A stretch of 53,716 nt of DNA, counting the filler, from Bipalium vagum (lineage: Eukaryota), in NCBI GenBank assembly GCA_037834085.1. It is 3 parts of 3 records of this genome, joined end to end, with 100 filler letters (N's around TTAATTAATTAA, not from the genome) between each part and the next. Parts side by side here need not be neighbours in the genome. Positions count along the whole stretch, not along the records: positions 17,384 to 36,855 come from JBBMKC010002364.1; 2 more parts are not named here. One strand, written 5' to 3'. This document shows positions 1 to 53,716 of the stretch, piece after piece (positions within the stretch are counted from its first letter, which is position 1; every line of letters begins with the position of its first letter). The translations under genes were made by a program, and so were the position numbers. Below the pieces are notes generated by a model. That model saw only the letters and a list, made by a program, of their open reading frames with translations, was not told where the DNA came from and did no database searches.

Positions 1-218
1 ATATTTCCACCGACCATGTAATTAATGCCTGTAGTCGGTTCCGATCCAGTTTGGAGGCCGTCATCGAAGCTAAAGGAAAATGGATTGAGTGATATTGAAG
101 ATAAACCTGTAAATTTTGAAACCTGTAAATAAATTTTATAATTTGCTTAATCATTACTAAAATATATTCGGCTTTTGTTTTACTGATAATTTTCCCGATT
201 TAAGTGGGGCACCCTGTA
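1..218 (+). mobile_element. 3' end of Tc1/mariner-superfamily (maT/DD37D-like) transposon
   Basis: Translates as ...ACSRFRSSLEAVIEAKGKWIE* (stop near 90), a typical C-terminus of Tc1/maT transposases. It ends in ...GGGGCACCCTG|TA (TIR starting CAGGGTG on the other strand, plus TA target) at 216-218. Confidence 0.75.
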
Positions 219-221
219 GAA

Positions 222-347
222 TGTAATTTATGATATGCATAAACTAATATAGCTTTGGATCTATTTGTTTGTTCTTCTTTACTACACATTGAAAAGACTT
301 CAAAGTTATAAAAAGTATCTATTCAAACAAAACATAATTACATAACA
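222..347 (-). repeat. Putative short 3' LTR of the Gypsy element
   Basis: Begins a few nt after the PPT and is bounded TG...CA, with terminal inverted motif TGTAATTTATG (222) / CATAATTACA (333-342). No second LTR copy is available to confirm it. Confidence 0.55.
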
Positions 348-619
348 CGTAACTCCCCCTTCAATTAAGACTTCTTCAGCCATTCAATTCTCCTCAGCTT
401 GATTCCTTCTGGATCTAGCACTCCAACTTGGTGTGGGGATAGGAAGTTTATGATCTTGTATGGACCTTCATATTGGAAATCATTCTTCTTTCTGTTTTTT
501 GGTTCTTTCCGTAGCAATACTTTTTTTCCAATCGAAAACTCAAGTCGACCTCTAATATCGGTTAGAAGTTCTTCATTTTATCGGCTTCAACATCTAAGTT
601 TTTTCCAGCTTCTTTAATA

Positions 620-1531
620 ACCTCTGTATCTGGATAGGTTTAGTCACGGCTGACAGAATGAAGATTGACTTTGCAGCCCAATACAATCTCAAATGGAGAA
701 AACTTTGTTGAGCTCGGTTGAGTAGCATTGATACGAAACTCAATTTTTGGGAGCAATTCGTGCCAATCCTTTTCCTGACAACCGCTCTTTAGAGATATGG
801 TTATCATATCTCGAATCGTTCGGATCGCTCGCTCGACTAGACCGTTGGACTGGTGCTGGTAAGGTGAACTGAATTCACACTCAATATTGAGGTCTCTCCA
901 TTTTTGTCAAATCCAAGAACTTTCAAAGTTCTTTGCTCGATCTGTTAAAATACTCTTCGCCTTGCCAATGGTTCATTATTGCCTTGAAGGTTGATTGATC
1001 ATCAAGTTTGGACATCGCGCATAAACTCACTAGTTTGCTAAAACGGTCAATAATGACAACTATATATTTGTAGTGTGTCGCTGCTTTTTCCATAAAGGCT
1101 ACATCTACCATGATCTGCTCTAAGAAATGTGAGTTTCTTCTCGGGATAAGGATTTCTTTAGTGCGCGCTTGATCAATTTTTCTTTTGGCATAAACATCAT
1201 AGGTTTTTAAACATCGATTGACTGAATACCACATCGATGGCCTATAGTAATGATCTTTCAGATAGTTGAATATTTTCTTGCTACCAAGATGACACAGATC
1301 GGCATGAATCTCCATCACAAATTTATCAATAAATCTTTCGGGGATAATGATAAGATTTCGTTCGCTTCTTGATAAGAGCAACAAGTCGTCGGTAACATCC
1401 AAGTTATCTCTCAAATGATACAAACTGTTATTCTTCAATTCTTCAGGGTGTTCTCTCCTCCCTTCTGAAAGGCATTGAATAAATCCAGATATCAATTTAT
1501 CAGCCTTCTGTTCGCTTCTTATTCTTTTCAA
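620..1531 (-). pseudogene. Gypsy integrase fragment (HHCC-like region + rve core)
   Basis: IHADLCHLGSKK zinc-binding region and YIVVIIDRFSKLV. A frameshifted continuation SPYQHQSNGLVERAIRTIRDMI lies at about 800-880. Confidence 0.9.
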
Positions 1532-2072
1532 TTGAGAAATAATATTATGAACGGCACTGATCTATTTTGTTTTTGGCTTCTCAATCTTGGCTTGTTCATG
1601 CTTCATTTGGCATTGAGAGCACACGACATGGGAGATTCTGGATAGGCCATCAGCTTTACAATGATCTTGGCCTTTTCTGTACCTCAATTCAAAATTATAT
1701 TCTAAAGATTAGCTAACCAAGTTTGAAACTGTGGACTAATTGGGTTCTTCGTGGTGTTCATAAAAACCAAAGCTTTATGATCCGTTCTCACAATGACCTG
1801 TTTTTTCCATATAGATACTGCTTGAAATGGAGAACAAATTCATAGATTGATAATAGCTCTTTTCTGGTGACACATTATCCAAATTCATGGGTAGATAAGG
1901 GTCTAGAGGCAAAAGCAATAACTGTTTCACTTCCATCTTCCTTCAGCTGACTCAAAACAGATCCAATATAAAAGCACGATATCTGCTTGGAAAACCCAGA
2001 ATTGGTGCTTGGCATAGTTTATCCTTAACTGCTTGGAAATTATTCAGGTATTGTTTCATCCAATGGAGCTGT

Positions 2073-2693
2073 TTATCGGCACCTGATATAGCAGCGCATA
2101 AGGGAGCTGCTATTTCGGCATAATGGGCAATAAAACGCCAGTGGTTTTGCTTTTATTATTTCTTCAGTCTTCTTTTTGTTAGTTCTGACTCTATCGGCAC
2201 TCACTGTATGTCCCAGAAACACAAACTCTCGTTGGTGAAATTTGCACTTCGATGGATTAATCTTCAATCCAGTCTTACCAATCAGCTCCAAAACAACCTC
2301 CAAAATGACATTGTGTTCTTTTTCTTCTGTACTGTATATTAGAATATCATCTAAATATACTAGTACATTCTTGAACAGCAAACAACCATCAAGCAATTCA
2401 TGCATAAGTTTCTGAAAGGTAATGGGTGCCGTTGCCAGTTCGAAAGGCATCCGGTTGACGCAAAATTGGCCTTGTTTGGTGCTAAATGTTGTAATTGATT
2501 TAGCATTATCCATCAATTCCACCTGATAATAGGCTTGGCCAAGATCTATTGATGAAAAATATTTTGAATCAGCCACGCAATCCAGCAGCATTTGCATGTC
2601 TGGCATCGGGAACGTGTATTTTTCTGTTATGGCATTTATACGTCTGAGATCCATCCTTCTATTCGACAACCACCAACGGGGAGTTCCATGCAC
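2073..2693 (-). pseudogene. Gypsy reverse transcriptase fragment
   Basis: Motifs DLRRINAIT..YTFPMP, FSSIDLGQAYYQV, RMPFELATAPITFQKLM, VYLDDILIYS and KCKF...FLGH. Confidence 0.95.
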
Positions 2694-3239
2694 TTTTGCA
2701 TTTAGAAATTACACTGGCATCTAAAAGTTGAGTAATCATCTCATCAACTTTAGGTTCAAGATGTATTGCTTGTCTTCGTGGTGCCTGTGCAATAGGTGGG
2801 CCTGTGTGCCCAATATCAAATGAATGGGTCATGAATATTTTCCATATCGTAGTAACATATTACGCAATGGTTTGATGATTGAATGCCATCATTACTTGAT
2901 TTCCCCTATCTGTCAGATATTTTCTTAATCAAGTCTGATGACTCAATATTATTTACCACACACAATTGATTTCCAAAATTCTTCATAATGTCGACATCTC
3001 CAATAAAGTCAGGCTGCAGCTTCTTCTCGAAAATAATATAAGCTTCGATCTCGTTTTCCTTCAATAACAGTAGACTCAACGTTGAAATATCGGAATTGGT
3101 ATTAAAATCATTCTAAATCAGTAATGCTCTATTCAATATAATAATGACATAAAATAATAAATACTGAAGAATACTTAATCAAAAATATTAAATCATTCCA
3201 AAATTTCGTGCCGAGACTTTATTAAAAATGCAAAAGGTC

Positions 3240-3960
3240 AAAATTTTAATAATCATTAACATAGTCGCCATTTCTCTCTACAATTAGTTTCCAACAATCT
3301 ACAAGTTTTTCGATCCCCGATTCAAAAGATTTACTTAACTTTCCTAGGATGTAGTCGCTGAGATGATTTTTAACAGTCTCTACAGAATAAAACTTTTTTC
3401 CACTCAAACGGCTGCTTAAAGACCGGAATAGATAAAACTCTTTTGTTGATATATCTTTGAAGTAAGAAGGGTACTGCAAAATTTCATATTCTAACTCTTG
3501 TAGTTTTCCTAAGGTTTTTTATGCCATATGGAGTCTGGAATTATCATTATGATGAATTTGATGATTTGCAGCAATGAATCCTGAGAGTGAATCTCAGTAT
3601 TTATCTGCGTTTATTGCTTCATCACGTTGGAGTAGTTCTTAATAAATAATGCCTCTGAAATCCAACCAAATACACAGAATTAACTTCATTTGGTGTTGAT
3701 CAGCCTTTGGAACTTTTTTTGAACTTTCATTGGCTTTTTTCTAGGTTTCTTTACGCTGCATGTTATTGTACAGGATCCACTTTCATCGCCTGTTACTAAT
3801 CTATCCAAAAAAGGTTCATTCTTCTTTCGTTCAAGGAGAGATATGGAGACATCTATACACTGCAGTTTATTCCTTTAGGTCAATGCATGCGGCACCAATG
3901 AATGAAGCTTAGAAACGTATTCCTGGCTTTTGAAATGACTGCGATTGAAATATCATGTTT
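3240..3960 (-). mobile_element. Decayed mariner (DD34D) transposase
   Basis: Remnants of LVPHAL, LVTGDE, LILCIWLDFRGIIY, HHNDNSRLH and YPSYFKDISTKEFYLFRSL (HPPYSPDLAPSD-type motif), then GIEKLVDCWKLIVERNGDY*. Confidence 0.88.
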
Positions 3961-4599
3961 TGAATTGAGATTGAAGTTTTTTCTAATATGGTACCAATCA
4001 TGTCGTCCTTAATAGAATAATATCAAATAAGAAATAAAACAACATAAAACAAAAATTATCAAATTTTTCAAATTGTGGGTTCTACCGGATTCCTGAATTA
4101 GTCCTTTAGGGAGTCATTCATTGATGGCCGAGATCCATAAAACCGAGTCAAGTAAATGAACAAATGATAATCATATTTGGACAAAATCTGATAAGGTCCA
4201 TATCGATATACACTTTTATATCTTCAATATCTGTTTTTAAATCTTAAGTGCGCATTTTTACAAATTTAATCTTCTAAGTCGTCAATATCCACTTTTAAGC
4301 GTTTTTTACATTTTAAATATTCTCTTTATATTCGCGTTCCTCTTTTCTTTCCTATTTTTTATCTGTAGAGACGCTTTTATATGATCGACTTGACTAATCA
4401 GAGCTCCTAGAGATAAGATCAAATTGGATTTGTCCTCTTTAAGGCTTCCACGAGAATTGGTATAGTGATTCTGCCGAAAGGAAAATAATCGATTATCATT
4501 AGCAGTATTAACTCTACCTGAAAATAAGAACGAAACCCCATTAGTGCAAACACTGATGATTTTCTAAATAAGCGCATTTAGGGCTAATTAATTAGGTAA

Positions 4600-5205
4600 C
4601 AAAGGTGTCCAGAAAGTAAAAAGCGCTTTTTATCACATTATTATTTATTTATTTTATTATTATTATTAAGTTGAAAACCTCCAAAAATTTGGTAAACAAA
4701 AAAGATTATGATAAGGTCAGGTAAGCGAAACTTTATGAATGAATGAAATTTATAGTTATTTAATAACATCTTTATTTCTTCATTCTCAGCCTTTAGCGTT
4801 CTTCCGTTACGTAGTTTGTCTTCAAACCCGAATTTTCCAAAATGGAACCTAGAAAACCAAATTTGACATTGACGTATGCTAATACAATCTTCGCCAAATG
4901 CGGCACATAATTTTCGCTGGGCTTGAGTTGCATTTTTTCCCTTCCGGTAAAAATATAACAAAATATGTCTAAAATGGGTTTTTGGAATATTCATTTCAAA
5001 CATGTCACATAAATAAATAATTTAATAAGTTGAAACAAATGAATCAATTTAAGATACTTTATACGTCAATTATTATAATACAATATATATACAATATAAT
5101 AATAGAATTAAATTTTATACCTTTAAAATGACTTAATTGCTTTAAATTTAAAGAGATTTAAAGATAGGTATAAAAAAAGCGAAGTGACTTTCTGAACCAC
5201 CCAGT
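4600..5205 (-). mobile_element. Internally deleted mariner (HTH only) with both TIRs
   Basis: ORF 4641-5003 begins with the mariner HTH (HFRHILLYFYRKGKNATQAQRKLCAAFGEDCISIRQCQIWFSRF). Imperfect TIRs: GGTGTCCAGAAAGTAAAAAGCGCTTTTT (about 4604) and AAAAAAAGCGAAGTGACTTTCTGAACCACCCA (about 5172-5203). Confidence 0.85.
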
Positions 5206-5952
5206 AGAAAACTTAGTTTTAACCAAAACTAGTTATAAGAATTAGTTATTAATCTTAGATAAAAATCAAAACTTTTAGAAAAATATTATAATTTCACCCT
5301 ATCACAATTAACGAAAGCTGAAACTGCTAGAAAATAAAACATTCAACAAATAAATCATTGAATAATTAAAAATATTTATTATAACTGTAATGAGATACAA
5401 CGTCCTTGAGTAAAGATGGAGTATCCTATGAACACTGATTTTGATAGATGCAGTAAAATAGAATTTTATTAAATCAGAAAAAACTTTGGAATAGTAATAT
5501 CTCAATTTATAAGAGTAATTTATTAGAAAATTTAATTAAGCAGAAGTTCAACAGGAGAACAGTATACGCTCTGGTCATCATGAGAAACCGTTCAGTTGCA
5601 ATTGAGTGAACCATGTTGCTTTCATTAGCAAGACTTTTTTCTGGAGCGATTTCGTTATCTGATATCTCAACGTTATCCACTTTAGTATGGATATTGGACA
5701 TTATAACAGCAATAGGAATACAAAATTTCCTCTACCAAAATACAGCGAGCGCGAGGCCTCAAATTATATATCGACATGAGCAAATGAGGGTGTGTGACAT
5801 AGGAATTAATTATAATTATTCTTTTAATAATTGTTGGAAATGTTAAATTCGATCTTAAGTATATACTAATTTATAATTTTTGCAATTATATTGAAGAGGC
5901 AAAAATTAATAAAAAATTATTAATTAATTCACGGTTTCTATAAAAATGTGTT

Positions 5953-5983
<31 letters not shown>

Positions 5984-6579
5984 TATTATTATCATTATTA
6001 TTTTTATTTATTTTTTTTATTATTATTATTAAATCAGTATATTAAATCAAAAAATAATACAAAAATTAAAATTAAATATTACTAAAGCAATTAATTGAAT
6101 AAATCGTTTAATTTTTCATTTGATTAATAATTAAATTCAAATTTTCGAAAATACTTTGAAATTCATTTTTTAGGAATATAAGTTTGCCAATCGTAATGTC
6201 ATAATAAATTTTCAATTATAATAGAAAAAAGAAATTTATACATTTAAACATTGTTAATTTTTTATTAATCAATATTTTTAAAAATAATTTATATTATTTA
6301 TTTCCGAAATATTTTTGAAGAGAAACTATAGCACTGCAGAAAAATTTATGATCACTAAGCTCGTATTATAAGAGATTTCTCAGCAGGAACAGGAAAATAT
6401 GTGAATTTTATTGAAATTTTAAATTATTTTGTTTTATATTTATATATTTTTTTAATATAGTGAAATAAAATATAATTTACAATGTCATTAATTTATAAAC
6501 AAAGTTTATAGCTTATGATTTTATGATATTCCTATTAAGACTTTGATTATAAACAATAAAATAAAAAGATACTATTTGG

Positions 6580-7400
6580 TTTAATGAATTGAATTTTGAG
6601 TTTAATTCTGTTACATGAATTAAAAAAAAGTCAAACTGCTGCCGAAGTGTCAAAAAAGATAATGCTGTCATTAAACTGCTTCAGCAAATAGTACACTTAG
6701 ATGATTGGAAAACTTTTGGCCCGATAATATCATATTCGAAAATGAAGAGTATTTTAGTAGTCCGTCAGAAGTTGATGATGCTCATCTGAACAATTATTGA
6801 GGTAGTACCTCAGAAATTATAAGGGGAGTTGCGGCAGACATCAACATAGATCATACTAACCAATGAAAAATTTTCACTATTAAATCTGCTCGTTTCTTAA
6901 TAGTATAATAATGTGTGATGTCAATGTGCTCAATGGTTGGGTCGTAATATCCTCGATAATTTCGATTAAGGTGACTGCTCGACAGTTTGCCACTTTCTAA
7001 ATTTTTATAAGACAATTACTATTTAAAGGTATGTAAAAAGAATATATATATTTATCTAATGAGTGAAAAGCGTTAACAAGAAAAACCAATGCTATTTAAT
7101 CGTATATGTTCTATCTTAGTTCATGACAATTCATTACACAGCAAACACTTATCTGAAAAAATTTGTAGCCTTAGGCATGGAATATTTGATATTGCTCGGA
7201 CTCGGCATAAATAGATTACATTTTTTCAAGTAGCTGAAGATGTTACAAAATAAAAAAATGTAAAAAAACGCTTTCGAATGTTTTGTGGTCCCCATCAATT
7301 CGGATTTTTTCAGTCGAAATATGTATGCTTATTTCCTGTTGGCAGAAGTGTCTGGATTCCAAAGAATTATATTGTGATTATTAAAGTTTTTCTTGAACTA
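6580..7400 (+). mobile_element. Highly decayed mariner
   Basis: N-terminal LILLHELKKSQTAAEVSKK, central LVHDNS, C-terminal LISCWQKCLDSKELYCD. Many indels. Confidence 0.7.
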
Positions 7401-9479
7401 AACTACTGAATTTCAAAGAATTTCGTAACACCGACAATTTTAAAAACAAAACTTTAATTTATAAATAAATTTAAAAACTCCATTTAAAATAATATTTTTT
7501 TACCTCAAATTTATTTAAATTTGTTAATTGTTTTAATAAGATTAAAATATTTTCGAAAATTTTAATTTTCACACGATTTTAATGATTTATTTTGACACAA
7601 ATATTTGATATGACATTTATTTTGATTAATTAATTAAATTTTATTTTATCTTTGTAAAAACTGATCACAGTTGTAGACTGTATCATAAGAATTTTTAACA
7701 AGATGAAATTGTAAAAAATATTTGTAGAAAATATTTATGGTTTGTAGGTCCAGTCTCGTTTCTTGACTGGAATCACACGAGCTGGTGAAGTTTTTTTTTG
7801 TTACAGTCCACAGAAGCGAATGTTTTGTCTCGGATTGTGATTTATCGTTTCTGTCCCTTTCGACTCATATTTGTGACTTTTGATTTTTCAATAATAAAAT
7901 ATACAATATTTATGACTGGTGACAATCTTTGATTTACAGTAGTTTTAAACAAATTATTTATTTTATTGCTTTGGTCGGACAGCACAGGAGATTTAATTAG
8001 CGCTGAAAATTGTTATTCTAATTATAGACACAGGTTTTGATTTCTAACCAAGTGTATAAGCAAGGGGTTCACTTTTTTATTGTGAATGCTTTGATTATAC
8101 TTTGAATATTTTCTTGTTTATTGATTTTTGAAATTGGTTTCCAATACTTTGAAATGAATTTGCGAAATTTTGAAATGATATTATCAACTCTTTATCATAA
8201 AATAATATATTTTTATTAAAAAATAATTATAAATAAATAATAATAATTGAGAGTTTTATCTTAAAACATGTAATACCATGCTTCCCTCTCAATTGTTATT
8301 GAAGAGAAATATTGATATTGATAAAAATTTTAGAAATAATAAAAAATAAGACGTTTCATTGGGAAAGTTTTCTGAGAGATTATAATATCACAGACAAATG
8401 TAAAAATGTATTATAACTTTTTAATCAATTAAAAGAATATTTTACTTTATCATCTCGTGGCATTCAATGTCTCCATATTTTCGTCTAGCGAACATAAAAT
8501 AATTCTAAAGATTTACTCTAGAACGCTAAAGCATAAATATTTTCTCTTTTTGTTTAAATTTTTTATGATATCATCAATATTATTCGCTATTTTAGGGTGA
8601 ACATTCTTGCTATTTCCAAATACACTTTTCAGCTTCGAGCCATCTTTTGATAAGGTTTTAGGATTAAAAAGCAGAAAGAATAGTTAATATAAAGGAACTT
8701 GAAAAGTTAACAGGATATTTAAATATGATAGTCTATTTATCAAAAACAGATATACGTGGTATGTTCCTAGATTGTTTGATTGTGATCAATAATTATAAAT
8801 TTTTATGAACAAGAGATGATTTGTTTGATGCTCTAATAACGTAAATACAAACTGTCGGACTTTTAATTTACTCAATCCAATTCTGAGTAATACTTCACTT
8901 TAATTTTGAAAAAAATTCCATCGCCATCCGATTAACCGATTTGACAAACCACAGACTGAAGATAGACTTATGATTGAATGGATGGACAAAAGTCAGCTAA
9001 GAAGAAGGAAGGAAAACCTGAAACAATCCGAAAACCAAAATTTTTCAGAATGTATGTGAATTTGACAATTGGCAAATTTTTTTTTATATATAAAATATTC
9101 AATTCCTGTTAACTCACGCATTATTTGCCTTTGAATCGAAAGTCAAAATAATACTTACTGAGTTCAAGAGATGTTAATTTAACCGTAATTTTAATAATAC
9201 TATATTGACACACATTGAAAATTACATCTATATTGGATTTTTGATGCAGATCGGTAATGGTTTTCTGAACGTTGGGCTTTTGTTGTATGTGCGCCATTAA
9301 GTTCATCTCCGTTAAGAAATATTAGCATCTTCCATAATGCAAAAATCCGAAAAAACATTTTGGACAAATTAATAGTTAAGTAAAAAATATTTTAAATAAT
9401 ACCAATGGAAAAATATCTATAAAAAATTAAAAATTTATTTATTTATTTTATTAAAAGTAAAATAAATTTATTGATCAAA

Positions 9480-9720
9480 GTAATTGGCATTATTATGGAT
9501 AATTTTAAGCTATCTTTCAGGCAATCGATGAATTCTATATTGAAAAATTCTGCCTTTTGGAAGCCAGAAATTCGTGAAGTCATTTTCAAATGGCAACCAC
9601 TGATTGAAAGTGTGTATCCAACAAGGAATGCTTCATTGACCTAAACAAATGATAATCAGTTGGAGCAATGTCTAATGAATACGCCGGATGCTCATTTTGA
9701 TATTTTGGAGCAATTGTCTT
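9480..9720 (-). mobile_element. Mariner transposase C-terminal fragment
   Basis: HPAYSLDIAPTDYHLFRSMKHSL within ORF 9586-9849. Confidence 0.85.
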
Positions 9721-10989
9721 CTTTTCTGTCACAATAGCTAACTTATTTTTATCCCTGCACACGATGTTTTGTGAAATTTTCGTTGATCTGGCCTTATTTC
9801 TGGTGACAATTGATGGTTTGTCGATGTACTTCTTTCTGATAATCTTCAAAATCTTAGGAGTTAAAACATTTTGTTTGGGGCCAGACTTTTTGTAATACTT
9901 TATTGTACCAAACGTCTAATAAAGTTCAAGTATTCGTTCAATTGTCCTCCCGACCAAAACTTGCATTAAAAGTGATTTATTGTCGCCTTCTTATTGCAAT
10001 TGTAACGCTTGAAAAAAATTCATTACATAGACCCCGCTTTGTTGACAATCAAAAAATTATCTACCAATTCAAGTTATTATAAAAAAGATTATACCGTTTT
10101 CATTTTGCGGCATTAAACCTGATTCATGCTTTATATAAAATAATTACAAATTTGGATTATTTATTTTTACACCTATTAAATGGGTAAACAAAACAATACA
10201 ATACTTCTCCTGATCATCTAAATGTTTCAAAATAATTTTATAGGATGAAAATTTTGCTTATCCGTAGTTACTCTTAAAAGGAAGCACAAATTGAAATCTA
10301 ATATAATTATACAATCCAGAAGTGAGTGTCAATATGATTCCATGTTTTTAATTTAATATTCTTTTCTTTATAATTTAAAATTAGATTATTAATACATAAA
10401 AAGAATTAGAACAATAAAATATCAAATCATTATTAAGTTTTTAAAATTATTATAAATCGCTAACATTTCAGAAACAACAAAGCAGACTTTCAATAATTAA
10501 AAAAAAAGCGAACCTCAACTCATCGTTTTGGTCAGGAATTCTTTTTCAAAAGTTCAGTAACGGAATATAGAAAAAAATGTATCCGAATCTGAAAATGATA
10601 TTAGCCTGTGAGATAATTGACACCTTCTGAAAGGAAAGTGAGAAATAAGAGTAGCTGCAATTGAACAAACCCTTTAAAGATTTATTACTTCAAACTATGC
10701 AGTGAATAGAAAAAAATTTCCTTTGAATTAATAGAATTTGTAAAATGGAAAATATTCATTGAAAAACTATATTATAATAATAATAATTTTATAATAATAA
10801 TTATTAATGATTTAAAAAAAGAAAAACAATAAATATTATTAGTATATAAAATCTTAGTTTTTTAAAATAAAATTCTTAATAAAAGATTACTAATAAATAA
10901 ATTAATAACTAAATAATATTACAGTCTACATTAAGGCCGTTGGCTATGAAATTTGTAAAATGAAATACTAAATTCATGGATAAATCACA

Positions 10990-12015
10990 AATACAAGGAA
11001 TTGTGCTATTCATCAAGTTTGCACACATATTATCCATACAGGCTAATCAAATAGAACCCTTTTATTTGTGTACGGGTCAATGAATTCCTGGAAGGCTAAT
11101 TTTACATCATGTCGGAATTGAGTTGTTTTCCTAATAAAAAAATTTGTTGAGAGTGATTAAGAAGTTTCAATTCCAATTCATGTGCTTTTTGTACAGTAAT
11201 TTATGCAAAGTGCGGTCGTTGGGTTTTAGGAACTCATAATGAACTATTCCTACACAAGACCACCGAACATACAGTAAAAGATATTTCTAAAATAGTCCAG
11301 GCTTTGAAACTTGCAAGAAGGGATTCGTAGGAGATAACCAATGATGTATACTCTTTGGTTTAGAATAGATTTTTTTAAGAATACACTTTTCATTGAATGC
11401 CAGTATTCTATGGACACATGATTTTACTTTTAGCAGATTATAATGAGAAGAGCATTTTTTAGTCTTCTGAATCTATTCTCTGATGTTAAGTCATGTGAAA
11501 CTCACTTGCCTATTTTCAAAATTTTACCAATCTGATGCATGTGTAATCTGATAGTTGCTTCATTGACAATAGATGTCAAACCAAGTTCTTTAAGTGTTGG
11601 ACTTAATTTGATTTGGTTACTTTTTTCAAATCATCATTGTTAATGTCTCCTTGATCTGGGTGCATCTTCCAGATTTTCATCACCAGAACGAAACTTCTTG
11701 AACCAAAAAATGAGAAGTTCTTTCTTTTACTGCACTGTCTAAAATTGCCGAATAAAATTTTCGATTGGTTTATGAGGGTTTTGACCCAAGCCTAAATTCA
11801 TACAGTAAACAGGAATGAATGATTGAATTTCTGTCCGCCATTTGGAATTATAAAATACTTTAAGTATAAGCTAATGTTATTTTTAATATCAAATTACATG
11901 CTTGATTTAAAGTAATCTAATAAAATAAATTGATTTTCTAATGAGTAAATAATAACCTATTTAAGGAAATGTCAATTGAATAAAATATCGACAAAAACTT
12001 ATTTGGATACATAAT
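10990..12015 (-). mobile_element. Decayed mariner
   Basis: HTH IHSCLLYEFRLGSKP at about 11780-11840 and LLLYVRWSCVGIVHYEFLKPND at about 11215-11280. TIR-like CGACAAAAACTTATTTGGATACATAATA at about 11989-12016. Confidence 0.8.
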
Positions 12016-14139
12016 AAAATATAAAATCTTTGATAATAGTAATATTAATATACCTTTATAATGTTACTGTTACAAAGGTAATTTGTAAAATCTGCAAAAA
12101 TTTTGGATAATTTTTTTAGCGAACTTTGTAAACAATTCATTATTTTTATTTTGTAATCACGGGTTTTAAATTATAATATAAAATTATATTTCAATTTCCA
12201 AACATTGTGGCACTAGAAGTGAAATGATAAGTAATAAATACTGGACACTTATTTTTATCACTTCTTATATTCATTATTAGGAAAAATAAAATATAATTAT
12301 TATAAAAATAAAATAATTATGTTTTTTTTAAACAAAATTAAAATAAAACAATAAAGTGGCGAGTAAGTAATATAAGAAGGCCAAAAATATAGCTTAATTT
12401 CTCACAAAATGTCAAAAATTATTTAGTAAATTATTATTATTTTTTAATTATTATGATTTATTTCAAATCTAAATTTCCAAAATTATTTTCAATTTTTTCT
12501 ATTTTTGTTATTATAATTGGAAAATAAATATTTTTAAAATTTTTTTATTATAAATTAATTTTTTAGAAAAATATATTTTATTTGGAATATCTTTTCCTTA
12601 GATCAAGTTATTTTCTAAAATTTTCAGTCTAAGGTGAATTATATTTTGCTTGATTTATATTTCATATTGTGAAGAAATAAATAATTATTTTGATATTATA
12701 TATTTTTCCCTTTTCTTTTCGCTTTGTAAACAAAAGAACTTTCAGAAATTAATTACAAAACATAATTGTATTTTACTGATAATCACAGATCACAGGAATA
12801 TCATAATATCACTAACTAGAACGAATAAGCTTACAAGGTTTGACTGCAGAGAGGCAAGAGAGACAAGACATGTAGAAATTCAGCTTGAGAACACGAACCT
12901 GACGTAGACAGATATTCCCAGGACATAATGAAAGTAATAATAAAATCAAAATTGCTTGAAAATCTACATTTTCTACATATTTACATTATTAAATTAAAGA
13001 AATATTATAAAAATTATTTATAAATTTATTTATTTATTTAAATTATATTTCTTATTTATAAATTAAATTAAAAGTTCTATGACAAAGATGACAGAAATAT
13101 TTCTGCCTTGAGGTTTTTAACAATATGACATTTTGTTAGATAATTAATATTTCAGGTACCACCATGAGGTAGTGGAAGTTATTCTTCAAGGTTTCGTTAA
13201 AGTCGCTTACAAGCACCATTCCACGATTTATTCAAAAAATAAAAAATCATTCAGATAAGAAAACGTAGAGATATTTAAGTTATCAAAACATTTTTTTATT
13301 TTCAATGTCAAAAATATAATAAAAATTAAAGAATTTTTTTTCCAAATGCCGTATTTATTTTCCGTGTGGTTTCAGCAGCATTTTGTTTCAGTTTTAATTC
13401 GTACAATGAATCACAAGAAAATCATGTTTTACATTGTACATTGAATTGATGCTAATATATAAAAGTCAGTGATTAATCATTAGCACAAACACATTAAAAT
13501 ATAGAGCGATTTCTAACGAACAGGTTGATATATAATAAGACAGGATTTAATCACATAATGAGTAAAACTTTATGGAAAATCTTAACTTCAATAAATCCGA
13601 CATTTTTATGTAACAAACTAATGGTAACCGTTGCTACCAAAAGAGTTTTTAAAATGCAAAATTGTTGGATATCGATCTATGATCATGTGGAAGCTATCAA
13701 TAAAAATGAAATTGTTTCATAAAGATTTGGTGGGAACTCCTCAAACCTCACCATTTTAAGGGAAAGAGAAATTTCATTCTAAAAATAAGTGTATATTTGT
13801 TAAAATTATTATTATAATATTTATTTTTCCAATGAAATATCCATTGAAAATGTTGAAAAGCTGAAAAAAGTATGGACTTTTGTGGCAGATTTATGTTAAT
13901 ATTTTTTAGGTGAATTAATGAAAAATAATTACAATTTTTTACAATTTACAAATATTTTGTCCAATGAAATTTGTTATAATTATGTTCTGATCGTTCTGAG
14001 GGTATTGAAAAAGCACCAGGAACTTTTGAAAATCATTTAAAGATCAATCTTTCTGAATTATATTTTTAATATTTAATACTTTTAAAGTTTGCCCAAGGAT
14101 ATTTATTCAGTTTTGTTTCATGAATTTAATAAAATACGT

Positions 14140-14900
14140 GATAAGGTTAAGAAGTACTTAGACTCTGACAGAAAGAATACAGTCAACTGAACAAAATATT
14201 TTAAACAATACCTATAGATTTAAAGGTTTCACTTCTCGAAATCGCCGTTTACATTGATGTACTTTTTCCATTGATCGACCATTTCATTGAAACCTAGTTC
14301 AAAATAATTTTGATCCTCTCCACGAGGAATTTAATTACGTTATTCTTCATATCATCCTTTAAAGCAGATTTATGTCCTCTCAATTATCTCAATTTGTTTC
14401 TTTAGATGATTGATTAACCAAAAATCACTTGGTGAAAGATCTGGAGTGTATGTAGGATAATCAAGTTGTAACACCTCAGATTTTATTAATGTTTCTTGTG
14501 TTTTCTTGAATCTGTGAGTTGGAAGTTATCATTAAGCAATAAAAAAGTGTGTGGCTTACGACGGATAATTCCAGTTTTAAGTTTGAGATTAATGTAGTAA
14601 TCCAAATTTAAGATTTCTTCAGTAAATGGCATTTCTATCGAAAAAGATGTTAAAAATGGAACATTTACGATCCGGAATTCTGAGACGCAAGACTTTGGAT
14701 TGCTTCTTATATATGAAACCCTATTCCTTTAAATATCTGTTAGAGTAAGAGAGGTAAACACGCAATTATTATATTAGTTATTATATTCGATAACAAAGTT
14801 AACCAGATTGCAACCCGAATTTTTCGTTTACCCACCATCTCAATTGTTAATAATCTCAACATAAGCCTACTTTGGATTTGGTCTAGAAGCAACTGGACGA
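14140..14900 (-). mobile_element. Decayed mariner
   Basis: PTYTPDLSPSDFWLI at about 14410-14457 and LVDQWKKYINVNGDFE at about 14230-14285. Confidence 0.75.
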
Positions 14901-15519
14901 TTCTTTTTCTCTTAGAGTTTAAGTATTAATTTAGTTTTGCCACGCACAACTTAATTTGTAAACAAATATTTTACGGACGCTGTAAAGTAATCTGCCTACT
15001 TTTCTGTAAAGTAAATAATTTTTCTCATATTAATTTGTTTCAAATTGCATTTTTCCAGAGCTTCTCGAATTAATTTAAATGTCGTCTTCGTAAAAGTAAG
15101 ATAATCCTTAAAATTTTGATAATTATTATCATTATATTTCAAAAAAAAATTTTTTAATTAATTTTTTTAAAATCCACAGACCAAATTGTAATTTTAACCC
15201 CAAATCAACTTAAAATGTTTACACTATTTATTACGTTTATGATTAGCTAAATAAATAAAATCAATAATTGAAATAATTTTTTTGGTTTTTAGCTTTTTAA
15301 CATAGTTTCTGTTTTTGAATTTTTAATAATGGAAATATAATTATAAAATTAATATAGTTATAAAATGGAAATATATTGTGTTGTATTTTGGATTTTTGTA
15401 AAATAATATATAATTTATAATTTATTATAATCAAATTATCATTATAATCAAATATATATATTTTCAAATAACTTTAAAAAGTAGGCATTTTGATTAATTA
15501 ATAAAATTTTATTCATCTT

Positions 15520-16563
15520 TAGAAATGGATATAAATAAAGAAGAAATGCGATGAAATTTTATTTCTTGAAAGGTAAAAATATCACACAGATAACTAAAAA
15601 GATTAATGCTGTTTATGGTGCGGATACGGTTTCGGATAGAACAGTCCGTGAATGGTTCGCTAAATTTTGTTCCGGAAATATTTTATGTCAAAGACACACC
15701 TCGTTGTGGCCGACCAATCTGTGAAAAAGTCGATAAAATAATTAGGAAGGTTGAAGAAGATGGGAATATAAGCAGCCACGAAATAGCTCAGGAATTTGGA
15801 ATTCATCATGAAACAGTTTTAAATCATTTGGAGAAATGTGGATATACAAAGAAACTGGATGTATGGATACCGCATAATTTGACTGAAAAGAATTCGAAAG
15901 GCCGAATTTCAATATGCCAAACATTGTTGAATAAAAACATGAGCGATCCATTTTTGAAACATCTTATTAAATGTGACGAAAAATGGATCAAGTACGATAA
16001 TAATATACGAAAAAAGGTCTTGGAATAAATGTGGTATGACCTCACAAACTGTGGCGAAACCAAAAATAACTTCAAGGTGGGATTACAAGGGAATAGTCCA
16101 TTATGAATTACTCCAAACAGGACAAAAAATTGACAAATTCCTACAGTTGGCAAGGGTACATCAAATAATTGCAAGAAAGCGTCCCGAATTAATCAATAGG
16201 AAAGGCGTTGTGTTTCTTTTATGACGCAGCAAAAATTGAGCGATCTTGATTGGGAAATTTTGTTATATCCTTATTATAGTCCTGATATACCACCGTCAGA
16301 CTATCATCTTCTTCGCTCATTGCAGAACTCTCTTAATGGTGTAAAATTAAATTCAAAAGAGAATTGCGAAAAAACTCATCTCACCTTTTTGCCAATAAAT
16401 CAAAAAATTTTTACAGTGACGGAATTTTGGCTTTTCCAAAAAAATGGCAAGACATTTTCGATCAAAATGGTAATTATGTAATGTAATAAATTTTCAATTC
16501 GACTTTTTTTCCCAAACTTTTTCATTTTACCAAAATTGGTGGAAACTTTTTAGACTACCCAAT
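15520..16563 (+). mobile_element. Near full-length mariner with frameshifted transposase
   Basis: ORFs 15606-16028, 15973-16224 and 16221-16481 carry WIPHNLTEKN, IKCDEKWIKYDN, WDYKGIVHYELL and YPYYSPDIPPSDYHLLRSL. Right TIR GAAACTTTTTAGACTACCCAATA ends at about 16563. Confidence 0.95.
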
Positions 16564-17212
16564 ATATTAAACGAAAATCATGTAAAAAAATAAATTCAGC
16601 CGAATCTAAGATCGATTCTGTAGGCTATTTGAATATTTGGATTTATTTGTGATATCTTTATTCTATGAGTATTTTACACGTCTCCATTAGCAACAGTGTT
16701 TTACACATTTTGAAACAGTTATTATTAATCTTATATACTTCAATAGTTTTATACAAACTAGTTTAATATTATTTATGTTTGAAGTTCAAAATAAATGAAT
16801 TTATCAAATAATTTTTTAATAAATTATCAAAAATATTAATGATATTTATTAAAAAATTATAATTAATTAAATAAAAAAATCATGTAATTTTTATCAAATA
16901 ACATGAGCTATTTGATCATACATTTCTGGGTCAGAATTATTAAAAAAAGAAAAAATTAAATCTCGACAAAAAAATGATTACGTTTTGTTTTGATTTTAAT
17001 TATTTATTTATTAAAATTTTGATCCAAAAAAACGTTTCTTTATCATTTTTCAAGAAAATATATTATTAAAACGAAAATATTAAACAGACACTAATATGAT
17101 AGGAAACTCTATTAACTCTATTAATTTCTTCAAGACTTTGATATTTCCTTTCAAATTTCAATTTGTTTTATAATTTTCAAATATTATTTTTTTCAGAAAT
17201 TATTAGAAACAA

Positions 17213-17283
<71 letters not shown>
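17213..17283. repeat. (AAT)n microsatellite at contig end
   Basis: Perfect AAT repeats running into the N gap. Confidence 0.98.
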
Positions 17284-17383
17284 NNNNNNNNNNNNNNNNN
17301 NNNNNNNNNNNNNNNNNNNNNNNNNNNTTAATTAATTAANNNNNNNNNNNNNNNNNNNNNNNNNNNNNNNNNNNNNNNNNNNN
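17284..17383. other. Scaffold gap with artificial TTAATTAATTAA linker
   Basis: 44 N + TTAATTAATTAA (17328-17339; stops in all six frames) + 44 N = 100 nt. Identical layout at 36856-36955. Confidence 0.97.
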
Positions 17384-18323
17384 ATATCAAAAGATTTAAA
17401 AGATCGTCATGTTGCAGATGTGGAAATGATACATGAAATAAACAATATTGAAAATCCTACTCCAAGAGAAAAATTAGAAAGAGCTTTAGTAAAATTAATT
17501 TTGAAGGGGAAGGTATTGTTTGAACAAGGCGTACCAAAGATACTAAAGCCAAAGGCTCGCTTAACCAGAGAAGCAAAGAAATTAGTAACAGAAAAACTAT
17601 ATGAAAATTCCAAAGAGCGTACTGCAGAAAAAAGAGAGCAGTTAGCTAAAGAATTACATAAGGAATGTAGAAGATCTAAAAATTTATTGAAAGTTAAAGT
17701 TTTTAATAAAGATGATATTTGGCCAGCAGATTTAACATTTGTACCGGGAGAAAGAGAATATAAAATAATTCTAACGATTATAGATTTATATACAAGATTT
17801 GCTTTTGCAATTCCATTAAAAGATAAAACTGGAATCTCAATCACAAATGAATTTGAAAACATATTTGAAACATATCAACGTATTCCTAATAAACTTTTGG
17901 TTGATAAAGGTTCAGAATTCTACAATGCAAACTTCAAAGAATTTTGTAAAGATAATGAAATTGAAATTTTATCAACCTTTAATGAGGGTAAAGCTGTTGC
18001 AATAGAAAAATTTAATAAAACCTTTAAGAATATGATCTTCAAAAAGTTAACAGAACAAGGTAACCGAAAATGGTTAAATTTATTATTTTATTATTATTAT
18101 TAATATTATAAAAATAAATCAAAGTATAAAGTTTTAGATAGGGTAAGAATTTTTAAATATAAAATAAATTCGGTAAGGGATATACAGCAAAATGGACTGA
18201 TGAAATATTTATTATTAAAAATGTTTTAAAAACCGATCCAATAACATATGAAATAATCGATTTCAATGGTGAAAATATTTTTGGAAGATTTTATGAGAAT
18301 GAGTTACAAAAAACCTTGTTTTA
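17384..18323 (+). pseudogene. Polinton retroviral-like integrase with N-terminal PLA2-like helical segment
   Basis: Open from the gap: ISKDLKDRHVADVEM...EKLERALVKLILKGKVLFEQG, then rve core IWPADL, ILTIIDLYTRFAFAIPLKDK, LLVDKGSEFYN and KAVAIEKFNKTFK. After a break the Polinton-type tail KWTDEIFII...TYEIIDFNGENIFGRFYENELQK follows. Confidence 0.9.
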
Positions 18324-18399
18324 ATTTGTTTTTATATATATATTTTATATATTTATTTATTTTTGTCTTAATATGTATTAATATAAACGCCCGTAGAAT

Positions 18400-19155
18400 T
18401 GGCTTCAATTTGACATATCAGTCGGTAAATGTGATAAAGTATTTCCAAAGTTATTAAGGTTTTGAAATACTTCCAAATTTTATCAAAAATCCCGGATGTT
18501 ATATTTTTTAAAGAAAATCGTCTAAAAAAATCAGGAATAAATTTTTATGTTTATTTCCTTCAAATTTTGAAAAAATAAAATAAAAAAAATGAAATAAAAG
18601 AAAAATAAATATTGAATATAATTTTAAATTCGAAGATCACAAATATTTCATTTTCAAAAAATTGACAATTTAACAAATTTAAAAAATGTCTTTGCATTTT
18701 CAAGAAATGTGACATGCAATTGAAATGGAATTTAAAAATCAAATGCATATATATATTCAATGCAGGGGGAAGCTCTGGAAAAATCAAAGGCTTTGCGAAA
18801 AAAAATTTTATTCCATTTCTAAAACAGAATGGAATTTTGTATACTTTGTAAAGCCAACTTCGTTGGATATTTCTCCTAATCTTCATAGAGGATATATATT
18901 AGAATGTGATTTAGAATATATTGAAGAATGTATTACCTTTACTTTTAGAATTATTACTTTTAGAATTAAGTATACTTTTAATGTATAAATTCTTTTATGA
19001 ATTTATATTACCAAAATTTCCAGATATAGAATTATTGTATTTCGATACGAATGCCTATGTGCTAAATATAAAAAGAAAAGATATTTATAAAGATTTAAAA
19101 GAAGATAACAAATTATTAGACCAATTTGATTTTTCTGATTATTCTCAACTCTGAT
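18400..19155 (+). pseudogene. Collapsed Polinton protein-primed DNA polymerase B
   Basis: GYILECDLEY and LLELSILLMYKFFYEFILPKFPDIELLYFDTNAYVLNIKRKDIYKDL..DQFDFSDY match the ILDLSK..MY.FHY and LYTDTDS regions of pPolB. Most of the gene is deleted. Confidence 0.82.
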
Positions 19156-20300
19156 TATACGTTAAAAAACGTACAGTTAATATTTTATTTTTTAATCTCA
19201 GTACAATCCATTATACCTCCTCTTATTTTTATTTCTATACATTTTTCATGTAATAAAACCACATTTTTTCCGTAAATTTATCATTATTTTCTATATCTAA
19301 AGATATGTTTATTGTGTTTAAAGATAAATTTTCAGGTTGATCTTTTAAATCAAAACAGAATATAGAATATAAATTTTTAAATTCTATTAAACTTAATTGT
19401 GGTTTATTATTGAAATATTCACATGCTTTTATAAAATTCAAATAAACCATATAAATTTCTCCATTCTCAAATTTCATTAGATTTAATGGATAAAAAGTAT
19501 TATCAACTTGTACTCTTAATGACTTAAATTGATCATGTATAAATAAACTATTATTTTTTAAAAGATTGGGTTTATTCTCTCTAAAACCTTTAAAGATATA
19601 AATTGGTTTCTTTTTAACAGAAAATAAATGTAAATTACCTATTTCTCCTTCAGGAAGAGGTCTTTCTATACAAAGTCTTGAAATAGTTTACATTAAATGT
19701 TTTTTCTTCATTAATTAATGATAAAAACTTGAATTAGGATTCTGTATTTAAAGTTATTTTTGGAATAAGTAATTTTAATTCAACTAATTTTATTTTTGGA
19801 GTACCTGTTTACCATAAAAAAATTTTTTTCCACATCTAATCTTCTTGTAAATGTTAATTCTAATTCCATATTATAAATAACTCTACCAAAATATTGTAAA
19901 AATCCAAATATTAATTTTAATGGAAATAAACCCCAAATTCAAAAGTTTTTTACCATCTTTCACAACTGTATTGATTGAATATAATTCTTTTCTTTTTTAC
20001 ATATCCTTTATTACTTTCATATACTTTTTTTTCATCTAATATGCATCCAAAATTTTTCCACAATTATTTTTACCAATCATAACAAAATTAGTAATTGAAT
20101 TTGATGGTTCTAAATATTCAATTCTTTTAATAGGAGCTGACCTGAATGTAAATTGCATTTGTAAATAAATATGGGAAGAAATTGTATAATATTAAAAATA
20201 GAATTATAAGTTGAAAAATAAACTACAGCTAATTCATAGTTTAAATTTCGATCAAGAATTATAAGAGTTTCAAAAGTATAGGTAATTTTTTAGTTTCTAT
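19150..20300 (-). pseudogene. Polinton/adintovirus major capsid protein (hexon-like) remnant
   Basis: GLFPLKLIFGFLQYFGRVIYNMELELTFTR (about 19845-19935), KIKLVELKLLIPKITLN, NSLFIHDQFKSLRVQVDNTFYP and ORF 19235-19477 (YSIFCFDLKDQPENL..INISLDIE) resemble conserved DJR-MCP blocks. Confidence 0.75.
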
Positions 20301-20349
20301 ATAAATTTGAGAACAAAGTCCAAATTTCAAGCAAAGCTCTCATTTAATC

Positions 20350-21144
20350 AGAATTTATATCAAATTTAACAAGTATTTTTTCACGTGTCTTCGGATTAAT
20401 TTTATTTTATTTTCTTAATTTATTCAATGTTCTTAAAATTAAATGATCCAAATTATCATGACCCGCTTTTTTAGCAGCTAATTATTTTCTTAAAGTTATA
20501 AATTGATCAACTAAATGTTTTGGTTTATAAACTCTATCTCCTTGACCATATCTTTTTATTGTTTCTAATTCTTTTATTTTCTTTTAAATATCTATAATAT
20601 GATCTGGCATTTACCTTGTCTTGTATAACTTCACAATTTTTACATGTATTGTTCCATATCTTCTAATTTAAAATCATTATAAATCTTTCCTTCTATCATT
20701 GATTTTAAATCTTTAGTTAATTCAAATTTTATATTTTTATCCTCATTTGTAAAAATTATTTTATCATCTTTTTCACTAGATAAATATGGGATTTTCATTA
20801 AATATTAAAATATTATTTTTATATACTGGTTTTAGTAATTTAGGTATCTTTTCACGAATATACCATTTGATATCGATATTTTCTTGATTAACATCATTTT
20901 GTTCATTTTTACTTTGTTGGTTTCCATCTTCTTCATCTTTTTAATTTTCTAATTTAGCAGAAAATGTTTTTCTGGTTAGTGCATTAGTAATTGGTTTATG
21001 AAATATTGTTAAATCTTGTTCTAAACCTTTTTCTGCTTTCCATTGATTTAATTGATTAATTTCAAATTCTTTTCGTGCATCAATTATTTTTTTTAACTTT
21101 TTTAATTCTCTTTTTATATAACTTTCATTTTTATTCGATTCCAT
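20350..21144 (-). pseudogene. Conserved Polinton/adintovirus-type hypothetical protein (fragmented)
   Basis: N-terminal LEQDLTIFHKPITNAL and C-terminal LVDQFITLRKIIAAKKAGHDNL..LILRTLNKL resemble the FKPIT and LVDRL.LL.ASK.AGN motifs I recall from Polinton accessory ORFs. Confidence 0.5.
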
Positions 21145-21279
21145 TTTTTATAAAAATAAATAAATATGAGATAAGATAAAAGTATTTTATTATTATGGAA
21201 ATTTTTTATTATGGCAAGTTGGTATTTTTGATTTTTGGTATGTCGTAATTTGATAATTTGGTATTTTTGATTTTCCTAC

Positions 21280-22240
21280 CTTGAATGAGAGTTTGAGAGT
21301 CGAGGTTCAAGGTCGGGTGTTACATACTACTAATGATTTCTGTTCGTTTGTTTGTAAGACTTTCTGCCATCAACCAGGAAATTGGAATATCTCATTCGCG
21401 TGGAACTTCGTGTCCTCATTTGCGAAGAACTGTGTCAGGTATGTGAGGATATTTTCATCAGAATTGAACATTCTCCCATCTAAAGAATTTCAAGGGAACA
21501 AAATAAATGAAAACCTGATTGACCAGGTCTGGTGCATATGATGTGGTAGGATGTCCCAAAAAAATCCATCAATTTTTGCCGAGTCGTCAAACTTATATGA
21601 GGTATTGCATTGTCATGGTGAAATAATGGTCTCTTCCTACTTACCAATACTGGCTTCCGAAGCTTCGAATTTTCACTTAATTTGTCCAGTTTTTCACAGT
21701 AAATCTCGGAATTTATCGTTTGGGTTTTGGGTAGTATTTCGAAAAAAGTTACTCCCTGTCAATTCCACCAAACAGAAACCATCGTTTTCTTTTTCTAGAT
21801 GGCACGTTGAGCTATAGCCTGAGTTGATTCATAACTTTTACACTTTAGACACTTTCGAATGAGATTGCGGTAGATAATCCCTCTTTTATCGCTCCTCACG
21901 ATTCTTCTCAGAAATGGGTCATTGTCTTCACTTTTAATTAGTAAATCGCTTATCTCAACACAATGATTAACCTTTTTCTATTAAACAGTTGGGAACAAAT
22001 ACACCAAACTTTAAGACACATCCAAGTGATTTCAAATGAGTTTGGACTGTTCAATTTGCAAGGTTAAATGTATTTCCAATTTTCCAGGTTTTCAAACTCC
22101 GATTTTCTTTTATCAACATCTTTTATTTCCTTATACATCCTCATACTCCAGCGGTCTTCGGTTATGTGGTTTGTCTTCTAACTCGAATTTACCAAAACGG
22201 AACTTGGAAAACCAAATTTGTCAAATTTTAAAATATATAA
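21280..22240 (-). mobile_element. Decayed mariner
   Basis: HTH QIWFSKFRFGKFELEDKPHNRR at about 22160-22220, LVYLFPTV, FHHDNAIPH, GTSYHII/APDLVNQVFIYF and IFQFPGWWQKVLQTNE. Confidence 0.85.
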
Positions 22241-22339
22241 ATATGAAATATATTAAATAAATTTTAAAACTAATTTCTTCATTATTAAAATCTACTAATT
22301 CATTACCACATTTATCATTAACTAGTTAACTAAGTTATA

Positions 22340-22870
22340 TTCGTGTGTAGTCATTTTAAATTTTTTATCAATTCTTCAGAGGTTTCCAATTCCAATCCTC
22401 CAAAATATCCACCAAATGACTTGGATAGTATTTCCAAACGATTCACAATTATTTCACAAAAAATTGGAATTACGTTCTCGTCTTCATCAACAATCTCTTC
22501 GAGTGATGGAAAATTTGAAATGCTACCTCTTTAAACTCTTTGACACCAGATATGTAACTTTTCTTTTAAAGCATTTGGTCAGTTTCCTGTAGCAAAGGTT
22601 TGACTTTTTCTCGAAATAAGAGGAAGAGCTTTAAAGTTCTGTCTCGGGACAATCAGCAGACTTCCGCGTAGTAAAACAAAACTGAATCCTCGTTTCCAAA
22701 ATCTTGACAAACCGAATTGAAGAGGCGGTAGTTAAAAGTACGACCCCTAATCAGGCTGATAATCTTTTTAGACATTCAATCTAGGACATTTTTCATCTTT
22801 GATGACATTGTTTTTGATGCTAAACCATGCCGTGGGAACATTGCAAATTCGGAATATCTTGTTCTAATAA
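22340..22870 (-). mobile_element. hAT transposase fragment (Buster/Charlie; ZBED8/SCAND3-like)
   Basis: MKNVLD*MSKKIISLIRGRTFNYRLFNSVCQDFGNEDSVLFYYAEVC*LSRDRTL matches the LKNVLD..VKIVN.IR.RALN.RLF..LC..MG.EH..LL.HTEVRWLSRG block. Confidence 0.8.
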
Positions 22871-25009
22871 AACAGATAAACGCTGATGTATTTTTTTCTT
22901 TTTGTTTTATATTATTACGTCTTAAATGAAACATCTTTTTTGTAAGAGATGATTGTTTTAAAATTTGACTACTCTATATAATTATCAGAAATGTTTCGAT
23001 AGAAATTTGTTTTAATAATCTCTTTTGGGCACCAAATATGATCCTAAAATATGAGTTTAGTAATTTTACGATTCTATAGGAAAGCACATTTGTCCGCGTC
23101 GAACACAGTCCGTCCTATATAATGATCCAAACATAAGAATTAATAGTTATCGAAAAGGAACGCTCGTTTCTTCACCTTATTCATAATGAGTTTGAAAACG
23201 ATCATGTCGAATTTAGAGTTTTAAATTTTAAAAAGGTAAAAAAATTCTTTCTTATATTTTAATTAAATTAAATTTTTTGGCAAGAGTTAAGAGTAAAGAA
23301 TGAATTTACATTTCTGTAAGGAAACGTCACTGTTAAGTGCTCAAAAACACCTAAAGTCTATTAAAATTAACTAATTAATAATTTGTTTTAATGTGCATAA
23401 ATTTAATTTTAGAATAAATAATAAAAATTTATTTATTTATTATAGATTTAATGTTCTCATTTCATCATTGACCATGACCACCTTTAAGAATATATTATGT
23501 AATGAAATACATTATGGAACACATTTCTTATTAGTAGTAGTAATTTAAATACATTAACAATTATTATAGGAAACCTATGTTTTTATCAGTGGTGGTTGAA
23601 ATACATTAGTAATTACTTGAATCCCATTTTGTTATCAGTAGTAGCAATGGAAATACATTTGCAATTATTAAGGAAATGTATTTTATCATACCATAACCTT
23701 ATATTGCCACCATTAACAAAGATGAGATGGTAGTAGATCATTGTGAAACACACCTCATTTTTGGAATGTGATGGATTAACATTAAATCCTATGCAAGCGC
23801 AGTATTAATTAGCCAAAACTAATGCCTGTTTTATTTGTTGGAATCGAATGCAACTAAATTAATTGCCATTTATTATTAATATTATTATCATTATATATTA
23901 TTACATAATTTATAATTTCTAGTATTTTAGCAAAACCTTATTTTTAGATAACATTTTACTAAGATATACTAGATATGAAAAACTAGATTGATGAAAAACT
24001 TTCAATTTCCACTTTATTATCTTTTAATTGCAAACACATAAATGAATTAAAATTTTAAATAATTGATGATAAAAATGAATTAATCGATTTTTCGATAATG
24101 AAGAAATTAGTTTTAAAATTTATTTAAAACAACTTTAATATTTTAAAATAATTATTTGAAATATCAAAATATATTTTATTTTTAAAATGTTTAAAAGTTA
24201 TATATTAAATATTTATATTAAAAATCAGTGAATTTTGTTGAGATTTTTGATGATAATACAGAAAAAATTAATTTTTATAAAAATTTACTTTCAATTCTGG
24301 AAAAGTAAAATTATAATATAAAATATTATCAACTCCAAGTGATTCTGATTATAATAATTTGATTATATTTCCTAAAACATATTTCTTACAACCAGCTGAT
24401 CAAAATATTCTGTGAGTTTGATTTTTTCAAAAGATATTTATGAAATTTTAAGAGAAAAAGAAAGTGAACTTTCAAGAAAACTATTATGAATTTAAAAAAG
24501 AAATGAATGTTATTTTATCTGATAGAAAGGAAGAAATTCAACTGCCAAATAAATTAGAAATTTTATATAGTTTCGTAATTACCTAAATAGAAATCCAGTT
24601 TTTGATTGAAAATTTTTTCGCAGACTTCTCATTTCAATTTCAAATTTGAGTCTTTATTTTATTGGTTATTTTTTAATAATTTTTACTTTTATATTTTTCC
24701 AAATACTTAATACTCTATATACTTATGGTTGTGGGGTATCATACCTAAGTAGTTATAAATAGATGAAAAAAATTATATAAGTATAAGAGCATTAAATGTC
24801 GAAAATGTTTTTTTTGTCTATATCTTTGAATTTGTTCAATAATTTAGATGAATATTTTAATAATATCTTTTCATTATTAATTAAAAAGTATATTTTACCA
24901 TTGAGAACATATATAATGATGCCATGTTTTCTATCTATCTATTATAATAAAACCTGTTTTAATTATGTACATTAAAAGTCGGAACGAACTTTCCGGAAAA
25001 CCCAATAAA

Positions 25010-25360
25010 TCTACTGGTATTCCTGGGTATCTACCGTATGCTAAGTAGAACTGCAGTCTCTAATGCTTGTATGCTCTAAATTGCACTGACATACTTTGTA
25101 AACATGTCATACTGTTACATACCCCCTGCTTGTAGATTTTAAAGATTAATACATCAACCAAAATTAGCATAACAGATATTTATATCTTGGGACATCAGAT
25201 AAAACTTCTAAAATAGGAAAACCTTTAAAATTATATTTATAAAATCTTTTAAGGGAGTGGGAAAAAATTGTGTCGCATTGCATAATAATAAAAATGCATT
25301 ATAAATTAATCTAATACATAACTATGGAAACTAATTCCAACAATCAATATGGTTACAATT
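25010..25360 (-). mobile_element. Small Gypsy 3'-end remnant just upstream of lectin copy 1
   Basis: On the - strand, FKGFPILEVLSDV (GPY/F-like), then PPT-like AGCAGGGGGTA followed directly by TGTAACAG (LTR start at 25119). Confidence 0.5.
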
Positions 25361-25607
25361 TCAAAAAGAATTAAAAACACAGAAGCATGCTTTTACAACC
25401 ATTTTTCCATGGTATCCATAAAAATATTATCTGAGTTTCTAAAATGAATTGAAGAATCATTGATTATTTTGGTATTTTTCGGCCAATAAAACATAAACAT
25501 TTTTATTTTATTTATATCTCAGCTCCGTGGGAATTTATCATTGTTATTATTTGAAGAATTTGTCAGAAAAAAATTAAAGTTGAAAAAAATATGAAAGGTG
25601 TCCAGAA

Positions 25608-26576
25608 ATGAAATTATTCGTTTTATCAATGCTCGTAGGATACGGTCTCGGATCACTGGGTACTTTTTGGACAATTTTTTTCATAATTTTAAACTTTATT
25701 AATTTTTTATTGTTTAGGGAACACAGTTATTTCTAAGAAAAGAACTACAAATGCCTCTGCCTGTCTCGATACTCGTTATCATAAACATTCTAATGCTGTG
25801 GACGGAAATGTTAACGGAGATAAGCATAAAAGTCTTTTTAACACTAAATAAATACTTTATAAACGCATTTCTTATTTTTAGAATCCTGCTATCACAGTTC
25901 TCTGTCTAATAGTGTAAAATGGTGGTTGGTGGTTCTGGACGTCGTTTCCTCAATAAGTAAAATCAGAATATATGGAAGGACGGACTGCTGCGGTATACTT
26001 TCACTTTTGTTTAACATTGATAAACATTTTAGCATGGAGAAGCAGCAATTTGACACTCCATGCCAGCTACGACAAAGAACTCGATTTCAATAAATCTTCA
26101 AAAAGGTTCTACAGAATTCGTTATTATCAGGGTCCACCGAAAAATCTTAATCAGCCTTTTGAGCTTTTTTTTTCAAGACTAGTTTATTTATTCTCCAATG
26201 ATGACTTCTTATTTTTTCTTATTTTAAGGTGTCCAGAACGATTGCCGTAACAAAAAAATTTGAAGACGAACCGATTCAGATTTGTGAGTTTGAGGTATAC
26301 GGTCATGCTTTAAAGAAGAATAATTCTGCTTTTTGTAAGTCTTTGGCACCAAAGAAATTTGAGCTAATGCCATTCTTAATAGATTCCAATAAACATGGAC
26401 CCATTGATTACGTTGGAAATGTTCAGAGTTTTGATATTACTCAAGGAAAGTCGCTGATTGAATGCGGCATTTCCTGTCTTGAGACCTTGAGATGTTTGTC
26501 GTTCTCTTTTCAGAAGGAAGATGAATGTCAGCTATTTGATCACGGTGGAGGAATGTTCTTCAACCATTTTCAGTAA
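25608..26576 (+). CDS. Secreted F-type lectin (fucolectin/FTP) + PAN/apple domain protein, copy 1 (6 coding exons)
   Basis: Exons 25608-25659, 25718-25831, 25882-25992, 26033-26181, 26229-26334 and 26383-26576 with GT-AG introns of 58, 50, 40, 47 and 48 nt give an open frame. It encodes signal peptide MKLFVLSMLVGYGLG, Ca-site AVDGN, CYH..KWWLVVLD...IRIYGRTDCCAWR (H-x27-RxDx4R, against the canonical H-x26), IQICEFEVYG, and PAN SLIECGISCLETLRCLSFSFQKEDECQLF. Confidence 0.9.
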
Positions 26577-26718
26577 ATGATGAGGCAACATTATTTTTAG
26601 GGAAACTTGTTTTAATTGGATATATTCCCAACTTTTCGTTTTTTGTGTTTTGTTTTGTTTTCATGTTTTTTTCAACACGTTCCGCTTTTTTCATTTCAAT
26701 AAATAATATTCGTCTTTA

Positions 26719-27180
26719 ATATTGGGTCGGCAATTAAACCCGTTCGGTTTTTAAATGAAATGAAATAATTTCTTATTGCCTAAAAAATTTATTAATTTGA
26801 AACAAAATTTTAATGCAGTAGCAATTTTGTATTTCATATGATATATATTAATAAATTATTGTTTAAATAATATCATTATTTAACCAACAATTCAAACTCT
26901 AATATGAAAGATAAAATGGAACATTTCAGACACATTCTTTATATTATTTTAAGTAAGGCAAGTGAACTGCGGATGTTCATTAAAAAAAATTTCCATTTAT
27001 ACAAGAACGATGCTTTAACAGAACTGGTTTGCAAAATTCAGTTCTAGAAATTTTAGCATGGACGATGCGACCCGCTTCGGTCTCTCCAAGGAGATAGAAT
27101 CAGATGATATCAAAGCTATTGTTGATGATAATCCAACCCAGGCGGTTCAGATTATATTCTGAACAATACGTTGATAAATA
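26719..27180 (+). mobile_element. Mariner 5' fragment (TIR + HTH)
   Basis: TIR TATTGGGTCGGCAATTAAACCCGTTCGGTTTTT, then MKDKMEHFRHIL and DDATRFGLSKEIESDDIKAIVDDNP. Confidence 0.8.
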
Positions 27181-27229
27181 AAAATATCCAATGCTTCCTT
27201 TTTAAGAAAAACAATTATTAAAGAGAACA

Positions 27230-28000
27230 CTACCCATAATCTATATTGAATAAAAGTCTAAACCTTAATAATTCCGACTTTCAATAAAATTCCCGTGGAA
27301 TTCTTCATTGCGAGTACTGAAATATTTTTTCCTCAATTTCCACCTCTGCAATCAGATTTTCAGAAGGTTGATTGAAGACTTTTTCTTTAGTCTTTTCCTT
27401 TTTAAACCACTATCGTTCAATATCCTACATAGAGTAGCTGATGATGGATATACGATTTCATCTGAAAAGGTTTACTTAAACATTTATTTGTGGTAAAGAA
27501 TAGTCTTCGGATGTAAAGTAACATATTGTTTTAAACAACGCAACCTCTTATATAATAAAAACAAACGTTACACACTTTAAATCCTTGTGATAAACGAGCA
27601 ACGTTAAGTTTTGGAAAGATATTTAGTTAGTTAATTCCAACTAATTCAAAATTAACATTTCTTTCCCATCCAGGTGTTATATGTAAGTGGAACCCACTTT
27701 CATCAATAGATATTGGATTAGAATCCCTGATATTGCAGATTGAATTACAGTATCGACCCTCGCATCATTGTTTTGATTAGAATTCCTATTTATTGGAATT
27801 TTTGTTATCACTTTCTTCGAATAACAACGTTTGGCTAAAGATAAAATGGATTCGGAAAATTAACAAAAAGATATGATAAAAAGTGACGAGAACTAATATG
27901 ATTTACACGATCCAAGTGGTGTTGCATACTATTGGCTCGAATTCAAAAAAGAAAAGTTGGTTCAATAGCGGAACCGTGCCAGACCGGATGATTTTAATTT
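27230..28000. mobile_element. Two Tc1/IS630-like fragments
   Basis: 27230-27560 (-): YVTLHPKTILY...YPSSATLCRILNDSGLKRKRL (HTH). 27800-28000 (+): DEN*YDLHDPSGVAYYWLEFKKE, resembling Tc3 SDEKKFNLDGPDG..YYW.DLRKE. Confidence 0.5.
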
Positions 28001-28345
28001 TTATTATTACGTATTATGGTTATTACCATTTTGAAGGTTTTCTTGTGAGAATTTAATCCTTTCCATTCCATCATTTTGTTAAGTTCAAAAAATGAGATTT
28101 ATTGAAAATTCTGTCAGATTTGCACCTTTTTCCAAAAATCTGGTGAATAAACGTGACGTCCAAGCTAAGAAATTCTATTTGCCAAAATTTGTTTGATTAT
28201 GAAAAAAATTTTCAGGGTAATATGCTCGAGGATTTATTACTACTGAAGAAGATAGCGGATTATTTAAGGAAATCCAGCATGTCATTTTTATTGGAATCAT
28301 AAAATTTTTGAAATCATCTCTGAATTTATTGAAATAGATGCTAAC

Positions 28346-29031
28346 ATGGCAACCACAACCAGAGAATTTTTAGCTGAATCTCTCAGGCCGGAAATTTTTA
28401 GAAGATCGGACGATATCGAGAAATTCATTATCAAGTGTAAGGACTATTTCAATATGTTAGGTCTCTCAAAGAATGTAAGAGGGCTTGAAGTGATAGGTTT
28501 GATGGAAAACGACCTCAGAAAAAAATATGAGTTGACAGATCCGAAAGCTGATTATGAAGAGCAGCTAAGAAACGTTTTCGGCCGATCAAAATCTAGAGTA
28601 AAGGATCTCAAAGAAGCGTTTGGCTCTAAACGTGGGGAAAAAGATGTCGATGTGTACGTGAAAAGGGTCACTGAATTAGTAGATCGATTAATGCAATATA
28701 CGTGGGACAAAGAGACCCTAAAAAGTGAATTGTTACTGTACTGTTGCATTGATAAAGATATGTGGCAACATCTGCAGATAAAAGAAAAGAAGGACTCAGA
28801 GGAGATTGTAAGTGAAATGAAAAGATTTGACAAAGGCAGAGTAGTACCTGATGAAGTGAATGTTGTCTCTTACAGAGACGCCTTAAAGGTGAACACTAAT
28901 ATAAGAAAGTCAGGACCGCCATACCCAAAACCATATAGTAATAATAATGTCTACAAAAGTGATAATAGGCAGCAACATGTAAGACCACGGCCAGAGACAG
29001 TTTGTTACAGTTGTAACAAAATTGGCACACA
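28346..29031 (+). mobile_element. Gypsy-type gag ORF truncated in its first CCHC knuckle by an LTR insertion
   Basis: MATTTREFLAESLRPEIFRRSDDIEKFI...CYSCNKIG. It is homologous to the gag at 30382-31193. The knuckle is interrupted at 29032 by TGTGTATAC (LTR end). Confidence 0.82.
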
Positions 29032-29795
29032 TGTGTATACTGATTTTCTTTGGACTTTCGAATTCTATATTATTGCCGTGAACATACCAATGTGTTCGGC
29101 GCATATGCCGTTAAAAAGCAATGCATTTTGATATCTACTTGGAGCCACTCAATTAAGCGCTTATTACGGATCCAAGTGTTTATTCTGTACAATGTTTTCA
29201 TAATTGCTAGAGACCACCAAAAGGACACCAGGTGGGATTCCGAATCTTTCCCCGACTTAAGGATCAGTTTGGTTCTAAAGGACTTTCACTGGTCGGGAAT
29301 ACATGATTATGATATTTCCTAAGGGACATAAAATCTGAATTGATTATTTTCCTAGAGTCGATAGAATTTTCCCAGCTTGTTTTTCATCAAGACTGTGACC
29401 AGTCCAGGTTTTACAAAAGTGATGTTGTCAAAACCCCTTAAGTTAGCCGGATGACTACTTTTATCGTCCTCCATCCAAAATACATTTCTCTTTAGGATAA
29501 ACCCACATAGGCACTGATACATATCAGCCTTGGATTTGATTTGATGAACGTTAACCATGTGTTTATCATGAGTAGGGCTCCTTCTTGCCCGGACTTGGTA
29601 TTCCTTAGTGCCTTTTGCGCATCGCAACTTACGTTTTGATATCGCTTTAGCAACAACGCCATTCTCACCTTTCTCGACGAAGAATAACAGTAAAATGTTT
29701 ATTATGGAATAAAAATCACGATCACTAAAAGTTTCAATAAAATGTTTATTTGATCATTAAGTTTCAATAAAATGTTTATTTTGGGATGCTCCACA
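29032..29795 (-). repeat. Putative 764-bp 3' LTR
   Basis: On the - strand it begins TGTGGAGC directly after the purine tract AAAAAAGTGGAGATA (29796-29810) and ends ...GTATACACA. It contains repeated AATAAACATTTTA units. Confidence 0.65.
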
Positions 29796-31193
29796 TATCT
29801 CCACTTTTTTGAAGAATTTTGTCCTCAACAGATGGCATGTAGAACATCATTAGACGTCCATTTGGGGTTTTGCCAATGAAGGCACAAATCTGGATTTCTG
29901 AGCCATAATGGAATACGACGACTTCAGGTAGACTGCCGGACTGGTTGACTTTTTTTTCTTTTTGATAGATTTCCCTTGAAATATGAGCAATAGAGCGTCC
30001 ATATCTCCTCCTTCAATCACAGCTCCCACTTTTTCATCATTCTCCAGATCACTAAAGTCTTTCTTCATGAATTTCCACACTTTTGCCCACTTTTCTTCTT
30101 TGCACCGGGGGCCCCTTTGGGAATCATTGCTGACGACATTTAATATAAGGCTCCTACTAACTCCCCAACTAGCGGAACCCTGTCTTTTGGTTACTGACTT
30201 TGCTCTTCTTCGTATTCGACCAGTCTATCACCGTCAACTTCCTCTTCTAATGCATTTAAATTATTCCTTCTATAAACTTTCTTTGGACGTCTGATCCTCT
30301 GTGCTTGAAAACGTCTACCATCATGAAGGTTCGTATAACGTTCCCTTTCACTATGCCCATTCCTGATGCACCGCCTACACTTTATATTTGGACAATTTCT
30401 CCTAATATGACCCTATCTCTGACATCCGAAGCATACTTGAGGTTTCCTTTTAGGAAAAAAGCCCTGCTAATGTGATCCTGACTCAAACAGGTCCAGCATT
30501 CTATTTGTCTTCTTGCCGTACAGTTACGAGCTAAATGACCCTCCTTATTACACCCATAACATTTAATATTTTCTCTTGCTATTTGTCTTCCTTTAAATGA
30601 GGGTGTTCTGGTGTCATGATTTTGTGTTACCTTCCTTGTAACAACATCTCTGTAACTCCTTACTGCATTCACCGACTTTTTCTGTTCTTTTTCTTTGATG
30701 TCGGTCATCAATCTCATCAAATCTTTAATTTCGCTGTCTTTCTCCAGCTTTCGCATTCTAATTTCTCGTGGGACCTTCTCATCTCCAATGCATTGTACCA
30801 AGAACAGTGCCTCAAGCTTTTCAACTGTCAGATCATGTGACAGTGCTTTCTTTACCAATGATCTTACCTTCCTAAAAAATCCTTCAATGTCCTCACTGCC
30901 TCTTCTACAAATTATTAATTCTTCCCAGTCGTCAACGACATTTTTTTCTTTCTCGAACAATAGACGGACTCTAGCTTCAAATCCGCTTGCCTTCTCAGAT
31001 CTTTCCTCGTAGGCCTCCCATAGATCTTTATGTAACAACGCATTAATCGCTGTTTCTCTTTTCTTTATTGGGGTCTCCTTAATGTCAAAGTATCTTGACA
31101 TCTTTTTATAAAACACCCCATGTCGTCTCCTTTTCTTAGTACACCAGGAGCTATTCTATCTGCGATCGAGTCCGATAGTGTTGATGCCGCCAA
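29032..31193 (-). mobile_element. Gag-only (pol-less) LTR retroelement
   Basis: Frameshifted gag 31193 to about 30330 (LAASTLSDSIADRIAPGVLRKGDDM.../...CYGCNKEGHLARNC, CWTCLSQDHISR and two more knuckles), followed about 550 bp later by PPT and LTR. No RT, RNase H or integrase between them. Confidence 0.75.
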
Positions 31194-31477
31194 GTTATAT
31201 TCTTGAGTACTCATTTGTAAAAAATAATTCAAAGTCAAAGCAATAATAATATATTTCATTAAATCCGATTAACCAAACGCCTTTTATTAAAATTAAATTA
31301 TTTACTTTTTTAAAATTAACCAACATTTATTTTAAATATTTTTTTTTAATTTTAAAAAACGTAACATTATAAATTTTTTAAAAAATTTAAATTAAAAACA
31401 TTTAGTAATTGTTAATTTAGGCCTAAGGTCCTTATTTAAAAAATTCAAGCAAGACAATTGTTCGAATCACTCCTTAT

Positions 31478-31770
31478 ATCCCCCACTCAAGAAGTTTTTA
31501 AACTTCTCAACGTTCCTCTCCAGAATTCTTACATCTGCGTGTTCTATCAAATACAGTCTTCTATGAATCTTTCTTTGATTCGATATGGACCTTCATATCT
31601 ATGCTGACCCTTGTTCCTGAAGGCAACATGTTTTTTAATAAAACATTCTCATTTCCGTCTGACAGAGTGATTGTTATGAGTTCATCAGTTTTAACTACAT
31701 TCTTTTTGTCCATCTGTAAGTGTTCGACTGTCATCGGCTCGTCTTTCCATCATTCTTCTGCTTGGCAGGG
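31478..31770 (-). mobile_element. Gypsy integrase C-terminal (GPY/F) fragment with PPT
   Basis: RYEGPYRIKE, then frameshifted YLIEHADVRILERNVEKFKNF and purine tract GAGTGGGGGA (about 31479-31488). Confidence 0.7.
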
Positions 31771-31911
31771 TGTGTTGTGGAAATATAAAAATATAGACAA
31801 AAATTACTTAGTTTTACCCTTCATCGGCTGCGCAGGTCTTCTTCCTCCAAATCAACATACATACACACATACAACAAACCAACTTAACCAAACACTTTTC
31901 CTTATCTGAGT

Positions 31912-32200
31912 CTAGAGGTTGTAGAGGTAGATATGATATGACTGCGTGATAACAGACGCAATCATATCGGTTGATAACCTATGAATGTCTATCTCCTTGA
32001 AGCCAAGTCGACGGTGTACGTTATCATTCTCTGGATCCCAGGAGCCGATGCACCCGAGATTAATCGTCCAGATATCGATTTTGTTGCGGGTTGCAAGCGC
32101 CATTTGTTGAGTGAAGTCCATATATTTCTTCTGTTTTATCTTTATACCTTCAGAAAAGTTCGAGCATTCGTCATATGGCACTTTTAGGTCGATATCTGGC
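31912..32200 (-). mobile_element. Restriction-like endonuclease C-terminus of an R2/NeSL/Utopia-type non-LTR retrotransposon
   Basis: DLKVPYD...KQKKY...INLGCIGSWDPENDNVHRRLGF...VITQSYHIY matches the RLE signature D.K.PFE / K..KY / IVGALGSWDP.ND..L..LG / S..IY. Confidence 0.82.
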
Positions 32201-32249
32201 AAATATTCATATATATATTCATATACATTCATATATATATATATTCATA

Positions 32250-33170
32250 TTTCTGCATAAAACGTAATAATTTTTACATAGTAATAAATTGCATTTTCTA
32301 TCATCTATTAAAGATTTTACATAAAAATGTACAAAATGGATGGGTATTATATTTTGATTATCATTTACTTCACATAACACATTAGCAAAATATTATTTAG
32401 TTTATTAAATTTTTAAATATCTTGAATTTTCATTGGAAAATTAATATCTCGGATATTTAATTCATTTATAATGGGAATAATAATCTTTCTAAATCGTCTT
32501 CTGCAGGATAAAGATAACCTATAATTGAATATAAAAAACACTAATCATCATTATTTTCAATACTTACAATATAAGAAAATTTAAATGGTAATTTTATATA
32601 AGAAGACCCAAGTAATGATCGATTATTAAAAAAATTTAATTGTAATAAATTTATAAATTTCCATCCAGATCCATGTAATTCTTTTTCTTCAAAAAAGGTT
32701 TTTAATTGCTCCAAATTAAATATTATCGAATTTTGAATTTCATTTTTATCTATTATTCTAGTTGGTTGAGAATAAAAATTATACGTTATTTCTTCATTAA
32801 TTATTGGAATAAAATAATCACATTCGATTGTTATTTTATATCCAATACTTTTTGTTGATGTTCAAAATATTTCATTAATTTTTAAAATAATTTTTATTTA
32901 CTTTTTAAAAATGTTGTTTACTATAACTTTATCTTTTATACATATTTTTAATTTTAGAATTTAGATTGTTTGATATGAATTCAATTACAACTTCTTTTGG
33001 TAATTCATTAAATATTATTATTATTCAATGAGTTATCTTTATGAAGTATAGATTTATTATGAGAAATTAAAGTTGTTTTAGTTTTGAAATGTTTACAACA
33101 TAACTCCCAATACAATACTATAATTTTTGATTTGCTTTTCTCGGCTTTGTTTAATTTTCATGTCATGTTT
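32250..33170 (-). pseudogene. Second Polinton pPolB fragment (N-terminal region with C2H2-like finger)
   Basis: ELCCKHFKTKTTLISHNKSILH; EEKELHGSGWKFINLLQLNFFNNRSLLGSSYIKLPF; IENNDD*CFLYSIIGYLYP; LNIRDINFPMKIQDI*KF. These match the GSGW / GSSYI.LP / N.D..CF.W / I.FP....I.KF blocks of Polinton pPolB. Confidence 0.82.
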
Positions 33171-33219
33171 TTTATATATTTATCTTTCAATATATATTGA
33201 TTCAATAAATGAGAACTGA

Positions 33220-33393
33220 TAATATGATAAGTAGTGGGAAAAACACTGATGAAACTCAAGACCTAAGATTTCAAATAAATATTAAATTTAACAGTTCCAA
33301 AGCGTGGTATTTTTATAAATTTAATAAATATGTGGAACTATTCTTGGGTCTTGGGTTTTCTTATTGTTTTTACCACTAATCTTATCTTTATTA
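33220..33393. repeat. Imperfect foldback / MITE-like inverted repeat
   Basis: GATAAGTAGTGGGAAAAACACTGATGAAACTCAAGACCTAAGA versus the reverse complement of the right arm, GATAAGATTAGTGGTAAAAACAATAAGAAAACCCAAGACCCAAGA. Inner AGTTCCA/TGGAACT also pair. Confidence 0.7.
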
Positions 33394-34079
33394 AATGTTA
33401 ATAATATCAGGCGGAAAATGTTGAGTATAGTGTTTGTTAGTTGGCACTTCCCTCGTCATTTATAGAATTATAATTTAAATAAGTAAATTAAACAAAAATA
33501 TAAAACATTGTTACTTAGTAACACTTTACGGTGAATATTATTTAATACTGATACCCTTTTGGTTTTAATAACATTTCAAAATTTATTTCTTAAGAAAGCC
33601 GATGGAAAACATATTAGCTTTGTTCCATTTTAAATGTAGACCTTAGAAAAAATAAAATACATAGCAGTGGAATATTCATCACTCGGGAATCGTGAAATAA
33701 GCCATGATAAAAGTTTAAATTTCAAAAGCGAAAGGTGTATTGTTATAATAATTGCTCTAGGAGCGGTTACATCTATTGTTTATATAAAAGGAAAAACCTT
33801 TTAACAGATGTTAAAATAATATTTCTTCCTCCGTATGTTTCATACTTCACTGACATGAGACTTGTCTTTAGAAAAAACTTCCAATTTAAAATTTGTGTAG
33901 TGCCCCTAAGACAATTTAATTAGGTATATAAATAAAATGAACTTTTACATGAAACTCAAATTTTATTTATTGTACTTAAATAAACGAAACGCGTTAAATA
34001 AAACATTAAAACCATAAACACAAAAAATGAACATGTCTAATAGAAACAAGGGTCCTTTAATGTGATTTTACTTTGACAT

Positions 34080-35057
34080 TTACTGAAAATGGTTGAAGAA
34101 CATTCCTCCACCATGATCAAACAGATGACATTCGTCTTCCTTCTGGATAGAGAACGACAAACATCTCGAGACCTCCAGGCAGGAAATGCCGCATTCAATC
34201 AGTGACTTTCCTTTATCAATATCAAAACTCTCAACATTTCCAACGAAATCAACGGGTCCATGTTTATTGGAATCTGAAAAGATGATATTAATCTAATTTC
34301 GTTCTGGTCTCAAAGACTTACAAAAGGCAGAATTCTTCTTTTCCAAAGCATGACCGTATACTTCAAACTCACAAATCTGAATTGCATCGTCTTCAAATTT
34401 TTTTGTTACGGCAATCGTTCTGGACACCTTAAAATAAGAAAAAATAACAAGTCATCATTGGAGAATAAATAAACTAGTCTTGAAAAGAAAAACTCAAGCG
34501 GCTGATAAGGATTTTTAGGTGGACCCTGATAATAACGAATTCTGTAGAACCTTTTTGAAGATTTATTGAAATCGAGTTCTTTGTCGTAGCTGGCATGGAG
34601 TGTCAAATTGCTGCTTCTCCATGCTAAAATGTTTATCAATGTTAAACAAAAGTGAAAGTATACCGCAGCAGTCCGTCCTTCCATATATTCTGATTTTACT
34701 TATGGAGGAAATGACGTCCAGAACCACCAACTACCATTTTACACTGTTAGAAAAGTAACTGTGATAGCACGATTCTAAAAATAAGAAATGCGTTTGATAA
34801 ATAAATAAAAAGTATTTATTTAGTGTTAAAAGGACTTTGAGACATATGTCCGTTAACATTTCCGTCCACAGCAATAGAATGTGTAAGGTAACGAACAATG
34901 TGACAAGCAGAGGCATTTGTAGTTTTATTCGTAGAAATAACCGTGTCTGTTAAAATCGAAAATATATAAATTTTCATCTTCTGAAATAAATTGTCCAAAG
35001 AGTACCCGATGATCCGAGACCGTATCCTACGAGCAGTGATAAAACGAATAATTTCAT
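34080..35057 (-). pseudogene. F-type lectin + PAN gene, copy 2, with premature stop
   Basis: Same six-exon structure as copy 1 (ATG 35057, stop 34080-34082), with all splice sites retained. The conserved TGG TGG (WW) in exon 3 is TGG TAG (34731-34733). Confidence 0.88.
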
Positions 35058-35502
35058 TTCCGAACCGCTTTCATTTTTATTTAACTTAAATCTTTACCGT
35101 GACCAATTCTTCAAATAACAAAAATGATAATGTCCCACAGAGCTGAGAATAAATAAAAAAAATGTTCTCATTTTATTGGCCAGAAAATTAAAAAAATAAA
35201 TATGTTTACTTGATATTTTATAACTAAATCAGAACATGGTGATTGTAAACGCACCACTTATTGTATGGATTAAAGTAATATTGAAGACACGATTTGTTTT
35301 TATCCTTTGTCAATTTGCAGCCAAATTAAGTTCGAAATGTCGGAGTTGGCAATCCAAAGTTCGTCATTTGATGTTTTAAATAATTCAACTCGAAAGTTAT
35401 TCGTCTTGTTTTACTGCGTAAATTACGAAATTACTTTTTACGGTGCATATTTAAATATCTGATTACAATATAAATTGACATTCCTAGAGCCACTTTCTAA
35501 AC

Positions 35503-36240
35503 AATGGATATTTCCAAAATTTGTTTCATTCTTGAATACGATTACCGTTGTGGAAGTAATGAAAGGCAAGCGGTTCGAAATACGAGTAAAGTATTTGGTA
35601 TCAAGATCATCAATGAACGAATGGTGCAGCGATGGTTTTGGACATTACGTAGGAAAAATTTCTGTCTTCAAAATATGCCACGTGGTTGACCTGAGACGAA
35701 GGTGAATCAAGCTGACCTGAAAGTTGTAGTGGAGAAGGATCCTTTTCAAAGTACTCAAAAGTTAGCGTTTAAATTCAATATCTCCATCTCTACAATAACT
35801 AATCATTCAAACCAAATTACCAAAGCTAAAAATCTTGACCAATGGTAATTCGTGAATTACGCGAATACCAGAAAACAAAGCTTTTTCAAGCTTCTCTTTC
35901 TTTGTTATTACGACAGAAAGGCAAACCATTTCTTCAACGTATTCTAACATCTGACGAAAATTGAATTATATGCAATAATCGCATGCAATTATCTAAATGG
36001 TTGGATAAAGATGAAGAGATCAAACTTTATCAAAAGCCGAACGTTCTCAAAAATATGGTATCCACCTGGTCGTTCAGTGCGGGTATTATCCGCTATACCT
36101 TTTAAAACCAGAAAATTCTATTACAACAGAAACATACAGCACCGAATTAAGGAATATGATGATGTTGCTGGCTATTAAGAGATTGGTCGATCGAGAACAA
36201 GTAATTTTCTTGCAAGACAACGCTCGACCACGAAGACAAA
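35503..36240 (+). mobile_element. Decayed mariner
   Basis: MDISKICFILEYDYRCGSNERQAVRN..ERMVQRWF, PFLQRILTSDEN, WSFSAGIIRY and IFLQDNARP. Confidence 0.88.
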
Positions 36241-36289
36241 ACTAATAACTATATTAGAATAAAAATTGGTACATAAGTAAATGAATGTA

Positions 36290-36620
36290 TCAAGTTATTA
36301 TTCGATGTGATCACCATTATTGGTCACAACCGCCTAGAGCTGGCCTCAGAATGTGTTGCATGCTCGCTTGGCTTCATCCCTGTCCAATTTCGTATTTACC
36401 TGTATAAGTCCATCCTGTACAGACTTAATTGTGTTTGAATTTAATGTGGTTTTGAGTTTGTGATTAAACTTGTGACTCAACCTTGCAATCCGGACTGGAG
36501 GGAGGCCATAAATCAGATGACCAATGGTAGGGCAGATTTTTGTAAAGCCATGCTTGTGTTTTTCTTGCATTATGAGCACGAGCCGAGTCTTGTTGGAAGA
36601 CATACGATGTATCACCGGAT
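36290..36620 (-). mobile_element. maT/DD37D-like transposase C-terminal fragment
   Basis: QQDSARAHNA-like motif and KLDRDEAKRACNTF*GQL*AVVTNNGDHIE*. Confidence 0.72.
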
Positions 36621-36855
36621 AGATATAAATATTTTGGGTTTATAATTTAAAATTGGTAACAGTAAAGTTACTAAAAATAGAAAATGGTATTAAATAGTAA
36701 TAATAAAGCTTATTTTAGGAAAACAAAATATATTAAATTATATTAAAAAATAAAACAATAGAAAAAATCTTAATCTTTTGAACAATATAAATTTATTTTT
36801 CGAATATACGCCTTTTATTAAATGAATACAAAATTTATTCAAATATATATTTTCA

Positions 36856-36955
36856 NNNNNNNNNNNNNNNNNNNNNNNNNNNNNNNNNNNNNNNNNNNNT
36901 TAATTAATTAANNNNNNNNNNNNNNNNNNNNNNNNNNNNNNNNNNNNNNNNNNNN
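36856..36955. other. Scaffold gap with artificial TTAATTAATTAA linker
   Basis: 44 N + linker (36900-36911) + 44 N. Confidence 0.97.

Positions 36956-37023
<68 letters not shown>
36956..37023. repeat. (ATT)n microsatellite at contig start
   Basis: Perfect TTA repeats directly after the gap. Confidence 0.98.
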
Positions 37024-37027
<4 letters not shown>

Positions 37028-37419
37028 AATTAAGTATTCTAATTAAAAATATATAAAATTATCAAAATTATTATATTCAGATTCCCTTATTTTACTCTCA
37101 AATTTTGAATTATTAAAATTTATATAAAGATAAATATCAATATTAGAATTATTATAATTATTATAATTAATGATATTATTATATTATCATTATTATGTAT
37201 CATATTTATTAAATAATAAACTCTTATATAATATTTTTATCTGTCATATATTTGCTTAAAGAGTATTCGAAATACATATTTTAAAATTGATATTAAGCTT
37301 TGTATTTCTATAAAATCCATTTAATCGTCATTTGTTTAACTAAGCTAATTTATCGATAATATGGGAAATTAAATTTTAGAATTTACTTTAAAATACGACA
37401 GAAGAGAGCAGCTGTTTCT

Positions 37420-38260
37420 CGCCGGGAAAACACAAACCAATTATTTATTGTTTTGATTATAAAAAGTTTATCACAAACCTAAAAGGTTCAAGAAGATGAT
37501 AAAGATAATTTAAATACTAAAAGAAAAATCCAAAATCAAAGTTTATGCTTTAAAAAGGAATTAAAATTTCATAGCAGATTTAAAAGAGAAGATTAATACC
37601 GATAGCTTCAAAATTATGAACGGAAATGAACATGGCCAATTCAACAGTTAGTTTAGCAAAAAATACCTTGTGTCAACCGACTAAGACATATCTTAACGGA
37701 GAAGTCAAGTCAAGTCGTAGACCTAAGGCACATGATTTACTTAATAACATGAAGCTCTGGGTTTTTTAAAGTTCTCAGATGAAAAATACTTCAGTCAAGA
37801 TAGGAAATTTAATCGGCATTTTAAGTTTCCAGTATTCTTTATGGTGTTAGCTGTCATATCTAGTGACGATGATGTTATGTGCTCTCACTTTTTATAAAAT
37901 GCCTAACAATCAATGCAAAAAAATATATCAACAAACTAGGGATGGTTATGATATCTTGGATCGACAAGGTTGTCTGCGAGAATAAACAGGACTGCTTCAG
38001 CTCATAAGGCAATTAACGTTCAGACATGAGTTTATTAAAACCAAGCATTGATCATCTGATTTGTGGCCTTTTTATTATCTATATAGTGTAGCTTGAACAC
38101 AGGTCCGAACAAAGCTCACAATACTATAAAGTCGTACATGATGATGTTAAAAATATGTCACGTTTGAATGGGCAAAGGGTAAAGGAAGCATGTTACAGGA
38201 TATGGTCTGGGGTAAAAGCGGTTGTGGAGGCTAATGAAGGACAAATCAGGAGTTTCATAA
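37420..38260 (+). mobile_element. Decayed maT/DD37D-like transposon
   Basis: SSDEKYFSQDRKFNR, KFPVFFMVLAVISSDDDVMCSHF, LTINAKKYINKL..VMISWI and VKEACYRIWSGVKAVVEANEGQI. Confidence 0.75.
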
Positions 38261-38719
38261 TGTTGCCTACCACTTTTTATTTTATTTTGATTCTTCCATT
38301 AACATTGTTTTTCTTGTACAAAATCTCTTGAATAATATCGAACGCTGTGTATTGTATTGTTTTCATTTCTTTTGGTCACTTTGAATTATCAGAAATTAAT
38401 TAATTAGATAAATATTTTATTATTAAAAAAGAATTAAAAATCCTAAATGCTTAGCAACAGAACTCATTCTCAAAATAGTTTAATTGAAATTTGACTCCGT
38501 TTTTCTGTAATATCAGATTATTTAGAGTTCGATTAAGTTTTGTATGAAATATTTAATTTAAACAAATCTTCAAAATAAATCTTTTTAATTTCGTAATGTA
38601 AATTTAAATATTTGTTTTAATTGAATATATTCGTACTCCCCAGAAATCAGTCTACAAAACTTTATGTTGTGCTTATGTCACATTTGTTATTAGATAATAT
38701 TAAATTGATTTGGTCGGTG

Positions 38720-39890
38720 CACAATGTATCACTGAAAAAAATTTTTACCTTTTTTTATTCAAACATTAATTAGTAAGATTTTGGCAATTGTTTTTAATAA
38801 TCATTTGTCATCTCTTTAGTAACTTCATAATCTCATTTTTGTAGAAGTCTTGGGATTTGAGAAAATCAAGTTTTAAAACTTTCATAATTTTCCATTAAAA
38901 TAGTTCTGATTAGATCCAAACTCATAATAAGGTGCCTTCTCTGGAGAATGTTTAAGATGATAACACCCTAAGTAGTTCAGTTCATGAAGAGTCAGTGTGG
39001 TCTTGCATTATCTAGTGAAAAATTACCTTGTTTCTATTGACCAAATGTTTTTCTTCAATTTTCACAATGGAGTTCAGAATTTAAAGTTTTGTTGCTTGGT
39101 AGAAATTCATGATGAGTTGTTTCCGATCAGTCTTACTACATACGTAACATTATTTTTTTGGTTTTTTCATTTTGTTTTTCAATACGGTTTCCGTTGTGTA
39201 TTATTAAACGAAATGCACTTTATGTCTTCTGTAATAATTTATTTTATTTCTTTAAGCAAAGAAATACAAGCTGAAATACGGGGAAATGTGTCTCCCGATA
39301 ATGCATGTCAAACCAAAATATTGAGAGAAAAGTATTGTCGCTTTCATATACTAACTTTATAGCAAAAATATTTTAAGATATCGACTCATATTTATATTTA
39401 TTGATAAATAATAATAAGATAGGTAACCTTCTATTAAATTTAAACTTTATTTTATTATTTTAGGCTTTTTATATTAATATAAAACGCTGTTTAACAGACA
39501 ATGACGACGACTCAAATTAGAACTTGCTTACTTTATGAATATAAGTTAAAGAAAAATGCATCAGAGGCTGCACGAAATATTTACCAAGCATGGGGTAAGG
39601 ATTCAGTTACTAAATTATTATATTATTACTACTATAATACTAAGTTTATCCATCTTGTTGATGTTAAATCCATTCAAGTTTAGCAAACCTTAAGGTAAAA
39701 TTTCTGTTTGTTAAATCGAGGTTATTTTCAATTATGATGACCAACCAGAAGAGGTACGATTTTTAAAACTGATATCACCAACAGAAAAATTTGTAAACCA
39801 TCCTGGACACCGAAAATAATTAATGGATTTATTTCATTATATTCTAATTTTCATTAGGATTTTCATTCGGTAAATCTCTGTTCAACCCAA
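38720..39890. mobile_element. Two mariner fragments (38720-39200 on -, 39501-39890 on +)
   Basis: On -: LVNRNKVIFH*IMQDH and ILQRRHLIMSLDLI remnants. On +: HTH MTTTQIRTCLLYEYKLKKNASEAARNIYQAWG and TIR-like CTCTGTTCAACCCAATA (about 39876-39892). Confidence 0.7.
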
Positions 39891-41221
39891 TATTAGGACT
39901 TGGTTTTCTTTTTATCATTCGAAAAATATTTATTTAATTTATAGTTGATTTCACTACACTATTTAGATAGCAAAACTTTGTTTTAATGGAGTTCAAACGA
40001 ATTATGGATTCTCTATTGACTCAGATAAATTGGGCATCAAAACTAGTTTCCTGTTTTTTGTCAATAAGCCTTTAAAACATATTTTCATAATCTCCTTTTC
40101 CATTTTTCTTTTTATTATCTTGTCCTAGATTAATGTCTATTTAGAATAAAATTAATTTATTTTCAGTTTTAAGGCTATAATAAAAAAATAGCGAAAAAAT
40201 CGAAATTGCAAAACTTTTATTATATAAAAATAATAATTTTATTATTAATAATAAATAAATAAAAAAAAATTTTGAAAAAAAATTCGATTTTTATTTTTTA
40301 TTTTATTTTTATACATGTTTTTCTCGGAAATTTCTTACAGGATTTTTCCTAATCAACGTTACACCCTGATAAATTTATCTCCTTGGTTATGTTTTACAAA
40401 TTATAATAAGAAGAAATCCTCTCTGTACATGATCACGATTTTCTCGAAATTAGTTAAAGGATTCACATGAAATGAAATCCGTGATGGAAATAAAATATAA
40501 ATATAATATAAATTATTTCGTCACTGTCAAATAATATCTCTCACAAATTTCCCAGCATTTGTTAATTGAAGATTTCCAAGATTGTTTCAATGAGGAAAAT
40601 GCGAATGATTGCACATTAAACAGGGGATCCCAAGATCGGTAAGGTCATAGTCAATCGTCAAAGTAAGCAATAATCCCAGGACATCATATCGAATTTGCAA
40701 TAATTAAAATATTCACATTTGTGAAAATTTAGCTTAAATTTATTTTATTTTATTATTTTATTTATATTTGAAGTTTTTTCGATTAGACTTCTTCTCGGCT
40801 TGTGGAATAACATTTTAAGTCTAGTCTGAAATAAATTTATTTAAAAACCTGAGATTGAGTATTATTTTTTTGTCTCAATAAAATCCTTTATTGTGATTGG
40901 TTGCATTTGTGAGTTAATTTTTGCGTGGGCGTCGGTTCTTTTTTTAACTGCATTTTTGTTAAAAAATTAATTAAAGAATATTATTTTAAATGGCATAAAA
41001 AATTACAATAGCCGATGTTCTCGATAAACAACCAATCATTTTTGAAATATTTCAGGTGAAAACGGAATATGAAAATGAAGTAAGATGTCTGCTGCATCAA
41101 GATACCCTGAGGCTGAAACAGTTTCATAGAAAGGTAATCATTAGTTTCTTTTCATTAATAATATTTCCTTGTTCAATTTTTCAAAATGAATTTTTGATAT
41201 TTTCTAAAAACTGAAATAAAG

Positions 41222-44200
41222 ATACGGAGAAGACAGTGATTTGAAGGATGCCTGTCAGGAGATATACAAACGAATTAGAACATACTTAGCAAATTCAGAA
41301 TTTTTGCAATGGTATTTGGGGATTGGTGTTATAATAATGAAACATTTTTTATAAAAACATTAGTAAAAATATGGTTCAATTAAAAGAATTCCAGAAATGA
41401 CCTTTGTGTGGATTGCTGAAAGTATGTATCAGCCCACTGGATGTCGCTAAAAGAATGAGGATATAAACTAGGGCCCTTGAAAATGGTGAGAATTAAATGG
41501 TATCGGAATGAATTAAAATTTCGACAGACAAATTGAATCTGATCGTCATTTGAAAATCAATATTAAGCAAAAATCATCTTTGATTGTAAGTGTAAGAGGA
41601 AGTCGTTTATAAGTCAGTTTCCAAACTCAGAAAAAAAAGAATTAAGAACAAGAAATTAAATGGCTCATTACGTGCTGACAGAAGAATAGTATTGGACTTT
41701 GAATATAAATAGAGCTATCCTTCCATCAGACTTTTTCTTGGACATTATCACAGAATGGATAGGTTACATGGGGGTCGTCTTCAACATTTAGTTGATAGGT
41801 GACGGAATATCTTATGGATCGTCGAATCTGGATTTAGACTAGATTTTCATGATAGCGGTATTCGAGTTAGACGATTGAAAATTGAACGCATTTTTTGTTA
41901 TTCAAGGTAATAAAAGTATCCTGTCATACTCCTTACCAATTGTTGAATAGAATAATTTGATGTTACAACATGATAATCATAGATCTCATAAAGCTAGGAT
42001 TATGATGTCTGAATTGGATGCAATTGTAGTTCTTCTATGGCCTGAAAAATGTCCAATAAAACTATTGTGAAATGAATAAAGACACCGCTAAAGGAATAAT
42101 TACAAGGTATCCAACATTAATGTAAGCTAGCTTTCAAATAGAATGTGCGGATTTCTGTTTCACAAGCAAGAATTCATCATGCAATTCATAGAAAACCTAA
42201 AAGGCTTGGAGGATATATAAAGAAATACAGTGCTCATATCTAATTTAGAATTTTTGAGAATTTCAAAAGGGACCTTCTTTAGGGCAAAATATTGATTGTT
42301 AACTGATTCAGTTCAACTTGAATATTTTTTAAAAACTTCATAATATTTCAAAATCTAGTGATCTACTTATAATAAAAAATAGATTATAAGAGCCCAGCAA
42401 AAATTGTATAGAAATTTGAAAAAATTATTTAACGAAAGAAATTAGAAAGAAAACAATTTACATCGGAATTTATGAAAAATAATAATAGTGAAGTGAGACC
42501 CGTGGAAATGTAAAACAATATCTGCAATTTTAAATGGTATTGAAATTAATGCGTTTAAACAAACATGTAATCAATAAACATATTATCAAGTTTGAATATA
42601 TAAAACCGACATTATTTTCGTACTAATGTGATAAAATGAAAATTCTATTTCAATCAAATAAAAAAGAGTAATTTTCAAATTAAAACAATTTCTCACAGTT
42701 TAATAAAAAACGCCGAAAAAAGATAAAATAATTATTTCTTTACTTTTCCGCATTTAATTCCCAATTCAGCGAAAGATTTCGGACAATAAAGTACCAAAAA
42801 TAAAAGTGCAAAAAATCACCAGCTTCACTTTTTTATGAACCTGCAAATTAAGAATCTGAAATGTTCATAATATTTATTTTATTATTAATTAGTCAAGTAA
42901 AAAATTTATTGAGAGATGGGAAATCGTAGTCCAATATAAAATGTTTGTGAAAGAAATAAAAAAAAAATTATAAAAGTGGTGATTTCTTAAATTCATTCCA
43001 TTGAGGCTAAATAGATTTAAAATAAAATAATATATAAATAAAAAATTATAAATACAATGTAATAAATAAATATATTTGAAAATATAATATATTATTAGAA
43101 AAATAATAATATTAAAATTAAAAATCAGTATTTTTTTCAATTAAATTATAAAATTGTTTTTATGTCTAGAAAATCTGTCTACTTTAGTCAATGCATTTTT
43201 TACACAAGCCGATTATATTATTTATTTATTTATATTTAATAATTCAAAGTAAACTAATAATATAAATAAACTTAATATAAATAAATTCCAATCGAAAAAG
43301 AACGAACTCGAGTTCTTTTTGTGGTGAGTCATGATATTATCTCTTTATAACTGCTTCTAAATGATGGGTTATCGCAGAGTTTTTCACCGTTGTTTGAAAT
43401 CATCGAAAATAAAGAGTTGATAATATATATTTATTCGATAATACAAAAATGTTTAAGTTTTTTTATATGAAATATTTTAAAAAATAATATTTATTTAATA
43501 TCCAACTTTAATTAAAAATTTTAATTAAACTCTAAATATTGCCTCAAATATTTATTTTTAAAAATAACATTATTAATTAATAATAATTATAATATTGTAA
43601 TAAATAATAATAATATTATTATTATTATTAGAAAAATATTAAAATATTAATAAAATAATAATAATAAAAATAAAAAAAAATTGTTTGAATTAACAGAAAA
43701 ATAAATTTTATCTTTTGAAATAAGACTCGTTCATTATTAATAAATTTAAATAAATAAAATAAACATTATGAAAATTTATTTATATATTTAAAATATTAAT
43801 TAAAAAAATTTATGGTTACAGTTTGCAATCCAGCAATTGCAATGTGCAACATTTTATAATTTATTATTTCTCTGACGATTTCCAGGCTATGTTATCCTCC
43901 AGCTACGCAGCGGGAGTCTTTGCATGGCATGGTTTATTATAAATTTATTTGATATTTTCCAGAAATTTGCCAGTAATAAAAAAGAAATTCCAACGGTTTA
44001 TTATTGACAATAAAACAAAGTACTTTGACTAAAATAGAACTTTTTATCAATGTTGAGGAACGTCGGTGCAAAAATTTCCATTACATAAGGAAACCAGATC
44101 CACTCGGCTGGCACGACTAGTATAACATATTTGATCTCTGTAACGAAACCCCCGGGACAACAAAAATAACGGAGAGAAATGGGGGGGGAGAAATTTCCAA

Positions 44201-45012
44201 CACAAAGATCATGCCAGTGACAAAAACCGATCAGTTCATTATCGTTTTCAGCAATTATTAATAAAAACAATAATTATCTAAATTAAAACACATGTCGTTG
44301 TGTACCACCGCTGGTGGAACGGCCAATGGGGTCTGTAGCTGCCATTTGGCCAAAAGCAATTTTTCAAGACATTTCATCCTAATATGTTTTTAATTGGAAA
44401 AATGAAAGCTTTGACAAAGATAAATTGAATTTATTTTCACAGACAATACCAGTGAAAGTGTTGCTTTTCACCGACCTGGTGATCTTTGCAAAGCCAATCA
44501 AGAAGAACCAGCAGTGTCGTCTGCAGCTGATCGATCATCCAATAACTCTGGATCAATTAGTGATCTACGACTCTCATATTGTGACAGGTCAGTGTTATCG
44601 TTGCAATTTATCTACATCATTATACCACTATATATCCATATAAACTATATCTATATAAACTATGTACCCAAAAGCGATCTGCATTAATAAACGATCCAGC
44701 CAACTATGTATGAGTGAAATGTATAATAAATGTATATATCATCACCGATCGCAGTGGGGACAGGAATTGCGAAATGCCTTCGACAGTTGTTCGATAAACA
44801 ATTTCCCCAGTGAAAATAAACAATGTGCTAATTTTGATGGACTGTATTATTTACCTTTGAATTTTGTCAGCCACACGACTGACGACGGTCTTTTCGTGGA
44901 CCTCAATTAATTCAATGAAAACAACATTGGCTGTTTTTATCAATTATTTTTCGAACAGTTTTTTCCTTCTGGAAAACAAATGAGGAAAAAATCACTGTCA
45001 GACATCTCTTGA
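41222..45012 (+). CDS. DH-PH Rho guanine nucleotide exchange factor (PLEKHG5/6/7-like), 3' exons; 5' exons unresolved
   Basis: Hand-built exons 41222-41311, 43886-43931, 43963-43995, 44038-44065, 44090-44139, 44443-44587, 44871-44932 and 44959-45012 are phase-compatible. They give YGEDSDLKDACQEIYKRIRTYL (DH terminal helix), WLCYPP, and PH strands VKVLLFTDLVIFAKPIKK..LQLIDHPITLDQLVI. Further candidate exons 40556-40638 and 41056-41133 do not phase cleanly, so a pseudogene is not excluded. Confidence 0.65.
41450..42250 (+). mobile_element. Decayed Tc1-like element inside a RhoGEF intron
   Basis: MLQHDNHRSHKARIMMSELDAIVVLLWPEKCPI (QDN..H / WP..SPD.NPIE region) and a C-terminal remnant. Confidence 0.6.
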
Positions 45013-46207
45013 TATATTTGGGATGGTGATGGATGGAATTTATGGAAGATGTCAAAAGGACAAGGGTCTGTTTTTCTGGTGTAGAAAGGAGTTGATGACG
45101 AGTCCAGTTGACTAATTCAACTTTTGCGCACTGAGAGTGATGAGGGGTATTACAAAAAAAATTGGAGGGTTTCACTGAATTAAAGTAACGATTTAAACAA
45201 CTGTCCGTATGGGCATATATTCTCTCTGAAACCTTTTATTATTAGTGTAACAATTTCATAAATGATGAGAGTAAATATTTAAAAAAAAATCCCGCTCTAT
45301 ATTTTCTAAAAAAATCGATGTCTGAAAGTTCAACAGATGTGCTATCGGCTTTCTATTTTTTCTGATCTGATCAACGGTTTTCCGATATTTTTGATCCGCC
45401 TCTTTCTGATTGGTTGAAAATGACAGAATAATATTTTATTTATTGCATCACCAATGTAAAAATAGATTTTTAATCAATATTTTCTGAGATAAAATCACAT
45501 TTTAATTAATTAATTAATTAATATTTTTCTTAAATAATTCTCATGGAAAAAAATGAGCAAAAATGTTTCTTTTGATTAAAATTGAGTCAGATAAAAATGG
45601 TAGCGAAATTAAATTTCTAATTTTAATGGAATCTAAATTTGTCCCCATCCAATTGATATTTTCCGGAATTCAATTGTCACTGGTAAGGGAAATAATTCAC
45701 ATAATTATCTCCTTCGACAGTCGGTTAAAACAAAACCTTTGTGTTATGTTCACTTATCTTTTTCATTTAATAATATCGACCGGATCTCTAATCAATAAAC
45801 CGGTTTCAAAATAATGATGAATTTATCTCTATGTTCCATCATATTCTTGTCCAACAGTAAAAATGTTATTTATTATCTGTACATTTGTGAGATCTCTGAA
45901 GTTACTCATGGTGCACCTGGTATTAGAACCAGAAATATCCGGTCAATTACATTGTTTAAATATTCTATGAATAATACCTAGTGTAGCAGTAAGTTTGAGA
46001 AATCAGATACCTTAAGTGATCTCCACGTTTTATATCTGACATAATCATAAAATAAGACATTGAACCACTATAAATCACTTGAATAAATCTAAATTATTGA
46101 TTTTGTTAAAATAGGGAAATTATCGCTCGCTGATTTAATATGGTTTTAAATATGGCTTTACAACATAAAAATGTCTTGATCGACTTAATTTAAGTTTTAG
46201 GAATGAA

Positions 46208-46336
46208 TCACCATCAAAGAGTTGCGCTTACCAAAGGTTCGCAGAATACCAAAGTGCACGCAAATTCACTCTACAGAAATTTGCATGCACTTTGGTATTC
46301 TGCGAACCTTTGGTAAGCCCAACTCTTTGATGGTGA
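46208..46336. repeat. Near-perfect hairpin: 59-bp arms, 11-nt loop
   Basis: 46208-46266 versus 46278-46336 match at 57 of 59 positions as reverse complements. Confidence 0.95.
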
Positions 46337-46779
46337 AATGATTGATAGAGATCGATATATAACATACCGTGAAATTGAAGATTCCGTTGAAGTTAAAATG
46401 AAAGTACCTGAAACCATTTTGCACTACTATTTGAAGGTACCAAAACTTTGCATTCATTATGACCGAAAAATAATTTCGTGTTAAATGGTGCTAAAACAGT
46501 TCAAGAAATTAACAGAGGTCCTTAAAATCTTTTTTACAACATGGTCAATGGTGATGTAAAGTGTATTTATTATTAGTACGACCTTGAAGTATGCATCATC
46601 CACTTTTTGGATATTTAAAAGTGAATCGAAATCAACAAAACTTGTTTGATCTCACAGTACAGCAAAAAATGTATCTCAGTGGTCAGAGAAGTCCATGCGC
46701 ATGTGAAGGTCTCGGGTTTGAATCCCGGTATCTCCGAATACTTTTCAATTAACAGAGATTTTTTAATAAGCATCCATAT

Positions 46780-47540
46780 TTTGTTTTATCACCTTCGAAA
46801 TAGGCTCAATCTGAAGCGACAACAACGGTTAATCCAGTCATCCATATTTGAGTTCCTGAAGCGAATTTCTCTGCATGTCTCCAATCGAACGAAAATGGTT
46901 ATTCACGAATGTAAATACATTTTTGAAAAAGAAAAGAATTCACAGTGTCATATCAGGACCGTGTGGAGCTTGTTGAACGTTATTTTTTGCTTTTAACTGA
47001 AAACTGTAGCACAAATTTTGCATTGTGTTAATGGTCATTATTATGGTGAAAAATTCATGAAATCTTTCCGCTTATGACGAATATTTTCAAGTTAACTTTT
47101 CATAAAGTCTAGGTAATGATCCTTGTTGACTCTCTGACCCTCCATGAGATATTCACGATAGTTAAAGAAATCTGTTAGGTTTACCTTAATTTTGAACAAC
47201 TTTTTTCTATGTACTTTGTCCATCTGTCAACTAACTTCTGCATTTCTTTAGCAAAGAAGTTTTTGTCTTTTGCTTTCAAGAAATCTTACATCGCATCATC
47301 ATTGTGGAAATGTTTTTCTTGTAATTCCTCTTTCATGGGCCTAAATAGGTAATAGTCACATGGTGGCAAATCTGGGCTTTATGGAGGAGGTTCCCATAAC
47401 TCAAAATTTAAATTTCTCAGGGTCTGCATTGTCAGTTGAGCAATATGCGGCTTTTCATTGTCATGCAGAATAATTACGCCTCCAGAGATCATTCCTCAGC
47501 GTCTCAGCAAATTATTTAATCGAAATCCTGAAAATTGGAA
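46780..47540 (-). mobile_element. Two tandem mariner C-terminal fragments
   Basis: 47185-47540: LHDNEKPH..EPPP*SPDLPPCDYYLFRPMKEEL..KLVDRWTK. 46780-47185: IFHHNNDH*H and QQAPHGPDM/CEFFSF remnants. Confidence 0.8.
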
Positions 47541-48409
47541 TTGAATTATGAAGATACCTCAGTGGTGGCAGAGATAATGATTGAAAACAGTGATCAATAT
47601 CTAATTTCATTGATTAATGGTTCACTTTATTTATTTACAATTATTATTTTCCAAAAAATCAATATGGTAATTTTATTACTTAATTTAAACAAAAAATCAC
47701 ATTTTAATTGTAAAAATAATTAACAACGGGGTTCAAAAATTAACAATGGGTGTGGATAATTAAATCGAAATATTTTGAGACAGAAATAGCACAATTTTCT
47801 AACTTTGTGATATTTAGTGAACCAGAACCGGAAAAAGTGCACAAGAGATTTGGGAACTTATTAGGACTTGTCAATAGTCTTTTATCAACCAGAATATCCT
47901 ATTGAAAGCAAAAAATCTTGATAAATAATTTTTCACAGTTTTGCTGGGAAAAATTCCTAGGAAAAAGTTGCGAAATGCTAGAATTGTTTTTTTCCATTAA
48001 TTATTTAAATTTCGACAATTAATTTTATTTTTTTTTGTTTTCGATCATTAAAACTTTCCAAAAACTAATTAAACATATTTTACTTTAATCGAATTTGTTC
48101 CCGTCCTAATCATTAATGTCCATTAAAATATTTTTTTGAAAAAAAAGAAAGAAAAATAATCATTTGATTAAAACAAATTTTTATTAAATTTAAAAATATT
48201 TTTTAACTTTATCAACCTTTATCATCATGTTACTCTCTAAATTGTGGCACTTTTGGGTACTGGTGATACGGTTATTAATATGTATTACTGGAATTTACCC
48301 ATATAGTTTTGAAGAGATGGTAAATATCATAAATAATTAGCAATTATTTTTTCCTAATTAGACATTGATGAAATTATAACAAATATCATGTGACTATTAG
48401 GATAAATAG

Positions 48410-48426
48410 TAATAATAATAATAATA

Positions 48427-48467
<41 letters not shown>
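48410..48467. repeat. Palindromic (AAT)n(ATT)n microsatellite
   Basis: AAT repeats switch to ATT repeats at about 48428. Confidence 0.9.
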
Positions 48468-48468
<1 letters not shown>

Positions 48469-48495
48469 AGAAAAAAATATTTGCTTTCCTTACTC

Positions 48496-49648
48496 AGGAC
48501 GTTCTTTAATCGTTCTTCTTTCGTCCTTATATGAATGATTTTTTCTGATAAGCTCTCGATTTTGACACTTTATGACCTGATTGGTCGGTGAGGACAATAA
48601 ATGCAGTTCTCAGAACTGGAAAGCTTAGAAATATTTTGAATTTGAGAAACTAATTTCAATTTGTTAAAATAAATGATTATTTCTATGGAACGAGAAATAT
48701 TTAACTGAATAATGTGAGTCACTATGATTTTCTACGGCAAGGATTGTGCGCGAGCCCCTGTCAAATTTGGTGACTTACGTGTGATTTAACTCAAACCGTC
48801 CAGCAAGGAAACGGAGCTGAAATTGGCTTCAAGTGTTATATATTTCGTTTTAGTAATTAGCTGATCGACTGTCACTAATTTTTTCAATATCATTCACTTT
48901 GTATTCATATTCATTCAGCTATTATTGTCGAAAGGAATGTTGAGTTGAGACAATATTTTATTTTTGTGGTGTGATTTGAGACATTTTAAGAGTTTTATTT
49001 GGTGTTCTGAAGCATTACATAATTGCGAGACATTACAGTTGTTGAATTTATTGTGTTTCGATCTAATAAAAGTTTTAGACTCTTTCTTGTTTGTTTTCTT
49101 CTTTAAAAGGGTGTTTGTAATTAACCGACTCAATTATTAGATTTTGCAATCTGATAATTAAGGAGTCTTGATTAAAAAAATATTAATATTAAGATAAAAT
49201 TACAACTAAAATCAGATGAGTCTAACGTTCAGGTCTTTGTTCAAGCCTTCCTCCATTCCCGAATGTCTCACATTTGCTTCTAGCTGCCTCAGCTGCTTAT
49301 TTCTATAATAAACTGGAGCAATAATACCCAACATATTTTTATGATCTACCAAATAATTTTCATAAGCTGAGTTAAAATTAGTTTTAAAACAATCAACTTG
49401 AAAAATTATTTATTGATTGATTGATTTTTGTTTCATTGTTTAATTATTGTATATTTAGTGAACTTAAACATACCGAAAGTATGTAATAAATAAAAATAAA
49501 TTACATTTTTTATTGAAAAATAATATATATCCGATATTTTATTACCGAAAATATTTTAGAAAACGATCAATGCCTGTTTCTGGCAGAAATAAATCATTTC
49601 AACTGCATTTCGAATATTTACAAATTGTCCTCTGACAAAAGCTCTAGC
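48496..49648 (-). other. Candidate exon blocks of an unidentified minus-strand gene or pseudogene
   Basis: AG/GT-bounded higher-GC blocks: about 49546-49647 (ARAFVRGQFVNIRNAVEMIYFCQKQALIVSKIFS), about 49227-49312 (YYRNKQLRQLEANVRHSGMEEGLNKDLN) and about 48496-48578 (VIKCQNRELIRKNHSYKDERRTIKERP). They could not be joined into one ORF. Confidence 0.3.
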
Positions 49649-49746
49649 CTGAAAAATTCGGTGAAAGCATTTTTGAAAAAGTTCAATTTTGCTAAAGTTG
49701 ATTTGAATGTTTGATAATAAATTAAATTAAAAACTTCTCCATCCAG

Positions 49747-52700
49747 ACCCACTATGAAGCCATCATGTCACAGCATAATAAGTCCAATGTTCACATCAAT
49801 GTCACAAATACTGATGAAGCTCATTTGCAAAAGGTAACTATTATTGGTTTTTTGTAGACTTTATCAAGGTCAAACTTAGCAATTATGGAGAGATTTATTC
49901 TTATATCCGAATTGACTAACAACGCTGATGTTAAATAATTTGTTTTATTTTTAATTTCTTTTTACTTTTTTTATGAAGTTGTAACAGTTCAGTAAAATTA
50001 AAGAATAATAAAAATTGATAATAATAACATATTAATCGACAGTATCATTTTTGATACAGTATTAAGATCAATAAGAAATAATACAAACGTTTTAATTTTA
50101 TTTAAAATTTCTAAAATTTATAAATCACAAATTTGTTCAAAAATGTTATCTAATTTTATTGAAAAAGAAGATTTTGATTATTTATTTAATTTCCTATGAA
50201 TAAAAAATATAATTATTTTTTTATAAATTTGGAAACTAATAAAACCTTACCAAGTGCATTTTAAAATATTTTTATTCTGAAATTTTTCAATTTTTTCCTA
50301 AATAACAGCAAAACAAAATTTAGACAAGAATTACTATCATCAAGATTTAACAAAAAATTGATAATAAATTCCAATAATAAGCGATTAGAAACATTTGATA
50401 TAAATAAATAAATTATTATTAATACATTATTATTGATTAATATTTTTAAAAAATTAAAATATATTTAATTACCTATTAAATAATTTTAATTAATATTTAT
50501 AATAATAAAATAATTTAAGTAACTTATAATAAATATTGAAGATATAAGTAAAAATGATAAATTCTTTCATTTTAAATGCTATATAAATTATTACACGTAT
50601 ATTAATAATAAAGAATTTTAATTAAATCAATAAATAAATAATTAAATTTATAATTAAATTAAATCAATAAATTAAGAATCCTATATAATCATTTTTATTT
50701 GCATTTTGAAAAATATCTTTATATTCCTTTTTATTCAGGAATCTCTCTCAACACCATCTTTCAAGGTAATCATTTTTATCATAAAATAAAAAGACATGTT
50801 TTACTAAATGAATTATATTTCAATGTTCCTTTTTTTGAAAAAAAATTATATTTTTATTTACTGACAAAAAAATTCTTTACGATTTTTTTCCAGACGTTAA
50901 TACATATCAAAGAGTAAATAAAATTTATTATATTATTTTCTATACAAGATTTTAAAGTAAGTGAAAATCATTATTATGAAATTATAATAATAATAATAAA
51001 TAATAAAAATAAATAATAATAATAATAAATTAGGATAGTTTGTAATCATCAAGCCCCTTATATTCTCAAGTCTTATGTTCTTATATAATAATATGTTCTT
51101 TGAAGAAATCTCGTGTAAAACTAATTGAGGATAAATAATAATATATCTTTATGATTAAGTTATAAGTTCAAAATTTTTGAAAATAATATTTTTTTAATTT
51201 TATAAAAATTTTTCATTTCTGCTTCATTATATTGTCAATAAATCTTTATCAATGGTATCTTTTTCTGAAGTTCCGATTTTATCAAGATCATAAATGTAAT
51301 CAATGCGAACCGGCGAAAAAATTAGAGACCCGTTTTCTTGATTTTAATATCACTTTCTAAAAATACAGTAGTGCGCCTAATCTGAACTCCTCGGGACAAT
51401 AAAAAAACATCCAGATTAGATAAATTTGATTTTAAAAATGAAAAAATCCAAAATTTGAATTAATTTTTATTAATAAATGACAGCATTGATGCTTGTCTGA
51501 TCTTCTTTATTGATTTTGTTCTACATCATTTGTCAAATCCAAGACATAAATTTAATTTAAATCATTTTTAAATTGTAATTATTTTTGAATGATGTTTAAA
51601 GCCACTAAAGCTTCGTTGTTTGTTGGCTTCTCAACTACCTGATCTAAGAGTAACATTGATATTAAGAAATCTGATACTAAAGGATTGTCTAAAAATTCGT
51701 GACTCACTTTGTTTAGTCTATGAAAAGTTTATTTATCTATCTGCAAAACAAAATTCAATCAGTGTTAGCCCTAATGTCTTCATTGATCTATCTCCACCTT
51801 TTGGTGAATTTAAAATTCCTTGATCATTGAAGTATTTGTCTTTGTTATCGAAAAAATGAATTATGTTCTGTTTTAAAGCCTTATCTAAAATGAACCGTAT
51901 ACCGGATGTGAAATTTTGAAGTGAGAGAAATGAATATGTCTGACAAAACAAGGTCATGTGAGTAGGATGGGTGTGGTAGTACGTCCCATTCAAATTGCAA
52001 TATTTTGGCCTTTCATTTTCATGATGAAACAACTCTTTTTAGGTTAATGAATTCTTGGTTTTCCTGAATGATAATGATTTCGAACTGTTTAATTTCCGAC
52101 AATTATTATATTCCTTCAAATGATCTAAAAATTGACGAAAACTTTGTAATCCTCCCAATCGGAGAGCGTAATCTTTCTCTGTCTGATTTCGATATCGTTT
52201 GAAACGAATCGATAGGTCTGGACATAGATTTTGTGCGCCTAACTTAAAGAAAGCAACTTAACTTTTTGCAAGCTTGAGGCGCATTTTCCTTCTGGCAAAA
52301 TAAAGTAATAAGCGTGTATAAAATGCCTTTTTTATCTTCAATTTCAAACTGTTGTTCAATCTGTGAAAATGAAAACAAATCATAACACAACTTTTACCAA
52401 TCAATAAATATATAACCGCTGATGATATATCAATAATAATAAATCAATAAAACGATTACAAATAAATATAGAAGTTCAAAAGATAAACTAATTCTATCTG
52501 TTGTGAAAACGCGTCACGACTTTTCCATCAACCTAATATTGTAGGAGAGTGTATAATCTTTAAAGGAATGAAGAGAAAAGAAAAGATTTTAAAAAAGTCT
52601 AATTAAAAATAATTTTTAAAAATTAAATCATTTAGGAGGAAGGTGCTGAAAATTCTGCAAATACAAATTCAGCTTGTCACCAGAGTGGTTCATCCTCCAT

Positions 52701-53043
52701 TTCAGATAATGAAAGTGACGCTGATTGTTCCGAATTATCAACGAAAACATTTTCATCTAGCTCATGGATGGACTTCGAAATCACTTTAAACTCGTGTATC
52801 ATAGCAGACCCCTTCATTAATTATTTCGATTTTGCTGACACTCACGATGGTCAGTCTCAAAAGTCCTCGTATCGATACAGCTTACAAAGCAATACCGATA
52901 AATTTGGACGGCGGAAACACGATTCCGTACAAAGCTTTAGTGGGGATGTCTTACCATTAAAAATGGACCTGTCTCTGAATCTGAAGCGAAGATCTTCATT
53001 AGGTAACAAAAATTCTATTCTCACCTCAAGAGAAAATGACTGA
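49747..53043 (+). CDS. 3' exons of an unidentified protein with a Ser-rich terminal exon
   Basis: Phase-0 GT-AG exons 49747-49833 (THYEAIMSQHNKSNVHINVTNTDEAHLQK), 50739-50765 (ESLSTPSFK) and 52636-53043 (EEGAENSANTNSACHQSGSSSISDNESDADCSE...REND*) join in frame. Confidence 0.5.
51365..51830 (-). mobile_element. pogo/Tigger-like transposon 3' end
   Basis: TA|CAGTAGTGCGCCTAATCTGAAC TIR-like end with inner CCAGATTAGA, and a Tigger-like C-terminus (..KSIKKIRQASMLSFINK). Confidence 0.55.
51830..52538 (-). mobile_element. Decayed mariner
   Basis: ORF 51733-52032 (FHHENERP, LQNFTSGIRF...FFDNKDKYFNDQGI), HTH remnant at about 52200-52350, and TIR CGTCACGACTTTTCCATCAACCTAATA ending at 52538. Confidence 0.85.
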
Positions 53044-53225
53044 AAAAATAAATTGGCATAAAATTATCACATTTTATTATTTATCATACATCTCATAATT
53101 CTGTATAAATCCATTTGATAAATTTCAATATATTGATTATCAATTGTTGATGATTTTATTGAATAACAAAAATCGATTTGTCTCATTGTTCGAAATCAAA
53201 TTATCGGAACAAGTAATATTGTTCT

Positions 53226-53226
<1 letters not shown>

Positions 53227-53273
<47 letters not shown>
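53227..53273. repeat. (AAT)n microsatellite
   Basis: Perfect TAA repeats. Confidence 0.95.
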
Positions 53274-53276
<3 letters not shown>

Positions 53277-53549
53277 TAAATTGAAGCCTTTCTTTGGTTA
53301 AATCTTAACGGTAACCTGAACTGGAAGCTGATCAGACAACTAATATTAAAGCAAATATTCTCAGACCTGAAAATTATTTTTTTTCTAATTTTAAAAACAA
53401 GTTGAGTTTTAAAATCTTATATATAACGCTATATTTATTTATATAAAAAACGCTATATATATATATAATATATATATATGTGTGTATATGTATGTATGTT
53501 ATTTATGTAAGTTATTTATGTATGTAAGTTATTTAAAAATACCTGAAAT

Positions 53550-53716
53550 ATTGCAGGCTAATATCATATACGAATTTAAATATGATGAGTGTAATAGCAT
53601 ATACATAGGGGAGACACAACGTCAGATCAGAACACGTTTTAATGAATATTCATAATTAAGCAGAACGATTAAAGTTTTAGATCATTCTTTGAATGGTGTT
53701 GAAGCGAAAAGGTAAA
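53550..53716 (+). mobile_element. GIY-YIG endonuclease fragment of a Penelope-like retroelement
   Basis: NIIYEFKYDECNSIYIGETQRQIRTRFNEY matches the Penelope EN pattern VVY.F.C..C...YIGET.R.L..R..EH. Confidence 0.75.

What the first reader, a model, noticed from the sequence alone, without database searches (positions are those of the whole stretch)
25400..35250. Inverted pair of secreted F-type lectin-PAN genes hidden by short introns
Seen: two convergent copies about 7.5 kb apart with the same six-exon structure and a homologous 5' UTR. The ORF track shows them only as scrambled fragments. Spliced, they encode signal peptide + F-type lectin domain (AVDGN, H..RTDCCAWR, CEFEVYG) + PAN/apple module. 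Established: F-type lectins bind fucose through an H-x26-RxDx4R motif and act in invertebrate immunity and gamete recognition. Inference: this is a local, rapidly evolving glycan-recognition family embedded in a transposon island, and the strongest candidate here for an undescribed system.
Basis: partly seen in the sequence, partly recalled or inferred. Interest (0 to 1): 0.75.

Follow-up and report, generated by a model that had tools for sequence, protein, structure and literature searches.

The report
Inverted pair of fucolectin-PAN lectin genes
Two mirror-image copies of a small secreted sugar-binding protein gene sit among transposon debris in an AT-rich animal genome; one copy is intact and the other carries a stop codon, and they are ordinary members of a growing lectin family, not a new kind of system.

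Summary
The inverted pair is real (arms 25503-26627 and 34029-35162). Both copies have six exons with GT..AG introns. I corrected the model I had first traced: exon 4 is 149 nt and intron 4 is 47 nt, not 131. Two metagenome homologues (L001, L002) keep the extra 26 codons and have identical exon lengths (111/149/106 nt). Copy 1 is intact (726 nt).

Tested exon by exon (I never joined exons), the protein has a hydrophobic leader, the F-type lectin cation motif, the H...RxDx4R triad and the C-terminal strand. The exon 3 profile matches 1K12 at E 0.003 and the exon 5 profile matches FBP32 at E 1e-5. A PAN module follows; two relatives pass Pfam's cut-offs.

Divergence between the copies is mosaic: a 186-nt identical tract (0 of 20,000 permutations), near-identical inner introns, and a replacement-rich exon 2 (pN/pS 1.6, p = 0.046).

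No RNA data exist, so splicing and expression are unproven. ESM Atlas lists mollusc and cnidarian "fucolectin-like" clusters with the same F5/8C+PAN layout. Unchecked first-reader notes report the same gene type on other pieces of this genome. Verdict: a new member of a known kind, of modest interest.

The parts
25503..25607 (+). Copy 1: conserved 5' flank / putative 5' UTR, with a 6-codon upstream ORF (25591-25611) that overlaps the start codon
   Evidence: 75-80% identical to 35162-35058. The upstream ATG at -17 is seen in both copies in the read-out.
25608..25659 (+). Copy 1 exon 1: start codon and hydrophobic leader (17 whole codons)
   Evidence: Mean Kyte-Doolittle value 1.73 over residues 3-16. 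No signal-peptide predictor was available.
25718..25831 (+). Copy 1 exon 2: N-terminal part of the lectin domain, with the cation motif AVDGN; the replacement-rich exon
   Evidence: Homologous to L001 60-164, E 3.6e-5. Nd 16 / Sd 3 against copy 2.
25882..25992 (+). Copy 1 exon 3: SCYH ... KWW ... [quoted passage not shown]
   Evidence: 6 of 6 PDB hits are F-type lectins. Profile against 1K12, E 0.0028, residues 49-83. Pfam F5_F8_type_C_2, E 0.0014, 19.7 bits, below the cut-off. 71% identical to L001 213-314.
26033..26181 (+). Copy 1 exon 4 (revised, 149 nt): begins with the W-R that completes RxDx4R
   Evidence: Aligns end to end with L001 381-524 (E 8e-8) and L002 102-233 (E 3.6e-9). The part first taken as intron matches on its own at E 1e-5 and 1e-4. 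Exon length is 149 nt in L001 and L002 as well.
26229..26334 (+). Copy 1 exon 5 (revised, 106 nt): C-terminal strand of the lectin domain, ICEFEVYG
   Evidence: Profile against FBP32 (3CQO), E 9.9e-6, matching both of its domains. Exon length is 106 nt in L001 and L002.
26383..26576 (+). Copy 1 exon 6: PAN/apple-like module with four invariant cysteines, then stop TAA
   Evidence: Pfam PAN_1, E 4e-4, 20.6 bits against a 21.4 cut-off. 4 of 4 PDB hits are plasma kallikrein apple domains. The cysteines are invariant in 8 of 8 aligned sequences.
26698..26703 (+). Copy 1: AATAAA, a likely polyadenylation signal
35006..35057 (-). Copy 2 exon 1
34836..34946 (-). Copy 2 exon 2 (111 nt, one codon shorter than in copy 1)
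34664..34774 (-). Copy 2 exon 3, carrying the in-frame TAG
34731..34733 (-). Premature stop codon: TAG in copy 2 where copy 1 has TGG (25923-25925)
   Evidence: mismatch at 25924.
34475..34623 (-). Copy 2 exon 4 (revised)
34322..34427 (-). Copy 2 exon 5 (revised)
34080..34273 (-). Copy 2 exon 6: PAN-like module and stop codon
   Evidence: Pfam PAN_1, E 0.021.
25953..26138 (.). 186-nt tract identical to 34703-34518 (end of exon 3, intron 3, first 106 nt of exon 4): a gene-conversion tract
   Evidence: 0 of 20,000 permutations reach this run length.
34518..34703 (.). The partner of the identical tract, in copy 2
28346..31116 (.). Spacer between the copies: two convergent gag-like ORFs (28346-29131 on +, 30382-31116 on -) from different retroelement insertions
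   Evidence: zf-CCHC, E 3.4e-6. The two ORFs are only 26% identical.

Best explanation
This is a local inverted duplication of a six-exon animal gene from a multicopy family. The gene encodes a secreted protein of about 241 residues: a hydrophobic leader, one F-type lectin (fucolectin) domain of about 160 residues spread over exons 2-5, and a C-terminal PAN/apple-like module in exon 6. Copy 1 is intact. Copy 2 is disabled by one nonsense codon, which is probably recent because the rest of it still shows purifying selection.

Inferred mechanism. The lectin domain binds terminal fucose or a related sugar through the His/Arg/Arg triad, with a structural cation held at AVDGN. The loops encoded by exon 2 sit at the positions of CDR1 and CDR2 of eel agglutinin and tune which glycan is recognised. 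The PAN module supplies a second binding or oligomerising surface, so the protein can cross-link or agglutinate glycan-bearing targets, most likely as a humoral recognition lectin.

The family evolves by birth and death. Gene-sized duplications arise, short gene-conversion tracts homogenise some segments (introns 2-4, exon 4), other coding patches stay different, and some copies die.

The confidence of 0.78 is for the gene pair, its domain layout and its mode of evolution. For the specific role as a fucose-binding recognition lectin I would give about 0.5.
For: Shown:
- Inverted arms and their alignment.
- Complete GT..AG exon models: 726 nt for copy 1, 723 nt with a TAG for copy 2.
- Collinear homologues L001 and L002 with the same phases and exon lengths (111, 149, 106 nt) and introns of 43-54 nt.
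- Exon 3: 6 of 6 PDB hits are F-type lectins, and the profile matches 1K12 at E 0.0028, aligning H to H52 and R to R79.
- Exon 5 profile matches FBP32 at E 9.9e-6.
- The motifs as defined in PMC5712786 and PMC5297725 (passages) are present: h2DGx = AVDGN, and H-x27-R-T-D-x4-R.
- PAN: top Pfam family for exon 6 in 4 of 4 genes. L001 passes PAN_3 (21.6 against 21.1 bits) and P0001 passes PAN_1 (26.4 against 21.4 bits).
- pN/pS is 0.32 outside exon 2 and 1.61 in exon 2.
- The 186-nt identical run is reached by 0 of 20,000 permutations. Inner introns differ at 3 of 137 sites, outer introns at 32 of 104, p = 1.7e-10.
- 140 related contigs in run X1, with summed depth peaking on exons.

Inferred: secretion, sugar specificity, the role of the PAN module, and an immune function.
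Against: - There is no RNA evidence. The only run holding the locus is genomic, and its contigs run through the introns.
- No single exon reaches Pfam's F5_F8_type_C cut-off (best 19.7 against 27.8 bits).
- Exons 2 and 4 give only chance-level PDB hits, even as profiles.
- The H-to-R spacing is 27 residues, against 24-26 in the published motif.
- The aromatic pair of CDR2 (Phe45/Tyr46 of eel agglutinin, PMC5712786 passage) is K/H in copy 1, M/S in copy 2 and M/L in L001, by counting from the motif. Fucose specificity is therefore uncertain.
- The PAN model is poor (pLDDT 57). Foldseek found nothing at E <= 0.001. The best VIA match is only Z 3.0, though it is a PAN-type lectin, 2YIL.
- The exon 2 excess of replacements is marginal (p = 0.046), and a dying copy could contribute to it.
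- Because the joined protein was left out, the lectin fold was never tested.
Confidence: 0.78

Rival explanations
1. Both copies are dead relics of the lectin family in a transposon graveyard. Copy 1 merely looks intact and is not expressed.
For: Copy 2 has a nonsense codon. The neighbourhood is retroelement and mariner debris. No RNA run holds the locus. phmmer against 1.84 billion representatives found no annotated full-length relative.
Against: Copy 1 keeps an open frame through six exons and all ten splice dinucleotides. pN/pS is 0.32 outside exon 2. Exon lengths and phases match homologues that are 33-71% identical. Both copies keep AATAAA and a conserved 5' block.
Confidence: 0.12
2. The inverted pair is an assembly artefact: two alleles or two distant paralogues wrongly joined head to head.
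For: Only one DNA run holds the locus, and it may be the data the assembly was made from. No listed contig spans both copies. I could lay reads on copy 1 only.
Against: The arms differ at 163 of 1136 columns in a mosaic pattern. The 7.4-kb spacer is unique sequence with two different gag insertions. The piece has no N. Similarity ends at gene-sized borders. Contigs of X1 match copy 1 exactly across 25513-25933.
Confidence: 0.05
3. The domain is a discoidin/FA58C-type or otherwise non-fucose jelly-roll module, so the protein binds a different ligand such as galactose-type sugars or lipids and is not a true fucolectin.
For: The only Pfam hits are to the general F5_F8_type_C models, and they fall below the cut-off. 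The CDR2 aromatic pair is missing and the H-R spacing is one residue longer. L001 lacks the vicinal cysteine pair. The review notes that relatives with altered pockets bind other ligands (PMC5712786 passage).
Against: All three basic triad residues and the cation motif are kept in copy 1, copy 2 and L002, and can be kept in L001. Every PDB hit of exons 3 and 5 above noise is an F-type lectin, none a coagulation-factor C domain.
Confidence: 0.2

Closest known systems
Single-domain F-type lectins such as Anguilla anguilla agglutinin (PDB 1K12)
   Same: The cation motif (AVDGN type), S-C-x-H, W-W, R-x-D-C-C and x-x-R are all present. The spacing from the D of the cation motif to the S of S-C-x-H is the same, 11 residues. 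Exon 3 aligns to residues 49-83. Eel isoforms also vary most in CDR1 and CDR2 (PMC5712786 passage).
   Different: One extra residue between H and R. No aromatic pair at the CDR2 positions. No counterpart of a third disulfide in exon 4 (that disulfide is recalled, not tested). A C-terminal PAN module is added.
MsaFBP32, tandem F-type lectin of striped bass (PDB 3CQO)
   Same: The exon 5 profile matches the C-terminal strand of both of its domains, E 9.9e-6. Exon 3 also hits it weakly.
   Different: FBP32 has two lectin domains and no PAN. Here there is one lectin domain plus PAN.
ESM Atlas clusters 'fucolectin-like' (253 aa, Mollusca, 211 members) and 'F5/8 type C / PAN domain-containing protein' (230 aa, Cnidaria, 68 members)
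   Same: The same pair of Pfam families (F5_F8_type_C or _2 plus PAN_1) and the same size as the 241-residue product.
   Different: Scores of 0.78-0.81 make this a lead, with no alignment behind it. phmmer with the exon 5-6 ORF found none of these proteins at E <= 0.001, so any sequence relationship is distant. I could not fetch a member to test.
C-type lectin + PAN (CW) proteins of nematodes
   Same: A small secreted lectin domain fused to a PAN module, in expanded families (PMC5297725 passages). Notes on this genome also report C-type lectin-PAN pairs (unchecked).
   Different: The sugar-binding domain has a different fold.
Apicomplexan PAN/apple lectins (Sarcocystis SML-2, PDB 2YIL; Toxoplasma MIC4 apple domains, 4A5V and 2LL4)
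   Same: These are the best, though weak, structural matches of the exon 6 model: Z 3.0, rmsd 3.0 over 42 residues, 26% identity for 2YIL; Z 2.1-2.2 for MIC4. The entry titles show that a PAN module can itself bind sugar.
   Different: All Z values are under 5 and the model is low-confidence. Here only the four-cysteine core is present, and sugar binding by this PAN module is pure conjecture.

Membership tests
F-type lectin (fucolectin) domain | Fucose-binding motif: H, then 24-26 residues, then R-x-D-x4-(R/K) (PMC5712786 and PMC5297725 passages) | tested here: met
   H and R-T-D-C-C lie in exon 3, and W-R opens exon 4, with one split codon between them. The H-R spacing is 27, one more than in 1K12 (gap in the alignment). 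The motif is kept in copy 2 and L002, and can be kept in L001.
F-type lectin (fucolectin) domain | Cation-binding motif h2DGx | tested here: met
   A-V-D-G-N is invariant in 3 of 3 exon 2 sequences. Motif definition from a PMC5712786 passage.
F-type lectin (fucolectin) domain | Sequence similarity to solved F-type lectins | tested here: met
   Exon 3: 6 of 6 hits are F-type lectins, and the profile gives E 0.0028 against 1K12. Exon 5 profile: E 9.9e-6 against 3CQO. Exons 2 and 4 gave no F-lectin hit.
F-type lectin (fucolectin) domain | Pfam F5_F8_type_C / F5_F8_type_C_2 above the gathering score | tested here: inconclusive
   Only single exons were scanned. The best was exon 3 at 19.7 bits against a 27.8 cut-off. 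The domain is split over four exons and the joined protein was left out.
F-type lectin (fucolectin) domain | F-type jelly-roll fold | not tested
This needs the joined product of exons 2-5.
F-type lectin (fucolectin) domain | Aromatic CDR2 pair forming the pocket for the fucose 5-methyl group (Phe45/Tyr46 in eel agglutinin) | tested here: not met
   Counting from the cation motif, these positions are K/H in copy 1, M/S in copy 2 and M/L in L001. The papers describe this as a conserved feature, not a strict criterion.
F-type lectin (fucolectin) domain | Binds L-fucose | not testable with these tools
   Needs recombinant protein and a glycan array.
PAN/apple module | Pfam PAN_1 / PAN_3 at the curated cut-off | tested here: met
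   Met at family level: P0001 PAN_1 26.4 against 21.4 bits; L001 exon 6 PAN_3 21.6 against 21.1 bits. Copy 1 itself is 0.8 bits short (20.6 against 21.4), copy 2 scores 15.1 and L002 scores 20.3.
PAN/apple module | Conserved cysteine core | tested here: met
   Four cysteines are invariant in 8 of 8 aligned sequences. The outer disulfide of full apple domains is absent (recalled, not tested).
PAN/apple module | PAN fold (a helix packed on a small sheet) | tested here: inconclusive
   AlphaFold model with mean pLDDT 57, showing one helix and two strands. Foldseek found 0 matches at E <= 0.001. Among 47 VIA rows with Z >= 2, four are PAN/apple entries including rank 1 (2YIL, Z 3.0), all within noise.
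Secreted protein | N-terminal signal peptide | not testable with these tools
   Exon 1 starts M-K followed by a 14-residue hydrophobic stretch, mean hydropathy 1.73. No predictor was available.

The most novel reading that the evidence does not exclude
The inverted pair could work as a small diversity generator. Under this reading, the disabled copy 2 and other family members serve as donors for short, patchy gene-conversion tracts. Those tracts shuffle the loop-coding patches of the intact copy 1 (exon 2, the start of exon 3, the end of exon 4) while the framework and introns are homogenised. The result would be a population-level, or even somatic, repertoire of fucolectin binding sites, analogous to pseudogene-templated conversion of immunoglobulin V genes.
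Probability: 0.06. Interest if true: 0.65.

Novelty: new member of a known kind. Interest (0 to 1): 0.28.

Why it matters
The report adds a correctly modelled gene pair, one intact and one nonsense-bearing, to a lineage-expanded family of small fucolectin-PAN proteins that ordinary ORF tracks miss because the introns are only 40-58 nt long.

It gives a clean small example of mosaic gene conversion between inverted duplicates, with replacement changes concentrated where the sugar-contact loops should be.

It also shows that the same gene type, with the same exon lengths, turns up in an environmental metagenome.

For lectin biology the useful question is whether a fucolectin that lacks the usual aromatic pocket residues, fused to a PAN module, has a new glycan specificity. 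The question is testable, but the answer is unlikely to be surprising.

Tried and rejected
- RNA evidence. The look-up of sequencing runs returned one run, not on record as RNA. Read laying showed it is genomic: contigs cross the introns, and the two reported joints (25818>25917 and 26294>26537) do not match any splice site and look like paralogue or repeat artefacts. So none of the five junctions could be confirmed. I also could not see whether the TAG of copy 2 appears in X1, because 26 rows of variant letters were not shown.
- My first model, with a 131-nt intron 4, was rejected.
- Pfam on exons 2, 4 and 5 found nothing, apart from one chance hit on L001's exon 4. PDB searches with exons 2 and 4, alone and as profiles, gave only chance hits: a ribosomal protein and follistatin.
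- phmmer of the natural 115-aa ORF (exon 5 + in-frame intron 5 + exon 6) against 1.84 billion representatives gave 9 hits at E <= 0.001. None is an annotated full-length relative. The best are raw ORFs on short metagenome contigs. P0010 is an unrelated kinase wrongly placed in one of those clusters.
- I did not use the search for homologous proteins. With a 115-aa query it cannot see proteins longer than 201 aa, and the product here is 241 aa.
- The fold of the PAN module was inconclusive. The Atlas gave nothing usable for exon 4 alone.
- Literature. Searches found no paper in the held library describing an animal F-type lectin + PAN protein; 64 and 76 were badly chosen. I read only passages of PMC5712786, PMC8878817, PMC5297725 and PMC9334734. 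Bishnoi et al. 2015 is not held. Its architecture tables, and Table S1 of PMC8878817, may list this fusion, and I did not open supplements.
- I did not try to identify the organism. A findings search for hints returned nothing.
- The two gag ORFs being part of the duplication was rejected: they are 26% identical. A third lectin copy in the piece was rejected.

Full report
THE OBSERVATION. The repeat finder finds inverted arms at 25503-26627 and 34029-35162 in four blocks of 79-93% complementarity. MAFFT aligns the two copies over about 1.2 kb. In the arms, 163 of 1136 columns differ. Copy 1 reads on the + strand and copy 2 on the - strand. They point at each other, with stop codons 7.5 kb apart. 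The ORF list shows only fragments. The piece has no N and is 29% G+C.

THE GENE MODEL, AND A CORRECTION. Reading both copies and checking with scripts that translate each exon separately gave six exons with GT..AG at every intron. I first placed a 131-nt intron 4.

A pattern search of JGI metagenome contigs with the PAN alignment returned two loci: L001 (1143 nt) and L002 (1056 nt), both about 26-27% G+C. Each exon peptide of copy 1, searched separately, finds a collinear match:
- exon 2: E 3.6e-5 in L001
- exon 3: E 1.9e-15 in L001 (71% identical)
- exon 5: E 1e-8 in L001 and 5e-11 in L002
- exon 6: E 6e-15 in L001 and 2e-11 in L002

These E-values refer to a tiny database of two loci. The loci were selected on exon 6 only, so the matches of exons 2-5 are independent of that selection.

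The 26 codons I had put inside intron 4 are conserved as protein in both loci (E 1e-5 and 1e-4). The long exon 4 aligns end to end (E 3.6e-9 and 8e-8). In L001 and L002, exon 4 is 149 nt and exon 5 is 106 nt, exactly as in the revised copy 1. L001's exon 3 is 111 nt as well (L002's is cut by the contig edge). Phases are the same, borders are GT..AG, and introns are 43-54 nt.

Revised copy 1:
- exons 25608-25659, 25718-25831, 25882-25992, 26033-26181, 26229-26334, 26383-26576
- 726 nt in all, so 241 codons plus the stop
- introns of 58, 50, 40, 47 and 48 nt

Revised copy 2:
- exons 35057-35006, 34946-34836, 34774-34664, 34623-34475, 34427-34322, 34273-34080
- 723 nt in all

Exons 2-5 together encode about 160 residues. 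That fits the roughly 140-residue F-type lectin domain (PMC5712786 passage) better than the short model did.

A STOP CODON IN COPY 2. Exon 3 of copy 2 reads TAG at 34733-34731 where copy 1 has TGG. This is the second W of the conserved 'KWW'. As assembled, copy 2 is a pseudogene or a null allele.

WHAT THE PROTEIN IS.
- Exon 1 is a short hydrophobic leader.
- Exon 2 carries A-V-D-G-N, which fits the cation motif h2DGx.
- Exon 3 alone gives six PDB hits. All six are F-type lectins: eel agglutinin 1K12, two pneumococcal fucolectin-related proteins, two Sm-hPAF entries and FBP32. As a four-sequence profile it matches 1K12 at E 0.0028 over residues 49-83, putting its H on H52 and its R on R79.
- Exon 4 opens with W-R, which completes R-x-D-x4-R.
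- The exon 5 profile matches the C-terminal strand of both domains of FBP32 at E 9.9e-6.
- Pfam sees exon 3 as F5_F8_type_C_2 (E 0.0014) but below its cut-off.
- Exons 2 and 4 find nothing on their own.
- Exon 6 has PAN models as its top Pfam families in 4 of 4 genes. Copy 1 is 0.8 bits short of the PAN_1 cut-off. L001 passes PAN_3, and the nearest database relative P0001 passes PAN_1. Four cysteines are invariant in 8 of 8 sequences. PDB hits are 4 of 4 plasma kallikrein apple domains, all weak. The AlphaFold model of exon 6 is poor (pLDDT 57), and the fold searches are inconclusive.

DIFFERENCES FROM THE TEXTBOOK FUCOLECTIN.
- The H-R spacing is 27 residues, against 26 in 1K12.
- The spacing from the D of the cation motif to S-C-x-H is the same as in 1K12. 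The positions of the aromatic CDR2 pair can therefore be read off, and they are not aromatic in any of the three exon 2 sequences.
- L001 lacks the vicinal cysteine pair.

HOW THE TWO COPIES DIFFER.
- Outside exon 2, pN/pS is 0.32. Copy 2 therefore evolved under constraint for most of its history, and its stop codon is probably recent.
- Exon 2 has 16 replacement and 3 silent changes (pN/pS 1.61; Fisher p = 0.046 against the other exons). The 13 replaced residues fall in three patches. Two of them lie where CDR1 and CDR2 should be, counting from the cation motif. This is an inference that assumes no indel on the CDR1 side.
- Divergence is mosaic. A 186-nt tract (25953-26138, matching 34703-34518) is identical, and 0 of 20,000 permutations reach that length.
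- Introns 2-4 differ at 3 of 137 aligned sites. Introns 1 and 5 differ at 32 of 104 (p = 1.7e-10).
- Two coding patches inside the homogenised zone (25882-25952 and 26139-26181) differ at 16 of 114 sites, more than the introns beside them (p = 5e-4). These differences include silent changes. Patchy gene conversion, possibly from other family members, explains them better than selection alone.

FAMILY AND SURROUNDINGS.
- At 88% likeness, 140 contigs of run X1 lay on copy 1. Summed depth is 260-420 over parts of exons 1, 3, 5 and 6, against 46-68 over introns 1, 2 and 5. Depth of contigs is a crude measure, and X1 may be the assembly's own data.
- First-reader notes on other pieces of this genome describe further F-type lectin + PAN genes. 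I did not check them.
- Only two copies lie in this piece.
- The spacer holds two gag-like ORFs that are 26% identical to each other.
- The flanks hold an rve integrase ORF at the piece edge, a mariner HTH_48 ORF, and a repeat with depth in the thousands starting at about 26727.

COMPARISON WITH WHAT IS KNOWN.
- In the passages I read, the F-type lectin review names C-type lectin, pentraxin, CCP, transmembrane and FA58C domains as frequent partners in eukaryotes, not PAN.
- The rotifer lectin survey reports no such fusion.
- The nematode survey reports C-type lectin + PAN.
- ESM Atlas lists named clusters of 230-253 aa with F5_F8_type_C plus PAN_1 in molluscs and cnidarians. The scores are under 0.9, so this is a lead only.
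- phmmer found no annotated full-length relative of the exon 5-6 part.

I conclude that the architecture already exists in automatic annotation of other phyla, that this lineage's version is distant in sequence, and that I found no published description of it in the searches named above.

VERDICT. This is a real, ordinary, lineage-expanded lectin gene pair with an instructive conversion mosaic. One copy is intact and the other carries a stop codon. Expression and sugar specificity are untested.

Noticed in passing
window 25591-25611 and 35074-35054 (- strand): Both copies have an upstream ATG 17 nt before the main start. It opens a 6-codon ORF whose TGA overlaps the main ATG (ATGA). The position is conserved although the codons differ, so it may be a regulatory uORF.
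   Followed up: no
window 26720-27160: Directly after copy 1's polyadenylation signal a very high-copy repeat begins. Summed contig depth in X1 jumps from about 60 to 1500-4500 at roughly 26727. It looks like the end of a decayed mariner-type element.
   Followed up: partly
window 35504-35686 (+): An ORF with the Mos1-type transposase HTH_48 domain (E 4.8e-8, above the cut-off) lies about 450 nt upstream of copy 2. The frame decays downstream.
   Followed up: partly
window 28346-29131 (+) and 30382-31116 (-): Two convergent gag-like ORFs lie in the spacer, only 26% identical to each other (E 6e-13). The second has a zf-CCHC knuckle. They are separate insertions of related retroelements.
   Followed up: partly
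window 17420-18100 (+): An integrase core (rve) ORF, E 2.9e-12, sits at the left edge of the piece.
   Followed up: no
window 25352-25487: Run X1 holds a second contig about 90% identical to the sequence upstream of copy 1 (13 changed letters and 1 gap over 136 nt), outside the inverted arms. It is either a third copy sharing a longer flank or a divergent haplotype (record 2).
   Followed up: no
window 19238-19477 (-): An 80-aa ORF has a weak match to the double jelly-roll-like domain PF21738 (E 0.0065, 16.1 bits against a 27 cut-off). It is probably chance, but could be a relic of a Polinton-like element.
   Followed up: no
L001 311-321: The metagenome homologue L001 has T-S where the others have the vicinal cysteine pair after R-T-D. 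Two alternative GT donors, 3 nt apart, are possible there.
   Followed up: partly
protein cluster of P0004: The 90% cluster that holds the PAN fragment P0004 also lists P0010, a 547-aa protein that by my reading of its sequence is a kinase unrelated to the PAN fragment. This looks like a clustering error in the collection.
   Followed up: no

What the first reader, a model, noticed from the sequence alone, without database searches (positions are those of the whole stretch)
25953..26138. 186-bp perfectly identical tract (including an intron) between otherwise diverged lectin copies
Seen: 25953-26138 is identical to the reverse complement of the matching part of copy 2 (about 34518-34703), including the whole 40-nt intron 3. 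Intron 4 differs by one base, whereas introns 1 and 5 and exons 2 and 6 are clearly diverged. The tract covers the RTDCCAWR sugar-binding motif. Inference: recent gene conversion between inverted repeats homogenises the binding core, and the pseudogene copy could act as donor or recipient.
Basis: partly seen in the sequence, partly recalled or inferred. Interest (0 to 1): 0.7.

Follow-up and report, generated by a model that had tools for sequence, protein, structure and literature searches.

The report
Gene conversion between inverted fucolectin copies
Two neighbouring, head-on copies of a predicted sugar-binding (F-type lectin) gene in an AT-rich, probably invertebrate genome share an exactly identical 186-base piece, intron included, most likely because one recently copied it from the other, which is a well-known process that appears to have patchworked the whole gene family.

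Summary
It is not a collapse: the sequencing-run contig over intron 3 has depth 52 against 25-31 for single copies. It exceeds chance even with the family's slow local rate (0-3 of 20,000 simulations; GENECONV-like global p 0.003, but 0.09 on silent sites). Recent gene conversion is the best reading. Two corrections: the tract holds only the RxDx4R half of the binding motif, while the His and four of five predicted loops lie outside and differ; and it is not unique. Introns 2-4 of the pair are nearly identical (3/137 versus 31/106 in introns 1 and 5), the six close paralogues are mosaics (PHI p 0.0005), and the tract's exon part has low silent divergence within the subfamily (0.07) but not towards distant paralogues (0.54). 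Direction is undeterminable. Tract length, intron inclusion and inverted layout match published Caenorhabditis cases; this scan noted similar tracts in other genomes. Ordinary process, mildly interesting family.

The parts
25953..26138 (+). Identical tract in copy 1: last 40 nt of exon 3, intron 3, first 106 nt of exon 4 (codons 79-126)
   Evidence: alignment; only two 100% full-length matches among 18 in the genome
34518..34703 (-). Identical tract in copy 2
25608..26576 (+). Copy 1, open frame of 241 codons: signal-like N-terminus, F-type lectin domain, PAN domain; exons 25608-25659, 25718-25831, 25882-25992, 26033-26181, 26229-26334, 26383-26576 (predicted from GT-AG sites and frame; no RNA)
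   Evidence: gene model; domains
34080..35057 (-). Copy 2, same six exons (35057-35006, 34946-34836, 34774-34664, 34623-34475, 34427-34322, 34273-34080), one in-frame stop
25993..26032 (+). Intron 3 of copy 1, 40 nt, identical to 34624-34663 of copy 2
   Evidence: run contig 25997-26067 with 0 differences at depth 52.1
25832..25881 (+). Intron 2 of copy 1, nearly identical to that of copy 2 (2/50 plus one indel), outside the tract
26182..26228 (+). Intron 4 of copy 1: one difference to copy 2, none to paralogue L002
34731..34733 (-). Premature stop (TAG) in exon 3 of copy 2, 29 bases outside the tract; not checked in reads

Best explanation
The 186 identical bases are most likely a recent interlocus gene-conversion tract between two neighbouring inverted F-type lectin + PAN paralogues, one of several such inferred patches in a mosaic gene family. 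Shown: both copies carry the same sequence; their inner introns are nearly identical while outer introns, flanks and predicted binding loops differ; different gene segments give incompatible trees. [quoted passage not shown] Inferred: repeated short conversions start most easily in the conserved exon 3-exon 4 framework, run through the 40-60-nt introns, and mostly stop at the very divergent loop-coding blocks, so the framework is homogenised within the subfamily while the loops keep old differences. Direction and age are unknown; zero differences in 186 bases bounds the divergence since the event below about 1.6%, against about 19% silent divergence elsewhere in the coding region of this pair.
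For: Exact identity including an intron. Rate-aware nulls 0-3 of 20,000. GENECONV-like permutation on 286 polymorphic sites of six paralogues: run of 29, pair p 0.0003, global p 0.0027, the only one of 15 pairs under 0.05 in the gene body. Private changes of the pair inside the tract: 0 against 6.3 expected, Fisher p 0.007 (boundaries chosen post hoc). Introns 2-4 3/137 versus introns 1+5 31/106, p 1e-9. PHI p 0.0005; flank and tract trees reject each other by AU test. Depth: 52.1 and 66.1 for the two contigs over intron 3, i.e. 24-25 per copy if both copies hold it and 46 or 38 if only one does, against 25-31 for single-copy contigs. No intrinsic constraint seen: silent divergence of the tract's exon parts to distant paralogues is 0.54, like other exons (0.32-0.63); intron 3 diverges 0.28 to distant paralogues, like introns 2, 4, 5 (0.24-0.27); no RNA fold (z 0.01).
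Against: On silent sites alone the global p is 0.087 (pair 0.008), and PHI on introns alone gives p 0.075. Intron 3 is nearly the same in four of six close paralogues (L002 and L004 differ by one substitution plus indels). The tract does not reject the tree of its neighbouring segments (AU p 0.079). Few derived states unite the pair: one T missing in intron 3; the TGG codon is also in distant paralogues L023/L024 and may be ancestral. The single run is probably the assembly's own source and gives contigs only; no piece bridges a tract edge with copy-specific letters. A third, unassembled donor or a duplication followed by replacement of the gene ends would give a similar picture.
Confidence: 0.82

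Rival explanations
1. Chimeric duplication: the two copies share a recent ancestor for the gene core (intron 2 to exon 5), and the ends and loop blocks were later replaced by recombination with other paralogues, or both took the patch from a third copy. Still recombination, but not a direct exchange between these neighbours.
For: Copy 1 has L006-type flanks on both sides and an L002-type intron 5/exon 6; copy 2 has an L005-type intron 5. Introns 2-4 are all near-identical in the pair.
Against: Silent differences in exon 3a (5/15) and exon 4b (3/10) between the identical introns are as high as elsewhere, so several replacements are needed; no third copy with this intron 3 among 18 matches; depth fits two copies.
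Confidence: 0.08
2. Slow local evolution plus chance: the stretch is conserved in the whole family by purifying selection and a minimal intron, and the pair simply has had no change there.
For: Only 5-8 differences separate copy 1 from L002 and L004 in the tract; silent-only global p 0.087.
Against: Rate-aware nulls 0-3 of 20,000; silent sites and intron 3 diverge normally towards distant paralogues; protein-level selection does not hold silent sites.
Confidence: 0.06
3. Assembly artefact: bubble removal merged slightly different sequences, and the merged piece was written into both copies.
For: Short-read, fragmented assembly (272,664 contigs; contig ends overlap by 77 bases); the run's own contigs do collapse exon 4 into one path (piece 7).
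Against: With 77-base words only a difference at about 26030-26061 could hide (my inference), and that part lies in a contig at two-copy depth. The collapsed exon-4 contig (107.2) fits the assembled copies at 27-30 per copy. Both flanks of copy 1 match L006, which supports the pairing as assembled.
Confidence: 0.04

Closest known systems
Interlocus gene conversion in Caenorhabditis paralogues, e.g. inverted hsp16-48 and hsp70-7/-8, zim/him-8 (PMC3966223; section 4 part 1 and passages read)
   Same: Tracts cluster at 50-200 nt, often include compact introns, and occur between adjacent inverted genes; pseudogenes can take part.
   Different: Here a lectin family with very divergent loop blocks next to the tract; one genome only, no population data.
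Pacific oyster bindin F-type lectin repeats (as reviewed in PMC5712786; passages read; primary papers not held)
   Same: F-type lectin domains diversified at loops round the fucose pocket and recombined through an intron in the middle of the domain.
   Different: Bindin: 1-5 tandem repeats in few single-copy genes, one variable intron, alternative splicing, positive selection shown. Here: single lectin domain + PAN in many separate genes, exchange between paralogues; loop pN/pS is 0.5-1.0, so positive selection is not shown; function unknown.
GOT1p1/p2 paralogues of the copepod Tigriopus californicus (PMC3728101; abstract and outline only); Drosophila Hsp70 and Amy palindromic pairs (PMC3924832; passages)
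   Same: Mosaic of low- and high-divergence blocks under ongoing conversion; palindromic layout favours conversion over crossover.
   Different: Those are enzymes or chaperones with population or cross-species evidence; this is a recognition-type protein family in one assembly.
F-type lectin + PAN proteins of molluscs and cnidarians (ESM Atlas clusters)
   Same: Same two-domain build and length (230-262 aa).
   Different: Feature scores 0.78-0.81 are leads only; no sequence homologue was found.

Membership tests
Interlocus gene conversion tract | Identity run longer than chance between diverged paralogues | tested here: met
   0/100,000 uniform; 0-3/20,000 rate-aware; global p 0.0027
Interlocus gene conversion tract | Identity at silent and intron sites, not only amino acids | tested here: met
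   0/27 silent sites and 0/40 intron bases, against 23.5/122 silent differences outside; silent-only permutation pair p 0.008 but global p 0.087
Interlocus gene conversion tract | Tract tree differs from the tree of neighbouring sequence | tested here: inconclusive
   Rejects flank, exon 1, exon 3a and intron 5/exon 6 trees, but not those of exon 2/intron 2 and exon 4b-exon 5 (AU p 0.079)
Interlocus gene conversion tract | Present in two real genomic copies (not collapse) | tested here: met
   Two-copy depth for 25962-26067 in one run's contigs; edges not bridged by reads
Interlocus gene conversion tract | Non-reciprocal transfer with known donor; paralogues closer than orthologues across species or shared polymorphism | not testable with these tools
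   No relatives held for this genome; one run listed
F-type lectin (fucolectin) | His followed by R-x-D-x4-R/K | tested here: met
   His59 and RTDCCAWR with 27 residues between; motif as given in PMC5712786; exon 3 aligns to eel agglutinin 1k12 residues 49-83 with one gap, E 0.057; all 6 of 6 structure hits are fucolectin-type proteins by name or, for 1k12, FBP32 and Sm-hPAF, by my recall
F-type lectin (fucolectin) | Cation motif h2DGx and C-terminal Cys-Glu | tested here: met
   AVDGN in exon 2 and ICEFEV in exon 5 in all six close copies; motif definition
F-type lectin (fucolectin) | Jelly-roll F-type fold; Pfam cut-off for the whole domain | not tested
   Only single-exon pieces were scanned: F5_F8_type_C_2 E 0.0014 and PAN_1 E 0.0013, both below curated cut-offs; the spliced protein was not folded
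F-type lectin (fucolectin) | Fucose binding | not testable with these tools
   Needs a binding assay
Bindin-type combinatorial diversification | Positive selection at pocket loops | tested here: inconclusive
   Loop pN/pS 0.53-0.96 (all loops 0.77) against 0.22 in the framework; never above 1
Bindin-type combinatorial diversification | Tandem lectin repeats with alternative splicing in a single-copy gene | tested here: not met
   Single lectin domain + PAN per gene in all six full close copies; splicing not testable

The most novel reading that the evidence does not exclude
The exon 3-exon 4 framework is a subfamily-wide conversion hotspot that works as a hinge: it keeps dispersed F-type lectin + PAN paralogues recombination-competent so that blocks coding for the variable binding loops are shuffled among genes and pseudogenes, a germline route to a varied sugar-recognition repertoire that parallels oyster bindin but runs between genes.
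Probability: 0.25. Interest if true: 0.55.

Novelty: new member of a known kind. Interest (0 to 1): 0.3.

Why it matters
As a single tract it is a textbook event. Its value is practical and comparative: trees of this lectin family are unreliable because segments have different histories, and the family offers a compact case (introns of 40-70 nt, loops mappable to known structures) for asking whether conversion spares recognition loops through selection or through lack of homology. Two searches for F-type lectin or fucolectin together with gene conversion listed 1 and 2 papers; from the listings and the passages of one none reports conversion between F-type lectin genes, but the library lacks most subscription journals, including the primary bindin paper.

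Tried and rejected
No RNA holder listed for the gene, so expression is untested. Protein homologue searches with the exon 5-6 frame and the exon 3 frame found nothing (weak, short queries). RNA structure in the tract: none (z 0.01). Intrinsic nucleotide constraint: rejected, normal divergence to distant paralogues. Net inversion of the spacer by crossover in the tract: not supported, since both flanks of copy 1 match L006. Positive selection at loops: not shown. Subfamily-wide hotspot without the two window copies: 4/40 versus 35/114 variable silent codons, Fisher p 0.006, but p 0.12 after correcting for scanning, so it rests partly on the pair. A 554-base identical tract in contig L007: two contigs run into its first 77 bases, but only one contig leaving it was found, so its copy number is unresolved and it is not counted. 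Organism not identified (ORF lists show mostly mobile-element remnants). Literature searches gave nothing on point. Two papers asked for by recalled DOI were not held; nothing was read of them. No supplements were consulted.

Full report
Observation. The window is a pack of three stretches; both gene copies lie in the middle one (17384-36855 = contig C2364). A self-comparison finds one long non-repetitive inverted match, 25464-26710 against 35199-33959 at 85%. The global alignment has an identical run of exactly 186 bases, 25953-26138 against 34703-34518; the next runs are 61 and 38.

The gene. Six exons with five GT-AG introns of 40-61 nt give an open 241-codon frame in copy 1 and the same frame with one TAG (Trp69) in copy 2; the model rests on sequence alone, as no RNA run is listed. 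The product has a hydrophobic N-terminus, the motifs AVDGN, CYH..RTDCCAWR and ICEFEV, and a C-terminal PAN-like part. Exon pieces hit F5_F8_type_C_2 (E 0.0014) and PAN_1 (E 0.0013), below cut-off; the exon-3 piece aligns to the eel agglutinin 1k12 (E 0.057) among 6 weak structure hits; the Atlas's best clusters are fucolectin + PAN proteins of molluscs and cnidarians at 0.78-0.81, leads only. The motifs fit the F-type lectin definition in PMC5712786 (passages). Loop names are my mapping: CDR1, 2 and 4 from residues named in that review, CDR3 and 5 by inference; no structure was predicted.

The family. A search of the own genome returned 30 of 30 scored matches (a lower bound): six full-length close copies at 82-100% (copy 1 = L001, copy 2 = L003, L002, L004, L005, L006), fragments of probably two more (L007, L008, L010, L017, L022) and a distant group at 67-76%. 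Homology among close copies ends within about 0.5 kb of the gene, so I treat them as paralogues, not alleles. All statistics below use the six full close copies; distant loci were used only where stated (11 of them, 2).

Is it more than chance? Uniform shuffling: 0 of 100,000. But the stretch is slow in the whole subfamily: it holds 6-18% of the differences in the other 14 pairs although it is 19% of the columns. With site rates from the other four paralogues, 0-3 of 20,000 simulations reach 186 in 8 settings. A GENECONV-like test written here gives pair p 0.0003 and global p 0.0027 on 286 polymorphic sites, the only one of 15 pairs below 0.05; on 143 silent sites it gives 0.008 and 0.087. The pair has 0 private changes in the tract against 6.3 expected (Fisher p 0.007, boundaries post hoc). 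So the tract is real but far less extreme than the pair alone suggests.

Is it an artefact? Contig ends overlap by 77 bases, which points to a short-read graph assembly. One public run holds the stretch (probably the assembly's source, contigs only). Contigs unique to one copy have depth 25-31. Two contigs with 0 differences cover 25962-26026 (66.1) and 25997-26067 (52.1); their words occur in 2.74 and 2.12 assembled copies, giving 24-25 per copy, whereas without copy 2 the figures would be 38 and 46. The collapsed exon-4 contig at 107.2 fits 27-30 per copy. No listed piece bridges a tract edge (8 of 22 pieces shown), and the stop in copy 2 was not seen in reads. Both flanks of copy 1 group with L006, which supports the assembled pairing and argues against a net inversion.

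What the tract covers. Codons 79-126: the RTDCCAWR segment and the following framework. His59, the cation motif and the other four loops lie outside, and 37 of 240 residues differ between the copies, many in those loops. The two residues after Cys-Cys vary in the family (AW, AW, AQ, TS, EH, EH), so the pair shares one loop variant, though TGG also occurs in distant paralogues and may be ancestral. The wider core is also homogenised in the pair: introns 2-4 differ at 3/137 bases, introns 1 and 5 at 31/106 (p 1e-9), while exon blocks between them keep silent differences (5/15 and 3/10). This looks like several short tracts that spared the loop blocks.

Family-wide pattern. PHI gives p 0.0005 on 115 informative sites (introns only, p 0.075). 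Segment trees conflict: the 3' flank joins copy 1 with L006, intron 5/exon 6 joins it with L002, the core joins it with copy 2 and L002; AU tests reject most cross-fits, but the tract does not reject the trees of exon 2/intron 2 or exon 4b-5 (p 0.079). L005 and L006 share intron 3 exactly (0/41) and intron 2 nearly (2/52). L008 and the L017/L010 path share a 201-base stretch between diverged blocks (23 and 13 substitutions), and a contig with L008's letters there has depth 68.1, near the 2.43 copies expected if two genes hold it. Silent divergence in the tract's exon parts is 0.07-0.13 within the close group against 0.20-0.34 elsewhere, but 0.54 to the distant group, like other exons; 4/40 against 39/104 invariant codons vary silently (Fisher p 0.0007, scan-corrected 0.017; without the two window copies 0.006 and 0.12). 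Loops have pN/pS 0.77 and raised silent divergence (0.39 against 0.18; multi-hit codons inflate this estimate). No RNA structure explains the conservation.

Mechanism. Shown: identity, two-copy depth, mosaic trees. Inferred: homology-directed repair between neighbours 8 kb apart, resolved without crossover, seeded in conserved framework and stopping at divergent loop blocks. Whether selection or lack of homology spares the loops is open, as are direction and any donor role of the pseudogene.

Comparison. PMC3966223 (section 4 part 1 read) gives 50-200 nt as the usual tract range in Caenorhabditis, with introns included in 15% of events in one survey and adjacent inverted genes among the cases; PMC3924832 (passages) describes palindromic Hsp70 and Amy pairs; PMC3728101 (abstract) describes divergence islands under conversion. 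Oyster bindin recombines F-type lectin halves through an intron (PMC5712786). This scan's own notes list similar intron-including or inverted tracts in other genomes (unchecked). Verdict: a real, ordinary conversion tract in a mosaic lectin family; interest 0.3.

Noticed in passing
window 28268-29131 (+) and 30382-31155 (-): Two LTR-retrotransposon gag-like open frames in the spacer between the lectin copies; the second has a zinc knuckle (Pfam E 3.6e-06).
   Followed up: partly
window 17384-18103 (+), 19235-19687 (-), 32541-32861 (-): Polinton/Maverick-like remnants on the same contig: integrase core (E 3e-12) and double-jelly-roll capsid domain (E 5e-08); the third frame resembles a Polinton polymerase piece by my recall and has no Pfam hit. 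Observed only.
   Followed up: partly
window 25711-25720: Copy 1 has lost the intron-1 acceptor used by the other close copies and has an AG three bases upstream, which would add one codon and keep the frame.
   Followed up: partly
L008 and L010, exon 3 / intron 3: L008 has a deletion of about 30 bases removing the intron-3 donor; L010 has a 7-base frameshift in exon 3 and an intron 3 whose 5' half matches L004 and 3' half L005/L006, a likely breakpoint inside the intron.
   Followed up: partly
L009, L011, L012 and L013/L014: Distant paralogues vary or break the RxDx4R motif, and several are broken genes; L013/L014 are two halves about 1.6 kb apart on one contig.
   Followed up: no
window 46208-46336: A 129-base near-perfect palindrome (92% self-match), possibly a small foldback element.
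   Followed up: no
window 923-2708 (-), and 3246-16481: Gypsy-like reverse transcriptase and integrase fragments and several mariner-like transposase fragments in the first stretch (named by recall).
   Followed up: no
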